From positions 32,001 through 96,000 of the forward strand of contig CAVPHD010000006.1 in the NCBI GenBank assembly GCA_963704165.1: 64,000 bases of DNA, in the 5' to 3' direction. This document shows, in pieces, positions 1-64,000 of the stretch (positions are counted from its first letter, which is position 1; every line of letters begins with the position of its first letter). The notes under the pieces were generated by a model. It saw only the letters and a program-made list of their open reading frames with translations. It searched no databases and was not told the origin of the DNA. A program made the translations under genes and the position numbers. Source of the stretch: an uncultured delta proteobacterium. GTDB taxonomy: Bacteria > Myxococcota_A > UBA9160 > SZUA-336.

Positions 1-1891
1 TCGCAGGGAGCGGCAGGACCCACTCGCTCGTCAGCTCGAGGCCCCTCTCGTCGGCTCGGACACGGAGCAGGGAGAGCGTTTCCTCGACGATCTGACGCGG
101 CGAGCACGCGATGAACTCCACGCGCATGCGGCCGGCCTCGATCTTCGAGAGATCGAGCACGTCGTTGAGGATCGCGAGCAGGTGACGTCCGTTGCGCCGG
201 ATCGTGTCGACCAGCTCCGCGCGTTCGCCCACTTCGGCGTCGTGTTCCGCGAGCACGTCCGCGAAGCCGAGGATCGCCGTCATCGGCGTGCGCATCTCGT
301 GGCTCACGTTGGCGAGGAACTCGCTCTTGGCCTGGTTTGCGGCTTCGAGCGAGGCGTTGGTCTCGGCCAGCTCGCGCGTGCGCTCCGTGACCAGCTCTTC
401 GATCTGGCGCGTGCGCTCGCCGATCACGTGCAGCCAGCCCGTGAGCAGCCCCGTGATCACCCAGCCGACGATCAGCGCCGCGAGCGGAGTCCACGTCCGG
501 GTCGCTCGGAGAAAAGCCGGCGCGGGAGCCCAGATCGTCGGGAGGTTCCGATCTCCGAAGTGCAGCGTCGTGCGGATGGCGGCGTCCGTCGAGAGCCCGA
601 GGAGCCGCTTCGCGTCTCGCGGCTCGAGTGGCGTTTCGCGTGTGCTCTCCCAGCCCAGATGCACGACGCGTGCATCGGGCCCCGGCCCGTCGGTCACCAC
701 GACGTCGAGCCCGACGGGAAGCCAGTCGGCGAAGACCTGGTCGATCAACGGTCCCATCTTCACGATCGCCACCGCAAAGCCGCGGAGCTCGCTGACGGGG
801 CCGAACGGGTCGCTCCCGCCCTCGTAGATCGGCATCAGCATCAGATGCGTCGGCTCTCCGTCGGCCTCGTTCGGCAGGAGGATCGCGGGCGACGCCGCGA
901 TGTCGCGCGCGAGCCTCGCCTGCTCGATCGCGCCCGCGATCTCGGGAGACGACGTCAGCTCGTAGTCGAGCAAGCGTTCGTTGCCCGCCCGCGGAGCGAG
1001 CGCGGTGATGGCGAAGTGGTCTTCACCATCGCGCGTCGAGCGCGAGGCGAACGCGAACGCCTGCACCGACCAGGCGTGGATCAGCAACCGGTCGCCGAAG
1101 GCCTCGAACTCCTCCGGCGAAACGTACTCGGAAGCGTCGTGGAGACCCGCGACCGCGTCGAGCGCGTCGCTGACCACGGCGAAGCCGCGTTGGATCGAGA
1201 GCGTTCGTTCGAGCGCGGCGTGGTCCAGGCGACGCGCGGCCGCGTCGACCTCGAGCCGGTTCAGCGCGTCCCAGCCGGCGAAGCTCGCGGTCAGGCCGAT
1301 GATGACCGCGACGCGCACCGTCCAACTCGTCCGCGCGCCGAGGAGCGAGATCGCGATCGGGGTGAACGCGATCGTTCCGATCAGCTCCGACCCGAGCCAC
1401 GCGATCCAGGTCGACGACACCTCCCCGCGCGGCAACAGACCCGCCAGGTACATCACGGCGACGCCGTACGAAGAGCAGAAGAGCGCGACCAGCGGGGGCG
1501 CGACGATCACGACGCGCACCAGCGCGCGCAGATCGCGAATGTCCTGGCTCGACGCAACCCATCGCCCCGCGGCCGCGGCCACGAGGATCGCGAAGCTCGC
1601 GCCCGTCGCGTAGGTGAATGCAGCGAGCACGCGCGCGAGAGGTTCTTGGAAGTTGAGCGGCATCAGGAGCCCGACGGCGACGATCCCGCAGAAGAGCCCC
1701 GGCCAGACGCGCCAGCCCCAGATCAACGCACCCGCCAACGCGATTCCCGAGGCGGGCCAGACCGGCGCGATCCCGTCGGCGCGAACCGGCGTCATCCAGA
1801 CGACTTGCGCGCAGATCATGTACCCGGCCGCGAGGAGCAAATTGGCTCCCCAGGGGAATCTGCGGACGAGACTCGACCACGGCCCGGACAT
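1..1891 (-). CDS. Sensor histidine kinase with MASE1, CHASE-like and HisKA domains (runs off the window start)
   Basis: Manual translation from ATG 1891 gives MASE1-like 'IAPVWPASGIALAGALIWGWRVWPG'. The H-box 'AKSEFLANVSHEMRTPMTAILGF' near 260-340 is in the same frame. It is absent from the ORF track because no stop falls in the window. Confidence 0.85.
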   Translation of the reverse strand, partial: MSGPWSSLVRRFPWGANLLLAAGYMICAQVVWMTPVRADGIAPVWPASGIALAGALIWGWRVWPGLFCGIVAVGLLMPLNFQEPLARVLAAFTYATGASFAILVAAAAGRWVASSQDIRDLRALVRVVIVAPPLVALFCSSYGVAVMYLAGLLPRGEVSSTWIAWLGSELIGTIAFTPIAISLLGARTSWTVRVAVIIGLTASFAGWDALNRLEVDAAARRLDHAALERTLSIQRGFAVVSDALDAVAGLHDASEYVSPEEFEAFGDRLLIHAWSVQAFAFASRSTRDGEDHFAITALAPRAGNERLLDYELTSSPEIAGAIEQARLARDIAASPAILLPNEADGEPTHLMLMPIYEGGSDPFGPVSELRGFAVAIVKMGPLIDQVFADWLPVGLDVVVTDGPGPDARVVHLGWESTRETPLEPRDAKRLLGLSTDAAIRTTLHFGDRNLPTIWAPAPAFLRATRTWTPLAALIVGWVITGLLTGWLHVIGERTRQIEELVTERTRELAETNASLEAANQAKSEFLANVSHEMRTPMTAILGFADVLAEHDAEVGERAELVDTIRRNGRHLLAILNDVLDLSKIEAGRMRVEFIACSPRQIVEETLSLLRVRADERGLELTSEWVLPLPA

Positions 1892-1897
1892 GTTCCT

Positions 1898-1926
1898 CGT
1901 ATCGGGAAGGACCCGTTTCGGCTTTG
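1898..1926 (-). promoter_or_regulatory. Possible sigma28/FliA-like promoter of the kinase gene
   Basis: Minus strand reads CAAAG...CCCGATAC (CAAA-N16-cCCGATAC versus consensus TAAA-N15-GCCGATAA), just before GAGGA and the ATG. Confidence 0.35.
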
Positions 1927-2024
1927 GAGTCAGATCACGCGCGAGGCGCGGATCTGTGGCGGACGCTTCCGCGAACGGGCCATGTACGACACCCCTGTCT
2001 CGCGGGTGTCGACACCGCAAACGG

Positions 2025-2750
2025 TCAGTGGCTCGCGAACCCCCGTCGGAGAACGAGGAGCGCGACGCCGGTGGAGAGAAGCCATACGGCCGACGGTTCG
2101 GGAACGGCGGTCACGACGACGTTGTCGATCTTGCCGTAGTCGCCCTCGCCATTGTCGAGCCAGAACGCGACCCAGATCGAGGCTTGGTTGTCGGGCAGCG
2201 CGAAGTTCGCGTGCTGCATGACATCGTTCTTGCCGCTGAGCAGCGGCGTCCAGTTCGACCACGCGTAGGGCGTCGATCGCGCGTCGAAGAAGTCGCTCGA
2301 TGCGAAAGCCGGAATCGCGCCGACGAAGTAGCCCACCCGGAGCCGATCCGCGCCCGAAGCCGAGAATGTCCGCCAGTCGAAGTCGAGCAGCGTGTTCGTC
2401 ATCCCGATCGTGTTGACCTGGAACACGAGACCCGCTTCGTCCTCGAAGCGACCGACCGGCGTGAGATTCGCGGAGCTGCCATAGCGCTGGACCGCGAGGT
2501 CGTTGTTGATCGTGCCGCTGTTGCTCGGGTTCTCGAATCGGATCCCGTACCACCTCTCGTCGGCGCCCTCGGCGATCGTCGGAAGCCCAAGATTCACCGG
2601 ATCGTTCGCGGGATCGAAGGATGGAAAGCTCGTGTAGCCGTTGAACGTCTCCAGGAAGAGCGTCGCTGCGCCTGCGGGGCTCGCACCGAGGCCGAGCGCG
2701 CCGGATATGGCCGTGACGATCAGAGCTGCCCTTGCGATTCGAAGCGACAT
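2025..2750 (-). CDS. PEP-CTERM sorting-domain surface protein
   Basis: Signal peptide 'MSLRIARAALIVTAISGALGLGASPAGA'. C-terminus 'VPEPSAVWLLSTGVALLVLRRGF' has PEP, a TM helix and basic residues. GGAGGGAG RBS precedes ATG 2750. Confidence 0.9.
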   Translation of the reverse strand: MSLRIARAALIVTAISGALGLGASPAGAATLFLETFNGYTSFPSFDPANDPVNLGLPTIAEGADERWYGIRFENPSNSGTINNDLAVQRYGSSANLTPVGRFEDEAGLVFQVNTIGMTNTLLDFDWRTFSASGADRLRVGYFVGAIPAFASSDFFDARSTPYAWSNWTPLLSGKNDVMQHANFALPDNQASIWVAFWLDNGEGDYGKIDNVVVTAVPEPSAVWLLSTGVALLVLRRGFASH

Positions 2751-2915
2751 CCGAGTCTCCCTCCGACGCTCGACGCTGAGAACTCTTGAATCGCGTGGTG
2801 TGAATCGACCACGCGACCGAGGGCATCCTACCCGCACCGAGTCCGGCAGCACAACGAAATTGTGCAGTTCCGCCACAGAGAGACTGCGTCGTATGTGAAC
2901 CCGGAGAGGGCGGGA

Positions 2916-4396
2916 TCAGCGCATGCGCTCGAAGCTCTCGAGCTTGGGCTGCGCCATCTCGTCGCGGAAGCGCTCGAAGGTCCACGGCCAGATCGCGGGG
3001 ATGCCGCGGTCGTCGAGGTACCAGCTCCGGCAGCCGGTGGTCCAGATGCGTGTTCTTCGCGGCCATCTCGCTGCGCTCGGCCTCGAACGTCTCCGTCGCA
3101 GCCTCGCGCTCGGGCTGATCTCTCGGCAGCGGCCCGACGCGGAGCTGCTCGACGAGCTGCAGGATGTAGCCGAACTGCAGCTCGGCGACCTCGATCAGCG
3201 AGAAGTTCCCGACCGGTCCGTTCGGGCCGTTCAGCATGAAGAGGTTCGGGAAGTCCGGAATCGAGATCGACGAGGTACGCGCTCGGCCGCTTCGCCCAGA
3301 CGCTCGTCGAGCGTGACGCCGCCGCGCGCCGACGATCTTCGATCGGGCCGCATGAAGCGATCGACCGGAAGCCGGTCGCGAGCACGAGCACGTCGAGCTC
3401 GTGCAGGCGCCCGTCCGCGCGTTCGCACGCCCTCGGCTCGATGCGCTCGATCGCCTCGGTCACGAGCTCGGCGTTCGGCTTCTGGATCGCGGCGTAGAAG
3501 TCCGGCGAGATGACGAGCCGCTTGCACGCCGCGCGGTAGTTCGGCCGCAGCTTCTCGCGCAGCACGGGATCGGTCACGCTGGTCTCGAGGTTCGCGCAGG
3601 CACGCCGCCTCGATCACCTTCATCTGCGGCGAGTTCGCATCGACCACGGCGTTCGCGAACATGCCGGCGAACAGACTGCGACATGTTCTCGTGCAGCTCG
3701 CGCAGGAGCTCCGGGTTGCGGCGGAAGCTCTCCTTCTCCTCCTCGCTGTAGGCGAGGTTCTCGTGCGGCATGATCCACTGCGGCGGTGCGCTGGAAGAGC
3801 GAGAGCTTCGCCGACGCGGTCGACGAGCGCCGAGACGATCTGCACCGCCGTCGAGCCGGTGCCGATGATGCCCGACGCGCCGCCCGTCGAGCGTCGCCGT
3901 GTGATCCCAGCGCGCGCTGTGGAAGCACGCGCCGGCGAAGCGAGTCGAGGCCCGCGATGTCGGGCATGCGCGGGTGGTGCAGGACGCCGGTGGCCGCGAT
4001 CACGACGTCGGCCTGGTCGCGAGGCCCCGACTTCATCTCGAGCTGCCAGCGACCCTCGCGGAATTCGGCCATCGCGAGCTCCTGGCCATACCGGATGAGC
4101 TTCTCGACGCCGTACTTGCGCGCGACGCCCTCGAAGTACGTCTGGATCTCGCCGCCGAGGCGAGAAGTGCTCGGCTCCAGTCGGGATTCGGCTCGAAGGA
4201 GTAGGTGTAGAGGTGCGACGGCACGTCGCATGCGACGCCGGGGTATGTGTTCTCGCGCCACGTCCCGCCGAGCCGGTCCGTCTTCTCGTAGATCGTGATG
4301 TCGCGTGAAGCCGGCCTCGTGCAGCTTGATGGCCGACAGGATTCCCGACATTCCCGCACCGATGATCGCGAATCGAAGCTCCCGCTCGCCCGACAT
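2916..4396 (-). CDS. Flavin-containing (Baeyer-Villiger-type) monooxygenase, multiply frameshifted
   Basis: Collinear fragments in several frames: '[10 protein letters not shown]', '[25 protein letters not shown]', '[15 protein letters not shown]', 'DVLVLATGF', 'GPNGP', '[12 protein letters not shown]...ERMR*'. Confidence 0.85.
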
Positions 4397-4493
4397 GCGC
4401 ACCTCCACCTGGGTTTCGTGGAATCCGCCTTCAATTCGCGCGCCAGCGAGCGCTGCGCTCCTCGAGCGGGCCGCGTGTATATTCCGCGCGGGC

Positions 4494-5794
4494 ATGAGCA
4501 ACGTCGCGCTCGCGGTGCAGTTCTTCCTCCAGCTGGCCGCCATCCTGGCGTTCTGCCGGATCGTCGGCGCCGTCGCTGCGAGACTCGGCCAACCGCAGGT
4601 CGTGGCCGAGATGATCGCGGGCGTGATGCTCGGCCCCTCGCTCTTCGGGCTGCTGCTGCCGGAGGCCCAGGCGTGGCTCTTTCCGTGGGACGAGACGCCA
4701 GTCGGGGCGCGACACGCAGAGCTACCTCTTCCCCGCCTCGCAGCTCGGCCTCGCCCTGTACATGTTCGTGGTCGGCATGGAGTTCCGCACCGACATCGTA
4801 CGGCGCCGACTGCGGAGCTCGATCGTCGTCTCGCTCGCCGGGATGGCCGCGCCGTTCGCGCTCGGCGCCGGTCTGGCCTGGGTCTTCTTCCATCACACGG
4901 ACTGTTCCCGGCGCAGACGACGCTCGTCGAGGCGATGCTCTTCCTCGGCGCATCGATGTGCATCACGGCGTTCCCGATGCTCGCGCGGATCATCCACTTC
5001 AAGCGGCTCGCGGGCACCACGATGGGTACCGTCGCGCTCGGCGCGGGCGCGATCGACGACGCCACCGCGTGGTGTCTGCTCGCGGTCGTGCTCGCGAGCT
5101 TCGACGGCGATTGGAGCCACGCCATCTACAACATCGGCGGCGGACTCGCGTACGTGGCCTTCGCGCTCGGCGTGCTCCGCCCGCTTCTCCGCCGCGCACA
5201 GCACTGGTTGCTCCGCGACGGCGCCCTGGGCGAAACCGGGCCTCGCCGTCGGTCTCGCGTTCCTGTCGGTCGGCGCGTGGTTCACGGATTGGATCGGCCT
5301 GCACGCGGTCTTCGGCGCGTTCGTGATGGGAGCGGCGATGCCGCGCGGTGTCGTATCGCGCGGACTGACCACACGCATCGAGCCGCTCACCGTGGCGCTT
5401 CTGCTGCCCGCTCTTCTTCACCTACTCGGGTCTGAACACGAAGATCGGCCTGCTCGACTCGGCGTCGCTCTGGCTGATCTGCGGCGCGGTCCTCGTCGCA
5501 GCGGTGCTCGGCAAGGGCGTCGCATGCGGGCTCGCGGCGCGCGCGACGGGCATCGCCTCGCGCGAGGCGATCGGCATCGGCGCGCTGATGAACGCGCGCG
5601 GGCTGATGGAGCTGATCATCATCAACATCGGCCTCGCTCGCGGCGTGATCTCGAACGAGCTCTTCGCCACGCTCGTGATCATGGCGATCATCACGACGCT
5701 GATGGCCTCGCCGATCTTCGAGCTCGTCGTCGGCAGTGGGAACGTCGTGGCCGAACCGGAAGCGGACGCGTCGCGCGACGCCGAAGCGGCCTGA
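4494..5794 (+). CDS. CPA2-family cation:proton antiporter, frameshifted
   Basis: '[22 protein letters not shown]', '[12 protein letters not shown]', 'GAIDD', 'GLHAVFGAF' and '[14 protein letters not shown]' occur across frames. Confidence 0.85.
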
Positions 5795-5816
5795 CCTCGG
5801 GGAGAGCGGGCGGCCG

Positions 5817-6993
5817 CTAGCCGGGTTGCCCGTCGAGACGCGGACGCACGAGCATCGGCACGTAGTGCAGCAGGAAGACCGCGTACGCCGCGGCCCAGAG
5901 AAACGCGGCGAGCGCGATCACGTGCAGGTACGGATCGGGAAACACGAGCGCGCCCAGCGTGCGCACGAGCGCGGCGGCGCTGACGAGCAGATAGGCGATG
6001 GTCGCGGCGCGCGGAGCCAGGCAGCGGACGGCCGGTGTGACCGAGCACGACGCGGGTCATCACGGCGAGAATCATCGTGCCGATCGCGCCCGTCGTCTCG
6101 GCGTGCAGGCCGACGCTCGACGGGATCGCGCCCGTGAGGTCGGCGAGCGCGACCGCGCCGAGCCCGATCGCGACCCACGCATAGCCGAGATGCAGCGACC
6201 AGAGCAGCGGATCGTGCTTCGTGCGCAGCGTCTGCCAGCCGGACATGCGCAGAGCGACGGCGAGCGCGGCGAAGAGCGCGATCGCTCCGCTCGCGGCCGT
6301 GCGCGGGAAGAGCAGGTTCGCGAGCGCGACGCCGACCGCCCCGACGATCGCGGCGCGGTCGAGCCACGGCCGGGTGACGACGACGGCTGCGATGCCGTCA
6401 CGGCGGAAGGTGTTCGCGGTGAAGGCCGGCGTGATGCGGCCACCCATCACGACGATCAGGACGATCGCGAGATCGACGCCGACGCGAAGACGCGATCGGC
6501 GCCAGGCCGGGCGCGAGGCCCAGCGCGTCGAGATGCGCGATGACGTTCAGGAGCGCGAGCGCCGTCAGGATCAGCGGGAAGCCGAAGTTCCGCTTCTGCC
6601 GCGCGGCGACGATCGGCCGCGCGATCACGAACGCGAGCGCCGGCAGGAACGCGACGTCGATCGCCCGCGACCCACGCGACGCGGAACGACCCCCGCGAAG
6701 ACCATCGCGACGCGGCCGGCGAGCCAGAGCGCCGCGAGAGCTCCGAGCCCGGCGCCGGTGACCGGTCGCGACTGCGTCCAGGTCGGCGCCGCCGTGAGCA
6801 GGAACCCGGATGCGGCCGCGACGACGAAGCCGAAGACCATCTCGTGCGCGTGCCAGAGCGAGGGCGTGTAGGCGAGCCAGCCCGGCTCGGGCAGGACGCC
6901 CGCGTAGATCGCGAGCCAGGCGAGCACGGCGACCGACGCCTGCAGGCCCGCGAGCAGGAAGAACGGACGGAACGCGCGACCGAGCAGCGTCAC
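5817..6993 (-). CDS. nnrS: NnrS-family membrane protein, frameshifted
   Basis: 'AFRPFFL', 'WHAHEMVFGF...GFLLTA', 'GGRITPAFT', 'PLLWSLHLGYAW', 'MILAVMTRVVLGHTGR' and C-terminal 'PRLDGQPG*'. Confidence 0.85.
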
Positions 6994-8185
6994 GCCGGGA
7001 CCGCGGTCGTCGAGCACGCAGCGCACGCCGCCGACATCCATCTCGGCGACGCAGACGTTGCAGTGCGTGCAGCGCGAGCGCGCGCGCCGCATCGCTCGCC
7101 ATGCGCCGAACCAGATCGGGATCGGCGATCAGCGCGCGGCCCATCGCGACGAAGTCGAACCCTTCCGCCATCGCGGCGTCGACGTTCGCGCGCGAGACGA
7201 TCCCGCCGAGCAGGACGAGCGGCATGCGACACGGCCGCTCGCACCTCGCGCGCCTGCTTCAGGAAGAACATCTCCTCGAACGGGTACTCGCGGATCACGC
7301 GCTCGCCAAAGTAGCGCAGCACGAACTTCTGCCCATCCGGCTCTTGTCCGCCGCGATCATCTCGGCGAGCGGGCGCTGGCCGCGGAACAGGTAGAACGGC
7401 GACTTGCTCGTGAAGCCGCCGGACAGCACGAGGGCGCTCGCGCCCTCGCGCTCGAGCAGGCGCGCGAGCGCGACCGCGTCGGGAAGCTCGAGCCCGCCGC
7501 GGAAGCCGTCGCGCAGGTTCATCTTGCACAGGATCGGAAAGCCCGGCGCCGACCACCTCGCGCACGCGCCGCAGCACCTCGAGCGAGAACCGCGCGCGGG
7601 CCTCGAGATCGCCGCCGTAGCCGTCCTTGCGCCGGTTCGTCGCCGGGCGAGAGGAACTGCGAGAGCAGGTAGCCGTGACCGAGGTGGAGCTCGACCGCGT
7701 CGAAGCCGGCGTCGCGCGCCAGACCCGACGCGCGACCGAAGTCCTCGACCACGCGCGCGATCTCGCGCGCGTTCATCGCAAGCGCCAGCGGCTCGCCCGC
7801 GCTGAGCCCGTAGCCGTTCACGGCGAGCGACGGGCCGCGCGGAAACCACGTCGAGAGCTCCGCGTTCTTCGTGAACCAGCCGCAGTGACCGAGCTGGAGC
7901 GACGCCGCGCCGCCCTCGCGGTGCACCGCGTCGGTGACGCGGCGCAACGGCGACACCGTCTCGGGCCGCATCGTCATCTGCTCCGCGAACGTGCGGCCGT
8001 CGGGCGAGACCGCGCAGTACGCGACGGTCGTCAGCCCGACGCCCGCCGGCGGCGAGCACGCGGTGGTGCTCGACGAGCGCGTCCGACGGGATCCCGCCCG
8101 GGCACATGCCCTCGTAGGTCGCCGTCTTGATCACGCGGTTGCGCAGGTCGAGCGCGCCGAGGCGCGCGGGCGCGAAAGCATTCAT
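6990..8185 (-). CDS. NADH:flavin oxidoreductase (Old Yellow Enzyme family), frameshifted
   Basis: 'LRNRVIKTATYEG', 'SLQLGHCG', 'AGFDAVELHLGHGYLLSQFLSP', 'DFVAMGRALIADPDL' and 'CTHCNVC'. Confidence 0.85.
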
Positions 8186-8198
8186 TTCCGTGTCCACC

Positions 8199-8967
8199 TC
8201 AGAAGCGATCGGGTCGGATCTCGGCGTCGTTCCCGCCGTCGATGTAGTGGATCGAGCCGTGGATCCAGCTCGCGCGGCGACCGAGCAGGAACGCCGCGAA
8301 CTCGGCGATCTCCTCGGGCTCGCCGATCCGCCCGAGCGGGATCTGAGAGCCTTTCGATCGCAGCGCCGGTGACGGGATCGGCCATGTCCCCCGCGAGCAG
8401 CGGCGTTCTCACCGGACCGGGCGCGACGGCGTTGAGCCGCACACCCGCGCGTCCCCAGTCGCCCGCTCGCCGACGCACGGCGCGCCCGAGTGCGTGCTTC
8501 GCGCCGAGGTACGCGACGATCGAGCTGTCGCCGGCGTCGGCGAGCCGGCGCGCCTCGGCCTCGTCCTGCGCGAGCAGCGCGACGACGTACGGATGCTCGT
8601 CGAGCCGGGCCATCTGCGCGGAGTTCGAGCAGACCACGAGCGCCGCGGGATCGGTGCCCGAGCGCAGCGCGGGAAGCAGGCGATCGAGAACCTCGACCGC
8701 CCCGAAGAAGTTCACCGAAGCGACGCGCGACGGCGGCCGCACGTGCGTCCCCACGCCGGCCGAGAGCACCAGCCGATCCAGGCACTGCTCACTTCGCGAG
8801 AGCACGGCCTCGACCGCCGCCTCCCGGCCATCGCGCGTCGAGAGATCCGCGATCACCTCGGCGTCCCGCAGATCGATCCCGATCACCCGCGCGCCATCCG
8901 CCTCGAGGCGGCGTCGGATCGCCGCGCCAATCCCCGACGCGCTGCCCGTGACCGCGGCGACGCTCAT
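8199..8967 (-). CDS. SDR oxidoreductase (3-alpha-hydroxysteroid dehydrogenase-like), frameshift near the 3' end
   Basis: 'VTGSASGIG', 'ADLST', YxxxK 'YLGAK', 'VRLNAVAPG' and terminal 'GSILYIDGG'. The start overlaps the asnS stop (TGATG). Confidence 0.85.
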
Positions 8968-10321
8968 CAGAACTCCGCGTACCCGGGAACGCGCGGAAAC
9001 GGAATGACGTCGCGGATGTTCGCCATTCCCGTCAGGTAGAGCACGAGCCGTTCGAAGCCCAGACCGAAGCCCGCGTGCGGCACCGATCCGAAGCGCCGCA
9101 GGTCGAGGTACCACTGGTACGGCGACTCGGGAAGGCCGCACTCCGCCAGGCGCGCGCGCAGCACATCGACCCGGTCCTCGCGCTGCGAGCCCCCGATGAT
9201 CTCGCCGACCTTCGGCACGAGCACGTCCATCGCCCGCACGGTCCGGTCGTCGTCGTTCAGGTACATGTAGAAGGCTTTGATCGTCTTCGGGTAGTCGGTG
9301 ACGATCACGGGGCGGCCGACGTGCGTCTCGGTCAGGTAGCGCTCGTGCTCGCTCGCGAGGTCGGCGCCCCACTTCACCGGAAACTCGAAGTCCTGGCCGG
9401 AACGCTTCGAGGATCGCGACCGCATCTCCGTAGGTCAGGTGCTCGAACGCGCTCTCGGCCACGTGCTCGAGCGTCGCGCGCAGTCCCTTCGAGATCCGCT
9501 CGTCGAAGAACGCGAGGTCCTCGGCCGACTCGTCGAGGACGGCCTTCACCACGTAGCGCAGGAACGACTGGGCGAGATCCATGTCGCCGCGCAGATCGCA
9601 GAAGGCCATCTCGGGCTCGATCATCCAGAACTCCGCGAGGTGGCGGCTGGTGTTCGAGTTCTCGGCGCGGAAGGTCGGTCCGAAGCGTGTAGACGTTCGA
9701 GAGCGCGAGCGCGCCGATCTCGGCCTCGAGCTGGCCCGAGACGGTCAGGAACGCGGGCCGGCCGAAGAACTCCGCCGTCGAACTCCGGCACGGTCACGCG
9801 GAACATCGAGCCCGCCCCCTCCGCGTCGCTCGTCGTGATGATCGGCGTGTGCAGCCAGACGAAGCCCCGCTCCTGGAAGAAGCGGTGCACGGCGCGCGCG
9901 GCGACGTTTCGCACGCGCAGCACCGCGCCGAGCGTGTTCGTGCGCGGGCGCAGGTGGGCGATCGTGCGCAGGAACTCGAAGCCGTGGCGCTTCTTCTGCA
10001 GCGGATAGTCGGGATCGGCCCAGCCGACGACCTCGAGCCGCGTGGCGCGAAGCTCGACGCGTCTGCCCCTTGCCCTGCGAGGGAACGAGCTCACCGTCGA
10101 CCACGACCGCGCAGCCGGTGTCGAGCTTCGACGATCTCCGCTTCGTAGTTCGCAAGCTCGGGACCGGCGACGACCTGCAGCCCCGCGAGGCTCGATCCGT
10201 CGGAGAGATCGAGGAACGAGACGCCCTTCGAGTGCCGCGCCGTGCGCAGCCAGCCGCGCACGCCGACCGATTCGCCCGCGCTTCCGCGCGCGAGCAGGTC
10301 CACGACCCGCGAGAACGCCAT
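8967..10321 (-). CDS. asnS: Asparagine--tRNA ligase, frameshifted
   Basis: '[16 protein letters not shown]', '[25 protein letters not shown]', 'MIEPEMAF', '[10 protein letters not shown]', '[10 protein letters not shown]', '[11 protein letters not shown]' and 'IRDVIPFPR'. Confidence 0.95.
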
Positions 10322-10411
10322 CCACCTCTCCCCGGAGCCGATCCGTTCGGGCCATCCTAGCGGAGCGAGATTGACAGCGAGAGTGCGTTTCCGTTTCATC
10401 CGCGCGCGCGC

Positions 10412-11847
10412 ATGTCAGACGACCCCGACGACGAGCGGCCGTTCGGAATCCTGGGCGGACGACGCTACCCGCGAGTGCCGATCGCGCGCGACGCGGCGAT
10501 CCTCCGCCGCGACCTCGCCTACGTCCACACCGACGCGATCGCCGCGAGCGTGATGGTCGGCACCGGCGAGACCTACATCGCCGCGTTCGCGCTCGCGCTC
10601 GGCCTCGGCGACATCGTCGCCGGCATCGTCGCGTCGGGGCCGCTGCTCGCCGGCGCGGTGCTCCAGCTGATCTCACCCTGGGCGGTTCGACGTCTCGGCT
10701 CGCACCGACGCTGGGTGGTGTGGACGGCCGGAGCTGCAGGCCGCGAGCTTCGTCGCCGCTGATCGTCGCCGCGCTGCTCGGACGGCTCAGCGCCATCGGC
10801 TTGCTCGCGATCGCGACCTTCTACTGGGCCACCGGCATGGCCGCGGGCCCGGCCTGGAACACCTGGGTCGGCACGATCGTTCCCCGCCGCCTGCGCGCGC
10901 GCTTCTTCGCGCGTCGCAGCCGCGTCGGCCAGGCGGCGCTGCTCGCGGGCCTGCTCGGCGGCGGCGCGATCCTGCACGTCTGCGAGTCGGCGGGAGAGAA
11001 GCTGATCGGCTTCGCGCTGCTCTTCGCGCTCGCGGGAGCTGGCGCGCGGCGTATCTCTGCCTGGCTGCTCGCGCACCAGAGCGAGCCGGACCCGCTCGTC
11101 GAACGCGTGAGCGGCGGCCTCGACCTCGCGCCCCCGCCCTCGACCCCCGGCAATCGCCGTCTGCTCGCGTACCTGCTCGCGGTGCAGACGAGCGTGCACA
11201 TCGCTGCGCCCTTCTTCACGCCCTACATGCTCGGCGAGGGCGCGCTCGGCCTCTCGTACGTCGGCTACATGACGCTGATCGCGGCGTCGTTCGTCTCGAA
11301 GATCTTCGCGCTGCCCTGGCTCGGGCACTTCTCGGCGCGGCACGGCGCACGGCGATTGCTGCGGCTCGCGGGCCTCTCGATCGTGCCGCTGCCCGCACTC
11401 TGGACGTTCTCGAACGACTTTTCGGTTCTGCTCGCGATCCAGCTCGTCAGCGGCGTCGCGTGGGGCGCGCACGAGCTCGCCACCTTCCTGCTCTTCTTCG
11501 ACGCGATCCGCCCGGAGGAGCGCACGCGTGTGCTCACCTGGTTCAACCTGGCGAGCGCGACGGCCATGGTCGTCGGAGCCGCGGCCGGCGGCTGGTTCCT
11601 GAGCTCGCAGGGCGCCGATCTGCCCGGCTACGCGACACTTTTCTGGATCAGCGCGGGAGCACGCGCGCTGACGCTGCCGCTGCTCGCGTGGATGCCGGAC
11701 ATCAAGATCTCGGCCCCGCCGCCGGCGATGCGCATTCTGGCGGCGCGTCCGTCCTCGGGCTCGATCGACCGGCCGGTGCTCTCCGACCGCGAGGACAGCC
11801 CGATCGACGGGCCGCCCGAGCCCGCCCCGCTCAGCGCGCCTCCGTAG
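10412..11847 (+). CDS. MFS transporter, frameshift near 10740
   Basis: Multiple TM segments; '[18 protein letters not shown]', 'PFFTPYML' and '[14 protein letters not shown]'. Confidence 0.75.
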
Positions 11848-13379
11848 CGCGGAGCCGCTCGAGCGCGCGCAGCGCGCGCTCGTCGCCGGGCAGGAGCGCG
11901 AGGTGTACGCGGTACTCCGCGATCGCGTCGTCTCTCCGGCCGGCCTGCTCGAGGGCGGACGCGAGGTAGAGATGGCGTTCGCCGTTGCCCCCGGTCGAGG
12001 GATCGATTCCCAACGCGAGCGTCAAGTGGTGGGCGGCTTCCTCCGCGCGGCCGACGCGAAGCAGCACGAAGCCGTAGTTCGCCTGCGCCCGCTCCCAGTT
12101 CGGCGCGATCGAGACCGCGCTCGCCAGCCGCGCGAGCGCCTCCACGTCGCGCCCGCGCGCGGCCAGCTCGATTCCCGCTTCGGTGTCGGCGAACCAGTTT
12201 CGCTCGGTGACGTCCACCGCGCGCTGCCAGAGCACGAGGTCGTCGATCCAGAAGGCCAGCTGCGCGCGGCTGGTCGCGGCGAACGCGACCAGCGCGGCGC
12301 AGACGGCGAGCCGTCGCGACGCGGAGAGCCAGCCTCGTGCCCGGCACCGCGAAGACCAGCGCGAGCCAGACACCGATCTGTGGCAGGTAGGTGTAGCGGT
12401 CGGCGGTCGATTGGAAGCCGACTTGCACGACGCCGAGCGTCGGCGCGAGCCCGATCGCGAAGAACGCCAGCCCCGAAGCGATGAACGGCATGCGCCTGCG
12501 GAGCGCGAACGCGATCGCCGCGAGCGCCAGGACCGACGCGCCCGAGGCGATCACCGTGCCGAGCGGCCAGGTTCCCGGGTGCGGGTACAGCACCGCGAGA
12601 TCGCTCGGCCAGAGCGCGCGGCCGAGCTGGCTCGCGAGGCCGACGAGCGCGTTCGAGATCCGGTCGATGAGCCCGAGGTCGGGCGAGATCGCGCCGACCT
12701 GCGCGCGGAGCGTGACGAGCGAGGAGCCGAGCGCGAGCGCTGCGTACGGGAGCTTCTCGATGATGCGCAGGCCCCGACGCAGCGGCCAGAAGTCGAAGAC
12801 GAAGAGCATCAACGGCAACGACACGAGCATCGGCTTCGCGAGCAGCCCGAGCGCCATGCAGGCGAGCGAGATCCCGTAGGCCGCGAACGAGCGGCTCCGG
12901 GCGAAGCGCGTCCACGCCAGCAGCGAGAGCAGCGTGAAGCCCGCGCAGAGCAGGTCCTTGCGTTCGGCGATCCAGGCCACCGACTCGACGCGCTGCGGGT
13001 GCAGTGCGAAGAGCGCGGCGATCGCCGCACTCCGGCCGGTCGAGCCGGTGAGTCCCGCGAGCCAGAGGAAGACCAGACACGCGTTCAGCGCGTGAAGAAG
13101 CGCGTTCTCGACGTGCGGTCCCGATGCGCCCGTCCCGAAGACCTCGACGTCCACCATGTGCGAGAGCCAGGTCAGCGGATGCCAGTTGCTGGCGTGAAAG
13201 CTCGTGAACGCCCAGCGCACGCTCGCGACGGTGAGGCCCGCCTGGACCTCGGGGTTCTCGGTCACGTACTGCTCGTCGTCGTAGAACAGGAACGGAAGAC
13301 CGCGAACCGGGGCGTAGACGACGAGCGTCGCGGCGACGAGCGCGGCACAGACAACGATCGAACCCGCCCGGCGGCTCAA
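11831..13379 (-). CDS. GT-C membrane glycosyltransferase with C-terminal TPRs (TMTC-like), frameshift near 12310
   Basis: 'YDDEQYVTENP', 'NWHPLTWLSHM', 'FALHPQRVESVAWIAERKD', 'ADRYTYLP', then TPR-like helices. Start codon is uncertain. Confidence 0.8.
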
Positions 13380-13455
13380 AGCGCGCCCCTCCCCGCAGAG
13401 ACGGCAGTCTACAACGCGGGCTATCATCCGCCGACTCGAGCCGAGGAGATCTGCG

Positions 13456-14301
13456 ATGCGCTGGAAGATCGGAAACGTGACGATCACGCGGGTGGTCGAG
13501 GTGGAGATGCCGACGTCCGGCGACTTCGTGCTGCCGGACGCCAGCCCGGCGAACGTCGCGAAGATCCCCTGGCTTGCGCCGCACTTCGTGACCCCCGACG
13601 GGATGCTCCGGCTCAGCATCCACGCGCTCGTCGTCGAATCGCAGGGCCGGAAGATCCTGGTCGATACGTGCCTCGGCAACGACAAGAAGCGCGCGATCCC
13701 GGACTGGAACATGCGCACCGGTCCGTTCCTGAAGCAGCTCAGCGACGCGGGCGCCGCGCGGGAATCGGTGGACACGGTGGTCTGCACGCACCTGCACGTC
13801 GATCACGTCGGCTGGAACACGATGCTCGTGAAGGGCGAGTGGCTTCCGACCTTCCCCAACGCCCGATACCTGATCGGCCGCAAGGAATGGGAATACTGGA
13901 AGGGCGAGCCCGAGAGCCCGGACATGCCGATCATGAGCGACTCGGTGAAACCGATTCTCGACGCGGGGCTCGCGGATCTGGTCGATGCGGACCACAAGCT
14001 GACGAGCGAGGTCTGGCTCGAACCCACGCACGGCCATACACCGGGACACGTCAGCGTGCGCATCTCGTCGGGCGGCGCGGATGCGGTGATCACGGGCGAC
14101 ATGATCCATCACCCGTCGCAGTTCGCGAAGCCGGAGTGGGCGTCGAGCTTCGACTGGAACTCGGGGGTGAGCACGGCGACGCGGAAGTCGTCCTTCAAGC
14201 GCTGGGCCGAGGCCGGGTATCTCGTGATCGGCACGCACTTCGCCACGCCAACCGCCGGCAAGATCGTCCGCGACGGCGACGCCTGGCGCTTCGACGTCTA
14301 G
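13456..14301 (+). CDS. Metallo-beta-lactamase-fold hydrolase
   Basis: HxHxDH 'THLHVDHVG', 'GHTPGH', 'GD' and 'GTHF'. Confidence 0.9.
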   Translation: MRWKIGNVTITRVVEVEMPTSGDFVLPDASPANVAKIPWLAPHFVTPDGMLRLSIHALVVESQGRKILVDTCLGNDKKRAIPDWNMRTGPFLKQLSDAGAARESVDTVVCTHLHVDHVGWNTMLVKGEWLPTFPNARYLIGRKEWEYWKGEPESPDMPIMSDSVKPILDAGLADLVDADHKLTSEVWLEPTHGHTPGHVSVRISSGGADAVITGDMIHHPSQFAKPEWASSFDWNSGVSTATRKSSFKRWAEAGYLVIGTHFATPTAGKIVRDGDAWRFDV

Positions 14302-14311
14302 CGGGGAACCG

Positions 14312-15220
14312 ATGAGCGAAGAGGTCACGAGCTTCCCGGGCGCGCGCCGCCCGGATCGAACCCGCCGCGTGGACGCGCACGGCGTCGGCATCGCCGTCTA
14401 CGAGTGGGGCAAGCCCGAGGCCAGACCGCTGCTGCTCGCGCACGGCGGGTTCGACTTCGCGGGCACCTTCGACGGCTTCGCCCCGCTGCTCGCCGACGGT
14501 GGATTTCGCGTCGTGTCCTGGGATCACCGCGGACACGGGGACTCCGATCACGCCGCGCTCTACTCCTGGCAGGCGGACCTGCGCGACGCGCTCGTGGTGA
14601 TGGACTCGATCGGTCACGAACCGATGCCGATCGTCGGTCACTCGAAGGGCGGCGGGGTCTGCATGCAGCTCACCGAGGCGCGGCCGCACCGGGTCGAGCG
14701 CTTCGTGAACCTGGACGGCATGCCCGGCAAGTCGCGGCACCCCGACGTCGCCGATCGCGAGCGCACCAAGCTGCTCGACAGCGAGCTCTCGAACTGGCTC
14801 GACTGGCGCAAGCGCGCCGGCACGCTCGCGCGCAAACCCGGCACGATCGACGAGCTGGCCACGCGCCGCGGCCGCATGAACCCGAGGCTCTCGCGCGATT
14901 GGCTGCGCTACCTGGTGCCGATCGGTGCGCGCCGCGACGCGGACGGCTGGCGCTGGAAGATCGACCCGTCGATGCGCTTCGGCGGCTTCGGCCCGTGGCG
15001 ACCCGACTGGTCGCTCGAGCGCATGCGCGGATTCCCCGTGCCGCTGCTCGCGATCCTCGGCTCGATCGAGGAGGAAATGGGCTGGGGAACGACGGCTGCC
15101 TTCCTCGAGCCCTACATGCCGCGCGACACGCGCATCGTCACGCTCGAGGACTCCGGTCACTTCGTGCACATCGAGCACCCCCGCCGCGTCGCGGACCTGG
15201 TTCTGGAGTTCCTCGCGTGA
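14312..15220 (+). CDS. Alpha/beta hydrolase
   Basis: 'HGG', 'DHRGHGDS', nucleophile elbow 'GHSKG' and C-terminal 'GHFVH'. Confidence 0.9.
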   Translation: MSEEVTSFPGARRPDRTRRVDAHGVGIAVYEWGKPEARPLLLAHGGFDFAGTFDGFAPLLADGGFRVVSWDHRGHGDSDHAALYSWQADLRDALVVMDSIGHEPMPIVGHSKGGGVCMQLTEARPHRVERFVNLDGMPGKSRHPDVADRERTKLLDSELSNWLDWRKRAGTLARKPGTIDELATRRGRMNPRLSRDWLRYLVPIGARRDADGWRWKIDPSMRFGGFGPWRPDWSLERMRGFPVPLLAILGSIEEEMGWGTTAAFLEPYMPRDTRIVTLEDSGHFVHIEHPRRVADLVLEFLA

Positions 15221-15873
15221 GCGCAAATCCCGTGCTCCTCCGACACAACCTCGTCGATCTGGCGCTGCACACGCTTCGCTCCGGCGACGGCGCGGCGCTT
15301 CTGCTCCTGCACGGGCTCGGCGAGCGCTCGCCCACGCGCATTCCGCCGGAGTTCGAGTCCTGGCCGGGACCGGTCTTCGCGCTCGACTTCACCGGTCACG
15401 GCGACTCGAGCATCCCGCACGGCGGGGGCTACACGAGCGAGATCCTGATGGGCGACGTCGACGCCGCGCTCGCGCAGATCGGCGCTTCGACGCTGGCCGG
15501 GCGCGGACTCGGCGCCTACATCGCACTCCTGTCCGCGGGCGCGCGGCCCCGGCTCGTGCGCGGTGCGATCCTGCTCGACGGACCCGGGCTCGCGGGCGGA
15601 AGCGCGCGGCCCGGCACGCCGCTCGTGCCGATGCCCGATCCCGGCGCCGTCGCCCCGCCCGATCCGTTCGCGCTCGTCGAGCTCGCGACCGACGTGCGTC
15701 CGCCCGACTACGCGACCTCGTTCGTGCGCCAGGCCACGCACCTGTCCGGGCTCGAGCGGCCGATCAGCGTCTGCACGCTCGAGCGCCCGGACTGGCTGCG
15801 CGCCGTGGTCGACGAGCCCGGCGTCGAGACGACCGATCTCGACGAGGCGCTCACCATCTACGCTTCGCGCTGA
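15217..15873 (+). CDS. Short alpha/beta-hydrolase-fold protein lacking the nucleophile Ser
   Basis: 'LLLHGLG' and 'LDFTGHGDS'; the elbow reads 'GRGLG'. GTGA overlap with the upstream hydrolase. Confidence 0.75.
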   Translation: MSANPVLLRHNLVDLALHTLRSGDGAALLLLHGLGERSPTRIPPEFESWPGPVFALDFTGHGDSSIPHGGGYTSEILMGDVDAALAQIGASTLAGRGLGAYIALLSAGARPRLVRGAILLDGPGLAGGSARPGTPLVPMPDPGAVAPPDPFALVELATDVRPPDYATSFVRQATHLSGLERPISVCTLERPDWLRAVVDEPGVETTDLDEALTIYASR

Positions 15874-15913
15874 GCCGCGCCCCGTCCGAGATCCCGCGAA
15901 TCCGAAGTCCGCG

Positions 15914-17095
15914 CTAGTAGATCTCGAAGAGCCCCGCGGCACCTTGCCCGCCGCCGATGCACATCGTGACGACGCCCCACTTGGCCTTGCGGCGCTTGCC
16001 TTCGAGCAGCAGGTGACCGACGCAGCGCGCGCCCGTCATGCCGAAGGGATGGCCGACCGAGATCGAGCCGCCGTTCACGTTGTACTTCGACGGGTCGATG
16101 CCGAGCGTGTCGCGGCAGTAGAGGCACTGGCTCGCGAACGCCTCGTTGAGCTCCCAGAGATCGATGTCGTCGATCGAAAGGCCCGCGCGTTTGAGCAGCT
16201 TGGGAACCGCGTAGATCGGACCGATGCCCATCTCGTCGGGCTCGCAGCCGGCCGCCGCGAATCCGCGGAACGCGCCGAGCGGCTCGATGCCACGCCGCTT
16301 CGCCTCGCCGACCTCCATCAGAACGACCGAGGCCGCGCCGTCGGAAAGCTGCGACGCGTTGCCGGCCGTGATGAACTGACCCTCACCGCGGACCGGCTTC
16401 AGGCTCGCGAGACCCGCGAGCGTCGTGTCTGGACGATTGCACTCGTCCTTCGTCACCGTGTAGTCGACCTCGGACGTCTCACCGGTCTCCTTGTTCGTGA
16501 CGACCATCCGCGTCTTCATCGGGACGATCTCGTGGTCGTACAGCCCGGCATTCTGCGCGGCCGCCGTGCGCTTCTGACTCTCGAGCGAGTACTGGTCCTG
16601 GTACTCGCGGCTCACCTTGTAACGCTCGGCGACGATGTCGGCGGTCTCGATCATCGGCATCCAGAGGCCCGGGTACTGCGCGGCGAGCGGCTTGTCGACC
16701 TGGAGCGTGAAGCCCTTGCCGGTCTGGCTGTGGGTGATCGACTCGACGCCCGCGCCGACGACGATCTGCTCGCCGTCGACGATGATGCGACCGGCGGCGG
16801 TCGCAATCGCGTTCAGGCCCGAGGAGCAGTGGCGACTCACCGTCACCCCCGTCGTCGTCACCGGGCAGCCCGCCTTGATCGCCGCGAGGCGCCCGATGTT
16901 GTTGCCCGTCGTGCCCTGCGGCGTGCCGCAGCCGAGGACGACCTCGTCCACCTCGGCGGGATCGATGCCCGCGCGCTCGATCGAATGGCGGATCGCGTGG
17001 CCCGCCATGGCGACTCCGCCGGTGTTGTTGAATCCGCCGCGGTGGGACTTGGCGAGTCCGGTCCGCGCGGTCGAGACGATGACGGCTTCACGCAT
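15914..17095 (-). CDS. Thiolase (acetyl-CoA C-acyltransferase)
   Basis: 'SRHCSSG', '[12 protein letters not shown]', 'ELNEAFA', 'GHPFGMTG' and 'MCIGGGQG'. Confidence 0.95.
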
Positions 17096-17546
17096 TTTCG
17101 TTTCCTCCTGGATCGAGAACGACGACCGGGATCACGCGCGCGGCTGCGCGCTTCTGGTAGTCGGCATACGGTGGGTAGAGTTCGACCATCCGCTTCCAGA
17201 TCTGCGCGCGCTCGTCGCCTTCCGCGACGCGCGCTCGAGCCCGGAGCTTCCTGGCGCCGACCTGCAGCTCGCACTCGGGCTTCGCCTCGAGATTGCGGAA
17301 CCAGATCGGGTGATCGGGCATGCCGCCCTTCGACGCGATCACGACGTAGCTCTCGCCGTGGCGGCCGTAGATCAGCGGCAACGCGCGCGGCTGACCGGAG
17401 CTGCGTCCGGTCGTCGTCAGCAGCAAGGTCGGAAGCAGGCCGGGTCCGCCGAGCGCGGACGAGTCCCACATGTGCGCCTTCTCGGGGTCGCTGCGGTAGA
17501 GCGCGATGTGTTCCGCGATCCAGGGAATCGCACTGAAATCGGCCAT
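17088..17546 (-). CDS. Deazaflavin (F420)-dependent nitroreductase family protein (Ddn-like)
   Basis: 'TLLLTTTGRSSGQPR', 'VVIASKGG...HPIWFRNL', 'YADYQ' and 'RVIPVVVL'. GGAGG RBS precedes ATG 17546. Confidence 0.9.
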   Translation of the reverse strand: MADFSAIPWIAEHIALYRSDPEKAHMWDSSALGGPGLLPTLLLTTTGRSSGQPRALPLIYGRHGESYVVIASKGGMPDHPIWFRNLEAKPECELQVGARKLRARARVAEGDERAQIWKRMVELYPPYADYQKRAAARVIPVVVLDPGGNENA

Positions 17547-17614
17547 GAATCCTCCGCTGGGGGGCCGAGTATGTGTCATCGTTCCGGCCGATGCACATCC
17601 TCGAAGAGGGGGCG

Positions 17615-18091
17615 ATGGACCGGCTGCAGCGAATCATGATCGGGCACGGCCTGCTGGTCATTCTCGTGGCGATGTTGGCCGGCTTCATGCTGATGTTCTC
17701 GCTGCTCGGCGGGTTCGAGATCTGGCCCGGTCGCTTCCTGCCGTTTCGCGTCTACGGGACGCCCGAGGGTTGGATTCGCGCGCACTCCGGCGGCACCATG
17801 AATGGCCTGTTGGTGATCGTCGTCGCGCTCGCCTTGCCGAAGCTGAACCTCGGAACGCGGATGCAGAAGTTCACCGCATATGGATTCGCCTACGTCGCGT
17901 GGTCGTTCACGGTCTTCTACTGGTTCGGAAACGCCGCTGCCAACCGCGGGCTCAGCGTCGGAGACAACACCTTCGGCGCGTCGGATTGGATCGGCGTCCT
18001 CGCGTTCCTGCCGGCCCTGCCGAGCGTCGTGATCGTCGTCGTGCTGCTGGCGATCGCCGCGACGGGTGTCGCTTCGGCACGTCGCGACTAG
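17615..18091 (+). CDS. Styrene-oxide isomerase (StyC)-like membrane protein
   Basis: Four TM helices with StyC-type motifs 'GHG', 'GGFEI.PG', 'G.PEGW.RAHSG..NG', 'FY.F.N' and 'NRGL..G.N.FG'. Confidence 0.8.
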   Translation: MDRLQRIMIGHGLLVILVAMLAGFMLMFSLLGGFEIWPGRFLPFRVYGTPEGWIRAHSGGTMNGLLVIVVALALPKLNLGTRMQKFTAYGFAYVAWSFTVFYWFGNAAANRGLSVGDNTFGASDWIGVLAFLPALPSVVIVVVLLAIAATGVASARRD

Positions 18092-18489
18092 CGCGGGTCG
18101 AGCCGGACGGAGAGCGGGTCGCTGCGCTGGACGAGGCCGTACCACCCATCGACCCAGCCGTACTTCGCGGCAAACGCGCGCTCGACCGCGCGAAGCTGCG
18201 CGTCGTCGCGGACGATCACGGCCGTACACCGGACGGTGACGCCCGCGCGCGTGAGTTCGACTTCGGGGTTCGCCCGAAGCTCCGCACCCAAGCTCCGAAC
18301 CGAGCGCGCGATGCGCACGTACGGGCGACCATCGACGTCGACGATCCAGAGCTTCGTTTCGTGCGGGCGCCCGGCGTCGTCGAAGCTGCGCAGCTCCGCG
18401 ACCTCCGTTCGCTCACCCGCGAGCCAGGCGCCGAGTGCGATCAGGAACAGGCCCGAGAGCGAGATCGACGCGATCCTGCGGAGACTCAC
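18088..18489 (-). CDS. Membrane-anchored split-barrel flavin/F420-binding protein (nitroreductase/quinone reductase-like)
   Basis: N-terminal TM helix; 'GRPHETKLWIVDVDGRPYVR', 'LRANPEVEL' and 'AFAAKYG'. Confidence 0.6.
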   Translation of the reverse strand: MSLRRIASISLSGLFLIALGAWLAGERTEVAELRSFDDAGRPHETKLWIVDVDGRPYVRIARSVRSLGAELRANPEVELTRAGVTVRCTAVIVRDDAQLRAVERAFAAKYGWVDGWYGLVQRSDPLSVRLDPR

Positions 18490-18546
18490 CCCGCCAACTT
18501 GACTTCGCCGACGCTCCCGTAGAAGGCAGCGAATCGCTGCACCGGA

Positions 18547-18936
18547 TCAGCCGCCCAGGAGCCACCGGGCGACGACCTGACCGACGAGACACGCGACCAG
18601 ACAGCCGACCAACGTCGCAGCGGCGTAGCCGGTACCCAGAACCCACGCGCCGTCCTGCAAGAGGGCGAGCGTCTCGACGCTGAACGCCGAGTAGGTCGTG
18701 AAGCCACCGAGGAATCCCGCACCCAGCGCGATCCGAAGCCCGGGCGGAACCGCGTCGGTCTCGAGCGAGACGACGACGAGCGCGGCCAGAAGCGCGGATC
18801 CGAGCAGGTTCACCGCCAGCGTCCCGAGCGGGAGCGCGGTCGGGAAGCGCTCGAGCAGGAACGATCCGATCCAGTAGCGCAGGCCCGAGCCGAGTCCGCC
18901 CGCGAGAAACACCCACCCGAACGTCGTCGTGCTCAT
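18547..18936 (-). CDS. crcB: Fluoride channel Fluc/CrcB
   Basis: 'GGLGSGLRY', 'PLGTLAVNLLGS' and 'GFLGGFTTYSAFSVET'. Confidence 0.95.
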   Translation of the reverse strand: MSTTTFGWVFLAGGLGSGLRYWIGSFLLERFPTALPLGTLAVNLLGSALLAALVVVSLETDAVPPGLRIALGAGFLGGFTTYSAFSVETLALLQDGAWVLGTGYAAATLVGCLVACLVGQVVARWLLGG

Positions 18937-18996
18937 CGCGCGAGCATACCCCTGCGGCCCGGGAGTCCGCCGCACGCAAAGTGCTAGGCTGCGCCG

Positions 18997-20421
18997 GTGC
19001 AGGACGTCAGCGAACTCGAGCCCGGGACGGAAGCGAAGCTCGAGCGCCAGAGCCTGATCGGGTTCTTTCGCGACCGCGATCACACCCGCGGCAACCTGCT
19101 CGTCTCGACGCTCGTGCTCGCGCTGCCGTCGATCCTGACGATGACGTTCTCGTTCGGCGTGTTCCAGGTGATCGAGCTCTCGTTTCTCGGCCGCCTCGGT
19201 GATCACGCGCTCGCCGCCGCGGGCTCGAGCGATCAGGTCCTGCGCCAGGGACTCATGCTCCTGGTGATGGGCATGACGGTCGCGTCGCAGATGATGATCT
19301 CGCGGCTCGTCGGCGCCGGGCAGGTCGAGGGCGCCGAGCACGTCGCAGGCCAGACCTTCCTGCTCGGAGCCGGTCTGGCGCTGATCGCCGCGCTGACGGG
19401 CGGGCTCTTTCCCGAAGCGCTCGTGCGCCTGATCACGAGCGACGCCGAGGTGATCGCGCTCGCGACGGTCTACGTGCGGATCGTCTTCCTCAGCTTCTTC
19501 GTGATGGTCGCGAGCCAGATCTTCTCGACCGTGCTGAACGGCGCGGGCGATTCGACGACGCCGATGCTGACCTCCTTCGTCGTGACGCCGGTCTCGATCT
19601 TCTCGCAGTGGGCGCTCACCTTCGGCCACGCGGGCTTCTCGCCGATCGGGATCGCGGGAATTCCGCTCGGTGCGGCGATCGGCGGCGCGTGCGGCGCGGC
19701 CGTCTCGCTCTACATGCTCTTCAGCGGCCGCTGTCGCGTGCACTTGCGCGCGCGCCACGTCGTTCCGGACTTCCCGCTGCTCGGCCGGATTCTCGCCACC
19801 AGCTTGATGCCCGCGGCCCACATGCTCGCGCGCTCGCTGATCGTGATGTTCTTCATGATCATGGCGGGCCGGCTCGGAGGAAAGGTGCAGGCCGCGTACA
19901 CCGTCGGACTCCGGCTCGAGATGCTCGCGATCATGCTCGCCTTCCCGATCGCGAACGCGTGCGCGACGCTGGTCGGCCAGAACCTGGGCGCGAAGAACCT
20001 GCGCCGCGCCTGGGGCGCGGTCTGGGCGAGCTCCCTCGTCGAGCTCGCCGCGCTCTGGCCGCTCGCGCTCGGCATCTTCCTGTTCCGGCACGCGCTCGTC
20101 GCTCTCTTCGTCGACGACGCCGAGGTCGCCGCGATGTCCGAAGAGTATCTCGCCTACTCCGCCGGGGTCCTCGCCTTCTACGGTCTGTACTTCGTCGCGT
20201 TTCGCACGCTTCAGGCCGCGGGCGACATGCTCTCGCCGATGCTCATCTCCGTCTCGACGGCGGTCTTCGTCGGCGCGCCGCTCGGCTGGTATCTGGCCAC
20301 GCGCACCGATCTGGGCGCGACGGGGATGTGGATCGCGAACGTGGCGTATGCACTGGTGAACGCCGGCATGATGATCGGCTGGCTGCTCACCGGACGTTGG
20401 GCGCGCAGACACGCGACGTGA
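18997..20421 (+). CDS. MATE-family efflux transporter
   Basis: About 12 TMs; 'LGRLGDHALAA', 'LNGAGDSTTPM', 'VGQNLGAK' and 'LQAAGD'. Confidence 0.9.
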   Translation: MQDVSELEPGTEAKLERQSLIGFFRDRDHTRGNLLVSTLVLALPSILTMTFSFGVFQVIELSFLGRLGDHALAAAGSSDQVLRQGLMLLVMGMTVASQMMISRLVGAGQVEGAEHVAGQTFLLGAGLALIAALTGGLFPEALVRLITSDAEVIALATVYVRIVFLSFFVMVASQIFSTVLNGAGDSTTPMLTSFVVTPVSIFSQWALTFGHAGFSPIGIAGIPLGAAIGGACGAAVSLYMLFSGRCRVHLRARHVVPDFPLLGRILATSLMPAAHMLARSLIVMFFMIMAGRLGGKVQAAYTVGLRLEMLAIMLAFPIANACATLVGQNLGAKNLRRAWGAVWASSLVELAALWPLALGIFLFRHALVALFVDDAEVAAMSEEYLAYSAGVLAFYGLYFVAFRTLQAAGDMLSPMLISVSTAVFVGAPLGWYLATRTDLGATGMWIANVAYALVNAGMMIGWLLTGRWARRHAT

Positions 20422-20485
20422 TCGGGCTCGTCGAAACGGGCGCTCATCCTGCGCGACGTCTCGCGATCCGGGCTAGACTTCGCGG

Positions 20486-21277
20486 ATGAACGACGAGACG
20501 TACTACAAGGATCACTGGGTCGAGATCGAGCCCGAACGGATCGAGGCCTACGAGCAGATGTTCGAATGGCGGCCGCAGAACGCGCCGCTGCTCGAGCCGG
20601 CCGGGCTCGCACCCGGACAGACGGTGATCGACTACGGCTGCGGACCCGGCGGGCTCGCGGTCGAGCTCGCGAGGCGCGTCGCCCCGACCGGGCACGTGCA
20701 TGGCGTGGATCTGAACAAGCTCTTTCTCGAGCGTGCCCGCGCACGCGCAAAGCGCGACGGTGTGGAGCCGCTGATCGACTGGCATCACACCGACGGCGAT
20801 CGCATCCCACTCGATTCGGGGCTGGCCGACCGGCTCGTGTGCAAGAACGTGATGGAGTACGTGCCCGACGTCGCCGCCACGCTCGCGGAGTTTCGCCGTG
20901 TCTTGAAGCCCGGCGGGCTCGCGCACGTGATCGACAGCGACTGGGGAATGCTGGTCGTGGAACCGATCGGCGCCGAGCGCATCGCGGAGCTCTTCGAGGC
21001 CGCGAAGCCCGCCTACAAGACGCCCCTGATCGGCCGCAAGCTCTGGGGCGCGATGCGCGGCGCCGGCTTCTCCGACGTGAAGGTGAAGATCCTCACCAGC
21101 GCCGACACCAAGGGCTTCACCGCACCGATCGTCTTCAACATGATGTCGTACGCACGCGCCTCCGGTCGGCTCTCGAAGCCGGCGCTCGACGCGCTCACGG
21201 CCGACCTGAAGACGTCCCTCTCGGACGGCACGTTCCTGCTGATCCTGCCGCAGTTCCTCGTCACGGGGATGGCGTGA
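20486..21277 (+). CDS. Class I SAM-dependent methyltransferase
   Basis: 'VIDYGCGPG' and 'RRVLKPGG...DSDW'. Confidence 0.9.
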   Translation: MNDETYYKDHWVEIEPERIEAYEQMFEWRPQNAPLLEPAGLAPGQTVIDYGCGPGGLAVELARRVAPTGHVHGVDLNKLFLERARARAKRDGVEPLIDWHHTDGDRIPLDSGLADRLVCKNVMEYVPDVAATLAEFRRVLKPGGLAHVIDSDWGMLVVEPIGAERIAELFEAAKPAYKTPLIGRKLWGAMRGAGFSDVKVKILTSADTKGFTAPIVFNMMSYARASGRLSKPALDALTADLKTSLSDGTFLLILPQFLVTGMA

Positions 21278-21923
21278 AGATCAGGAAGGACTGATCCGCG
21301 AGGAAGTCATCCTGCTCGACGAGCTGGTATCCGGCGGCCTCGAGCTCCTGCTGAATCACCGCGATCGCCGTTCCGTGCCCGCCGGATCGGTACTCGACGA
21401 TCGCGATCCGCCCCCCGGGGCGAAGCCGATCCTGCAGCGCTGCGAAGTAGGCGATCCGATCCGAGAGGTGGTGGTAGGTGTTGCACACGAAGATCAGGTC
21501 GACGCCGTCGGCGGGGATGCGCGGGTCGTCGGGTGCGCCCTCGATCACCCCGACGTTCTCGCGCTTCTCCTTCGCCACGCGACTGCGCAGGTAGCCGAGC
21601 ATGTCGGGATCGACGTCGATGGCGTAGACGCGCCCCTCGGGCCCGACCGCATCGGCGAAGCGAAACGTGAAGTAGCCGCCCCCCGCACCGAGATCCGCGA
21701 CGTGCGCGCCCGGAACGATCTCGAGCGCCGCGACGACGCGCTCGGGCTGCTGCGAAGCGTCGCGGCCCGGACCCGCGTAAGCGAGGCGCTTGAGCGCGCC
21801 GCACCCGGACACGACCGAGAGCGCGAGCAGCACGGCGATCCAGAGCCGCGCGTGCGACGAACGAAGCCCGGGATCATCGCGATCCCGATCCATGGATTCG
21901 ACATCGAGAGCGTCGATCGACAT
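21261..21923 (-). CDS. Class I SAM-dependent methyltransferase with a lipoprotein-like signal
   Basis: 'VADLGAGGGYFT', 'NTYHH' and 'LRPGGRIAIVE'; hydrophobic stretch ending 'VVSGC'. Confidence 0.85.
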   Translation of the reverse strand: MSIDALDVESMDRDRDDPGLRSSHARLWIAVLLALSVVSGCGALKRLAYAGPGRDASQQPERVVAALEIVPGAHVADLGAGGGYFTFRFADAVGPEGRVYAIDVDPDMLGYLRSRVAKEKRENVGVIEGAPDDPRIPADGVDLIFVCNTYHHLSDRIAYFAALQDRLRPGGRIAIVEYRSGGHGTAIAVIQQELEAAGYQLVEQDDFLADQSFLIFTPSP

Positions 21924-21961
21924 GCCTGAATCGTAGTCGATCGGCGGGCTATGATGGGGAA

Positions 21962-22810
21962 ATGGCTGACTCACCGCGAAGTGACGAGCGAATCATCGGC
22001 CCGGTGTCGGTAGAAGGCGCGGGAATCGCACCCGGTCGCGACCGGCTCGCGGGACGCCGGATCCTGGTCGTCGGCGCGGGCACGCAGGCCAGCCCCGAGC
22101 TCGACGCGCCGATCGGCAACGGGCGCGCGATCGCGCTGCTCGCCGCGCGGGAAGGCGCTTCGGTCGCGTGCGCGGACATCGATCCGAACGCGGCGAGAGA
22201 GACGCTCTCGCAGATCGAGAAGGAAGGGGGCCGCGGCTGCGTGATCGTCGGCGACGTCTCCGAACCTTCCGCCTGCGTTCGGATCGTCGCCGAGGCCGAG
22301 CACACGCTCGGCGGAGTCGACGGCTTGGTTCTGAACGTCGGCATCGCGGCGGGCGCACGGCTCGCCGGCACCGATGCCGAGGCCTGGGACCGGACCTTCG
22401 CGGTGAATCTGCGCGCGCACTTCCTGATCGCGCGCGAGCTCCTGCCCCGCCTGGCGCCCGGCGCCTCGATCGTCTTCATCAGCTCGATCGCCGCGCTCGG
22501 TCCGGGCTCGCGCCTGCCGTCGTACGACGCGTCGAAGGCCGGGCTCGCGGGGCTGATGCGCCACGTCGCGTTCGAGGGCGCGCGAAGCGGAGTCCGCGCG
22601 AACGTCGTACTCCCCGGACTGATCGACACGCCGCTCGGCCGCAGCGCGACGCGCGGCCGTCCGTCGCGCGCGCGCACGCCGGTTCCGCTCGGGCGCCAGG
22701 GGACGGGCTGGGAAGTCGCGCACGCCACGGTCTTCCTGCTCTCGGGCGAAGCGAGCTACATCACGGGCCAATCGCTCGTCGTGGACGGCGGACTCTCCGC
22801 GCTGACCTAG
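21962..22810 (+). CDS. SDR oxidoreductase
   Basis: 'VVGAG...IGNGRA', 'YDASK', 'NVVLPGLIDT' and 'YITGQSLVVDGG'. Confidence 0.9.
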   Translation: MADSPRSDERIIGPVSVEGAGIAPGRDRLAGRRILVVGAGTQASPELDAPIGNGRAIALLAAREGASVACADIDPNAARETLSQIEKEGGRGCVIVGDVSEPSACVRIVAEAEHTLGGVDGLVLNVGIAAGARLAGTDAEAWDRTFAVNLRAHFLIARELLPRLAPGASIVFISSIAALGPGSRLPSYDASKAGLAGLMRHVAFEGARSGVRANVVLPGLIDTPLGRSATRGRPSRARTPVPLGRQGTGWEVAHATVFLLSGEASYITGQSLVVDGGLSALT

Positions 22811-24282
22811 CGCCGAGACGGCGCGTTCATGCGCGCGAGCCGCGGGTCGAGCTCCGGCTGAAGCGTCGACGGACGCGATGCGGCCTCGATCTCGACGAGC
22901 GCGTCGTCGAGATCGCGTCCGAGCTGGTCGAGGTCCGGCGCGAGCTCCCAGTCGCCGATCAGTCCCCAGCAGAGCTTGCCGTCGTAGCTGAGCGCGGCGA
23001 CGCCAAGACCCTGGCGCGCGAAGAGCGGCAGCTGCGGATGGATCTCGAGAACGCGCGCGCCGAGCAGGTAGAGCGGCTGCTGCGGCCCCGGCACCGTCGA
23101 GACGATCAGGTTGTAGGGATGCAGCCGCGTCGCGAGATCGACCCCGAGGCGCGTCAATGCGACCGATCCCGTTGCGTCGGCGAGGTTGCTGAGCAGCTCG
23201 ATGCCACGGGCCGCGTCGGTCTGCCTCAGCCGCAGCTTCTGTTCACGGATCTGCCGGAAGCGCTCGCGCGGGTCGGGCTCGTCGATGGGCAGCGAAACGA
23301 AAAGGGCCGAGACGTGGTTCGCTTCGTCGATCTCGCCCGACGTCCCGCGCCGATTCACGGGGATGCACACCTTGTAGTCGAGCTTCGCGAGCGGCACGCC
23401 GCGTCCGATCAGGTAGCTGCGGATCGCTCCCGCGACGAGCGCGAGCACGACGTCATTCAGCGTTCCGTCGAGCCGGTTCTTCAGCGCCGTCAGCCGTGCG
23501 AGCTCGGTGGTGCGGAGCGCCGCGCGTCGGTGCGGGCCGATACGCTCGTTGAAGGGCGTCTCCGCGGGTGGGAGCAGCGCGCCCGAGAGCGACGTCGCGA
23601 CCGCGCGGCCGCTCTCGACGAGGCCCGTGAGCGCCGCCCCGGGATCCCGCGCGACGGCCGCGGCCGCCCCGAGCAACCGGATCGGAAGCGCCAATCGCCG
23701 AACGAGCTCGTCGATGCCGAGCCGGAACGTGCCCGGATGCGCGCGTGCCTCGAAGTCGAGAACGCGTGAACCCTCGTGGACCTCGGGCGAGGGCGAGAGC
23801 AGCTTCGCGAGCACCCCCATTCCGCCGACGGCATCGACCATGCAGTGGTGAAGTTTGGAGATCATCGCGAATCGGTCCCCGGTGAGGGAGTCGACGATCC
23901 ACGTCTCCCAGAGCGGTTTCTCGCGATCGAGGTGCTGGGAGAGGATCCGACCGACGAGCGCCTCGAGCTGGGCGTCGGTTCCCGGGGTGGGCAACGCGGT
24001 GTGGCGCACGTGGTAGCCGAGGTTGAAGTGTTCGTCGTCCACCCAGATCGGCCGGCGCGTGATCGGCGTCCACGCCAGACGCTCCCGGTGGTGCGGCATG
24101 TCGTCGAGCGTCGCCTCGATGTGCGCGGCGATGCGATCGAAGTCGAGCGCGCCGTCCGCGCGCGCGAGCTTCGCCCGCTCGAAGATCGAGACCGCCGCCA
24201 CGTGCATCGGCGTGGCCCGGTGCTCGAAGTGGAGGAACCAGCGGTCCTTGGAGGAAAGGGGCTCGTAGCCCGACGTTCGCAT
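22807..24282 (-). CDS. Wax ester synthase/diacylglycerol acyltransferase (WS/DGAT)
   Basis: 'PMHVAA', 'WVDDEHFNLGYHVR', 'LDREKPLWE', active-site-like 'HHCMVDA' (canonical HHxxxDG), 'TLNDVVLA' and 'VPGP'. Confidence 0.9.
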   Translation of the reverse strand: MRTSGYEPLSSKDRWFLHFEHRATPMHVAAVSIFERAKLARADGALDFDRIAAHIEATLDDMPHHRERLAWTPITRRPIWVDDEHFNLGYHVRHTALPTPGTDAQLEALVGRILSQHLDREKPLWETWIVDSLTGDRFAMISKLHHCMVDAVGGMGVLAKLLSPSPEVHEGSRVLDFEARAHPGTFRLGIDELVRRLALPIRLLGAAAAVARDPGAALTGLVESGRAVATSLSGALLPPAETPFNERIGPHRRAALRTTELARLTALKNRLDGTLNDVVLALVAGAIRSYLIGRGVPLAKLDYKVCIPVNRRGTSGEIDEANHVSALFVSLPIDEPDPRERFRQIREQKLRLRQTDAARGIELLSNLADATGSVALTRLGVDLATRLHPYNLIVSTVPGPQQPLYLLGARVLEIHPQLPLFARQGLGVAALSYDGKLCWGLIGDWELAPDLDQLGRDLDDALVEIEAASRPSTLQPELDPRLARMNAPSRR

Positions 24283-24294
24283 GCCCGACGGGCG

Positions 24295-25437
24295 TCAGCC
24301 GGCGGCGTTTGCGGCGCTCACCGGCGCGATGCCCAGATCGTTCATCATCATCGTGAACTTGCTGCGCGGGATCCGATCCTCGAATCCGGCACGGCGCAGA
24401 CGGTGGAAGTACTCCTGCATCTGCTTCACCTGCAGGTCACCGACGATCTTCACGCCGTCTGCGATCTGGGCGGGTTTCGTGCCCTTGCCCGCGAGCACGA
24501 TCATGCACTCGGTGAGCGCGGCGTCGAACTGGCTGATCGTGACCGACTCCCCCTCGTCGAGCGCCGAGTGAAGCTGTTCCTTGCGCTCCGGCGTATGGTC
24601 GATGGTCCACTTCAGGTGCTGCAGGCCGTACGAGACGTGACGTGCCTCGTCCTGCATCACGAGCTGGAACATGCGCTTGTCCACGGGCGTCGGCGAAATG
24701 AACTCGCTGAAGCGGAACATCGTCAGGATGTTGCCCTCGGCCAGGAGGTGCATGAACGCCGAAGCGTCGCTGTAGGTGTCGCCGTCGAGGATCGCCTTGA
24801 GGGAGTGCTCGGCCTGCGGCAGCGCCTCCATCAGACCGACGCCGCCCGCGAGCGCCCGCTTTCGGAACACTTCGGCGTGTCGCGCCTCGTCCATCGCTTG
24901 CGTGGCGATGAAGTGCTTCACCTCGTGGAACTGGTTGTTCATCCGCCAGAGCCACTTCGCCGGCAGGTCGGTCGCGATCATCTCGACCTCGGTGAAGAAC
25001 GTGCAGAGCTGCGCGAATGCGACCTCGAGCTCCTCGCTGCGCTCGTACTTGTCGAGATCGCCCCAGGGAATGTCCGTCGTCGCGTCCCACTGGCGCGAGA
25101 CCGCTTCCTCCGTGAACGACGCCACCTTGTACGCCCAGACGTCGGACTTGCGGTTCAGCTCCGGCTCGAGATCGGCCTGGACCTTCGGGTCGAAGGCCGC
25201 GCCCCGCGGCACCGCGCCCCGCGGCCCGCGCGGAACCTCGGGGAGCTCGTCGTAGCCGTAGCTGCCCTTGTTCACGTCGAGGTAGGTGAACCCGCGCTTC
25301 GGGTTCTCCTGCGAGAATCGCAGCTTCTCGGTGCCGGCCTTCATCCAGCCGAGATCGAGGTTGCCCTTGCGGATGTCGCGCATGCGCAACGCGAGGTCGG
25401 AGTTGCGGCTCCAGTCGATCGGTCCGTAGTAGCTCAT
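24295..25437 (-). CDS. Ferritin-like diiron carboxylate protein with an intact ligand set
   Basis: E...ExxH...E...ExxH pattern: 'TEVE', 'MDEARH', 'LAEG', 'QDEARH'. Confidence 0.85.
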   Translation of the reverse strand: MSYYGPIDWSRNSDLALRMRDIRKGNLDLGWMKAGTEKLRFSQENPKRGFTYLDVNKGSYGYDELPEVPRGPRGAVPRGAAFDPKVQADLEPELNRKSDVWAYKVASFTEEAVSRQWDATTDIPWGDLDKYERSEELEVAFAQLCTFFTEVEMIATDLPAKWLWRMNNQFHEVKHFIATQAMDEARHAEVFRKRALAGGVGLMEALPQAEHSLKAILDGDTYSDASAFMHLLAEGNILTMFRFSEFISPTPVDKRMFQLVMQDEARHVSYGLQHLKWTIDHTPERKEQLHSALDEGESVTISQFDAALTECMIVLAGKGTKPAQIADGVKIVGDLQVKQMQEYFHRLRRAGFEDRIPRSKFTMMMNDLGIAPVSAANAAG

Positions 25438-25456
25438 CGCTCTCCCCTTCCCCGGC

Positions 25457-26539
25457 TCAGCTGCGGAGCAGCCGCAGGAACTCCGGCAACGGGCTGCGCG
25501 AGCGGCGGTCGCCAAGACCCGCCGCCATGCAGCGCCTGAAGTATTCGTCGGTCGTCCGCTCGTAGAGGCCGGCGACGGGCTCGAATCCGCCCGAGATCAG
25601 CACGAGCGGCTCGATCATCTCGGGCGCGCCGAGCGCCCCGACGAGCGCGTTCTCGGACAGGTCGAGGTGGTTCGAGATCCGCTCGGCCTCGATCGGCCGC
25701 GCGTGCAGCAGGCCGCGGATGTGATCGACGCCGTAGGCGATGAAGCGCGTCGCATCCTGCGCGAGTCGAACGCCGAGGAACGAGTCCACCGCGTTGGTCG
25801 CGGTGTATTCGAGGTGACGTCCGATCGCCTGAATCCACGAGAAGAGCAGGAGGTTCATCGAGGCCGAGGCCTCGGGGTACGAGTCGGCGGTGAAGATCGA
25901 CTTCAGAAACGCACCGAACTCCGGACAATCGACCCCGAGCTGGCCGTCCCCCGCGAGCGCGCGTTTCCGGAACGCCTCGGAGATGCGCGCGGCGTCGTAC
26001 ATCTGCACGCACATCAGGTACTTGATCTCGTGGAACTCCTGGTTCATCCGGAACTCGTACGAAGCGGCCGTGTCGCAGGCGACGAATCCGGCCGAGACCA
26101 GATTCGTCGAGAGCTGGCGGATGGCGTGCGCGACCTGCTCGGAGTGACCCGGCTCGTCGAGCGCGGTCCAGGGCACGTCGTGCGCCGGCGCCCAGCGCCG
26201 GGACTTCGCCTCCTCGAAGAGGGTCGGTGCGACCTCGGCCCAGACATCGCTCTTTCGATTCAGGCGGTAGCCGAGCGACGGCAGGCCCGGGGGCAGGATC
26301 GCCCCGCGCGGCGCCATCGAGAAGTTGTGCCGCACGACCTCGGGGAGGTGATCCGGCGAGTACGCGCCGTGGTTGATGTCGGTGAGCGTCAGCCCCCGCG
26401 CGGGTTGGCTGGGCCGGAACGAGGCCCGCTCGCCGATCTTCTTCATCCACGACAGGTCGAGCTGGCCGGAGATCGTGCGGATCATCTTCGCGACGATCTC
26501 GGGATCCTGGCTGTAATCCTTGGGTGCGATGTAGGACAT
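25457..26539 (-). CDS. Ferritin-like paralog lacking metal ligands
   Basis: Collinear with 24295-25437 ('LNRKSDVWA', 'FHE.K', 'FRKRALAG'), but the ligand positions read 'SAG', 'DAARI', 'LLF' and 'DATRF'. Confidence 0.8.
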   Translation of the reverse strand: MSYIAPKDYSQDPEIVAKMIRTISGQLDLSWMKKIGERASFRPSQPARGLTLTDINHGAYSPDHLPEVVRHNFSMAPRGAILPPGLPSLGYRLNRKSDVWAEVAPTLFEEAKSRRWAPAHDVPWTALDEPGHSEQVAHAIRQLSTNLVSAGFVACDTAASYEFRMNQEFHEIKYLMCVQMYDAARISEAFRKRALAGDGQLGVDCPEFGAFLKSIFTADSYPEASASMNLLLFSWIQAIGRHLEYTATNAVDSFLGVRLAQDATRFIAYGVDHIRGLLHARPIEAERISNHLDLSENALVGALGAPEMIEPLVLISGGFEPVAGLYERTTDEYFRRCMAAGLGDRRSRSPLPEFLRLLRS

Positions 26540-26547
26540 CGGTTCTC

Positions 26548-26970
26548 CTACGAGGCCTTCACTTCGAGATACCGCGCCTGGTCGAAGAACTCCTGGATCG
26601 ATGCCATGAAGCGGTAGAACTTGTCGTGCCCTTCGGCGTCGGCGGTTTCGACCCGGAGCAGGTCGCCGACGTGCGAGAGCGTGTTCAGGGTGTGCTTCGC
26701 GTCCGCGCCGCCGTGCTCGACGATCGCCTCGATCATCTCCTTCCAGATCGCCGGCGAACCGCTGAGGACGAAGTCGAGCCGCGCGGGATCTCCGCCCTCC
26801 TGGACGTGGACACACTCGTAGACCTCGAACCCGATCGTGTAGAGGTCCTTCCCGACCCGAACGCCGAAGCTCGTGTCGCAGTAGCCGAGCTTCTCGAATC
26901 GGACCTTGTCTTCCTTCGTGCGCTGCTGGAGCGCCTGAAAGAACTCGAGCGATGGGAAACGGATCGCCAT
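26548..26970 (-). CDS. Small protein, probable SCP2 (sterol carrier)-like fold
   Basis: 140 aa with 'RFPSLEFFQAL' and 'DFVLSGSPAIWKEMI', resembling bacterial SCP2-like domains. GGAGGA RBS. The fold is inferred. Confidence 0.55.
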   Translation of the reverse strand: MAIRFPSLEFFQALQQRTKEDKVRFEKLGYCDTSFGVRVGKDLYTIGFEVYECVHVQEGGDPARLDFVLSGSPAIWKEMIEAIVEHGGADAKHTLNTLSHVGDLLRVETADAEGHDKFYRFMASIQEFFDQARYLEVKAS

Positions 26971-26989
26971 GACATCCTCCGCGCGGGTC

Positions 26990-27002
26990 TAGAACGATTT
27001 TA
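26990..27002 (-). promoter_or_regulatory. -10 element (TAAAAT) within an imperfect palindrome upstream of the diiron operon
   Basis: Minus strand reads TAAAATcGTTCTA, an AT-rich island about 25 nt before the ATG at 26970. Confidence 0.4.
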
Positions 27003-27074
27003 CGCCAGCAAGGTCCGTTCCCGCAGCCGACGTCGCACGGGCGGGATCTCCCGCGCGGCCTGCTGCAACCCGCC

Positions 27075-27845
27075 TCAGCTCCCGAAGGAGCCGTGGCGCC
27101 CGGCCCCTCGCGCGAATCGCGAAGCCCCCTCGAGCGTCTCGCCCGAGGCGATCACCTCGAGCCCGAGGCGCGTCTCGAGGCGAAGCGCATCGTCCTGCGA
27201 GAGCGGCCACTGCTGATAGGAGGAGAGCCGGTCGCTGCGCAGGCATCGCTGCGGGAACGCGGCGAGCTGGCGCGCGAGCTCGATCGCTTCCGGCAGGGCG
27301 CGGCCCGGATCGACCAGCCGGTTCGCGAGCCCCATCATGCGCGCCTCTTCACCCGAGACGCCGCGGCCGGTCAGGATCAGATCGAGCGCGTGGGAGTGGC
27401 CGATCATGCGGGCGAGGCGAATCGTTCCGCCGTCGATCAGCGGCACGCCCCAACGGCGGCAGAAGACGCCGAAGACCGCGTCGCGCGCGGCCACGCGCAG
27501 GTCGCACCAGATGGCGAGCTCGAGGCCGCCGGCGACCGCGTAGCCCTCGACCGCGGCGATCACCGGCTTGCCGAGCAGCATGCGCGACGGCCCCATCGGA
27601 CCGTCGCCGTCGGGGCTGACGCGATTCCCGCGCCCCTCCGAGACGCCCTTCAGATCGGCACCGGCGCAGAAGGTCCCCTTCGCTCCGGTGAGAACCGCCA
27701 CCGACGATGATTCGTCCGCGTCGAAGCGCCGGAACGCCTCGGCGAGCGCCGATGCGGTCGGACCGTCCACCGCGTTGCGCGCGGCCGGCCGGTCGATCGT
27801 CACGATCGCGACCGGCCCGTCGGTCTCGTAGCTGACTTCCGCCAT
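27075..27845 (-). CDS. Enoyl-CoA hydratase/crotonase family protein
   Basis: 'RNAVD', 'FCAGADL', 'KPVIAAVEGYAVAGGLELA' and 'RRWGVPLIDGGT'. Confidence 0.95.
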   Translation of the reverse strand: MAEVSYETDGPVAIVTIDRPAARNAVDGPTASALAEAFRRFDADESSSVAVLTGAKGTFCAGADLKGVSEGRGNRVSPDGDGPMGPSRMLLGKPVIAAVEGYAVAGGLELAIWCDLRVAARDAVFGVFCRRWGVPLIDGGTIRLARMIGHSHALDLILTGRGVSGEEARMMGLANRLVDPGRALPEAIELARQLAAFPQRCLRSDRLSSYQQWPLSQDDALRLETRLGLEVIASGETLEGASRFARGAGRHGSFGS

Positions 27846-27912
27846 CGTGCCCTCCGAAATCCGTCCAGCGACCGTACCACGCGCGCGCGTCTGCTAGCGT
27901 ACGCGCGCCGCC

Positions 27913-30291
27913 ATGGATGCCCCGATCCTGTCACTTCCTCCGACCGGGCTCGTCGCCATCCTGGTCTCGCTCACGTACCTCGCCCTCGCGGTCGTGCGCA
28001 TTCGGCCGGAATGGGTGGTGGACCACGCGCGCGCCGTGCTCGGCGTGCTCGCGGCGATCTCGCTCGTCGCCGCCGTCGCGCTCGTCGATCTGCGCACGCT
28101 CGAGCCGCGCGTCCGCCTCGACGCCTCCGAAGAGCCGCTGATGCTCCGCCACGATCCGGCGCGGGCGGTCTACGCCGAGGCCATCCGCACGTTCGGCAAC
28201 GACGACATCTACGTGATCGCGATGCTCACCGACGACGTCTTCACGGAGGCCGATCTCGGAGCGCTGCGTCGGATCAGCCACGCGGTCCTGAAGCTTCCAG
28301 GCGTGCGGCGCGCCGAGAGCCTGGTCGACATCCCGAGCTATCGCTGGGATCCGGAGAAGCTCTGGCTCGACGTCTCGGACTTCATCGACGACATCCCCTC
28401 CGAACCCGCGAGGCTCGTGGATCTGCGCCGGCGCGCGCTCGCCGATCCGATCTATCCGAAGCTGGTCGTGTCGCGCGACGGCTCGGCCGCCGCGATCAAC
28501 CTGTCCTTCCACGAGATCGGCGACCGGGCGTTCGTCGATCTCGGGCTCGACGACGCGATTCGCGCGATCGCGCAGGCGGAGACGGCCCCCGGCCGCGAGT
28601 TCCGTTTCGCGGGACGCCCCCACGTGAAGTCGCGCGCCGCGCTGATCATGGCGCGGGATCTCTCGCTCCTGATCCCGCTCGCGGTCCTCGTCGCGGCGTT
28701 GGTGGTCTTCCTGACGACGGGCTCCGTGCGCGGGGTGTTCTCGCCGCTGCTCGCGTGCCTGACGTCGGTGCTCTGGACGTTCGGCCTGCTCGCGTTCGCC
28801 GGGCTCTCGATCAACCTGATCACGATCGTGCTCGGCCCGATCCTGATCACGCTCGGCGGGCTGTACGGCGTGCACATCATCGCGCGCTGGGAGCAGGAAC
28901 GAGAGCACGTGGACAACGCGCGCGATGCCGCGCTCGCGACGCTCCGCGACGTCTTCGTTCCGGTCGTCCTGTCGGGCGTCACGACCAGTGCGGGATTCGC
29001 CGCGCTCGCTCCCGGTGGCATTCCGGGCATCGAGGAGCTCGGCACGTTCGCGCTCTTCGGAACGTCGGTGCTGACGCTGATCTCGATCACCGGGATCCCC
29101 GCCGCGCTCGCGCTGCTTCCGCACCGAAAGGGCGCGAGCGGGACGACGCGCTCCGGTGCGACCTTCGGACGAAGACTCGACGACGGGCTCGCCCGGCTCG
29201 CCGTCGCCTGCTGCACGCACGCGACTCCGATTCTGATCGCTTGGGGCGTGATGACGGCGATCGGGATCGCCGCGCTGCCGCGAATCGTGATCGACACCGA
29301 CTACCTGACCTACTTCGCCGAGAGCTCGCAGGTCCGACGCGACTTCGCGTCGGTCAACGAGCGTCTGATCGGACCGGTGCCGCTCTACGTCGAGCTGATC
29401 GGCGAGATCGAGGGCACGTTTCGGGAGCCCGAGAACCTGCGCCGGATCGAGGCGCTTCAACGCGAGATCGAGGCGCTTCCCGGAGTGGCCGCGACGATCT
29501 CGATGGTGGACCCGCTTCGGCTCCTGAATCGCGCGCTCGAGCGCGGCGATCCCGACGAGGAGCGCATCCCGGACACGCGCGAAGAGGTCAGCGATCTCGT
29601 CTTCATGGTTCCGAAGGCGGAGCTGCGCCGCTTCGCGAATTCGAACCACAGCGAAGCGAACGTGATCGTGCGCACGGGCGAGCTCGGCTCGCGCGCGGTG
29701 CGAACATTGGTCGGACGGATCGAGGACGTCGTCGCGCGGCTCGAGCTCGAGCCCGGGCTGCGTGTCGAGGTGACCGGCAATGCGGTCGTGCTGAACCGCA
29801 GCGCCGATTCGCTCTCGGGAAACCAGATCGCGAGCATCGCGCTCGCGAGCGCGACCATCTTCGCCCTCGTCTACGGGGTCTTCCGCTCGTTGCGCGTCAG
29901 CCTGCTGGTGATGATTCCGAACCTTGCGCCGGTGATCCTGTTCTTCGGCTTGCTCGGGCTCGGGCTCGCCCCGCTCTCTCTGCCGACGAGCATGATCGGA
30001 TGCGTCGTGCTCGGAGTCGCGGTGGACGACACGGTCCATGTGCTGGTGTCGTACCGGCGCATGCGCGAGCGGGGATCGTCGCCCGAGGACGCGGTGCTCG
30101 AGACCCTGCGTCGGGTCGGCCGGCCGGTCGTGATCTCCTCGCTGATGCTGGTCGCGGGGTTCCTGACGATCATGATCTCGGGCTTCGCGACGATCGTCGA
30201 GTTCGGCTACCTAACGGCGCTCACGATGGCGATCTGCCTCTGCGCCGATCTGATCATGCTGCCGGCGCTACTCGTTCGCGCTCGCGCGTAG
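27913..30291 (+). CDS. MMPL/RND-family lipid transporter
   Basis: Duplicated TM plus periplasmic architecture; 'SGVTTSAGFAAL', 'LGVAVDDTVH' and 'LIMLPALL'. Confidence 0.9.
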   Translation: MDAPILSLPPTGLVAILVSLTYLALAVVRIRPEWVVDHARAVLGVLAAISLVAAVALVDLRTLEPRVRLDASEEPLMLRHDPARAVYAEAIRTFGNDDIYVIAMLTDDVFTEADLGALRRISHAVLKLPGVRRAESLVDIPSYRWDPEKLWLDVSDFIDDIPSEPARLVDLRRRALADPIYPKLVVSRDGSAAAINLSFHEIGDRAFVDLGLDDAIRAIAQAETAPGREFRFAGRPHVKSRAALIMARDLSLLIPLAVLVAALVVFLTTGSVRGVFSPLLACLTSVLWTFGLLAFAGLSINLITIVLGPILITLGGLYGVHIIARWEQEREHVDNARDAALATLRDVFVPVVLSGVTTSAGFAALAPGGIPGIEELGTFALFGTSVLTLISITGIPAALALLPHRKGASGTTRSGATFGRRLDDGLARLAVACCTHATPILIAWGVMTAIGIAALPRIVIDTDYLTYFAESSQVRRDFASVNERLIGPVPLYVELIGEIEGTFREPENLRRIEALQREIEALPGVAATISMVDPLRLLNRALERGDPDEERIPDTREEVSDLVFMVPKAELRRFANSNHSEANVIVRTGELGSRAVRTLVGRIEDVVARLELEPGLRVEVTGNAVVLNRSADSLSGNQIASIALASATIFALVYGVFRSLRVSLLVMIPNLAPVILFFGLLGLGLAPLSLPTSMIGCVVLGVAVDDTVHVLVSYRRMRERGSSPEDAVLETLRRVGRPVVISSLMLVAGFLTIMISGFATIVEFGYLTALTMAICLCADLIMLPALLVRARA

Positions 30292-31125
30292 CGCGTCCAC
30301 CGATTTCAGGCGCTGGGGCGCGAAGATCGAATCCTCGATCACCGGGTTGTCGACCACACGATCGATCTCGAGCACGGACTTCGTCTTCTCGGACAGGTCG
30401 TACATCGTGCTCTCGAGCGGAATCCAGACGCCGGAGTACGGCTTGATCTTCCCGCGCGGAATCTCGAGCTGCTTCACTTCGACGCCCGCTTCGTCCCAGT
30501 GTCGGGTGCGCAGCGGGACGTCGTAGTCCTTGTCGACGTAGAGCAGGCTCCGAGCGTAGGCCGGGTCCGTCTCGGGTCGGTGGTTCACGTCCACGACCCA
30601 GACGGGGACGCCCTGGACCTCTTCGTCGGGAAGACGTTCGTAGGTCGCGTCGTCGATGTGACTGACCACGGCCAAGTCGTCGAGGCTGAAGTCACTGCCG
30701 AAGATCGACTCCTTCGCGGGCGCGATCCGCATCACACGCTCTCGCTTGCGCGAATAGTGGAACCCCTCGTCCTCGGTGCCCTTCCGCTCGATGAACAGGT
30801 ACGCGGTGTCGCGTTTGTCGTAGGGCTCGGTGAACTTCATGATCGTCTTCGAGATGACCGTGCCCTTGGGCGCGGACTCGGACGTGCGAAGATCCTTGAA
30901 ACGCGACCAGAACTTCAGGTTCTGGACGCTCCCGCCGGGATCGGTCGAAGACATCCGATGCTCGAAGTACGCCGTCTCGAGCTTGTTGTCGAGAACGCGT
31001 TGGTAGATCGCGCGCCCGTCGAGCCCGTCGGTCCCGGGCAAGGCATCGTCGGCGGCGCGCGACGTCGGAGCGACGAGCGGGAGAGACAGGAAGAGCAGGA
31101 GGATCCGGGCGTTCCGCACTCGCAT
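30268..31125 (-). CDS. LolA-like periplasmic protein (outer-membrane lipoprotein-sorting family)
   Basis: Signal peptide; 'MKFTEPYDKRDTAYL', 'RVMRI', 'SIFGSDFSLDDL' and 'IEDSIFAPQRL'. Confidence 0.8.
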   Translation of the reverse strand: MRVRNARILLLFLSLPLVAPTSRAADDALPGTDGLDGRAIYQRVLDNKLETAYFEHRMSSTDPGGSVQNLKFWSRFKDLRTSESAPKGTVISKTIMKFTEPYDKRDTAYLFIERKGTEDEGFHYSRKRERVMRIAPAKESIFGSDFSLDDLAVVSHIDDATYERLPDEEVQGVPVWVVDVNHRPETDPAYARSLLYVDKDYDVPLRTRHWDEAGVEVKQLEIPRGKIKPYSGVWIPLESTMYDLSEKTKSVLEIDRVVDNPVIEDSIFAPQRLKSVDALRASANE

Positions 31126-31168
31126 GGCCGGACATCGTGCGAAACCGACGCGGCCGCTTCAACTCCGG

Positions 31169-32068
31169 CTAGTCCCGCTTCGGCTTCGCTCCTCCCTTGC
31201 GGCCGGAGCGGGTCCGGCTCCCGTAGTCACCGAACGGATCGTCGCGATCGCGCACGGCGTCGCGGAAGCCCTTGCGCTGAGCGTTTGCGACGAAGTCGAG
31301 CCCCTCCTGGGTATGGCGAGCGATCCCGTCGAAGAGCGTGCCGAGCAGGCGGCTCGAGGCCAGGCCCATGTTCTCGGCGGTCTGGTTGCAGAGCAGCTTC
31401 AACATCACGAGCTGATTGGTCGGAACGCGCGCCATGCGCTTCGCGAGCGCGAGCGCGTGATCGTCGAGCTCGGCGTCGGGAACGGTTTCGAGAATCAGCC
31501 CGATCTCCGCGGCTTTGCTCGCGGAGATCTCGTCGCCGGTCAGCATGTAGCGCTTGGCCTGCTCGAGACCCATGCGGTAGACCCACATCGCGGTCGTCGG
31601 CGTGCCCCAGACGCGCGACGGCGGATAGCCGAAGCGCGCGCCCTCGCCGGCGACGATCAGGTCGGCGCAGAGAACCATGTCGGTGCCGCCGCCGATGCAC
31701 CAGCCCTGCACGGCCGCGATCGTCGGCTTCTTCGCGTACCAGAGCTTCATGTAGGTCTCGACGAAGCGGCCCATCATGCGCAGGTCGGAGACCGAGTCCC
31801 AGACACGCTTCCGTGTCGCCCCGCCCTCGGCGCCCTGGGCGGCCGTTCCCCAGTCGAGCGCATAGCCGGCACAGAACGCCGGGCCTTCGGCGCGGAGCAG
31901 GATGACGTGGGCCGCCGTCGCGGCGTCACCGGCATCGATGGCCGCCTCCAGCTCGTCGCGGAGCTCGGGCGTGATGGTGTTGTACTCGCTCGCCCGCGAG
32001 AGAGTGATCACGAAGACGCCCTCGTCGACGTGGGTGCGCAGACACTTCGGCTTGGTCCTGGTCGTCAC
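31169..32068 (-). CDS. Crotonase/enoyl-CoA hydratase family protein
   Basis: 'AFCAGYAL', 'KPTIAAVQGWCIGGG' and 'GYPPSRVWG'. Confidence 0.9.
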   Translation of the reverse strand: MTTRTKPKCLRTHVDEGVFVITLSRASEYNTITPELRDELEAAIDAGDAATAAHVILLRAEGPAFCAGYALDWGTAAQGAEGGATRKRVWDSVSDLRMMGRFVETYMKLWYAKKPTIAAVQGWCIGGGTDMVLCADLIVAGEGARFGYPPSRVWGTPTTAMWVYRMGLEQAKRYMLTGDEISASKAAEIGLILETVPDAELDDHALALAKRMARVPTNQLVMLKLLCNQTAENMGLASSRLLGTLFDGIARHTQEGLDFVANAQRKGFRDAVRDRDDPFGDYGSRTRSGRKGGAKPKRD

Positions 32069-32146
32069 GGAATCCCTCCCCTCGGAAGTCTGCGAAGCCG
32101 CCGCTCATGGTACCCTCGCAGACGTCGAATCGGAGGCACGCACGCG

Positions 32147-33007
32147 ATGATCGTCGGTCGGATCCTCGAGCTCTGGCGCTACCCCGTGAAGTCGATGATG
32201 GGCGAGCGGATCGAATCCACCTCGCTTGGCGCGAACGGGATTCCCGGCGATCGCGCCTGGGCAGTGCGCGACGAGGTGCGCGGCGGAATTCGCGGCGCCA
32301 AGAAGCTCGCGGGGCTCATGGGCTTTCGCGCGCGCTACCTCGAAGAGCCGGTGTTCGAGCGCGTGCCGGCGCCCGAGATCACGCTGCCCGGCGGCGCCCG
32401 CTTGCGCGCATCCGAGAGCGACGCCTCGAAGCGCGTCAGCGAGGCCCTCGGAAGCGAGGTCACGCTCTGGCCGCTGCTCTCGCCCGAGCAGCTCGATCAC
32501 TACCGGCGCGGCGCGCCGACGCACGAGGACATGGAGCAGGAGCTGCGCGCGATCTTCGGCCGCACGAAGGACGAGCCGCTCCCCGATTTCTCGATCTTCC
32601 CGCCCTCGATCTTCGAATTCGAATCGCCTCCCGGTACCTACTTCGACGCGTTCCCCCTCCTGCTGATGACGAGCGCGACGCTCCGCCACCTGCAGAAGCT
32701 CGCGCCGACGTCGCGCGTGGACGTTCGCCGCTTCCGGCCCAATCTCGTCGTCTCGACGCCGGACGACGTCGAGGGCTTCGCCGAGCTCGACTGGATCGGC
32801 AAGCGGCTGCGAATCGGCGAGGTCGAGATCTCCCTGCCTTCGGCGTGCCCGCGCTGCGTGATGATCTCGCACGCCTTCGACGATCTGCCGAAGGACCCCG
32901 GCCTGATCCGCACCGTCGTGCGCGAGGCCAACCAGAACGTCGGCTCGTACGCGGTCGTCGAGCGCGCGGGTCGGATCGCCGTCGGCGACGCCGTGGAGCT
33001 GCTTTGA
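32147..33007 (+). CDS. MOSC domain (molybdenum cofactor) protein
   Basis: 'LWRYPVKSM', 'GDRAWA', 'RRFRPNLV' and 'CPRCVM'. Confidence 0.92.
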   Translation: MIVGRILELWRYPVKSMMGERIESTSLGANGIPGDRAWAVRDEVRGGIRGAKKLAGLMGFRARYLEEPVFERVPAPEITLPGGARLRASESDASKRVSEALGSEVTLWPLLSPEQLDHYRRGAPTHEDMEQELRAIFGRTKDEPLPDFSIFPPSIFEFESPPGTYFDAFPLLLMTSATLRHLQKLAPTSRVDVRRFRPNLVVSTPDDVEGFAELDWIGKRLRIGEVEISLPSACPRCVMISHAFDDLPKDPGLIRTVVREANQNVGSYAVVERAGRIAVGDAVELL

Positions 33008-33873
33008 TGAAGATCGGCCTGATCCCGTTCAACATGGCCGTCGCCGACGCCCGGCAGATGGTCGCGGCCGCGCAGAAGGCCGAGGCGATCGGCATCGAAT
33101 CGCTCTGGACGTTCGAGCACGTGATGATCCCGATCGACTACGAGTCGAAGTACCCGTACAACGCGACCGGAAAGATGGGCGCGCCGCCCGAGACCAACCT
33201 GGTCGATCCGCTGATCGCGCTCGCCGCGATCGCGTCCGCCACCTCGAAGCTGCGGCTCGCGACCGGGGTGAACATCCTCCCGCAGACGAATCCGCTGTAT
33301 CTGGCGAAGCAGGCCGCGAGCCTGGACTTCGTCTCGAACGGACGCTTCATGCTCGGTGTCGGCATCGGCTGGCTGCGCGAGGAGTTCGACGCGCTCGGCG
33401 TGCCGTTCGAACGCCGCGGCGCGCGCTTCGACGACTACGTCGAGGCGATGCGGAAGGTCTGGTCGGGCGACGTCGTCGAGCACCGGAGCGAGTTCCTGAA
33501 CTGGTCCGGTTTCAAGAGCTACCCGATCCCGATCCAACGCCCGGGCGTGCCGATCATCGTCGGCGGCTCGAAGGGAAAGGTCTTCGAGCGGATCGCGAAG
33601 TACGGCGACGGCTGGTACGCGCCGACCCAGAACGCGGAGCAGCTCTCGCAGATGCTCGTGCCGCTCCGCAAGGCCTGCGACGCGATCGGTCGCAGCGCGT
33701 CGAGCGTCGAGATCTCGGCGATGTGGATCCCCGCCGCGGAGGGGATCGACGCCGTGAAGCGCTACGAGGATCTCGGCGTGAGCCGGCTCGTCGTTCCGGT
33801 CTTCGCGATCGGGGGCGTGGGCGCCGACGCGCTCGACCGTTTCGGCTCCGAGGTCCTCGCGAAGCTCGCCTGA
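33007..33873 (+). CDS. Luciferase-like (LLM) oxidoreductase, F420-dependent type
   Basis: 'WTFEHV', 'YPY', 'DPLIALA', 'AKQAASLD' and 'LGVGIGWLREEF'. Start overlaps the MOSC stop. Confidence 0.88.
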   Translation: MKIGLIPFNMAVADARQMVAAAQKAEAIGIESLWTFEHVMIPIDYESKYPYNATGKMGAPPETNLVDPLIALAAIASATSKLRLATGVNILPQTNPLYLAKQAASLDFVSNGRFMLGVGIGWLREEFDALGVPFERRGARFDDYVEAMRKVWSGDVVEHRSEFLNWSGFKSYPIPIQRPGVPIIVGGSKGKVFERIAKYGDGWYAPTQNAEQLSQMLVPLRKACDAIGRSASSVEISAMWIPAAEGIDAVKRYEDLGVSRLVVPVFAIGGVGADALDRFGSEVLAKLA

Positions 33874-34848
33874 TCAGGAGAGGCCGAGCGCGAGCCAGAC
33901 GCGCTCGATCAGCCAGAATCCCGCGAGCGACCCGAAGGCATAGGCGAGGGGTCGCTCGAACGCGCGCAGCGAGCGGACGAAGAGCAGGAGCACGGCGACG
34001 AAGGCGAGCTGACCGAGCTCGATTCCGACGTTGAAGCTCGCGAGCGCGAGCGGCACGTCGCTCGCGGGCAAGCCCGCCTCGCGGAGCGCGGCGGCGAAGC
34101 CGAAGCCGTGGAGCAGGCCGAACGCGGCCGCGACCGGCGCGGGCCGCAGACGGCGCGGACGACCGGACGCGAGCTCGACCGCGAGCCAGAAGACACTCGC
34201 GGCGATCGCGACCTCGATCGGGCCGGCCGGCAGCTGCACGAAGCCGAGCGCAGACGCGCAGAGCGTCAACGCGTGACCCGCGGTGAACGACGTCACCGTC
34301 GCGATCAGCGTGCGACGGCTTCTCACCAGGAGCACCAGCCCGGCGACGAAGAGCAGGTGATCCAGACCGCCGAGGATGTGCCAGAGACCGAGCTCGAGGT
34401 ACGAGCGGATCGTGTCGATCGGCTCGGCGCGCGCGGGGACCACGAAGAGCGGACGGTCGGCGTCGATCACCGCCCGCGCGACCGTCCCGTCCTCGAGCTC
34501 GACGCGCACCAGCGCGTTGGTCGCGCTCGCGCGCAGCCCCTCGATGCCGAGCGTCCGGCCGGCGAGCGGCTCCGGACCGCAGTCGAGCGCCGAGACACGC
34601 GTCTGCGCGAGCGCATCGCGTTCGAATCGCGCCGGCGAGCTCTCGCGGCAGCCCGCGGGTAGAACGGGAACGAGCGGCGCGCCCTGCGCGCGCACGATCG
34701 GGGTGCGAAAGATCAGGCTCGCACGGCCGTTCGCGTGCTCGCGAAGTTCGAGCAGCGAAGGTGCGAAGGGATGCGCGCGCGCATTCGCAGCGCCGAGCAC
34801 GCCGAGCGCGGCCAGCAGGAACGACGCCACGAGCGTCGCGGACTTCAC
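33874..34848 (-). CDS. HupE/UreJ-family membrane protein
   Basis: 'LGLWHILGGLDHLLF', 'VTSFTAGHALTL', 'FGLLHGFGFA' and 'FNVGIELGQL'; signal peptide followed by His. Confidence 0.9.
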   Translation of the reverse strand: MKSATLVASFLLAALGVLGAANARAHPFAPSLLELREHANGRASLIFRTPIVRAQGAPLVPVLPAGCRESSPARFERDALAQTRVSALDCGPEPLAGRTLGIEGLRASATNALVRVELEDGTVARAVIDADRPLFVVPARAEPIDTIRSYLELGLWHILGGLDHLLFVAGLVLLVRSRRTLIATVTSFTAGHALTLCASALGFVQLPAGPIEVAIAASVFWLAVELASGRPRRLRPAPVAAAFGLLHGFGFAAALREAGLPASDVPLALASFNVGIELGQLAFVAVLLLFVRSLRAFERPLAYAFGSLAGFWLIERVWLALGLS

Positions 34849-35819
34849 GAGCGCTCCCCTTCGACGCGGATCTCGTAGCGATGGCGCAGCCGTTCGAGCG
34901 CAGCGCGCAGAGCCGCGTCTTCGCGCTCGCGCGAGAGCGCCGCCGAGATCTCGATGCGTCGCGCGGCGAATACGGGCTCTGCCGCTTCGGTTCGCTCGTG
35001 CACCCAGACGAGATGGATCCCGTAGCTCGACGGAATCGGCGCGGAGACGCGTCCCGGTTCGAGAGCGAAGACCTCGCGCGCGAACCCCGCGCCGAAGACG
35101 CGCTCGAGATCCGTCCGAGAGCGATTCGGAGCGTGTGACCGAGCAGGAAGGCATCGCCGCGCCCGATCGCCCCCTCGATCTCGAGCGCCCCGTCGGAGAT
35201 CTGCTCGGCGAGTCTTCGCGCGTCCGCGGCGAGCCGCATCCCCACGTCGCTCTCGAGAGAGGAAGACGTGCGAGAGTCGGACGCGCACGGGGCCGACGAC
35301 GCGCGCGCGATCCCGAGCGAATCGCGCTGCGATCTCGGACTCGCTCGGCATCGAGCCCTCGCCGATCGAAAGCTCCGCGCGCATTCGCTCGATCAGCCGC
35401 CGTCGCACGACCAGATCGCCCCGCCCGATCCCGAGCGCGAGCGCTTGCGCCACGCGCGACGCGTCGCCCGCGGCATTCGCGCGCTCGTCCTCGCCGGAGA
35501 TGAAGCCGATGTTCCGCGCCAGTCGCGTCCGGACGACGGGGTCGCCGACGTCGAATCCCCGAACGCGCGCTTCGCGAAGCAGGATCTCGTCGTCGATCTC
35601 GGCCCCGATCAGCGCGTCGAGCGTTTCCTCGTCGGGCCACGCTCCGGTTCGCGCGGCCCAGTCCGCACGCAGCTCGTCGATTCGCACGGCGCGGATCTCG
35701 ATCCGATCCCGAGGCCGCTCGTCGGGGAACGCCTCCGCGACGATCCAGCGATCCGCCGCGAACAGCACCGCGCCGAGCGCGAGAAAGTGAAGCGCGGGAG
35801 ACGCGAGGACGCGCCGCAT
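34845..35819 (-). CDS. Parvulin/PpiC-type peptidyl-prolyl isomerase (two compensating frameshifts at about 35130-35230)
   Basis: 'PALHFLALGA', 'EILLREA', 'DLVVRRRL', 'HVFLS', 'FGAGFA' and 'PIPSSYGIHLV'. Confidence 0.8.
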   Translation of the reverse strand: MRRVLASPALHFLALGAVLFAADRWIVAEAFPDERPRDRIEIRAVRIDELRADWAARTGAWPDEETLDALIGAEIDDEILLREARVRGFDVGDPVVRTRLARNIGFISGEDERANAAGDASRVAQALALGIGRGDLVVRRRLIERMRAELSIGEGSMPSESEIAARFARDRARVVGPVRVRLSHVFLSRERRGDAARRGRAKTRRADLRRGARDRGGDRARRCLPARSHAPNRSRTDLERVFGAGFAREVFALEPGRVSAPIPSSYGIHLVWVHERTEAAEPVFAARRIEISAALSREREDAALRAALERLRHRYEIRVEGERS

Positions 35820-35825
35820 CGCGGG

Positions 35826-37151
35826 TCAGCGCCCCGCAGTCTTGAGCTTGGTGGTGTCGTAGTACTTCTTGCTCGCGGCGACGTCGAACTCCATCGCGTT
35901 CATGCCGTCGAACTGGCCGAGGTTCGACGCGCCGCTCTGCACGTTCACGATCATGACGGAGGTGCCGAGCAGCACGAAACGGCCCTGGTTCTCGGCGAGC
36001 CCCGTCGCCTCGCTCCACTTTCCGACGCCGCCGATCAGCTTGTACGGCTTGCCTGCGCGGTCGTACACGACGGCGAGGCCGGGCGCCATCGTCTCCTTGT
36101 CGTACCAGATCTTCTTGCGGCTGTAGGGGTGCCCCTTCTGGCGCGGGATGTCGTCGAGCTCGAAGCTCCGCCGCTTCTGCCAGCTCTCGCCGATCATCGG
36201 AAGCGCGCCGTAGGGATCGAAACGACACGCGCTCCACTCCTCGTTCGTCCCGAGCCGGACCATGCTCGTCGGGGAAATCGCATCGGTGACCCTCGGAAAG
36301 CAGGTGCGCGAGCTGTTCGACGCTGCGAGCTGGACGCTCTCGCCCCCGAACTCCCAGACGTGATCCCAGACGTAGCCGGAGAACAGGTAGAAGTCCTCGA
36401 GCGTGAACTCGGTGCCGAGCAGGGAGTCGCTCTTCTGCGTCGCGGCAATTCTGCGCACGCGCCGCAGCGCCGGGATGTACGCCCAGGTGTCGTCTTCCTG
36501 TCCGTTCCGGTAGCGGTAGAGCAGGAACATGGTTCCGCGCAGATCGAAGGGCGACTTGACGTCGAAGTACTCCGCCCATTCCGTGTTCGTTCCCGGCTCG
36601 AGCTCCGTCGTCTCGGGGAGGAGATCCGCGCGGCCGCTGAAATAGGTGCGCCGGTATTCGCCCTGCGAGATCCGCCAGGTCTCGCGACCCGCGTTGCGCA
36701 TGTTCGCGAATCCCCAGTGCGGAATGTTGAAGCCCGAGCCGCCCTGCCAGCGCTGATTCACGTTCCAGGCGAGCTTCAGCGCGAACTGCGGGTCGTCCGG
36801 CGTCAGGTCGCAGCGGTGTCCGGTCGCCTGCTTCGCCCATTCCGAGTACGGGAAGGGCTGTCCGGCGGTGTAGTTCGCGAGCCGTCGGTCGGCGTCGATC
36901 GATGCCTGACACGCGAACCGGACGGTCGCCTCGACGTACTTCGGGTGGGGCGGGTAGGACTCCGTCGCCGCGATTCGCATCTCGAGCTCCGCGAACGGCT
37001 CGATCGCGTAGCTGTAGAACTCCGCGGGCACGAGCTCCCGCACCTGCTCCCGGTTCGCGGTCGTGATCACGTCACCGGGCGCGACGTCGGCGGAGGCCGT
37101 TCGCGAAGCGAACGTGCACACGAGCAGAAGCGACACCGTCGTGCGTCTCAA
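35826..37151 (-). CDS. DUF1329-family periplasmic (LolA-fold) protein
   Basis: Signal peptide; 'PGDVITTAN', 'NYTAGQPFP', 'WAYIPALRRVRR' and 'HPYSRKKIWYDKET'. Confidence 0.82.
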   Translation of the reverse strand: MRRTTVSLLLVCTFASRTASADVAPGDVITTANREQVRELVPAEFYSYAIEPFAELEMRIAATESYPPHPKYVEATVRFACQASIDADRRLANYTAGQPFPYSEWAKQATGHRCDLTPDDPQFALKLAWNVNQRWQGGSGFNIPHWGFANMRNAGRETWRISQGEYRRTYFSGRADLLPETTELEPGTNTEWAEYFDVKSPFDLRGTMFLLYRYRNGQEDDTWAYIPALRRVRRIAATQKSDSLLGTEFTLEDFYLFSGYVWDHVWEFGGESVQLAASNSSRTCFPRVTDAISPTSMVRLGTNEEWSACRFDPYGALPMIGESWQKRRSFELDDIPRQKGHPYSRKKIWYDKETMAPGLAVVYDRAGKPYKLIGGVGKWSEATGLAENQGRFVLLGTSVMIVNVQSGASNLGQFDGMNAMEFDVAASKKYYDTTKLKTAGR

Positions 37152-39098
37152 GGCACCGCCGCCGCGGCTTTGGCCGGTGAAAACCAGATCGGCGAGGTCC
37201 AGGAGCGCTCCTGCACCGTCTTCGGGACGTTCGCGTCGCAGCACGGCTCGAATCCCTCCCTCAACGAGGACGGGTCGTCGCAGCGCACGCGCCCGGCGTT
37301 GCAGACGCGCGTCGTCCAGCGGCAGGTCGGGTTCTCGATCACGCGCGCGTACCAGACGGCGCGCTCTGCGGGATCGAAGTCGGGATCGGTCCAGACGGCG
37401 CAGAGCGCATCGGCGCCGGGACCGCGGGGCTCGCAGGTCTCGAGATCGACGCTCGCCGGGCTTTCCGGTTCGCCCGCGACGTCGTAGACCCGTTCGTGGG
37501 TCTCCCCATCCGCGTCGAGCCAGCCCTTCACGATCTGCAGCCGCTGCAGCTTCGTGCCCGGCCGCGCATCGGTTCCCGGATCTCGGAGCGCCGAAAGGAC
37601 GAATCGCGGCGAGCCGTTCGCGGGTGCGCGCGGAAGGTCCCCTCCCATCGGCACTCCGCCCGCGTATCCGCGCGCGGCGAGGTCCGGGCTCTCGCAGAGA
37701 TCCTCGGGATGGTCGAAGCCGCCGAAGAAGCGTACGACGTGGCGCGGGCCGCTCGTGCCGTACACTTCCTTGCGTCGCAGCGCCGAGAAGATCGCCTCGC
37801 GCGAGTTCTCCTCGGCCCAGACCACGGCGAGTCCGCCCGGGTTCAGATCCCACGCATCCGGCAGCCCGGGTGGGATCTCGTCCCTGGCGGGGTTTCCGGC
37901 GCCGCCGTGCCCCTTGTACGCGACGTCCTCTTCGACCGCACCGGACGCGCCGAGATGCGTGTCGGTGCTCGCGACGATGCCGAACTTGAACGGATTCACG
38001 CCGAGCTTCTCCTCCTGAACGAGTCCCTCGCGCAGGATGTGGCGGACGAACTGGCGTGGCACCGGCTTCTCGGCCAGGTACGGGACGTAGCGGCCACTGA
38101 AGTTTCCCATCTCGAGAGTCTCGAAGGAGCAGAGCTCGTCGGCGGTGTCGATGCCGCGCATGCACTCCGACGACGCCCTTGTGCTGCATCACCTCGACGA
38201 GCGGCTCGAGATCCGCGTTGAGACGCGCCTCCTCCGGAGTCATCGCGGAGCCGTCGAGGTGCAACGTCGAGAACATGCGTCCCGCGGACAGGTTCGAGTT
38301 GTGCGGGATCACGAGCGCGTCGCAACCGGTTCCGGCGTCGAGGCAGGTCTCTCGGAGCTTCCGCCAGAGCAGCGCCGGGGCGGGCGTGTCGATGAAGCTC
38401 GACGGAAGATCCGGCACGACCGAGTTCCGGAAGATCACGTTGCGGTGCAGGTTGTTCCCCGGCCCGGCCGCGCCCGTCCATTCGTAGCCGATCAGGGTGG
38501 TGAAGCGGCACTCCGCGCTGCGGTCGTTCGCGGCCTCCGCAGCTTCGATGATCTCGCGCCAGGGACCTCGCGCGGCCTCCCGGCAGCGCTCACCCCGCGC
38601 GCCGCAGAACTCGAAGCGCGTCGGCGGCTCCACCTCGTCGCCGCTCGAGGCGCGGTAGTTCATCGCGAAGAACGCGAGGCGCGGGTACTCGCGGTAGATC
38701 CGACAGATCCACGAGTCGTAACCGTCGAGCCCGGGCGTGCTGCAGATGTGTCCCTCGCCGAGCATCTCGGCGTGGTCGGTCACGGACGCGAAGTCGAGCG
38801 GACGCGCGAGCTGGAGCTCGCGCAGCGGTTTCCCGTCGCGATCGTAGGGCTGCACGCCGATCCGCTCGCCGCGCGCGAAGCGGTACGCGTCGGCGGGACG
38901 GTTCCGCGTGCCCTGCGTGCTCGCGTCGAGCGAGAGCACCGTGTGCACGTGCAGGTCGCCGAAGAGCGGTCTTCGCAGCGGGTCGCGGTCGGCGCAGACG
39001 CTAGGTGGATCGCCTCGCGATTCGCCGGCCTCGTCGGCTCGGAGCGGCGGGCTCGCGAACGCGACTGCGACCATCGCGATCGCGACGGCCCGTCTCAA
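37148..39098 (-). CDS. DUF3604-family secreted PHP-like metalloprotein, frameshift near 38170
   Basis: 'FGDLHVHTVLSLDA', 'PLDFASVTDHAE', 'GYEWT', 'NLHRNVIFR', 'IPHNSNLS', 'STDTH', 'YGTSGPR' and 'QERSWTSPIW'. Confidence 0.88.
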
Positions 39099-40060
39099 AG
39101 CCTGGCCATCGCGGCGAACGCATCGAGCTCGCTCGGGATGTCGGAGCCGAGCGGTTGATAGACGACTTCCGTCAGCCCGTCGTCGGCCAGACGCACGAGC
39201 CGATCGCGGAGCTCCGCCTGCGTGCCCGAGAACGTCAGCGCCCCGAGCGCGGGCGCGATGTGCCGGCGGTCGAGCTCCGAGACCGCGACCAGATGCCCCT
39301 CGTGAACCGCGAGGTGACGTTCGTCGGCCGGCACCTTCTCGATCTCGGCCCGCCAGGCCGCGCCCCCGGGCAGCGCATCTACACCATCGGGTGACGCCTC
39401 GTACGTCGCGTGGTAGATCACGGCGATCGCCGGACCGAGCGCGTCGAAGACGCGCGGTGACTCGAACGTCTCGCCCTCCTCGAGGACGGTTCCGAAGGTC
39501 AGCGCCGCGCACCATGCGAAGCCCGGCTGCGGCCGGTTCACGCACATCACGCCGTCCCCGAGCTCGCGCGCGACCGCGAGGCCCTTCGGTCCGTTGGCCG
39601 CAACCAGGATCGGCGTGCGGATCGGCCGCTCGACGCCGAAGCCCTCCGGGTGGAGCAGCTTCACCTTCGCGCCATCGACGCGCACCGCCTCGCCCGCGAG
39701 CAGGCCCTTCAGATCTCGGACGTAGCGTTCGAGCGCCGCGATCGGTAGCGGCTTCTGCCCGAGCGCTCGCCGCCCGGTGAACCCGGTGCCGACCGCTACC
39801 GCAAGACGGCCGGGCGCCTGCGCCTCGATCGTCGCGATCGCGGCCGCCGTCGCGAGAACGTGTCGCAAGCTCGGCACGAGCACGGCCGCGCCGAACTCGA
39901 TCTCGTCGGTGTTCTCGGCAATCGCCGCCAGCGCGACCCAGACGTCCTCGTAGAACGCCGGAGAATCGTAGACCCAGACGCGTTTGTAGCGGAGCGACTC
40001 GGCGAGCGATGCGTAGTCGACCAGATCACGGCCCGGGGGAAGAGCGACGGAGATGTCCAT
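39095..40060 (-). CDS. LLM-class flavin-dependent oxidoreductase
   Basis: 'WVYDSP', 'VLVPSLRH', 'GRLAVAVGTGFT' and 'AANGPKG'. Confidence 0.88.
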   Translation of the reverse strand: MDISVALPPGRDLVDYASLAESLRYKRVWVYDSPAFYEDVWVALAAIAENTDEIEFGAAVLVPSLRHVLATAAAIATIEAQAPGRLAVAVGTGFTGRRALGQKPLPIAALERYVRDLKGLLAGEAVRVDGAKVKLLHPEGFGVERPIRTPILVAANGPKGLAVARELGDGVMCVNRPQPGFAWCAALTFGTVLEEGETFESPRVFDALGPAIAVIYHATYEASPDGVDALPGGAAWRAEIEKVPADERHLAVHEGHLVAVSELDRRHIAPALGALTFSGTQAELRDRLVRLADDGLTEVVYQPLGSDIPSELDAFAAMARL

Positions 40061-40061
40061 G

Positions 40062-40077
40062 TGACAGAATCCTGTCA
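40062..40077. promoter_or_regulatory. Perfect inverted repeat TGACAG-N4-CTGTCA between divergent genes (candidate operator)
   Basis: It fills the 16-bp gap between the divergent start codons at 40060 and 40077. Confidence 0.5.
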
Positions 40078-41618
40078 TGAATCCGCGGGACTCCGCCAAC
40101 GCGCGAACACCGTCGAGCGGTCCCGCGAACGCGGTCGTCGTGCTGCTCGACAGCCTGAACCGGCACCTGCTCGGCGCCTACGGCTCGCGCGAGTTCTCGA
40201 CACCCAATCTCGATCGCTTCGCGCGGCGCGCGGTCCGCTTCGACACGCACTACGCCGGGTCGCTTCCCTGCATGCCCGCCCGCCACGACATCCTCTGCGG
40301 CGCGCTCGACTTCCTGTGGAAGCCGTGGGGCTCGATCGAGATCTGGGAAGACCCGATCACGGTCGAGCTGCGAAGGGCGGGCGTCACGACGATGCTGGTC
40401 TCCGACCACCCGCACCTCTTCGAGGTCGGCGGCGAGAACTACCACTGCGACTTCACGGCCTGGGACTATCAGCGCGGCCACGAGAGCGATGCGTGGCGGA
40501 CGCGCCCCGACCCGAGCTGGATCGGCGCGCCGTCGTTCGGACGCGGGCACACGCACTACGACGACTCGCGCGGGTACTTCCGCGGCGAGGCGGACTTCCC
40601 AGGTCCGCGCACGCTCGCAGCCGCTTCGCGCTGGCTCGAACAGGATGCGCCGCATCACGACCGCTTCCTGCTCTTCGTGGACGAGTTCGATCCGCACGAG
40701 CCCTTCGACACGCCCGAGCCCTACGCGTCGCTCTACGACCCCGAGTGGCAGGGACCGCACCTGATCTGGCCGCCCTATACACGCGCTGGCGTCGCCGACG
40801 GCGTACTGACGGCGAGCGCGAGGCGCGTCAGGTACGCGCGTGCTACGGCGGAAAGCTGACGATGATCGACCACTGGTTCGGCCGGATCCTCGACGCGCTC
40901 GACCGGAATTCGCTCTGGGATTCGACCGCGGTGATCGTCTGCACGGACCACGGGCACTACCTGGGCGAGAAGGACGCCTTCGGAAAGCCGGCCGTCCCCG
41001 TCTACGAGCCGCTCGGGCACATTCCGCTGATGATCGCCTGGCCCGGCGTCGAACCCGGAACGCGCTCGGCGCTGACCACGAGCGTGGACGTGCACGCGAC
41101 GCTGCTCGATCTCTTCGGCGTCGGCGCGCGTCAGCGCACGCACGGGCGGTCGCTCGCACCGCTTCTCCGCGGCGAGGCCACGCACGTGCGCGACTGGGCG
41201 CTCTCCGGCGTACTGGGGCCGCGAGGTCCACGTGATCGACGGCCGCGAGAAGTACGCGCGCGGGCCGGTCGGCGCGAACGCGCCGCTCTCGGTGTTGTCG
41301 AACCGCTGGTCGACGATGCCGGTCGCTCGCCTGCCGCAGCTGCGCCTGCCTCTTCCCGACGAGCGCGCACGCCTCGATCGCATGCCCGGCTCGAAGGTCC
41401 CGGTGATCCGCCAGCCCTTCGGCGAAGGCGATCGCCTGCCCTTCTGGGCGATCGGGCAGTTCAGCGGCAGCCATCTCTGGAACCTGCGCGACGACCCCTC
41501 CGAAGATCACGACCTCGCCGGAACGCCGGCGGAACGCCGCGCGGCGGAGCTGCTTCGCACGGCGCTGATCGAGATCGAAGCGCCGGCGGATCACCTCGCG
41601 CGGCTGGGACTCGCGTAG
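40077..41618 (+). CDS. Cys-type sulfatase, frameshifts near 40830 and 41215
   Basis: 'LLDSL', 'TPNLDRFA', CxPxR 'CMPAR', 'DPHEPF', 'TDHG' and 'HIPL'. Confidence 0.9.
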
Positions 41619-41620
41619 CC

Positions 41621-42367
41621 GTGAGCACCGACCCGGGCGCCGAGATCCGAAGCTGGCTTCTGTCCACCACGGCGGCGACGCTCTCGACGCTCGCCGCGGA
41701 ATCCGACGTCGAGGGATGGCCGTTCGGATCACTCACTCCGTTCGCGCTGCGCGCGGACGGGACGCCGGTCGTGCTCGTGTCCGAGATCGCACAGCACACC
41801 CGGAACCTGCGCCGCGACCCGCGCGCCTCGCTCTTCGTCCGCGATCCGGCGGCGAAGGGCGACGCGCAGGCGAGCTGGCGCGTCACGATCCTCGCTCGCG
41901 CCCGCGCGCTCGCGACCGACGACGTCGAGCTCGAGGAGATCCACGCGCGCTACCGGGAACGCGTGCCGGCTGCGTCGTCGTACCTGGAAACCCACGACTT
42001 CACGTATTTCGCGCTCGAGCCGGTGCGTGTGCGCGCGATCGGGGGATTCGGCGCGATCGGATGGTTCGAGCCCGATGCGATGCTTCGCGATCCGCTCGGA
42101 GCCGGTCTTCGCGAGGCCTCAGACGGGATCCTCTCTCACATGAACGCCGATCACGAGGACGCACTGCGCGAGATCGTCGAGGCCGCGAGCGGCACGCGCC
42201 CCGGACGTGCGCGGATGACCTCGATCGATCGCGCCGGGTTCCTGGTCCGCACCGAGGCGCCGGACGATCTTCGCCATGTCGGGTTCGGTCGCGAGATCGA
42301 GGCGAGCGACGCGCGCGAGGTCTTCGTCGGACTCACGCGCGCCGCGCGGACGGCGCGTTCGAGCTAG
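41621..42367 (+). CDS. HugZ-like split-barrel heme/flavin-binding protein with a DUF2470-like C-terminus
   Basis: 'GWPFGS', 'SEIAQHTRNL..DPRASL', 'HDF', 'IGGFG' and 'HMNADH'. Confidence 0.85.
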   Translation: MSTDPGAEIRSWLLSTTAATLSTLAAESDVEGWPFGSLTPFALRADGTPVVLVSEIAQHTRNLRRDPRASLFVRDPAAKGDAQASWRVTILARARALATDDVELEEIHARYRERVPAASSYLETHDFTYFALEPVRVRAIGGFGAIGWFEPDAMLRDPLGAGLREASDGILSHMNADHEDALREIVEAASGTRPGRARMTSIDRAGFLVRTEAPDDLRHVGFGREIEASDAREVFVGLTRAARTARSS

Positions 42368-42388
42368 TTCCGAGGATCGCCGGCGCGC

Positions 42389-43565
42389 TCAGAACCCGTG
42401 CAGTGTCGGAAACTCGTCGCGCTCGCGAACGCAGTCCCAGAGAAAGCAGGCGAGCCCGAGGTCGCCGGTCCAGAGCGAGGTTCGGCCGCGTCCGTGATGC
42501 GCCCGCTCGCCCTCCCACTGCCCGATCGCGTGCATCGCGAAGGCGCGCGCGCGGTCCAGCCAGATGCCCCCGCCCGTGCGCCGGTAGAGACACAGAAACG
42601 CGTAGCCGTTCCCCGCCGTGCCGTGACAGAGACCCGATCCCTTCGCGAGCGGTCCGGCGCGCCAGGTCAGCTCCCCGCCCATGCGCAGGAGTTCCTCGAG
42701 ACGCGAGCCCTCGCGCTTCGCGAGTCGCGCGAGCGCGACGATCACCCCCGGTGCCCCGTGACAGATCTGTACGAGCATCGCCTCGCGACCCGGGAGAGGC
42801 GTTCCGACGCTCTGCGGCCAGTTCGCAAACCCGTTCTCGACCCGCGCCGTCGAAACGAACGTGCGTTCGATCTCGGGCTCTAGGTCTCGCGCGTGGCCGG
42901 CCCGAATCAGCGCGCACGCGTTGCCCGCGAAGCCGTGCACGCAGCCGAGCATCGCGACGCGCGCCCCCCAGGACTGCGTCCAGAGCGCGCAACCGTGATC
43001 GGGGTCGAAGGCGAGCTTTCCCCGGATGCTCGTCGCCAGGTCTCGGACGAGCTCCCGAAGCCGCGGATCGCCCGTCTCCTCGACGAGCGCGGCCGTTGCG
43101 AGGAGCGCTCCCGGTTCGCCCGCGCAGAGCTCGTTCGATTCGTGGCCGAGACTCCCGCGCCCGGCCGCGATCAGGCGCTCGATGAAGACGCGGCCGCGCG
43201 TGACACGGTGACCGACGAGCGAGATTCCCACTTCACCGAACATGAAGCCGCTTCGCGCCAGCGGATGCGCTTCGATGCCGACGCGCGGGCGATCGACGAG
43301 CGACTCGACGATCGGGGTCCAGTCGCGGACTCGCAGGACGGCGCCCTGCTCCGCCAGTCGATCGATCGCGAAGATCACGCCGGCCGCCCCCGCGTAGAGC
43401 GCAACCGCGGGCGAGTCGCCATCGAGCGGGTGCGCGGGCCAGAGACGGCCCGGGTCGAAGACCCGCTCGGTCTCCGCGACGATCCGCGCCACGGTCTCCC
43501 GCGCGCGCGTCTCGTCCCAGGCGCGCTCGCTGCAGCGCTTCGTGGCGCTCGGACTCGAAGAGCAC
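42389..43565 (-). CDS. Stand-alone LanC-like protein, frameshift near 43520
   Basis: 'LYAGAAG', 'GCVHGFAG', 'QICHGAPG', 'GLCHGTAGNGY' and 'SLWTG'. Confidence 0.85.
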
Positions 43566-43573
43566 GTGCGCGC

Positions 43574-43945
43574 CTACTCGCGACCGTAGGTCTCGTGCGG
43601 CCGTGACGGCAGGAAGGCCTTCAGCTCATCGACGGCAGTTCGCTGATCGAGTCCGTAGTCGGAGACGTAGCTCGCGCGCGCGAGAATGTGCGTGGCCGCC
43701 GGGGAGGTCAGGAACTGGAAGTAGATCGCGAACGCTCCGCGAACGACGACCCAGGTCTCGGTCGGCGCAAAGGTGATCATGGGCGCGAGGATGATCAGCG
43801 AGACACCGAGCGTGCCGGCCTTGCCCGCCGCGTGCATGCGGCAGTACACGTCGGGGAAGCGCAAGAGACCCAGGCAGGCCACGACGATCAGGAACGTGCC
43901 GAGGATCATCATCACGGCGGCGAAGAGTTCGAGCAGGGTCGGCAT
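43574..43945 (-). CDS. mrpG: Mrp Na+/H+ antiporter subunit G
   Basis: 'GLLRFPDVYCRMHAAGK' and 'LTSPAATHILARA'. Confidence 0.92.
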   Translation of the reverse strand: MPTLLELFAAVMMILGTFLIVVACLGLLRFPDVYCRMHAAGKAGTLGVSLIILAPMITFAPTETWVVVRGAFAIYFQFLTSPAATHILARASYVSDYGLDQRTAVDELKAFLPSRPHETYGRE

Positions 43946-44220
43946 CAGAACAGCTTCCCCTTCTCGAGGTAGCGGGCGATCGCGACGGACCCGAGGTAGC
44001 TGACGAGCGTCAGGATCCAGACCGCGTCGAAGTACAGCGAGGAGCCGCCGAGCATGCAGAGAAGGCAGATCAGGCCGATGAACACGATCGTCAGCGTGTC
44101 GAGCGCGATCGCCCGATCCGCGGCGCTCGGACCGATCACCAGGCGGTGCAGGCACAGCGCCCCGCCGCCAAAGAGCGAGGCGACGCAGACGAGCGCGATC
44201 ACGTAGAGGAACGGACTCAT
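43945..44220 (-). CDS. mrpF: Mrp antiporter subunit F
   Basis: 'GPSAADRAIALD' and 'AIARYL'. Confidence 0.92.
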   Translation of the reverse strand: MSPFLYVIALVCVASLFGGGALCLHRLVIGPSAADRAIALDTLTIVFIGLICLLCMLGGSSLYFDAVWILTLVSYLGSVAIARYLEKGKLF

Positions 44221-44582
44221 GGGCTCTTCCTCGGCGGCCAGCCCCCGGGGCGCGTCCACTTCAGGATGTTCGCCTCGAGGGTCTGTCGGACGTCACGGCG
44301 CACCGCGTCGGGATCGTCGCCGACGTCGAGCGCGTGGATGATGATCTTCCGGTGATCCGACTCGATGTGGACCGAGATCGTTCCCGGCGTGAGCGTGATC
44401 GAATTCGCGAGCAAGGTGATCTCGAAGTCGCTCTCGCACTCCATGTCCACGGCGAGGAATCCGGGCCGGAAGTCGAGGTTGGGCCGAAGCACCGCCCGGG
44501 TGACCTGGTACGTCGAGACCGTGAGTGCCTTCAAGAAGATGAAGCCGTACCGGATCATGTAGCCGAACCGGACGAGGATCAT
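44217..44582 (-). CDS. mrpE: Mrp antiporter subunit E
   Basis: 'LLANSITLTPGT' and 'IHALD'. Confidence 0.92.
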   Translation of the reverse strand: MILVRFGYMIRYGFIFLKALTVSTYQVTRAVLRPNLDFRPGFLAVDMECESDFEITLLANSITLTPGTISVHIESDHRKIIIHALDVGDDPDAVRRDVRQTLEANILKWTRPGGWPPRKSP

Positions 44583-46129
44583 GGCGTCTCCGCTCGCATC
44601 GACGTCCGCAGCGTCGCGACTTCGGGGACCGGCACGAGCACCGCCTCCTGATAGGCGCGTGGATCGAGCAGGTCGCGGGCCGCGTCGTTCGCGAGCCTGA
44701 GGAAGGGCTCCGCCACGACGCCCATCAAGACCGTGAACGCCACCAGCACGGCCGTCGGCGCCATCATCCCGCGGTACCGGCCCACGGCCGACGCGCGCGA
44801 CGGCGCGCGCCAGAATGCGTAGTTCCAGATCTTGCTCATCGAGTACAGCGTGAGAAGGCTCGTCACGAGCGCCACGAGCACGATCACGAAGTGATCGCCT
44901 GCGAGTCCCGCGCGGATCAGCACGAACTTCGCGAAGAAGCCCGAGAACGGAGGCATTCCGGCGAGCGAGAACGCAGCGACGAGGAACAGCACCGAGACAC
45001 CCGGAGCGAGCTGCACGATGCCGCCCATCCCGCGCAGCTCCTGCGATCCCGAAACCCGCCCCGCGATGCCGCCGATCAGGAACAAGCTCGCCTTCACGAT
45101 GATGTGGTGGACGACGTAGAAGATCGTCGCCGCCACCGCGGCCTGCGCGACTCCCGCACCGCTCGCGGCGAGCCCGATTCCCATGATCATGTAGCCGACC
45201 TGGCTGATGATGTGCCACGAGAGGATCTTGCGGATCTCCCACTGGCACAGCGCGCCGAGCACGCCGAAGAGCATCGTGAAGCCCGACAGGATCAGCAGGA
45301 CCTCGAGCACGAGCTCGGCGCCGGGCTGACGGAAGCAGAGCACGAAGAGCCGGAGCAGCGAGTACACACCTACCTTCGTCAAGAGGCCGGCGAAGAAGCC
45401 ATTCATTCCCGCGGGCACGATCGGGTACGAGTCGGGAAGCCAGAAGAAGATCGGGAAGGCGGCTGCCTTGAGCGCGAATACGACCATCAGCACCATCGAC
45501 ACCGCGGTCACGAGCGCGGCCCGCTCGCCTTCGAGCTGCGCCGAGCGCAAGGCGATGTCGGCCATGTTCAGCGTGCCGAGGGTCGCGTAGACCAGACCGC
45601 AGCCGACGACGAAGAGCGTCGAGCCGATCGTGTTGATCGCGATGTACTTCATCGTCTGCCGGACCTGTTGCTTCGACGCGCCGACCATCATCACGCCGTA
45701 CGAGCCGATCAGCATGACTTCGTACGCGACGAACAGGTTGAAGAGATCTCCGGTGATGAACGACCAGTTCACGCCGAGCAGCAGGATCTGCGAGAGCGGG
45801 TGAAAGAAGTACCGCTCCTGCCGGGGCTCGGCGGTGAAGCACGTGTAGACGAGAACGATCGTCCCCACCGACATCGCGAGACAGAGCATGATCCCGGCCA
45901 GGCGATCCGCGACGAACGCGATTCCCCAGGGTGCGAACCAGCCGCCGATCACCGTCGCCTGGATTCCGTTCTGATCGACGTAGGTGAGCAGCCAGAAGAC
46001 GAAGACCGTGAGCCCCGCGCTCGAAATCAGATTGATCGCGCGCTCGAGCCGCGGGTGGCCGGAGAGCAGCGCGAGCAAGACCGCGGTGAGGAACGGCACG
46101 AGCACGGGAAGGACGAGCAGGCGATTCAC
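44579..46129 (-). CDS. mrpD: Mrp antiporter subunit D
   Basis: 'TGDLFNLFVAYEVML', 'GTLNMAD', 'FWLPDSY', 'LTKVGVY' and 'GMPPFSGF'. Confidence 0.95.
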   Translation of the reverse strand: MNRLLVLPVLVPFLTAVLLALLSGHPRLERAINLISSAGLTVFVFWLLTYVDQNGIQATVIGGWFAPWGIAFVADRLAGIMLCLAMSVGTIVLVYTCFTAEPRQERYFFHPLSQILLLGVNWSFITGDLFNLFVAYEVMLIGSYGVMMVGASKQQVRQTMKYIAINTIGSTLFVVGCGLVYATLGTLNMADIALRSAQLEGERAALVTAVSMVLMVVFALKAAAFPIFFWLPDSYPIVPAGMNGFFAGLLTKVGVYSLLRLFVLCFRQPGAELVLEVLLILSGFTMLFGVLGALCQWEIRKILSWHIISQVGYMIMGIGLAASGAGVAQAAVAATIFYVVHHIIVKASLFLIGGIAGRVSGSQELRGMGGIVQLAPGVSVLFLVAAFSLAGMPPFSGFFAKFVLIRAGLAGDHFVIVLVALVTSLLTLYSMSKIWNYAFWRAPSRASAVGRYRGMMAPTAVLVAFTVLMGVVAEPFLRLANDAARDLLDPRAYQEAVLVPVPEVATLRTSMRAETP

Positions 46130-46467
46130 GCGAGCGAGTCCGGTGGCAGCTGCTCGGGGTCGTCGGTCCCGTGATCGACGTAGACCTGGTACGAGACCGT
46201 GAGCAAGAGCGCTCCGACCGCGAAGCTGATCACGATCGCGGTCAGGATGATGTCGGGCGGCAGTGGGTCCATCATCGGACCCGCGCCGTCCCGGATGAAC
46301 GGGGACTCCCAGGCCGCCGAGTAGCCGCCGCACGTGATCAGAAGCAGGTTTGCGGCGTTCGAGTAGAGCCCGAAGCCCATGACGATGCGGATCAGGCTCG
46401 GGCGCAGGATCATGTAGGTGCCGGCCGCGAACATGATGCCGATCACGGCCGCCATCAGGAACTCCAC
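46126..46467 (-). CDS. mrpC: Mrp antiporter subunit C
   Basis: 'SNAANLLL' and 'DPLPPDIILTAIVISF'. Confidence 0.92.
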   Translation of the reverse strand: MEFLMAAVIGIMFAAGTYMILRPSLIRIVMGFGLYSNAANLLLITCGGYSAAWESPFIRDGAGPMMDPLPPDIILTAIVISFAVGALLLTVSYQVYVDHGTDDPEQLPPDSLA

Positions 46468-46880
46468 GGTCGATCCTCCATGCCGAGCTCGACGAAGAGC
46501 GTCATCAGCGTTCCCAGCACGATCAGGTAGACGCCGAGATCGAAGAACGTCGCGCTCGGCAGATGTCCGTGACCGAGCAGCGGCAGGTGGTAGTCGAGGA
46601 TCACGTGGTCCATGAACGCCGTGCCAGTGAGCAGCGGCACGGTTCCGCTCGCGAGCGCGCAGAGAAGACCGAGCACCGAAAGGCGCCACCACGGGAAGCG
46701 CGCTGCACGGTCGAGGCCGAAGGCCAGCAGATACATCGCACCCGCCGCCGATGCGATCACGCCGGCGATGAAACCACCCCCGGGCAGATCGTGGCCTTGC
46801 ATGAAGATCTGGATGGACAGGATCAGGCAGAGCGGAATCGCGAGCCGAGCAACCGTCCGCAGAATCGGCGATTCGTGCAT
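46455..46880 (-). CDS. mrpB: Mrp antiporter subunit B
   Basis: 'GHDLPGGGFIAG' and 'FDLGVYL'. Confidence 0.92.
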   Translation of the reverse strand: MHESPILRTVARLAIPLCLILSIQIFMQGHDLPGGGFIAGVIASAAGAMYLLAFGLDRAARFPWWRLSVLGLLCALASGTVPLLTGTAFMDHVILDYHLPLLGHGHLPSATFFDLGVYLIVLGTLMTLFVELGMEDRPWSS

Positions 46881-49228
46881 CAGCCCTCCGCCCTGCGCGC
46901 GCGCAGCAGTCCGTAGACGCAGAGCCCGACGACCACGAGGACGGTGATCTCGCCGGTCGTATCCATGGCGCGGAAGTCGACGATGATCACGTTCACGGCG
47001 TTGCGGCCTCCGGCCTCGCCGAGACTTCGCGCGAGGTAGTCCTGGCCGAGATTCCGCGTCTCGCGAAACGCCGGACTCGTGGCGAGCAGCACGAAGATGA
47101 ACATGGCGAAGCCGAACGAGCCCGAGACCGCCAGGTTCCAGGCGCTCTGCGCCGGGGAGAGACCATCGCGGCGGAACGTGGGCATGTGGTAGAGCACGAG
47201 CAGGATCACGACCGTCGAGACGGTCTCGATCAGGATCTGGGTGAGCAGGATGTCGGGCGAGCGGTAGACGGCGTAGACGAGCGCGACGAGAAAGCCGCTC
47301 GCGGTGAGCGCGAGCGCGGCACCGATGCGCGTCTCGGACCGGACGACCGCGACCGTCGAGATGACGATGAGCAAAGCGAGCCCGACGCTGAACCAGCCCA
47401 GGTTCTCGAAGCCGAGCTCGATGTTCGCGAGCGATACCCCGCCCGCCTCGAGGGCGAAGAAACCGGTCGCCGTCGTGAAGAGCACGATCACCGAGAAGTA
47501 CCAGCGCAGCGACCCGTTCTGCCACCACTGGCTGTAGCGCTCGGCGAAGCGCGTCACGCCCGCGACGCATCGATCCCAGACCTTCTGCGCATCGGGGAGA
47601 CGATCGAGACGGCCCTGCAACGCTTCGACGCGCGAGCGCGAGCGATAGAGAACGACACCGATCGCGATCCCGACGAGCGAGAGCACGAGCGGACCGACGT
47701 GGTGCGGAAGCAGCGAGATCTCGAGCCTTTCGTTCGGTGCCGACGACAGCGCGTTCGCGAATCGCCCGATCATTCCGGAGTCGGAGAAGAGCCCGAGTCC
47801 GAGTGCTGCGAGCGCGAGTACCGCGGGAGGCAGCCAGAGCGCCGGGCTCTCGCCGTGCGCGGCGTGTCCACCGTCGTGATCGTCGTGATGCCCTTGGGCC
47901 GGACGGCCGCCGAGGAAGGCGCCGATCAGGAACTTCAGACCGGCCGCGAGGAGAAAGGCGTTCCCGACCACGATCCCCGCGATCACGAGTCCGTGCACGA
48001 GCGGAACTCCGCCCAGCATCGGGCTCGCGAGCAGCGATCCGTACAGCGCCTCCTTCGCGACGAAGCCGAAGAGCGGCGGCAGGCCGCCCATCGAGAACAC
48101 GCAGAGCAGGCAGAGCACGAAGCTGATCGGCAGCTTCGTGCGCAGCCCGCCGAGCTCTCGCAGATCGCGCGTGCCGGTCGCGTGCTCGATGATGCCGGCG
48201 ACCATGAACAGCGTTCCCTTGTACGTCGCGTGCGACAGGATCTGCAGCGCATCCTGCTCGGGAATCCGCAGACCGTAAGCGAGCGTCACGAGTCCCAACG
48301 TCGAAACCGTGCTGTACGCGAGCAGCGCCTTCAGGTCGTTCTCGCGGAACGACTGCCAGGCGCCGAGGAAGAACGTCGCCAGTCCAACCGGCGCGACGAG
48401 GAGCGGCCAGATCTCCGACGCCGCGAAGAGCGGGCTCACGCGTGCGAGCAGGAAGATTCCCGCCTTCACCATGGTCGCGGAGTGCAGGTAGGTCGAGATC
48501 GGCGTCGGGGCGACCATCGCCCCGGGCAGCCAGAAGTGGAACGGGATCTGAGCCGACTTCGTGAACGCCCCGGCGAGAACGAGCAAGAGCGCCGGCACGA
48601 ACGCGGGCGAAGCGGTGAGCGCCTCGCGGCGCGTCTCGTCCGCGATGATCTCGCTCAGCGCGAACGATCCGGTCTCGAGTCCGATCAGTACGAAGCCGGC
48701 CAGCATCGCGAGGCCGCCCATCGCCGTGACGAGGAGCGCGGTGAGCGCGCCGGCGCGTGCCGCGTCGCGCTCGTACCAGAAGCCGATCAGCAGGTAGGAG
48801 CTGATGCTGGTGATCTCCCAGAAGAGGAAGAGCAGGACCAGGTCGTCGGCCAGGGCGATGCCGAGCATCGCGCCCATGAATGCGGTGAGCGCCGCGTAGT
48901 AGCGCCCGATGCGCGCGGCGCCGAGATCGGCCGACGTGTAGCCGAGCGAGTAGACGCTCACCAGGAATCCGATTCCCGCCACCAGCAGCGCGAAGAACGC
49001 GGCGAACCCGTCGGCGCGCAGTCGGAAGCTGATGCCGAGCGAGGGAATCCACTCGTGGCTTTCGAGGATGGCGCTCTCCGCGCCGACGAGCGGTAGGGCG
49101 GCCGCGAACGAGAAGCCCGCAGTCACGGCCATCAGCACGCCCGACCCGCGTCCGAGCACGCGACCGAGCAACGCGATGAGAAGTGCGCCGACGAAGGGTA
49201 CGACGACGATCGCGGAGAGCGGGCTCAT
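46880..49228 (-). CDS. mrpA: Mrp antiporter subunit A
   Basis: 'FWEITSISSYLLIGFW', 'TKSAQIPFHFWLPGAMVAPTP' and 'NAVNVIIVDFRAMDT.GE'. Confidence 0.95.
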   Translation of the reverse strand: MSPLSAIVVVPFVGALLIALLGRVLGRGSGVLMAVTAGFSFAAALPLVGAESAILESHEWIPSLGISFRLRADGFAAFFALLVAGIGFLVSVYSLGYTSADLGAARIGRYYAALTAFMGAMLGIALADDLVLLFLFWEITSISSYLLIGFWYERDAARAGALTALLVTAMGGLAMLAGFVLIGLETGSFALSEIIADETRREALTASPAFVPALLLVLAGAFTKSAQIPFHFWLPGAMVAPTPISTYLHSATMVKAGIFLLARVSPLFAASEIWPLLVAPVGLATFFLGAWQSFRENDLKALLAYSTVSTLGLVTLAYGLRIPEQDALQILSHATYKGTLFMVAGIIEHATGTRDLRELGGLRTKLPISFVLCLLCVFSMGGLPPLFGFVAKEALYGSLLASPMLGGVPLVHGLVIAGIVVGNAFLLAAGLKFLIGAFLGGRPAQGHHDDHDGGHAAHGESPALWLPPAVLALAALGLGLFSDSGMIGRFANALSSAPNERLEISLLPHHVGPLVLSLVGIAIGVVLYRSRSRVEALQGRLDRLPDAQKVWDRCVAGVTRFAERYSQWWQNGSLRWYFSVIVLFTTATGFFALEAGGVSLANIELGFENLGWFSVGLALLIVISTVAVVRSETRIGAALALTASGFLVALVYAVYRSPDILLTQILIETVSTVVILLVLYHMPTFRRDGLSPAQSAWNLAVSGSFGFAMFIFVLLATSPAFRETRNLGQDYLARSLGEAGGRNAVNVIIVDFRAMDTTGEITVLVVVGLCVYGLLRARRAEG

Positions 49229-49316
49229 CCGAACGGCGCACTCGCACCGAGCACAGGCCGAGCGTCGACACGCGCAAGCTCGACTCGATGACTCATCCGA
49301 CCCCTCCGGTCGCGTA

Positions 49317-50699
49317 TCATATACGGGCTTCGCGGAGAATCGGCGCGGGTGTGATGCGCAGAGCGAGCGCCGGCGATCCGTCTCCCGGACCGGGCAGCGT
49401 CACGTCGAGACCGTTCGCGTCGCTCGTGAACGGGAGCGGCCCCGTCCGGCCGAGGAGCTCGATCGTCGCATGCGGTGCCGCCGCGAGCGTGGGGATGCGG
49501 ACGCGCGGGTGCGCCGGCGTGCCGAGCAGGATCGCGTACACCGAATCGGCCTTGCGCGTGAAGCGCAGCTCGAGGCCGTCGTCCGTCGACGCCGACGCTC
49601 GAATCCACGGTCGCGTGCCGAAGATCGCCTCCGCATTCACGTCGAGCCACGCTCCCAGACCGACCAGCCGCTCGACCTGCGGCCAGGGGATCGATCCGTC
49701 GCCCGTCGGCCCCACGTTGAGCAGCAGGTTGCCGTTCTTCGAAACCACGTCGACGAAGAGGTGCACGAGCCTCTCGACGGACAGCAGGTCCGCGCTCGTC
49801 TCGGCGCGGTTCCAGCCGAACGAGTTGCCGATGCCGCGGCACGCCTCCCACTTCGTCGGGACGATGTCCGCGAGCACGCCGTACTCCGGCGTGGTGAAGT
49901 CGTGGTGTCGCTCCTCGACGGCGTAGCCGAACGTCGTGAAGCGGTTGTTCACGACGCCGTCGGGAACGCGCTGGTAGTAGTCGGCCATGAGCCGGAGCGG
50001 CTCCGCCGCTTTCGGGTAGCCGATGTCGTTCCAGAGCACCGACGGCTCGTAGCGCTCGATCAGCTCGCGCCAGTGCGCATCCGCATGAGCCGCGTACACC
50101 GCGCCCTGCGGGATCGCCTTCGCAAGGCCCGCGAGGTCGCGCACGGGCCGGCCTTCGAAGGGCCAGTCGATTCCGCCCGAGTAATAGAGCCCCATGCGCA
50201 TTCCGGCGCCGCGCACCGAGCGGGTCAGGTCGCCGACCAGGTCGCGCTCGCTCTGCCAATCGCGAAGATGCGGACTTCGGTGCGAACTCGGCCAGAGCAG
50301 GAACCCGTCGTGGTGCTTGGTCGTCAGAACCACGTAGCGCGCGCCGGCGCGCTCGAAGAGCCGCGTCCAGGGCTCCGGACTCCAGTTGCGCGTGGCCGCG
50401 CGGAACCGCGCGCCGAATCGCTCGTAAGGGAAGTCGCGCCCCCAGGTCGCGTCGTGATGTGCGCGCGTCGCGCTCTCGGGAAATGCGAGCGTGTTCCAGT
50501 ACCACTCCGCGTACGGGTTGCTCGCGAACGCCTTCTCCCATCCGTCCTTCGCGAGGTCGGGGATCGAGACGCCCGTGCGCGCCCAGGCGGGAATCGAGTA
50601 CGGGCCCCAGTGAACGAAGATCCCGAGCTTCGCGTCGTCGAACCATCGCGGCAGCGGGCGCTCGTCGAGCGAAGTCCGGAGCGGTTCGTACCGTGACAC
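49317..50699 (-). CDS. Alpha-L-fucosidase (GH29)
   Basis: 'WFDDAKLGIFVHWG', 'YAEWY', 'TTKHHDGF', 'LWND' and 'VSKNGNLLLNVGP'. No signal peptide. Start placed at GTG 50699. Confidence 0.92.
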   Translation of the reverse strand: MSRYEPLRTSLDERPLPRWFDDAKLGIFVHWGPYSIPAWARTGVSIPDLAKDGWEKAFASNPYAEWYWNTLAFPESATRAHHDATWGRDFPYERFGARFRAATRNWSPEPWTRLFERAGARYVVLTTKHHDGFLLWPSSHRSPHLRDWQSERDLVGDLTRSVRGAGMRMGLYYSGGIDWPFEGRPVRDLAGLAKAIPQGAVYAAHADAHWRELIERYEPSVLWNDIGYPKAAEPLRLMADYYQRVPDGVVNNRFTTFGYAVEERHHDFTTPEYGVLADIVPTKWEACRGIGNSFGWNRAETSADLLSVERLVHLFVDVVSKNGNLLLNVGPTGDGSIPWPQVERLVGLGAWLDVNAEAIFGTRPWIRASASTDDGLELRFTRKADSVYAILLGTPAHPRVRIPTLAAAPHATIELLGRTGPLPFTSDANGLDVTLPGPGDGSPALALRITPAPILREARI

Positions 50700-50763
50700 C
50701 GAGTGATCATACACGCGCGATGGCGCGTGTTATCCTGCGCGCACTTCCCAGAGGAGATGCGTC

Positions 50764-51414
50764 GTGAAGTTCTATGACTCGCTCGGCCCGAATCCCCGCC
50801 TGGTTCGCATGTTCATGCTCGAGAAGGGAATCACGATTCCCGCGGAACAGGTGGACATCATGGCCGGTGCGAATCGCCGCGCGCCGTACACCGACAGGAA
50901 TCCGAGCGGTCAGATGCCCGCACTCGAGCTCGACAACGGAAAGATCCTCGCGGAGACGGTCGCCATCTGCGAGTACCTCGAGGACAAGAATCCGAATCCT
51001 CCGCTCGTCGGCCGCTCGCCCGAGGAGAAGGCCGAGACGCGAATGTGGACGCGCCGGATCGAGCTGAAGATCACCGGGCCACTCACCGACGGATTCCGGT
51101 ACGGCGAAGGGCTCGCGATGTTCAAGGATCGAATGCGCACGATTCCGCACGCCGCGGGAGACCTGAAAACGCTCGCGCAAGAGGGCCTCGCCTGGCTCGA
51201 GGGTCAGCTCGCCGGCCGCCAATGGATCTGTGGTGATCGCTTCACGATGGCCGACATCGTTCTCTACGCGTTCCTCGATTTCGGGACGGGCGTAGGACAG
51301 CCGCTCAACGCCGAACACAAGAACGTGTCGGCATGGTTCGAACGCGCCGGAAAGCGGCCGAGCGCCGAGGCGAGCCTCCATCCGGTGGCGAAGGCCGGCG
51401 GAATGCGCGCCTAG
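50764..51414 (+). CDS. Glutathione S-transferase
   Basis: 'GPNPR', 'NPSGQMPALELD', 'ETVAICEYLE' and 'FTMADI'. Confidence 0.92.
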   Translation: MKFYDSLGPNPRLVRMFMLEKGITIPAEQVDIMAGANRRAPYTDRNPSGQMPALELDNGKILAETVAICEYLEDKNPNPPLVGRSPEEKAETRMWTRRIELKITGPLTDGFRYGEGLAMFKDRMRTIPHAAGDLKTLAQEGLAWLEGQLAGRQWICGDRFTMADIVLYAFLDFGTGVGQPLNAEHKNVSAWFERAGKRPSAEASLHPVAKAGGMRA

Positions 51415-52127
51415 AAGCTTTCTTTGTAGGGGCGCAGGTCGAGCTCGAGAGTCCAGGCGCTGCGCGGCTGAGCGAAGAGCGCGAAGTAAGCGTCGGCGAT
51501 CGCATCGGGCTTGAGCATGCCGTCCTCGCCAGCGCGCTCCTTCGCCGCCGGAAATCGCGAGAGCAACTGGTCGCCCTCGATCATTCCATCGACGATCACG
51601 TGCGCTACGTGCAATCCCTGCGGGCCGAACTCGCGCGCGAGGCCGTGCGCGAGCGCGCGCAGCCCCGCTTTCGCGGCGGCGAACGCCGTGAATGGCGGCT
51701 TCGCGCGGAGCGAGGCCGTCGCTCCCGTGAAGATCAGCGTGCCACCTCCGGCCGGAACCATGCGGCGAGCGGCTTCGCGGCCGACGAGAAAGCCCCCGAG
51801 ACAGCCGACCCGCCACGCCTGCTCGAAGAACGCCGCATCCATCTCCAGCAGCGGCCGGATCATGGCGTTTCCGGCGTTGTAGACCACGAGCTTCGGGGGT
51901 TCGTTGACCGTCTCAAAGACGCGAACCACGTCGGACTCGCTCGTCACGTCGCAGAGAATCGATGCGGCGCGTCCACCGGCGGCTCGGATCTCATCGACGA
52001 CCGCCCCGAGTTTCGCGGGCGTTCGGCCGGCCGCGAGCACGCCGAATCCTTCACGGGCGATGCGCCGGCACAGGGCGCCGCCGAGGCCCGCGCTCGCCCC
52101 GACACCGAAGACGATCGATTCAGCCAC
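51411..52127 (-). CDS. SDR oxidoreductase (atypical)
   Basis: 'GVGASAGLG', 'YNAG', 'FTGATAS', 'FAAAK' and 'HVAHVIVDG'. Confidence 0.9.
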   Translation of the reverse strand: MAESIVFGVGASAGLGGALCRRIAREGFGVLAAGRTPAKLGAVVDEIRAAGGRAASILCDVTSESDVVRVFETVNEPPKLVVYNAGNAMIRPLLEMDAAFFEQAWRVGCLGGFLVGREAARRMVPAGGGTLIFTGATASLRAKPPFTAFAAAKAGLRALAHGLAREFGPQGLHVAHVIVDGMIEGDQLLSRFPAAKERAGEDGMLKPDAIADAYFALFAQPRSAWTLELDLRPYKESF

Positions 52128-52300
52128 CGTCCGAAGCTACCACAGGCGCGCACTACGCCGACCGGCGTAGCGGATTCCGTTCCCGGACCGTAGCCGGGGG
52201 CTCCGCAAATGCGGAGATGGGCGTTCGAGAGCGAACGAAGCCTTCGAGGCAGAGCCGCGCCCGGCGGCGCTGCCGTCGACTATCTGAGCCGAGATCGGTT

Positions 52301-52337
52301 GATCGGAAGGGCCCGGGGTCTCCGAGCCCCTCCGATC
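52301..52337 (-). terminator. 16-bp stem-loop downstream of the RRM gene
   Basis: On the minus strand GATCGGAGGGGCTCGG pairs with CCGGGCCCTTCCGATC, with 2 G-U pairs and a 5-nt loop. No U-tract follows. Confidence 0.55.
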
Positions 52338-52355
52338 GAACTCGATTCGTTGCGC

Positions 52356-52697
<342 letters not shown>

Positions 52698-52922
52698 CTG
52701 ATGTATCCCGTACGTGACCCGCTCATTTCCGTCCGCGGGCACGCCCCTCGCCTCCTTCGAACCGGACACGTTCCGGCGCTGAAGAGAGACGATTACTGTA
52801 GCTGCACGATACACGGGGGATCGGGCCCCGATATGCGGCAGGACGGGCCGACGGTCGTTTCGAGTCACTGCTGAGGGATGAACCAGAGCGGTGCGTCGAA
52901 CGATCGACGCCAATCGTGCCGA

Positions 52923-52951
52923 AGTCTAGCCCGGCCATCCTGGAATGGCGA
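52923..52951 (-). promoter_or_regulatory. Candidate sigma70 promoter of the RRM gene
   Basis: TCGCCA-N17-TAGACT on the minus strand. Confidence 0.45.
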
Positions 52952-53031
52952 CCCTGACTTCAGCTTTGGCGCAACTATTTTCCGTCCTGGGCCCGGCCGT
53001 GCCGAAGACCCGTGCTGGCGCGGATGGCGAC

Positions 53032-53109
53032 TGGTGACCCCAGCGGGATTCGAACCCGCGTTCTCGGCGTGAAAGGCCGGTGTCCTGGGCCAAGCTAGAC
53101 GATGGGGTC
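53032..53109 (-). tRNA. tRNA-Glu (TTC)
   Basis: Reverse complement has acceptor stem GACCCCA/TGGGGTC plus ACCA, anticodon loop CTTTCAC and T-loop GTTCGAATC. Confidence 0.96.
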
Positions 53110-53134
53110 GAGTACCGGTCGGCCGGCGGCGCGT

Positions 53135-53163
53135 AGCCTAGCCGTGGGCCTTCGAGGGGTCAA
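53135..53163 (-). promoter_or_regulatory. sigma70 promoter of tRNA-Glu
   Basis: TTGACC-N17-TAGGCT followed by a GC-rich discriminator. Confidence 0.7.
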
Positions 53164-53247
53164 ACTTCCGACGGGATTCGAGCGGCGGCAGGCTCGGCCG
53201 CACCCAATGCGGTGGAATATCACGCCGTTTCCGTCGTACCGCGAATC

Positions 53248-53275
53248 TTGACCCATTCGTACGGAATCGTATCGT
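53248..53275 (+). promoter_or_regulatory. sigma70 promoter of the Grx4 operon
   Basis: TTGACC-N16-TATCGT, upstream of the GAGGGAG RBS. Confidence 0.6.
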
Positions 53276-53303
53276 GCGTCACTTCTACGAGGGAGACGAA
53301 TCC

Positions 53304-54233
53304 ATGAGCGTCGATCCAGCGCTTCGCGAACGGCTCGAATCGATCGTCCGGGCGGATCGCGTAGTCCTATTCATGAAGGGGACGCCCGACTCACCCCAGT
53401 GCGGCTTCTCCGCGCAGGTCGTTTCGATCCTGGGCCGCCTGATTCCCGAGTACGGCAGCTTCGACGTGCTCTCCGACGGCGCCATCCGCGAGGGCATCAA
53501 GGACTTCTCGAACTGGCCGACGATCCCCCAGCTCTATGTGGACGGCGAGTTCCAGGGCGGCTGCGACATCGTGAAGGAGCTCTACGCGAGCGGTGAGCTA
53601 CAGAAGCTCCTCGGCGTAGAAGTACAGACCGTGGCCGCTCCCAGCGTGACCGTGACCCCGGACGCCGCCGAGCTGCTCCGCGGCGTGATCGCGAACCAGG
53701 GTGGCGAACTCCACATCGCGATCGACGCTTCGTTCAAGCACTCGCTCTCGGTCGGGCCGCGCACGGGAAACGAGATCGCGGCCTCGAGCAACGGCCTCGC
53801 GATCCTCTTCGATCGCGACTCGGCGCAGCGCGCGAACGGGCTCGTGATCGGCACCGCCGACTCGGGCGGGACGAAGGCGCTGACCGTCGAGAACCCGAAC
53901 GCTCCGCGCGCCGCCGAGGTCAATCAGCTCTCGGCACCCGAGCTCCAGGCGCTGATGGACGCCGGACAGGAATTCCACCTCTACGACGTGCGCACGCCCG
54001 AGGAGCAGAAGCAGGCACGAATCGCCGCCGCGACGCTCGTCGATGCGCGCGTCGCCGCCGAGATCGAGAAGCTGCCGAAGGACGCGCTGATCGTCTTCCA
54101 CTGCCACCACGGCGGCCGAAGTCAAGCGGCGGCCGAGCACTTCGCGAGCCGTGGCTTCACGAACGTGCACAACCTCGCGGGCGGAATCGACGCATGGTCA
54201 CGCGAGGTCGACGCGTCGATCCCTCGGTACTGA
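53304..54233 (+). CDS. grxD: Monothiol glutaredoxin (Grx4) fused to a HesB/IscA-like domain and a rhodanese
   Basis: 'FMKG..PQCGFS', 'WPTIPQLY' and 'GGCDI'; middle 'VTVTPDAAE...ILFDRDS...ENPNA'; C-terminal 'DVRTPEE' and 'CHHGGRS'. Confidence 0.9.
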   Translation: MSVDPALRERLESIVRADRVVLFMKGTPDSPQCGFSAQVVSILGRLIPEYGSFDVLSDGAIREGIKDFSNWPTIPQLYVDGEFQGGCDIVKELYASGELQKLLGVEVQTVAAPSVTVTPDAAELLRGVIANQGGELHIAIDASFKHSLSVGPRTGNEIAASSNGLAILFDRDSAQRANGLVIGTADSGGTKALTVENPNAPRAAEVNQLSAPELQALMDAGQEFHLYDVRTPEEQKQARIAAATLVDARVAAEIEKLPKDALIVFHCHHGGRSQAAAEHFASRGFTNVHNLAGGIDAWSREVDASIPRY

Positions 54234-54249
54234 GGGCGGTAGGCACGAC

Positions 54250-54516
54250 GTGGCCCTTCAAATCCATGCGCCGCCGGACGAGGTGATCGCGAAGCTCCGC
54301 ACGGCAATCGAGACGGCGCTTCCCTGCGACGAGCTCGAGGTTCAGGGCAGCGGTGGGCACTTCGAGATCCGCGTGGTCTCGAAGTCGTTCGAGGGCAAGA
54401 ACACGCTCGCGAAGCAGCGACTCGTGTTCAGCGCAATCGCGCACCTGATGAAGGGCAACGAGGCCCCGGTTCACGCGATCGACAGGCTCGACACGCTCAC
54501 GCCCCCCACGCCCTAG
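54250..54516 (+). CDS. BolA/IbaG-family protein
   Basis: 'GGHFEIRVVSKSFEGK..LAKQRLV' and 'VHAI'. Confidence 0.9.
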   Translation: MALQIHAPPDEVIAKLRTAIETALPCDELEVQGSGGHFEIRVVSKSFEGKNTLAKQRLVFSAIAHLMKGNEAPVHAIDRLDTLTPPTP

Positions 54517-54560
54517 TTCGCGGCTCGACAGCTCGCCGGCTTTGCGGTTCTACTTCGCGC

Positions 54561-55598
54561 GTGGCGCCAACATCGCGCAGGTCGGGTGTGTTGATCGCGA
54601 ACCTCGGCACGCCGAGCTCGCCGGAAACGGGCGACGTACGGCGGTACCTGCGCGAGTTCCTCACGGATCCGCGCGTGATCGACATCCCTGCCCTGCCTCG
54701 CTGGCTGCTGGTCAACGCCGTGATCGCACCGTTTCGGGCGCCGCGCTCCGCCCGGGCGTACCGCGCGATCTGGACCGAGCACGGCTCCCCCCTGCTCGCC
54801 CACGGACACGCTCTGCGGGACGCGCTGGCGGTCGAACTCGGAAGCGATTTCGAAGTCGCGCTCGGCATGCGCTACGGAGAACCGTCCCTCGCGCGCGCAT
54901 TCGACGATCTCACGAAGCACGACCTCGCACGCGTGGTGGTCGTGCCGCTCTTTCCGCACTACGCCTCGTCGTCGACCGGATCCGCGCTCGCACGCCTGCA
55001 CGAGCTGGCCGCCGCGCGCTGGAATGTGCCCGCCTTCGCGACGCTGCCCGAGTTCTTCGACGAGCCCGGCTTCATCGGCGCCCTCGCCGAGATCGCCCGT
55101 CCGCGGCTCGACGCGTTCCGGCCCGATCACGTGCTGTTCAGCTACCACGGACTGCCGGAACGACAGGTGCGCAAGAGCGACTCGACCGGCGAACACTGCC
55201 TGGAGTCGGCCGGCTGCTGCGATGCGATCGGCGAGGCGAATCGCTCGTGCTACCGCGCGCAGTGCTACGCGACCACACGCGCACTCGGTGCATCGCTCGA
55301 GCTGCCGCAGGGGGAGTTCTCGACCTCGTTCCAGTCGCGGCTCGGGCGCACGCCGTGGATCGAACCCCACACCGATGCCGTCCTGCCGGAGCTCGCTCGC
55401 GCGGGGAAGAAACGGCTGGCGGTCATCTGCCCGTCCTTCGTCGCGGATTGCCTCGAAACGCTCGAGGAGATCGGCCTGCGCGGCGCGGAGCAGTGGCGCG
55501 CGCTCGGCGGCGCGGCGCTCGAGCTCGTGCCGTGCGCGAACGCGCACCCGGCCTTCGTGCGCTTCCTTGCCGCGCGCGTCCGGAGCTCGAGCGGATGA
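54561..55598 (+). CDS. hemH: Ferrochelatase
   Basis: 'NLGTP', 'YLREFLTDPRV', 'GMRYGEP', 'PLFPHY', 'FSYHGLP', 'FQSRLG', 'WIEP' and 'FVADCLETLEEI'. Confidence 0.96.
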   Translation: MAPTSRRSGVLIANLGTPSSPETGDVRRYLREFLTDPRVIDIPALPRWLLVNAVIAPFRAPRSARAYRAIWTEHGSPLLAHGHALRDALAVELGSDFEVALGMRYGEPSLARAFDDLTKHDLARVVVVPLFPHYASSSTGSALARLHELAAARWNVPAFATLPEFFDEPGFIGALAEIARPRLDAFRPDHVLFSYHGLPERQVRKSDSTGEHCLESAGCCDAIGEANRSCYRAQCYATTRALGASLELPQGEFSTSFQSRLGRTPWIEPHTDAVLPELARAGKKRLAVICPSFVADCLETLEEIGLRGAEQWRALGGAALELVPCANAHPAFVRFLAARVRSSSG

Positions 55599-56605
55599 CA
55601 CGCGCCGAGAAGGCGAAGCGGATCGGCGAGATCCTCGACTCGCTCTACCCGATGCCCGAGGTGCCGCTCCGGCACCGCGATCCCTACACGCTTCTGATCG
55701 CCGTCGTGCTCTCGGCGCAGTGCACCGACGTGCGGGTGAACCAGGTGACCCCGCGCCTCTTCGCACGCGCACGCACGCCGCAGGCGATGGTGAAGCTCGG
55801 CGTGCCGGCCATCCGCGAGATCATCCGGCCCTGCGGGCTCTCTCCGGCGAAGTCACGGAACATCCACGAGCTCTCGAAGCTCTTGCTCGAGCGACACCAC
55901 GGTGACGTGCCCGCCGATTTCGAGGCGCTCGAGGCGCTGCCCGGCGTCGGGCACAAGAGCGCGAGCATCGTGATGTCGCAGGCTTTCGGAATCCCGGCGT
56001 TTGCGGTGGACACGCACGTCCATCGCCTGGCCGAGCGCTTCGGACTCTCGAGCGGTCGGAACGTCGTCGAGACCGAGCGCGATCTCAAGGCGCTCTATCC
56101 CGAGAACGAGTGGATCCGCCGCCATCTGCAGTTCGTCTACTTCGGCCGCGAGCACTGCCCGGCGCGCGCACACGATCCCTCGGGATGCCCGATCTGCAGC
56201 TGGGCGGCGGCGCGGAGTCGTCAGGTCCCGATCGCCGAGAGCCGTAGCAGCGGCCCGACCGGCTCGGTCTCGCGGGCGAGATCGATCTCCCCCGCGATGA
56301 ACCAGTCGTTCGCGTCGCTCGGGTCGAGCAAGACCTGCGTGACCGTCCAGCGACGCGGGCCGTCGGATTCGATTCGCGTCCACTCGGCGTGGCGAGCCGC
56401 GTGTGTGAACAGCAGCTCGCCGTGCTGCGCGAAGTACGGCGCGAGCGCCCGCTCGAAACGCTCCGGCGTCCAGGGGTCGTCGGGATCCGCGTGGACGGAG
56501 GCCGCGGCTTCCGCCCAGTCCCGTTCGGCCAGCGCGCGGACCAGACGGTGCAGCTCGGCGCGAGCCCGGGCACGCAGCGCACGTTCGTCGCGGGCGAGAT
56601 CGTAG
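55595..56605 (+). CDS. nth: Endonuclease III (homologous part ends at about 56215; the frame stays open to 56605)
   Basis: 'LLIAVVLSAQCTDVRVN', HhH 'LPGVGHKSA', 'VDTHVHR' and 'GREHC'. Confidence 0.9.
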   Translation: MTRAEKAKRIGEILDSLYPMPEVPLRHRDPYTLLIAVVLSAQCTDVRVNQVTPRLFARARTPQAMVKLGVPAIREIIRPCGLSPAKSRNIHELSKLLLERHHGDVPADFEALEALPGVGHKSASIVMSQAFGIPAFAVDTHVHRLAERFGLSSGRNVVETERDLKALYPENEWIRRHLQFVYFGREHCPARAHDPSGCPICSWAAARSRQVPIAESRSSGPTGSVSRARSISPAMNQSFASLGSSKTCVTVQRRGPSDSIRVHSAWRAACVNSSSPCCAKYGASARSKRSGVQGSSGSAWTEAAASAQSRSASARTRRCSSARARARSARSSRARS

Positions 56606-58788
56606 ACACGGGTCGGAACCGGCGCGGGTGTGGCTCCGGTCCGTCGCGCACCGGGATGCATCAGGCTCTCCCACTCGTCGACCAGGCTCGAATCGACGCG
56701 TTCGAGCATCGTGCGGAAGTACGCGATCACGTCGTGCACGGCCTCGGTCTTCGCGCCCTCGGGAACGGTCTGAACGATCGTTCCGTAGACCTGGGAGACG
56801 TAGCGCAAGAGGAGACCCTCGATGCGCTGCAACCCGTAGAAGCGCACGTAGTGGTCGAAACTGAAATAGCCCTCGTACATCTCGCGCGCGATCGACTTCG
56901 GATGGACGTCCTGGTGGCGAACCCATGGGTGCTTGCGCGCGAAGAAGTCGAAGGTCTGCTCGATGAATGCGCGGCTCGGGGCAAGAGGCTGCACCTCGTC
57001 GAGCCGACGGATGCGCTCCTCGTAGGGAACGCCTTCGGCCTTGAGCTGTACCATGAGCTCGCTCTTGATCCGATCGAGCTGACGAAACAGGATCGCACGG
57101 GGATCCTCGAGCACCGCTTCGACGAGCGAGAGCACCTCGTTGGCGAAGGCCGCGTCACGCGCCTCGATGTACGAGATTGCCTCGACCACGTAGAGCGAGA
57201 GCGCGTGGTGCAAGGAGAAGTCCCACTGCAGGTCTTCGGCGACGCGCACGCGACGCCGACCCGTCGTCGGATCACGCTCGACGCGAACGATGTCGGCCGC
57301 GCGCAGGCCGCGGAAGAGCTGCGCGGCCTCGCGCAGGATTCGCCGCTTGCGGGGGTCGCTCTCGTGGCTGCGGGCGATGAGATCCGCGACCGCGCGCCAT
57401 CCGCCGCGCGGATCGGGGTCGTCCTCGGCCCGGCGAAGGAGCAGCACGATCATTCCGTGCGTGACACGGAATCGCGACACGAGCGGCTCGGGCGAGCGCT
57501 CGATCAGGCGCTCGAAGGTCTCCTCGTTCCACCCGACGAAGCCCGGCGGCGGCTTCCGCGTCACCTCGCGCTTGCGCTTCTTTCCGCCCGATTTCGTCGC
57601 ACGCTCGCGAAGGCGCCGGTTCTCGATCACGTGCTCCGGCGCCTGACAGACGACGCTGCCGCGTTCGTCGAAACCCTTCCGCCCGGCTCGGCCGCCGATC
57701 TGCCGGAACTCGCGGACGGACAGCGCACCGACGCGGCGGCCGTCGAACTTGGCGAGCTTCGTGAACAGCACCGTGCGGATCGGAATGTTCACTCCGACGC
57801 CGAGCGTGTCGGTGCCGGAGATGACCTTCAGGAGCCCCCGTTGCGCGAGCTGCTCGACGAGCAGCCGGTACTTCGGCAGCAGCCCCGCATGGTGGATGCC
57901 GATGCCCGCGCGCACGATCCGCGAAAGCTCCTTGCCGTACGCGGTATCGAATGCGAAATCGCCGAGCGCCTCGCCGATCCTCACGCGTTCCGGACGCGAG
58001 GCCACGTTCAGACTGGTGAGCGCCTGTGCGAGCTCCGCCGCCTCGCGCTGCGTGAACGAGACGACGTAGATCGGCGCCTTGCCCGCCTCGATCAGCTCCT
58101 CGACCGTCTCGTGCAGCGGCGTCTCGCAGTAGGCGAAGTCGAGTGGCACCGGGCGTTCGCTCGAGGAGACGAGCGCCACCGGTCGTCCGGAACGCTGCTC
58201 GAGGTCCCGCCGGATCTCCGTCGTGTCGCCGAGCGTGGCCGACATCAGCAGGAACGTCGCCCGCGGCATCACGAGCAATGGCACCTGCCAGGCCACGCCG
58301 CGCTGAGGGTCGGAGTAGAAGTGGAACTCGTCCATCACGACGTACGGCACGTCGAGATCGGTGCCCTGACGCAGCGCCATGTTCGCGAGCACTTCGACGG
58401 TGCAGCAGACGATCGGAGCCGCGGAGTTGATGCTCGCGTCGCCCGTCAGCATGCCGACGTTCTCGGGGCCGAAGTCCTGGCAGAGCGCGAAGAACTTCTC
58501 GCTGACCAGCGCCTTCACCGGCGACGTGTAGAACGAGCGGCGTCCCTCACACATCGCCTTGAAGTGGAACAAGGTCGCGACGAGCGACTTTCCGGACCCG
58601 GTCGGCGTCGAGAGCACGACGTGCTTTCCGGCGAGGATCTCGAGGAACGCCTCCTCCTGCGCGGGATAGGGCACGAGCCCCCGCTCGCTCGACCAGCTCA
58701 CGAAGCGATCGAGGACCTCGTCGGCTTCGAGCCTCCCGATCGGGCTCGCGAGATCGACGAGACGGGGCGAGGCGTCGCCCTCAGCCAC
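56221..58788 (-). CDS. Ski2/HelY-like SF2 helicase with a DUF3516-type C-terminus
   Basis: 'PTGSGKS', 'DEFH', 'SAT', 'HHAGLLP', 'TDTLGVGVN' and 'QIGGRAGR'. Confidence 0.92.
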   Translation of the reverse strand: MAEGDASPRLVDLASPIGRLEADEVLDRFVSWSSERGLVPYPAQEEAFLEILAGKHVVLSTPTGSGKSLVATLFHFKAMCEGRRSFYTSPVKALVSEKFFALCQDFGPENVGMLTGDASINSAAPIVCCTVEVLANMALRQGTDLDVPYVVMDEFHFYSDPQRGVAWQVPLLVMPRATFLLMSATLGDTTEIRRDLEQRSGRPVALVSSSERPVPLDFAYCETPLHETVEELIEAGKAPIYVVSFTQREAAELAQALTSLNVASRPERVRIGEALGDFAFDTAYGKELSRIVRAGIGIHHAGLLPKYRLLVEQLAQRGLLKVISGTDTLGVGVNIPIRTVLFTKLAKFDGRRVGALSVREFRQIGGRAGRKGFDERGSVVCQAPEHVIENRRLRERATKSGGKKRKREVTRKPPPGFVGWNEETFERLIERSPEPLVSRFRVTHGMIVLLLRRAEDDPDPRGGWRAVADLIARSHESDPRKRRILREAAQLFRGLRAADIVRVERDPTTGRRRVRVAEDLQWDFSLHHALSLYVVEAISYIEARDAAFANEVLSLVEAVLEDPRAILFRQLDRIKSELMVQLKAEGVPYEERIRRLDEVQPLAPSRAFIEQTFDFFARKHPWVRHQDVHPKSIAREMYEGYFSFDHYVRFYGLQRIEGLLLRYVSQVYGTIVQTVPEGAKTEAVHDVIAYFRTMLERVDSSLVDEWESLMHPGARRTGATPAPVPTRVYDLARDERALRARARAELHRLVRALAERDWAEAAASVHADPDDPWTPERFERALAPYFAQHGELLFTHAARHAEWTRIESDGPRRWTVTQVLLDPSDANDWFIAGEIDLARETEPVGPLLRLSAIGT

Positions 58789-59689
58789 GCGGCTCGCGTC
58801 CTCTCCGGATCACGACCACCCGCCCGACGATCTCGGCCGGGGGCGAGACATCGGGCGTCGCGATCTCGATTCGAGCGCCCACGCCCTGCACGATGCGCAG
58901 ACCGGCGTCGGTGAGGACGAAGCCCTTTGCGCGCAGCGCTCCCTCGTTCTCGATCCGCCGCAGAATCGCGTCGTCCCCGAGGCCCGGCTCGAACTCGATG
59001 ACGTCGGTCTCGAACGCCTCGTGGCGGTGCGAAGCGCCCGCGCCACGCGCCCGGCGCACGCGCTTCGCCTGCTCGAGTCCGGGCGGAAAGAGCAGCTCAG
59101 GCGACACCACCGAGTGTCTGGCGTGCAGAATCGGAGCGTCGGGCTCGATCTCGCGAAGCCGGGCCTCGAGCTCGGGCAGGATCGCCTCGGGGACCAGGTC
59201 GAGCTTGTTCAGCAGGATCAGGTCCGCGGACGAGACCTGATCCTCGAACGTCCCTTCGAGGTCTCGCCCGCTCGCGAGCTGCTCGGCGTTCACCACGATC
59301 ACCGTCACGTCGTCTCCGATCCAACGCGAGATCGGCTCGCGCCAGAAGTTCAGCTGGACGTCGTACGGCAGCGCGACACCCGAGGTCTCGATCACGATCC
59401 GGTCCGGGTCGATCCGCTCGCGCAGCTGTTCGAGCGTGACCACGAGCTCGTCGGAGAGCTGACAGCAGACGCAGCCCCCGCCGAGCTCGACGAACGTCTC
59501 GTCGCTGCCGCCGAGAAGCGCACGGTCGATCCCGAGCTCGCCGAACTCGTTCGAGATGATCGCGAGTCGAAGCCCCTGATCGCGAGCGTCCTCGAGCAGG
59601 TGGCGCACCAGGGTGGTCTTGCCCGAGCCCAGGAAGCCCGAGACGAGCAACGCGGGAACGCGTCGGCGGGTCGATCCGCTCTCCGTCAC
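58781..59689 (-). CDS. CobW/COG0523 metallochaperone GTPase
   Basis: 'GFLGSGKTT', 'NEFGE', 'GCVCC', 'IETSG', 'NKLD' and 'RAKG'. Confidence 0.92.
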   Translation of the reverse strand: MTESGSTRRRVPALLVSGFLGSGKTTLVRHLLEDARDQGLRLAIISNEFGELGIDRALLGGSDETFVELGGGCVCCQLSDELVVTLEQLRERIDPDRIVIETSGVALPYDVQLNFWREPISRWIGDDVTVIVVNAEQLASGRDLEGTFEDQVSSADLILLNKLDLVPEAILPELEARLREIEPDAPILHARHSVVSPELLFPPGLEQAKRVRRARGAGASHRHEAFETDVIEFEPGLGDDAILRRIENEGALRAKGFVLTDAGLRIVQGVGARIEIATPDVSPPAEIVGRVVVIRRGREPRG

Positions 59690-59728
59690 GTGCAGGAGGA
59701 TGCCGGACCGGGCTAGGTTCCGCCGCCG

Positions 59729-62629
59729 ATGGACGAGTTGTTCGAGGCGGTGCGCGAGGCGTGCGACCGAGCCGTATGGTCGCGCGGCGTGGAGCTGGTG
59801 CGAAGCGGTTCGGTGCACGCGCAGACGAGCTCGGCCGACGAGGTCGTGATGCGCGTCGAGCTCCGAGCCGGTCGTGCGACTCCGGCCGTTCGCCTGTTTC
59901 CGCGCGAGGCCGCCTGGGAATGCGACTGCGACGGTCCCGACGATCCGTGCGAGCACGTCGCCGCGGCGGTGATCGCGTGGCGGCGCGCGCGCGAGGCGGG
60001 CGAGCCGCTGGCCGCGGTCGGCGCAGCGAGCGCGCGAATCGGCTACCGCCTGTCGCGAACGAAGGCGGGACTCGCGGTTGCGCGCGTCCTCGTTCGCGAT
60101 GGCGGCGACGAGCCGCTGACGGCGACGCTCTCCGCGTACGCGGCCGGAAGCGCCAGCGGACCTGCGCCACTCGCGAGTGCCGCAGACCTGGCCGTCGAGC
60201 GACTGATCGATCCGCGGCGTGCGACCGCGCCGCAGACTCCCGCGATGCAACGCCTGCTCGCCGCGCTGGTCGGCTGCGAAGACGTCTCGCTCGATGGCTC
60301 GGCCGTCTCGGTGTCGCTCGATCCGGTGCTGCCGATCGCGATCGTCGAGGATCGCGGCGACGGATTCGCGCTCAGCGTCGTGCCCGATCCCGACCACGAC
60401 GAGAGCTTCGCGAACGGCGTCGCGCGCTGCGGCGCGGTGATTCGCCCGCTCGGCGACCCTCACCTGAGCTCTCGCGAACGCGACGAGCTGCCGCGCGGTC
60501 GTTACTACCCGCTGGACGCCGCGGGTCGGCTCGTCTCCGAAGTGATTCCCGAGCTTCGAGCCCGGCTGCCGGTCGAGGTCCGCACCGAGCGCTTGCCGCG
60601 CGAGCAGGCGGAGCGCCCACGGATTCGCGCCCTCGTCGATCGCGAAGGCGACGCGCTCTCGGTTCGAGCGGAGCTCGTCTACGGCGACCCGCCCGTCGCG
60701 CGGATCGAGAACGGACGCCTCGTGGCGCTCGGCCGCAGCGCGGTGCCGCGGAGGATCGAGAGCGCGGAGGCGAGCCTCGAAAGTCGCCTCGAGCACGAGC
60801 TCGGCCTCGCGCCCGGCGAGTCGCTCTCGTTGCCGGCCGCGGAGGCGATCGCGTTCCGCGCACGGCTCGAGCGGTTCTCCGGCGACGTCGTCGGCCGCGC
60901 GCACGAGGAGTTCCGACTCGCGGCCGCGCTCGAACCCGGCCCCGTCACGGCCGGAGACCGCTTCGAGTTCGGGTTCGAATCGCGGGGCGGTGGTGGCCGC
61001 GTGGACGGCGCACGCGTGCTCCGCGCGTGGCAGGAGGGCGAGTCCCTCGTTCCGCTCGTCGGGGGCGGATTCGCACCGCTGCCGACCGACTGGCTCGAGA
61101 AGCACGGCCGGCGAGTCGCGGACCTCCTCGCCGCGCGTGCCAGCGATGGACGGCTGCCGACCTGTGCCCTGCCCGACCTGGCGCGCCTCTGCGAGGAGAT
61201 CGGCGAACCGGCTCCGCCCGGATTCGAACGGCTCCGCGCCCTGGTCGGGAGCTTCGAAGGCCTGCCCGAACCGAAGCTGCCTCCGGATCTCCGCGCCGAG
61301 CTGCGCGGGTACCAGCGAAGCGGTGTCGCGTGGCTGCAGTTCCTGCGCGAGGCCGGCCTCGGTGGGCTGCTCGCCGACGACATGGGTCTGGGAAAGACCC
61401 TGCAGGCGCTCTGCGCCTTGCACGGCCGCACGCTCGTCGTGGCGCCCACGAGCGTGCTCTTCGGATGGGCGGAGCAAGCCGGCCGGTTCCGCCCCGGCCT
61501 GCGCTGCAGCGTCTACCACGGCCCGAAGCGCGCGCTCGATCTCGACGCGAACCTCACGCTCACGAGCTACGCAATTCTGCGTCTCGACGCCGAGTCCCTC
61601 GCACGCGAGGCCTGGGACACGATCGTGCTCGACGAGGCACAGGCGATCAAGAATCCCGACAGCCAGATCGCGCGCGCCGCGTTCGCGCTGCGCGGCGAGT
61701 TCCGTCTGACGCTGACCGGCACGCCCGTCGAGAACCGGCTCGAGGAGCTCTGGAGCCAGCTTCACTTCGCGAACCCCGGCCTGCTCGGTTCGCTTCGCGA
61801 CTTCCGCGAACGCTACGCGCGATCGATCGCTGCGGGCGAGCCCGGCGCGGCCGCGCATCTGCGCGCGCGCATCGCGCCGTTCGTGCTGCGCAGGATGAAG
61901 GCGGTCGTCGCCGCGGAGCTGCCGCCCCGGACCGATGCGATCCTCCACTGCGAGCTCGATCCCGAGGAGCGCGCGGTCTACGACACCGTTCGCGCCGCTT
62001 CGCAGCGACAGGTCGTGGAGCGCTTGCAGCGGGGAGGCAACGTGCTCGAAGCGCTCGAGCTGCTGCTGCGCCTGCGACAGGCCGCCTGCCACCGCGCGCT
62101 GGTCCCCGGTCAAACGGCCTCGGGCTCGTCCAAGGTCGAGGTGCTGCTCGAAGCGCTCGACGAGGCCGCGGCCGAGGGCCACAAAGCTCTGGTCTTCTCC
62201 CAGTGGACAGGGCTGCTCGATCGGGTCGAACCGCACCTCCGCGCGGCCGGCATCCGATTCACCCGGCTCGATGGCAGCACGGTCGACCGGCAGGGCGTCG
62301 TCGAGGACTTCCAGTCGGCGGATGGCCCCCCTGTCCTTCTGATATCACTGCGCGCGGGAGGAACCGGACTGAACCTCACCGCGGCGGACCACGTATTCCT
62401 GCTCGACCCGTGGTGGAACCCCGCCGTCGAAGAGCAGGCCGCCGATCGCGCTCACCGCATCGGCCAGGACCGACCGGTCTCGGTCTACCGACTGGTCGCG
62501 CGAGACACGGTCGAGGAGCGAATCCTGGAGCTCCAGCAGCGCAAGCGCGCGTTGGCCGAGGCGGCCCTGTCGGGCGCCGATCACGCGAGCGCCATCACTC
62601 GAGAGGACCTGCTCGGGCTGCTCGCGTGA
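59729..62629 (+). CDS. SWIM-zinc-finger SNF2-family helicase
   Basis: 'CDC...CEH', 'LRGYQ', '[10 protein letters not shown]', 'DEAQ', 'TGTPVEN', 'GLNLT' and '[11 protein letters not shown]'. Confidence 0.93.
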
Positions 62630-62674
62630 GGTACGTCACAAAGCCCCGCCCGGGTGACGTCGATCACAGCCGTC

Positions 62675-63460
62675 ATGGACCGCGTTTGGCGTACTCCGGC
62701 CCGGCGAGCCGTCGATCGACCCGTTCCGGGTCCGGTGGGTTTCGGCAGCCAGGGGCCGAGTTTGAAGCTGTCAGGAATTCGCTTGGGGATCACGCGTGCG
62801 GCGCTCGGCGGCGCTCTCGCGCTCACCCTATCGGCGTGCCAGACGCCCTGGATCGCATCCGTGCCGCCAGAGCGAACCACGCTGCCCGCGACCGCGGTCG
62901 TCGGTCCCGTTGCGACCATCGCCGACATGCCGGTGGACCGCGCGGCGAACAGCCAGATCGCAGCCGTGCTTCTGAAACGAGCGCCGAAGCTCCAACCCCT
63001 CGATCGCGTACGCGTCGCGAGGGCGATCGACGATGCCCGGCGCAATCATCGCGTCGACCCTGTTCTGCTGCTGGCCATGATCCATCAGGAGAGCCGGTTC
63101 GACCCGAATGCGCGCGGTCCACGCGGCTCGCTCGGGCTGATGCAGGTTCGACCGTTCGTGGCCGCCGACGTCGCGCGTCGTCATCGGATTCCGTGGACCG
63201 GCAAAGAGACGCTCCTCGATCCCGCGGCCAACGTGCAGATCGGCGCCTGCTACCTCGGCGAGGTTCTCAGGATGTTTCCCGATCCGGACCTCGCGATCGC
63301 GGCCTACAACATGGGCCCGTACCGCGTTCGCCGGATGGTGAAGCGCGGCCAGCACCCTAAACCGGCCTATCTGACCTCCGTGTTGAAACACCTCCAGGCG
63401 CTCTCGACCGAGATGGGCCCGCTCGAATACGAGCCCGTCGAGGATTCGCTCGGCGAATAG
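62675..63460 (+). CDS. Lytic transglycosylase (SLT domain), probable lipoprotein
   Basis: 'QESRF', 'GLMQ' and 'AAYN.GP'; lipobox-like 'LSAC'. Start is uncertain. Confidence 0.88.
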   Translation: MDRVWRTPARRAVDRPVPGPVGFGSQGPSLKLSGIRLGITRAALGGALALTLSACQTPWIASVPPERTTLPATAVVGPVATIADMPVDRAANSQIAAVLLKRAPKLQPLDRVRVARAIDDARRNHRVDPVLLLAMIHQESRFDPNARGPRGSLGLMQVRPFVAADVARRHRIPWTGKETLLDPAANVQIGACYLGEVLRMFPDPDLAIAAYNMGPYRVRRMVKRGQHPKPAYLTSVLKHLQALSTEMGPLEYEPVEDSLGE

Positions 63461-63543
63461 CTCGCCCCATTCCCTGCTCCCGACGCGTTGACGCGCTCAG
63501 CGACAACCGCGATAAAGCCGATCGGAGTTGGATGAGGGGAGCG

Positions 63544-64000
63544 GTGTCGGAGTCGGCCGTCGAGCGTCGGATCGAAGGTCGGGCGCACGTCGATATGGTG
63601 AGCGTGCGACTCGCCTTCGGAGAGCGGCGCGTCTTCGACGGGCTCTCGTGCGGATTCCCGCGCGGCCAGATCTCGGTGATCCTCGGAGCGAGCGGCGTGG
63701 GCAAGAGCACGTTGCTGCGACTCGGCGCCGGTCTCTTGAGGCCGGACTATGGTGAGATCTGGGTCGACGAGGAAGAGATCTCGCGCATGCCCGAGGCTCG
63801 CCTGCGAACCATCCGGCGCGGGCTCGGCATGATGTTCCAGGGCGGCGCGCTGCTCGACTCGCTCACGGTCTTCGACAACGTCGCCCTCGCGCTTCGCGAG
63901 CACACGAAGCTCTCGGAGAGCGAGATCGAAGAAAAGGTCCACGCCCAGTTCGAAGCCGTGGGTCTCAAGAAGGTCGATGCACTGCTCCCCGGCCAGATCT
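63544..64000 (+). CDS. mlaF: MlaF/Ttg2A-type ABC ATPase (partial)
   Basis: Manual translation gives Walker A 'GASGVGKS' and 'GMMFQGGALLDSLTVFDNVAL'. It runs off the window end. Confidence 0.8.
   Translation, partial: MSESAVERRIEGRAHVDMVSVRLAFGERRVFDGLSCGFPRGQISVILGASGVGKSTLLRLGAGLLRPDYGEIWVDEEEISRMPEARLRTIRRGLGMMFQGGALLDSLTVFDNVALALREHTKLSESEIEEKVHAQFEAVGLKKVDALLPGQI

Follow-up and report, generated by a model that had tools for sequence, protein, structure and literature searches.

What would a bacterium do with two adjacent ferritin-like paralogs, of which one holds a complete set of metal ligands and the other none? This question is raised by a locus in the 64,000-nucleotide stretch of DNA from an uncultured delta proteobacterium analysed here (the window). 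Ferritin-like dimetal oxygenases perform hard C-H and N oxidations. In the hydroxylases of the bacterial multicomponent monooxygenases (BMM; MmoX/MmoY, TouA/TouE, DmpN/DmpL), a catalytic and a ligand-less subunit share one fold, and the phenylacetyl-CoA epoxidase PaaA/PaaC combines an active and an inactive ferritin-like protein with a small third protein. In the present study, we give about an even chance to the reading that three genes of this locus encode an alpha/beta dimetal oxygenase, fed by an SCP2-fold protein and hydroxylating a lipophilic substrate.

Results

The locus contains four minus-strand genes with ATG starts, no internal stops and a GC3 of 0.89-0.92. They encode a small SCP2-fold protein of 140 aa (26548..26970), a ligand-less ferritin-like paralog of 360 aa (25457..26539), an intact ferritin-like dimetal-carboxylate protein of 380 aa (24295..25437) and a WS/DGAT acyltransferase of 491 aa (22807..24282). 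Their common orientation and the gaps of 8, 19 and 12 bp, described in an earlier sequence-only reading, were reproduced. The first three, in this order, are the core genes, for which we propose the roles of carrier or effector, beta subunit and catalytic alpha subunit. A crotonase-family protein of 256 aa (27075..27845, minus strand; NF006108 above cut-off) is encoded 104 bp upstream. A GGAG-type purine-rich sequence precedes each of the three core genes, and none precedes the WS/DGAT gene. Promoter and terminator scans of positions 22500-28100 returned 0 sites.

The 380- and 360-aa proteins are paralogs from end to end, as had been claimed (36% identity over 362 columns, E 2e-72; profile-profile probability 100% over 357 columns), and LNRKSDVWA, FHE.K and FRKRALAG are present in both. 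A residue check also confirmed that one has six ligands and the other zero. The predicted ligands of the 380-aa protein are E152, E184 and H187 (in D183-E184-A-R-H187), E234, and E264 and H267 (in D263-E264-A-R-H267), encoded at 24637..24984 on the minus strand. At the same sites the 360-aa protein reads G151, D182-A-A-R-I186, F233 and D262-A-T-R-F266; that is, G151, A183, I186, F233, A263 and F266 replace the six ligands, with D182, D262, R265 and W116 retained. Among non-redundant members (<95% identical), all six ligands occur in 49/50 intact copies (five in the other one) and any of the six in 0/60 degenerate copies, so this pattern is not due to chance. The six are invariant in alignment A1. 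The positions surrounding the metal site are mostly conserved hydrophobics, and F176, F191, L238, F241 and F257 are invariant in 76/76 members.

Of the positions conserved in the intact copy, 50 are shared by the ligand-less twin, among them the N-terminal arm and the second-shell Asp, Arg and Trp, which fits a retained dimer interface. In the ligand-less copy the arm (residues 41-100) is more conserved (0.80) than the helix bundle (0.69 and 0.67), whereas the intact copy follows the opposite trend (arm 0.72, bundle 0.88). In the monomer model this arm is poorly ordered (blocks of pLDDT 42-76); such disorder, together with its conservation in the ligand-less copy, is as expected for a partner-binding arm.

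Across 121 genomes of the host's class, the conserved unit is three genes and not four, namely those of the SCP2-fold protein, the ligand-less paralog and the intact paralog. Every full-length ligand-less copy adjoins an intact partner (43/43), and 40/43 adjoin the SCP2 gene. The latter is not obligatory, being missing beside 3/43, and it is also found away from any ferritin-like gene (loci L170-L173, L175 and L176). The intact/ligand-less pair occurs in two gene orders, and the two clades split in parallel in a quick tree (22+6 rows each). The median dN/dS was 0.19 for the ligand-less copy (15 pairs) and 0.22 for the SCP2-fold gene. Hence the trio suggested by the sequence-only reading is indeed conserved across genomes, and the ligand-less paralog is under purifying selection. 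On its dN/dS and its conserved positions, the reading as a pseudogene was rejected. The family occurs in about one third of one Myxococcota class, with up to three subtypes in one genome. Relatives in viral contigs gave 53 pattern matches with 0 confirmed, and a plasmid search gave 7 distant matches, all below 60% identity and none covering 80%.

The WS/DGAT gene, formerly counted as part of the system, had to be removed from it. Its product scores 383.5 bits with TIGR02946 (cut-off 310) and has the motif HHxxxDA where HHxxxDG is expected. Of the other pair loci that leave 1.5 kb or more for it, the gene lies directly downstream in 1/52, and it is absent in genome G007 although the intact copy of G007 is 91% identical. 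We regard it as a local co-oriented passenger. The upstream crotonase, formerly seen as a flanking partner, was rejected as well, with orthologs (at least 80%) directly upstream in 5/52 other loci with room, all in close relatives. In general, the genes flanking pair loci are not conserved and therefore indicate no substrate.

For the 140-aa protein, a Pfam search gave no SCP2 (PF02036) match, and SCP2 is found in 13% of the members of an Atlas neighbour cluster. Its AlphaFold model (pLDDT 94) matches SCP2 structures (2cx7, E 1.7e-5, TM 0.68/0.73), and the best 10 Foldseek matches listed are all SCP2 or UbiJ-SCP2 domains. The modelled fold thus supports its description as a lipid-carrier-like protein.

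The model of the intact protein is of middling quality (pLDDT 77, pTM 0.74) and predicts a four-helix bundle with E, ExxH, E, ExxH ligands, as in the R2-type ferritin-like dimetal-carboxylate superfamily. Its closest structure matches are O2-activating dimetal enzymes, with VIA Z scores of 25.1 for VlmB, 21.8 for R2lox, 21.7 for ADO, 21.6 for R2, 20.7 for MmoX, 19.6 for MmoY and 19.5 for ToMO beta, followed by acyl-ACP desaturases (16.5-16.9), PaaA/PaaC (16), BoxB (14.6) and AurF (14.3). Neither paralog falls within a characterised family: no Pfam or NCBIfam family reached its cut-off for either, and 0/27 members of the ligand-less subunit, annotated as 'hypothetical', match Pfam. A literature search, with most subscription journals outside its coverage, found no paper on this family.

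R2lox is the nearest family, and its substrate is still debated. The ligand pattern is the same, and E152 and F191 (76/76) correspond to what we take to be the Glu first ligand and the Phe replacing the radical Tyr in R2lox. NF006200 (R2lox) matches weakly in 76/76 members (best E 2.9e-9). The differences are an identity of 16-17%, about 70 extra N-terminal residues here and the dedicated ligand-less paralog, of which we found none reported for R2lox. Membership was rejected on 29.9 bits against the 194-bit NCBIfam PRK08326 cut-off and on the missing cross-link Tyr at the third ligand minus 5 (position 229 is M in 37/50 and L in 13/50); for the Val side of the Tyr-Val cross-link the register is ambiguous, I154 or A155. 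Class I RNR R2 was rejected because F191 is not a radical Tyr and PF00268 gave 18.5 bits against 33.6; no nrdA was found among the neighbours scanned.

The comparison with BMM in the sequence-only reading holds for the architecture, but not for the sequence, which is nearest to R2lox, AurF-like proteins and VlmB. The MmoX and MmoY alignments start at residue 36-45 and so cover part of the arm, with 280-297 residues aligned, although what is matched is the shared superfamily fold and not a family-specific one; BMM chains were present in a wide search and not among the best 50 of the Foldseek-based VIA list. Identity is 6-13%, the intact protein has 380 aa against about 500 for BMM alpha, and the twin is still 36% identical to its partner. 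As judged from sequence, the pair is the product of its own duplication inside its family, separately from BMM. PF02332 (Phenol_Hydrox) matches 0/76 intact and 0/27 ligand-less members, and the own-genome search lists no match at the locus. The Thr-Asn pair, which we take to lie at i+4/i+5 after the third ligand by MmoX numbering, is missing (L238 in 76/76, T239, M240). No MmoB/DmpM-type gene or FAD/[2Fe-2S] reductase was found among the flanking genes scanned; PF02406 gave no match genome-wide, and neither did its control. BMM membership was rejected on PF02332, Thr-Asn and operon features.

PaaA/PaaC is alike in having an active and a ligand-less ferritin-like protein plus a small third protein, but here the latter has an SCP2 fold and is not PaaB, and there is no PaaD/E. 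PF05138 matches 0/76 members, and TIGR02158 is weak in 4/76 (best E 0.003). The genuine paaA/paaC of the same genome lie on contig C9 and do not match the profiles of this family: PaaA scores negative bits against both paralog profiles, and PaaC is not among the matches listed. With neither a PF05138 nor a reciprocal profile match, membership was rejected.

By degree of divergence, the nearest analogue is yeast Rnr2/Rnr4, a heterodimer in which an active chain of R2 fold pairs with a closely related paralog that lacks the diiron ligands (PMC3824934). Rnr2 generates the radical for RNR, whereas the system studied here lacks a radical Tyr and a neighbouring NrdA, and its twin has lost the whole set of six ligands. 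According to PMC7782822, AibH1H2 of Rhodococcus wratislaviensis is ferredoxin-fed, hydroxylates a C-H bond and pairs a diiron catalytic subunit with an essential, 28% identical non-catalytic paralog; it differs in its unrelated TIM-barrel amidohydrolase fold and in the Zn site kept by AibH1.

Discussion

We propose that the 380-aa protein binds two metals, predicted as Fe/Fe or Mn/Fe, in a soluble, oxygen-activating complex in which the 360-aa twin would serve as structural beta subunit. The SCP2-fold protein would deliver a water-insoluble substrate, possibly a long-chain aliphatic or lipid, which would then be hydroxylated. Electrons may come from a ferredoxin encoded elsewhere, e.g. at the C3 locus of the same genome. 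The parts of this proposal are not equally firm. The intact protein is very probably a dimetal O2-activating enzyme, and a stable alpha/beta heteromer with the twin is likely; a lipophilic substrate is somewhat favoured, and hydroxylation and another oxidation are evenly balanced.

The alpha/beta oxygenase is favoured by the ligand pattern (49/50 against 0/60), the 43/43 adjacency, the parallel split of the clades, the dN/dS of the ligand-less copy, the O2-activating structure matches and the hydrophobic site residues. An active protein beside a non-catalytic paralog has precedents in Rnr2/Rnr4, AibH2/AibH1, BMM alpha/beta and PaaA/PaaC. The proposal also draws on a single-gene subfamily composed of the intact gene, the SCP2 gene and a 2[4Fe-4S] ferredoxin; this dedicated ferredoxin adjoins the SCP2 gene in 9/9 genomes having it, and one copy, at C3:197993-198271, lies beside the single-gene relative at the C3 locus. 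Thus the earlier remark that no ferredoxin or reductase is adjacent stands for the pair, both in the window and at pair loci, where neither is conserved, but does not extend to the single-gene subfamily. No copy of this dedicated ferredoxin turned up in several pair-bearing genomes, namely G001, G009, G012, G019, G020 and G022. Further support comes from R2lox: PMC9314684, citing Kumar 2020, describes haloarchaeal R2lox genes clustered with ferredoxin and sterol-carrier genes and induced by hexadecane, and GkR2loxI lysate depletes alkanes (PMC10867098). The latter result was obtained on crude lysate, a product was not demonstrated, and the E202A/H205A mutant was little less active (PMC10867098). 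The single-gene subfamily echoes the haloarchaeal clusters. Against the proposal stand this crude-lysate basis, the middling intact model, the lack of a conserved reductase, ferredoxin or flanking gene at pair loci, the non-obligatory SCP2 gene and a best structural match, VlmB, that oxidises nitrogen.

That match suggests an alpha/beta N-oxygenase of VlmB/AurF type, acting on a lipophilic compound that bears nitrogen, such as an amine or hydrazine, which we consider unlikely. VlmB, the azoxy synthase and Kitasatospora setae 'protein 60' (6d9f, 8wvr), is the top match by profile (E 3.2e-6), by Foldseek and by VIA, where it leads the runner-up by about 3 in Z (258 residues aligned at an rmsd of 2.9 A); the arm has no counterpart in this alignment, which covers the protein from residue 103 onwards. 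The accessible part of PMC11705231 describes VlmB as turning hydrazine into azoxy compounds with aliphatic chains, and mentions no twin or SCP2 partner. However, identity is just 19-20%, and neither vlmO/vlmA-type azoxy genes, VlmH nor other natural-product genes are conserved nearby; VlmB membership was rejected on these grounds. The AurF Pfam (PF11583) matches weakly in 57/76 members. AurF/CmlI was rejected on 15.5 bits against 29.6, the low Z and V260 (74/76) at the position of the third His, presumably four residues before the last Glu.

It is equally doubtful that the intact protein is a working homodimer, with the twin as a transient metal-loading chaperone, regulator or ligand-binding protein. 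Many relatives carry a single intact gene with an SCP2 gene and no twin, so the twin is dispensable for catalysis in principle, and a chaperone role is possible for yeast Rnr4 (PMC3824934). The strict 1:1 adjacency and the 50 shared positions speak against this reading.

A soluble enzyme that desaturates acyl chains or deformylates aldehydes, remodelling lipids towards wax-ester or TAG synthesis, is a little less probable still; it is close to the lipid reading made from the sequence alone. It would suit the SCP2 partner, the ADO score, the aldehyde-deformylating activity in the title of entry 6d9f, the WS/DGAT and crotonase genes at the studied locus and the acyl-CoA dehydrogenases, crotonases or WS/DGAT near some single-gene relatives. 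It is opposed by the 1/52 linkage of WS/DGAT and the lower scores of acyl-ACP desaturases; desaturase, decarbonylase, BoxB and ADO family HMMs match 0/76 members. A protein pair that scavenges O2 or peroxide or buffers metal without converting a substrate, which would suit the lack of conserved pathway genes or an electron donor at pair loci, is very improbable, since Dps, bacterioferritin and Mn-catalase (Z 11-12) score below the large R2-type fold (Z >20) and the conserved hydrophobic pocket and SCP2 partner would be left unexplained.

Neither Pfam nor NCBIfam has a model for this family, and its ligand-less subunit is invisible to Pfam. As a soluble three-gene system with a built-in carrier it should be easy to co-express, and any ligand that stays bound to the SCP2 protein during purification could reveal what the substrate is.

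A homodimer-to-heterodimer route has been proposed for BMMs. Here, an R2-type pseudo-symmetric alpha/beta dimer may go back to a single-gene ancestor that formed homodimers, through gene duplication and loss of one metal site. Ligand-less paralogs appear to have at least three origins (AU p=0.0004, with tree rows chosen post hoc), all trees being built by quick search. One ligand-less clade, with P0281, P0305 and P0345, is from Dehalococcoidia. More tentatively, we envisage an undescribed multi-phylum family of SCP2-fed dimetal monooxygenases in which homodimers became alpha/beta heterodimers on at least three separate occasions, with half-site intermediates extant. If true, abundant uncultured Myxococcota, Dehalococcoidia and Acidimicrobiia would contain a new class of soluble lipid/hydrocarbon oxygenases. 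The family would also replicate in nature the way in which the BMM alpha/beta hydroxylase originated, with SCP2 as a small effector subunit, and so serve as a model for it. Stepwise, repeated loss of one metal site would make the route proposed for BMMs directly testable. One member, P0255, keeps one ExxH, i.e. a half-site.

Results

The four minus-strand genes of the window locus were confirmed in the sequence, together with their lengths, their gaps of 8, 19 and 12 bp and every motif quoted in the sequence-only reading. These genes encode an SCP2-like protein (140 aa, 26548..26970), a dead paralog, P0002 (360 aa, 25457..26539), an intact ferritin-like paralog, P0003 (380 aa, 24295..25437) and a WS/DGAT protein (491 aa, 22807..24282). 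The two middle proteins are indeed end-to-end paralogs, 36% identical. All six predicted metal ligands stand in P0003 (E152, E184, H187, E234, E264 and H267) and none in P0002, which has G, A, I, F, A and F at the corresponding places and retains both motif Asp, the Arg residues and the R2-type Trp. Many short gene pieces at 2750-13400 (NnrS, flavin oxidoreductase and class II tRNA synthetase fragments) suggest frameshift errors in that part of the assembly; unlike these, the four studied genes are intact.

Conservation of the active, dead and SCP2 genes as a trio was borne out. A survey of 121 genomes from the window's class, probably UBA9160, found full-length dead copies (E<=1e-160) in 35 of them, 43 in all; when adjacency was counted by hand, all 43 adjoined a partner-class copy and 40 an SCP2 gene, which in one case was split in two pieces. 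In the other three, the SCP2 gene lies on a different contig (G012), is not adjacent (G022:C238) or is missing, probably by a contig break (G234). Two gene orders occur, SCP2-dead-intact as in the window and SCP2-intact-dead, the latter following a TetR gene in five genome loci, including a second family locus of the window's genome (C2:55653-58371). The same patterns were seen in 79 metagenome loci, taken from the best 80 of 442 confirmed stretches. Record titles of relatives were mostly Myxococcota. Of 251 genomes of the phylum, 32 matched (E<=1e-30); 18 of these belong to the window's class, and the 14 from other classes carry a distant single gene. Beyond the phylum the pair is scattered, at one locus titled Pseudomonadales (2 of 300 genomes of its class match) and one Spirochaetaceae. 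A single intact-class copy in G019 (L059:8820-9956) has five ligands, its first motif reading AAARH, possibly an assembly error or early degeneration.

The flanking genes did not hold as members. Among 73 other pair loci, with listed duplicates removed, 52 had at least 1.5 kb downstream; WS/DGAT was directly downstream in one of these (L091, 92% identical), and an ortholog of the crotonase (27075..27845, minus strand) was immediately upstream in five. WS/DGAT lay 3-3.6 kb away in three other pair loci and was absent from that of G007, and the remaining flanks were variable, with no pattern. In the window, an MMPL/RND exporter and LolA-like gene (27913-31125) adjoin the crotonase and a DUF1329/DUF3604 cluster (35829-38161) lies further along, a possible lipid transport context. 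A LanC-like protein (42392-43492) immediately follows an Mrp antiporter cluster.

The system belongs to the R2-type ferritin-like superfamily. In Pfam and NCBIfam, both paralogs fell below every curated cut-off: P0003 gave weak matches to DUF455, R2, AurF and R2lox, and P0002 nothing relevant. Weak R2lox matches were found in 76/76 aligned intact members, and 0/27 dead members were matched by any Pfam family. On the features tested, the proteins fall outside BMM and PaaA/C, which the sequence-only reading had already judged them not to resemble, and outside R2lox, R2, AurF and VlmB. R2lox was set apart because the cross-link Tyr is missing, and PaaA/C was rejected as the genuine paaA/paaC of the genome are on contig C9 and do not match the family profiles. 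Tandem pairs of AurF-Pfam-like ferritin-like genes were observed at C11:228395-230496 of the window's genome, which has 8 AurF-model matches, and at L084:4312-6293. No description of the trio was found in the literature covered, subscription journals and supplements being outside it; we conclude that the trio is real, conserved and undescribed in that literature.

When 1.84 billion representatives were searched with a profile, 197 matched at E<=1e-30. Among the best 150, 85 span all six ligand positions: 46 are intact, 35 retain three or fewer ligands and 4 retain four or five. Among the names looked up for 20 clusters are Acidimicrobiia, Actinomycetota, Chloroflexota and Dehalococcoidia; the names Chloroflexota and Dehalococcoidia apply to ligand-less proteins as well. 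In a quick tree built from 79 rows, four changes were needed to account for the ligand-less state, and each of them was imposed by branches whose SH-aLRT is at least 95%. The window's dead clade was sister to its own intact clade (support 99), its earliest branch being P0255, a protein that retains E184/H187. With eight ligand and near-ligand columns dropped, a single origin was rejected (p-AU 0.00037) on 30 of the 79 rows (12 dead, 18 intact), chosen after viewing the tree, and the basal place of P0255 was no longer resolved. Dead-intact adjacency was established only for the window's clade and G021; the separately derived pair of G021 (L062:6540-11228) has a Fer4-domain gene on one side and an SCP2 gene on the other, and its degenerate copy retains part of the site.

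Discussion

We give about an even chance to the trio being an alpha/beta dimetal monooxygenase. In this reading O2 would bind at the reduced site of P0003, where a lipophilic chain brought in by the SCP2 protein would be hydroxylated. The role of P0002 would be to complete an R2-type dimer, and a ferredoxin acting in trans would supply the electrons. The SCP2-like fold itself was upheld, as the confident predicted model of the 140-aa protein (pLDDT 94) has the SCP2 fold (match 2cx7, E 1.7e-5). An active plus a non-catalytic paralog is the architecture of BMM and PaaA/C, and the ligand-less twin may be likened to the silent subunit of BMM or Rnr4. Such pairs are reported for yeast Rnr2/Rnr4 (PMC3824934) and AibH1H2 (PMC7782822). 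The system may also be likened to an R2lox, SCP2 and ferredoxin module: haloarchaeal R2lox genes are reported to lie in clusters with genes for ferredoxin and sterol carriers and to be induced on hexadecane (PMC9314684, citing Kumar 2020), and a weakly controlled experiment describes alkane depletion by GkR2loxI lysate (PMC10867098). Against the monooxygenase count the SCP2 gene being sometimes elsewhere and no electron donor or pathway gene being conserved at pair loci.

The top structure match of the P0003 model (pLDDT 77, arm 1-100 poorly ordered) also counts against it, being VlmB (Z 25.1, rmsd 2.9, 258 aligned), which is reported to oxidise nitrogen (PMC11705231); an N-oxygenase is judged unlikely. 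R2lox (21.8), ADO (21.7), R2 (21.6), MmoX (20.7), phenol hydroxylase chain C (19.8), MmoY (19.6), acyl-ACP desaturase (16.9), PaaAC (16.0), BoxB (14.6) and AurF (14.3) gave lower Z. BMM chain alignments start at residue 36-45, reaching into the arm, the low-confidence part of the model. The fold of P0002 is presumed from homology to P0003.

The twin is under purifying selection, with a median dN/dS of 0.19 (maximum 0.39) against 0.10 for the intact copy and 0.22 for SCP2 (Nei-Gojobori counting on 15 pairs selected from 19 window-type loci). No ligand survives in 60 non-redundant dead copies. Conservation at >=95% is seen at 50 positions that correspond to residues also conserved in the intact copy; a further 39 conserved positions, C177 among them, have no such counterpart. 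In the dead copy, conservation is highest in the arm (41-100; 0.80), which is not so in the intact copy (0.72 vs 0.88 for the bundle). This conservation would be consistent with a retained interface. Among the other readings, a transient chaperone twin is as unlikely as an N-oxygenase, a desaturase or deformylase is slightly less likely still, and a scavenger is very improbable.

The SCP2 gene is kept at single-gene loci, and one single-gene subfamily has added a 2[4Fe-4S] ferredoxin, as at C3:196241-198271 of the window's genome, where a TetR gene lies upstream. This ferredoxin occurs in 9 of 121 genomes, adjoining the SCP2 gene in 9/9; ferredoxin-type neighbours are also present at G021 and L163, and several pair-bearing genomes gave no match with the C3-type query. 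At six loci (L170-L173, L175, L176) an SCP2-family member has no ferritin-like gene beside it, and at three of these it adjoins lipid-catabolic genes (MaoC/SDR, ChsH2-OB/thiolase and crotonase/CoA-transferase). A distant single-gene subfamily (L067-L077, L088), found in Myxococcota classes other than that of the window and in one genome from the class of G271, has a conserved trio of ferritin-like, acyl-CoA-dehydrogenase-like and phosphonate-binding-like genes without SCP2, some proteins having a weak N-terminal TusA-like domain; this may be a separate system. In a cultured strain, the Rhodococcus opacus plasmid NZ_CP082159.1 (L065:5309-9360) carries a distant ferritin-like gene flanked by a molybdopterin oxidoreductase and the ferredoxin fdxA.
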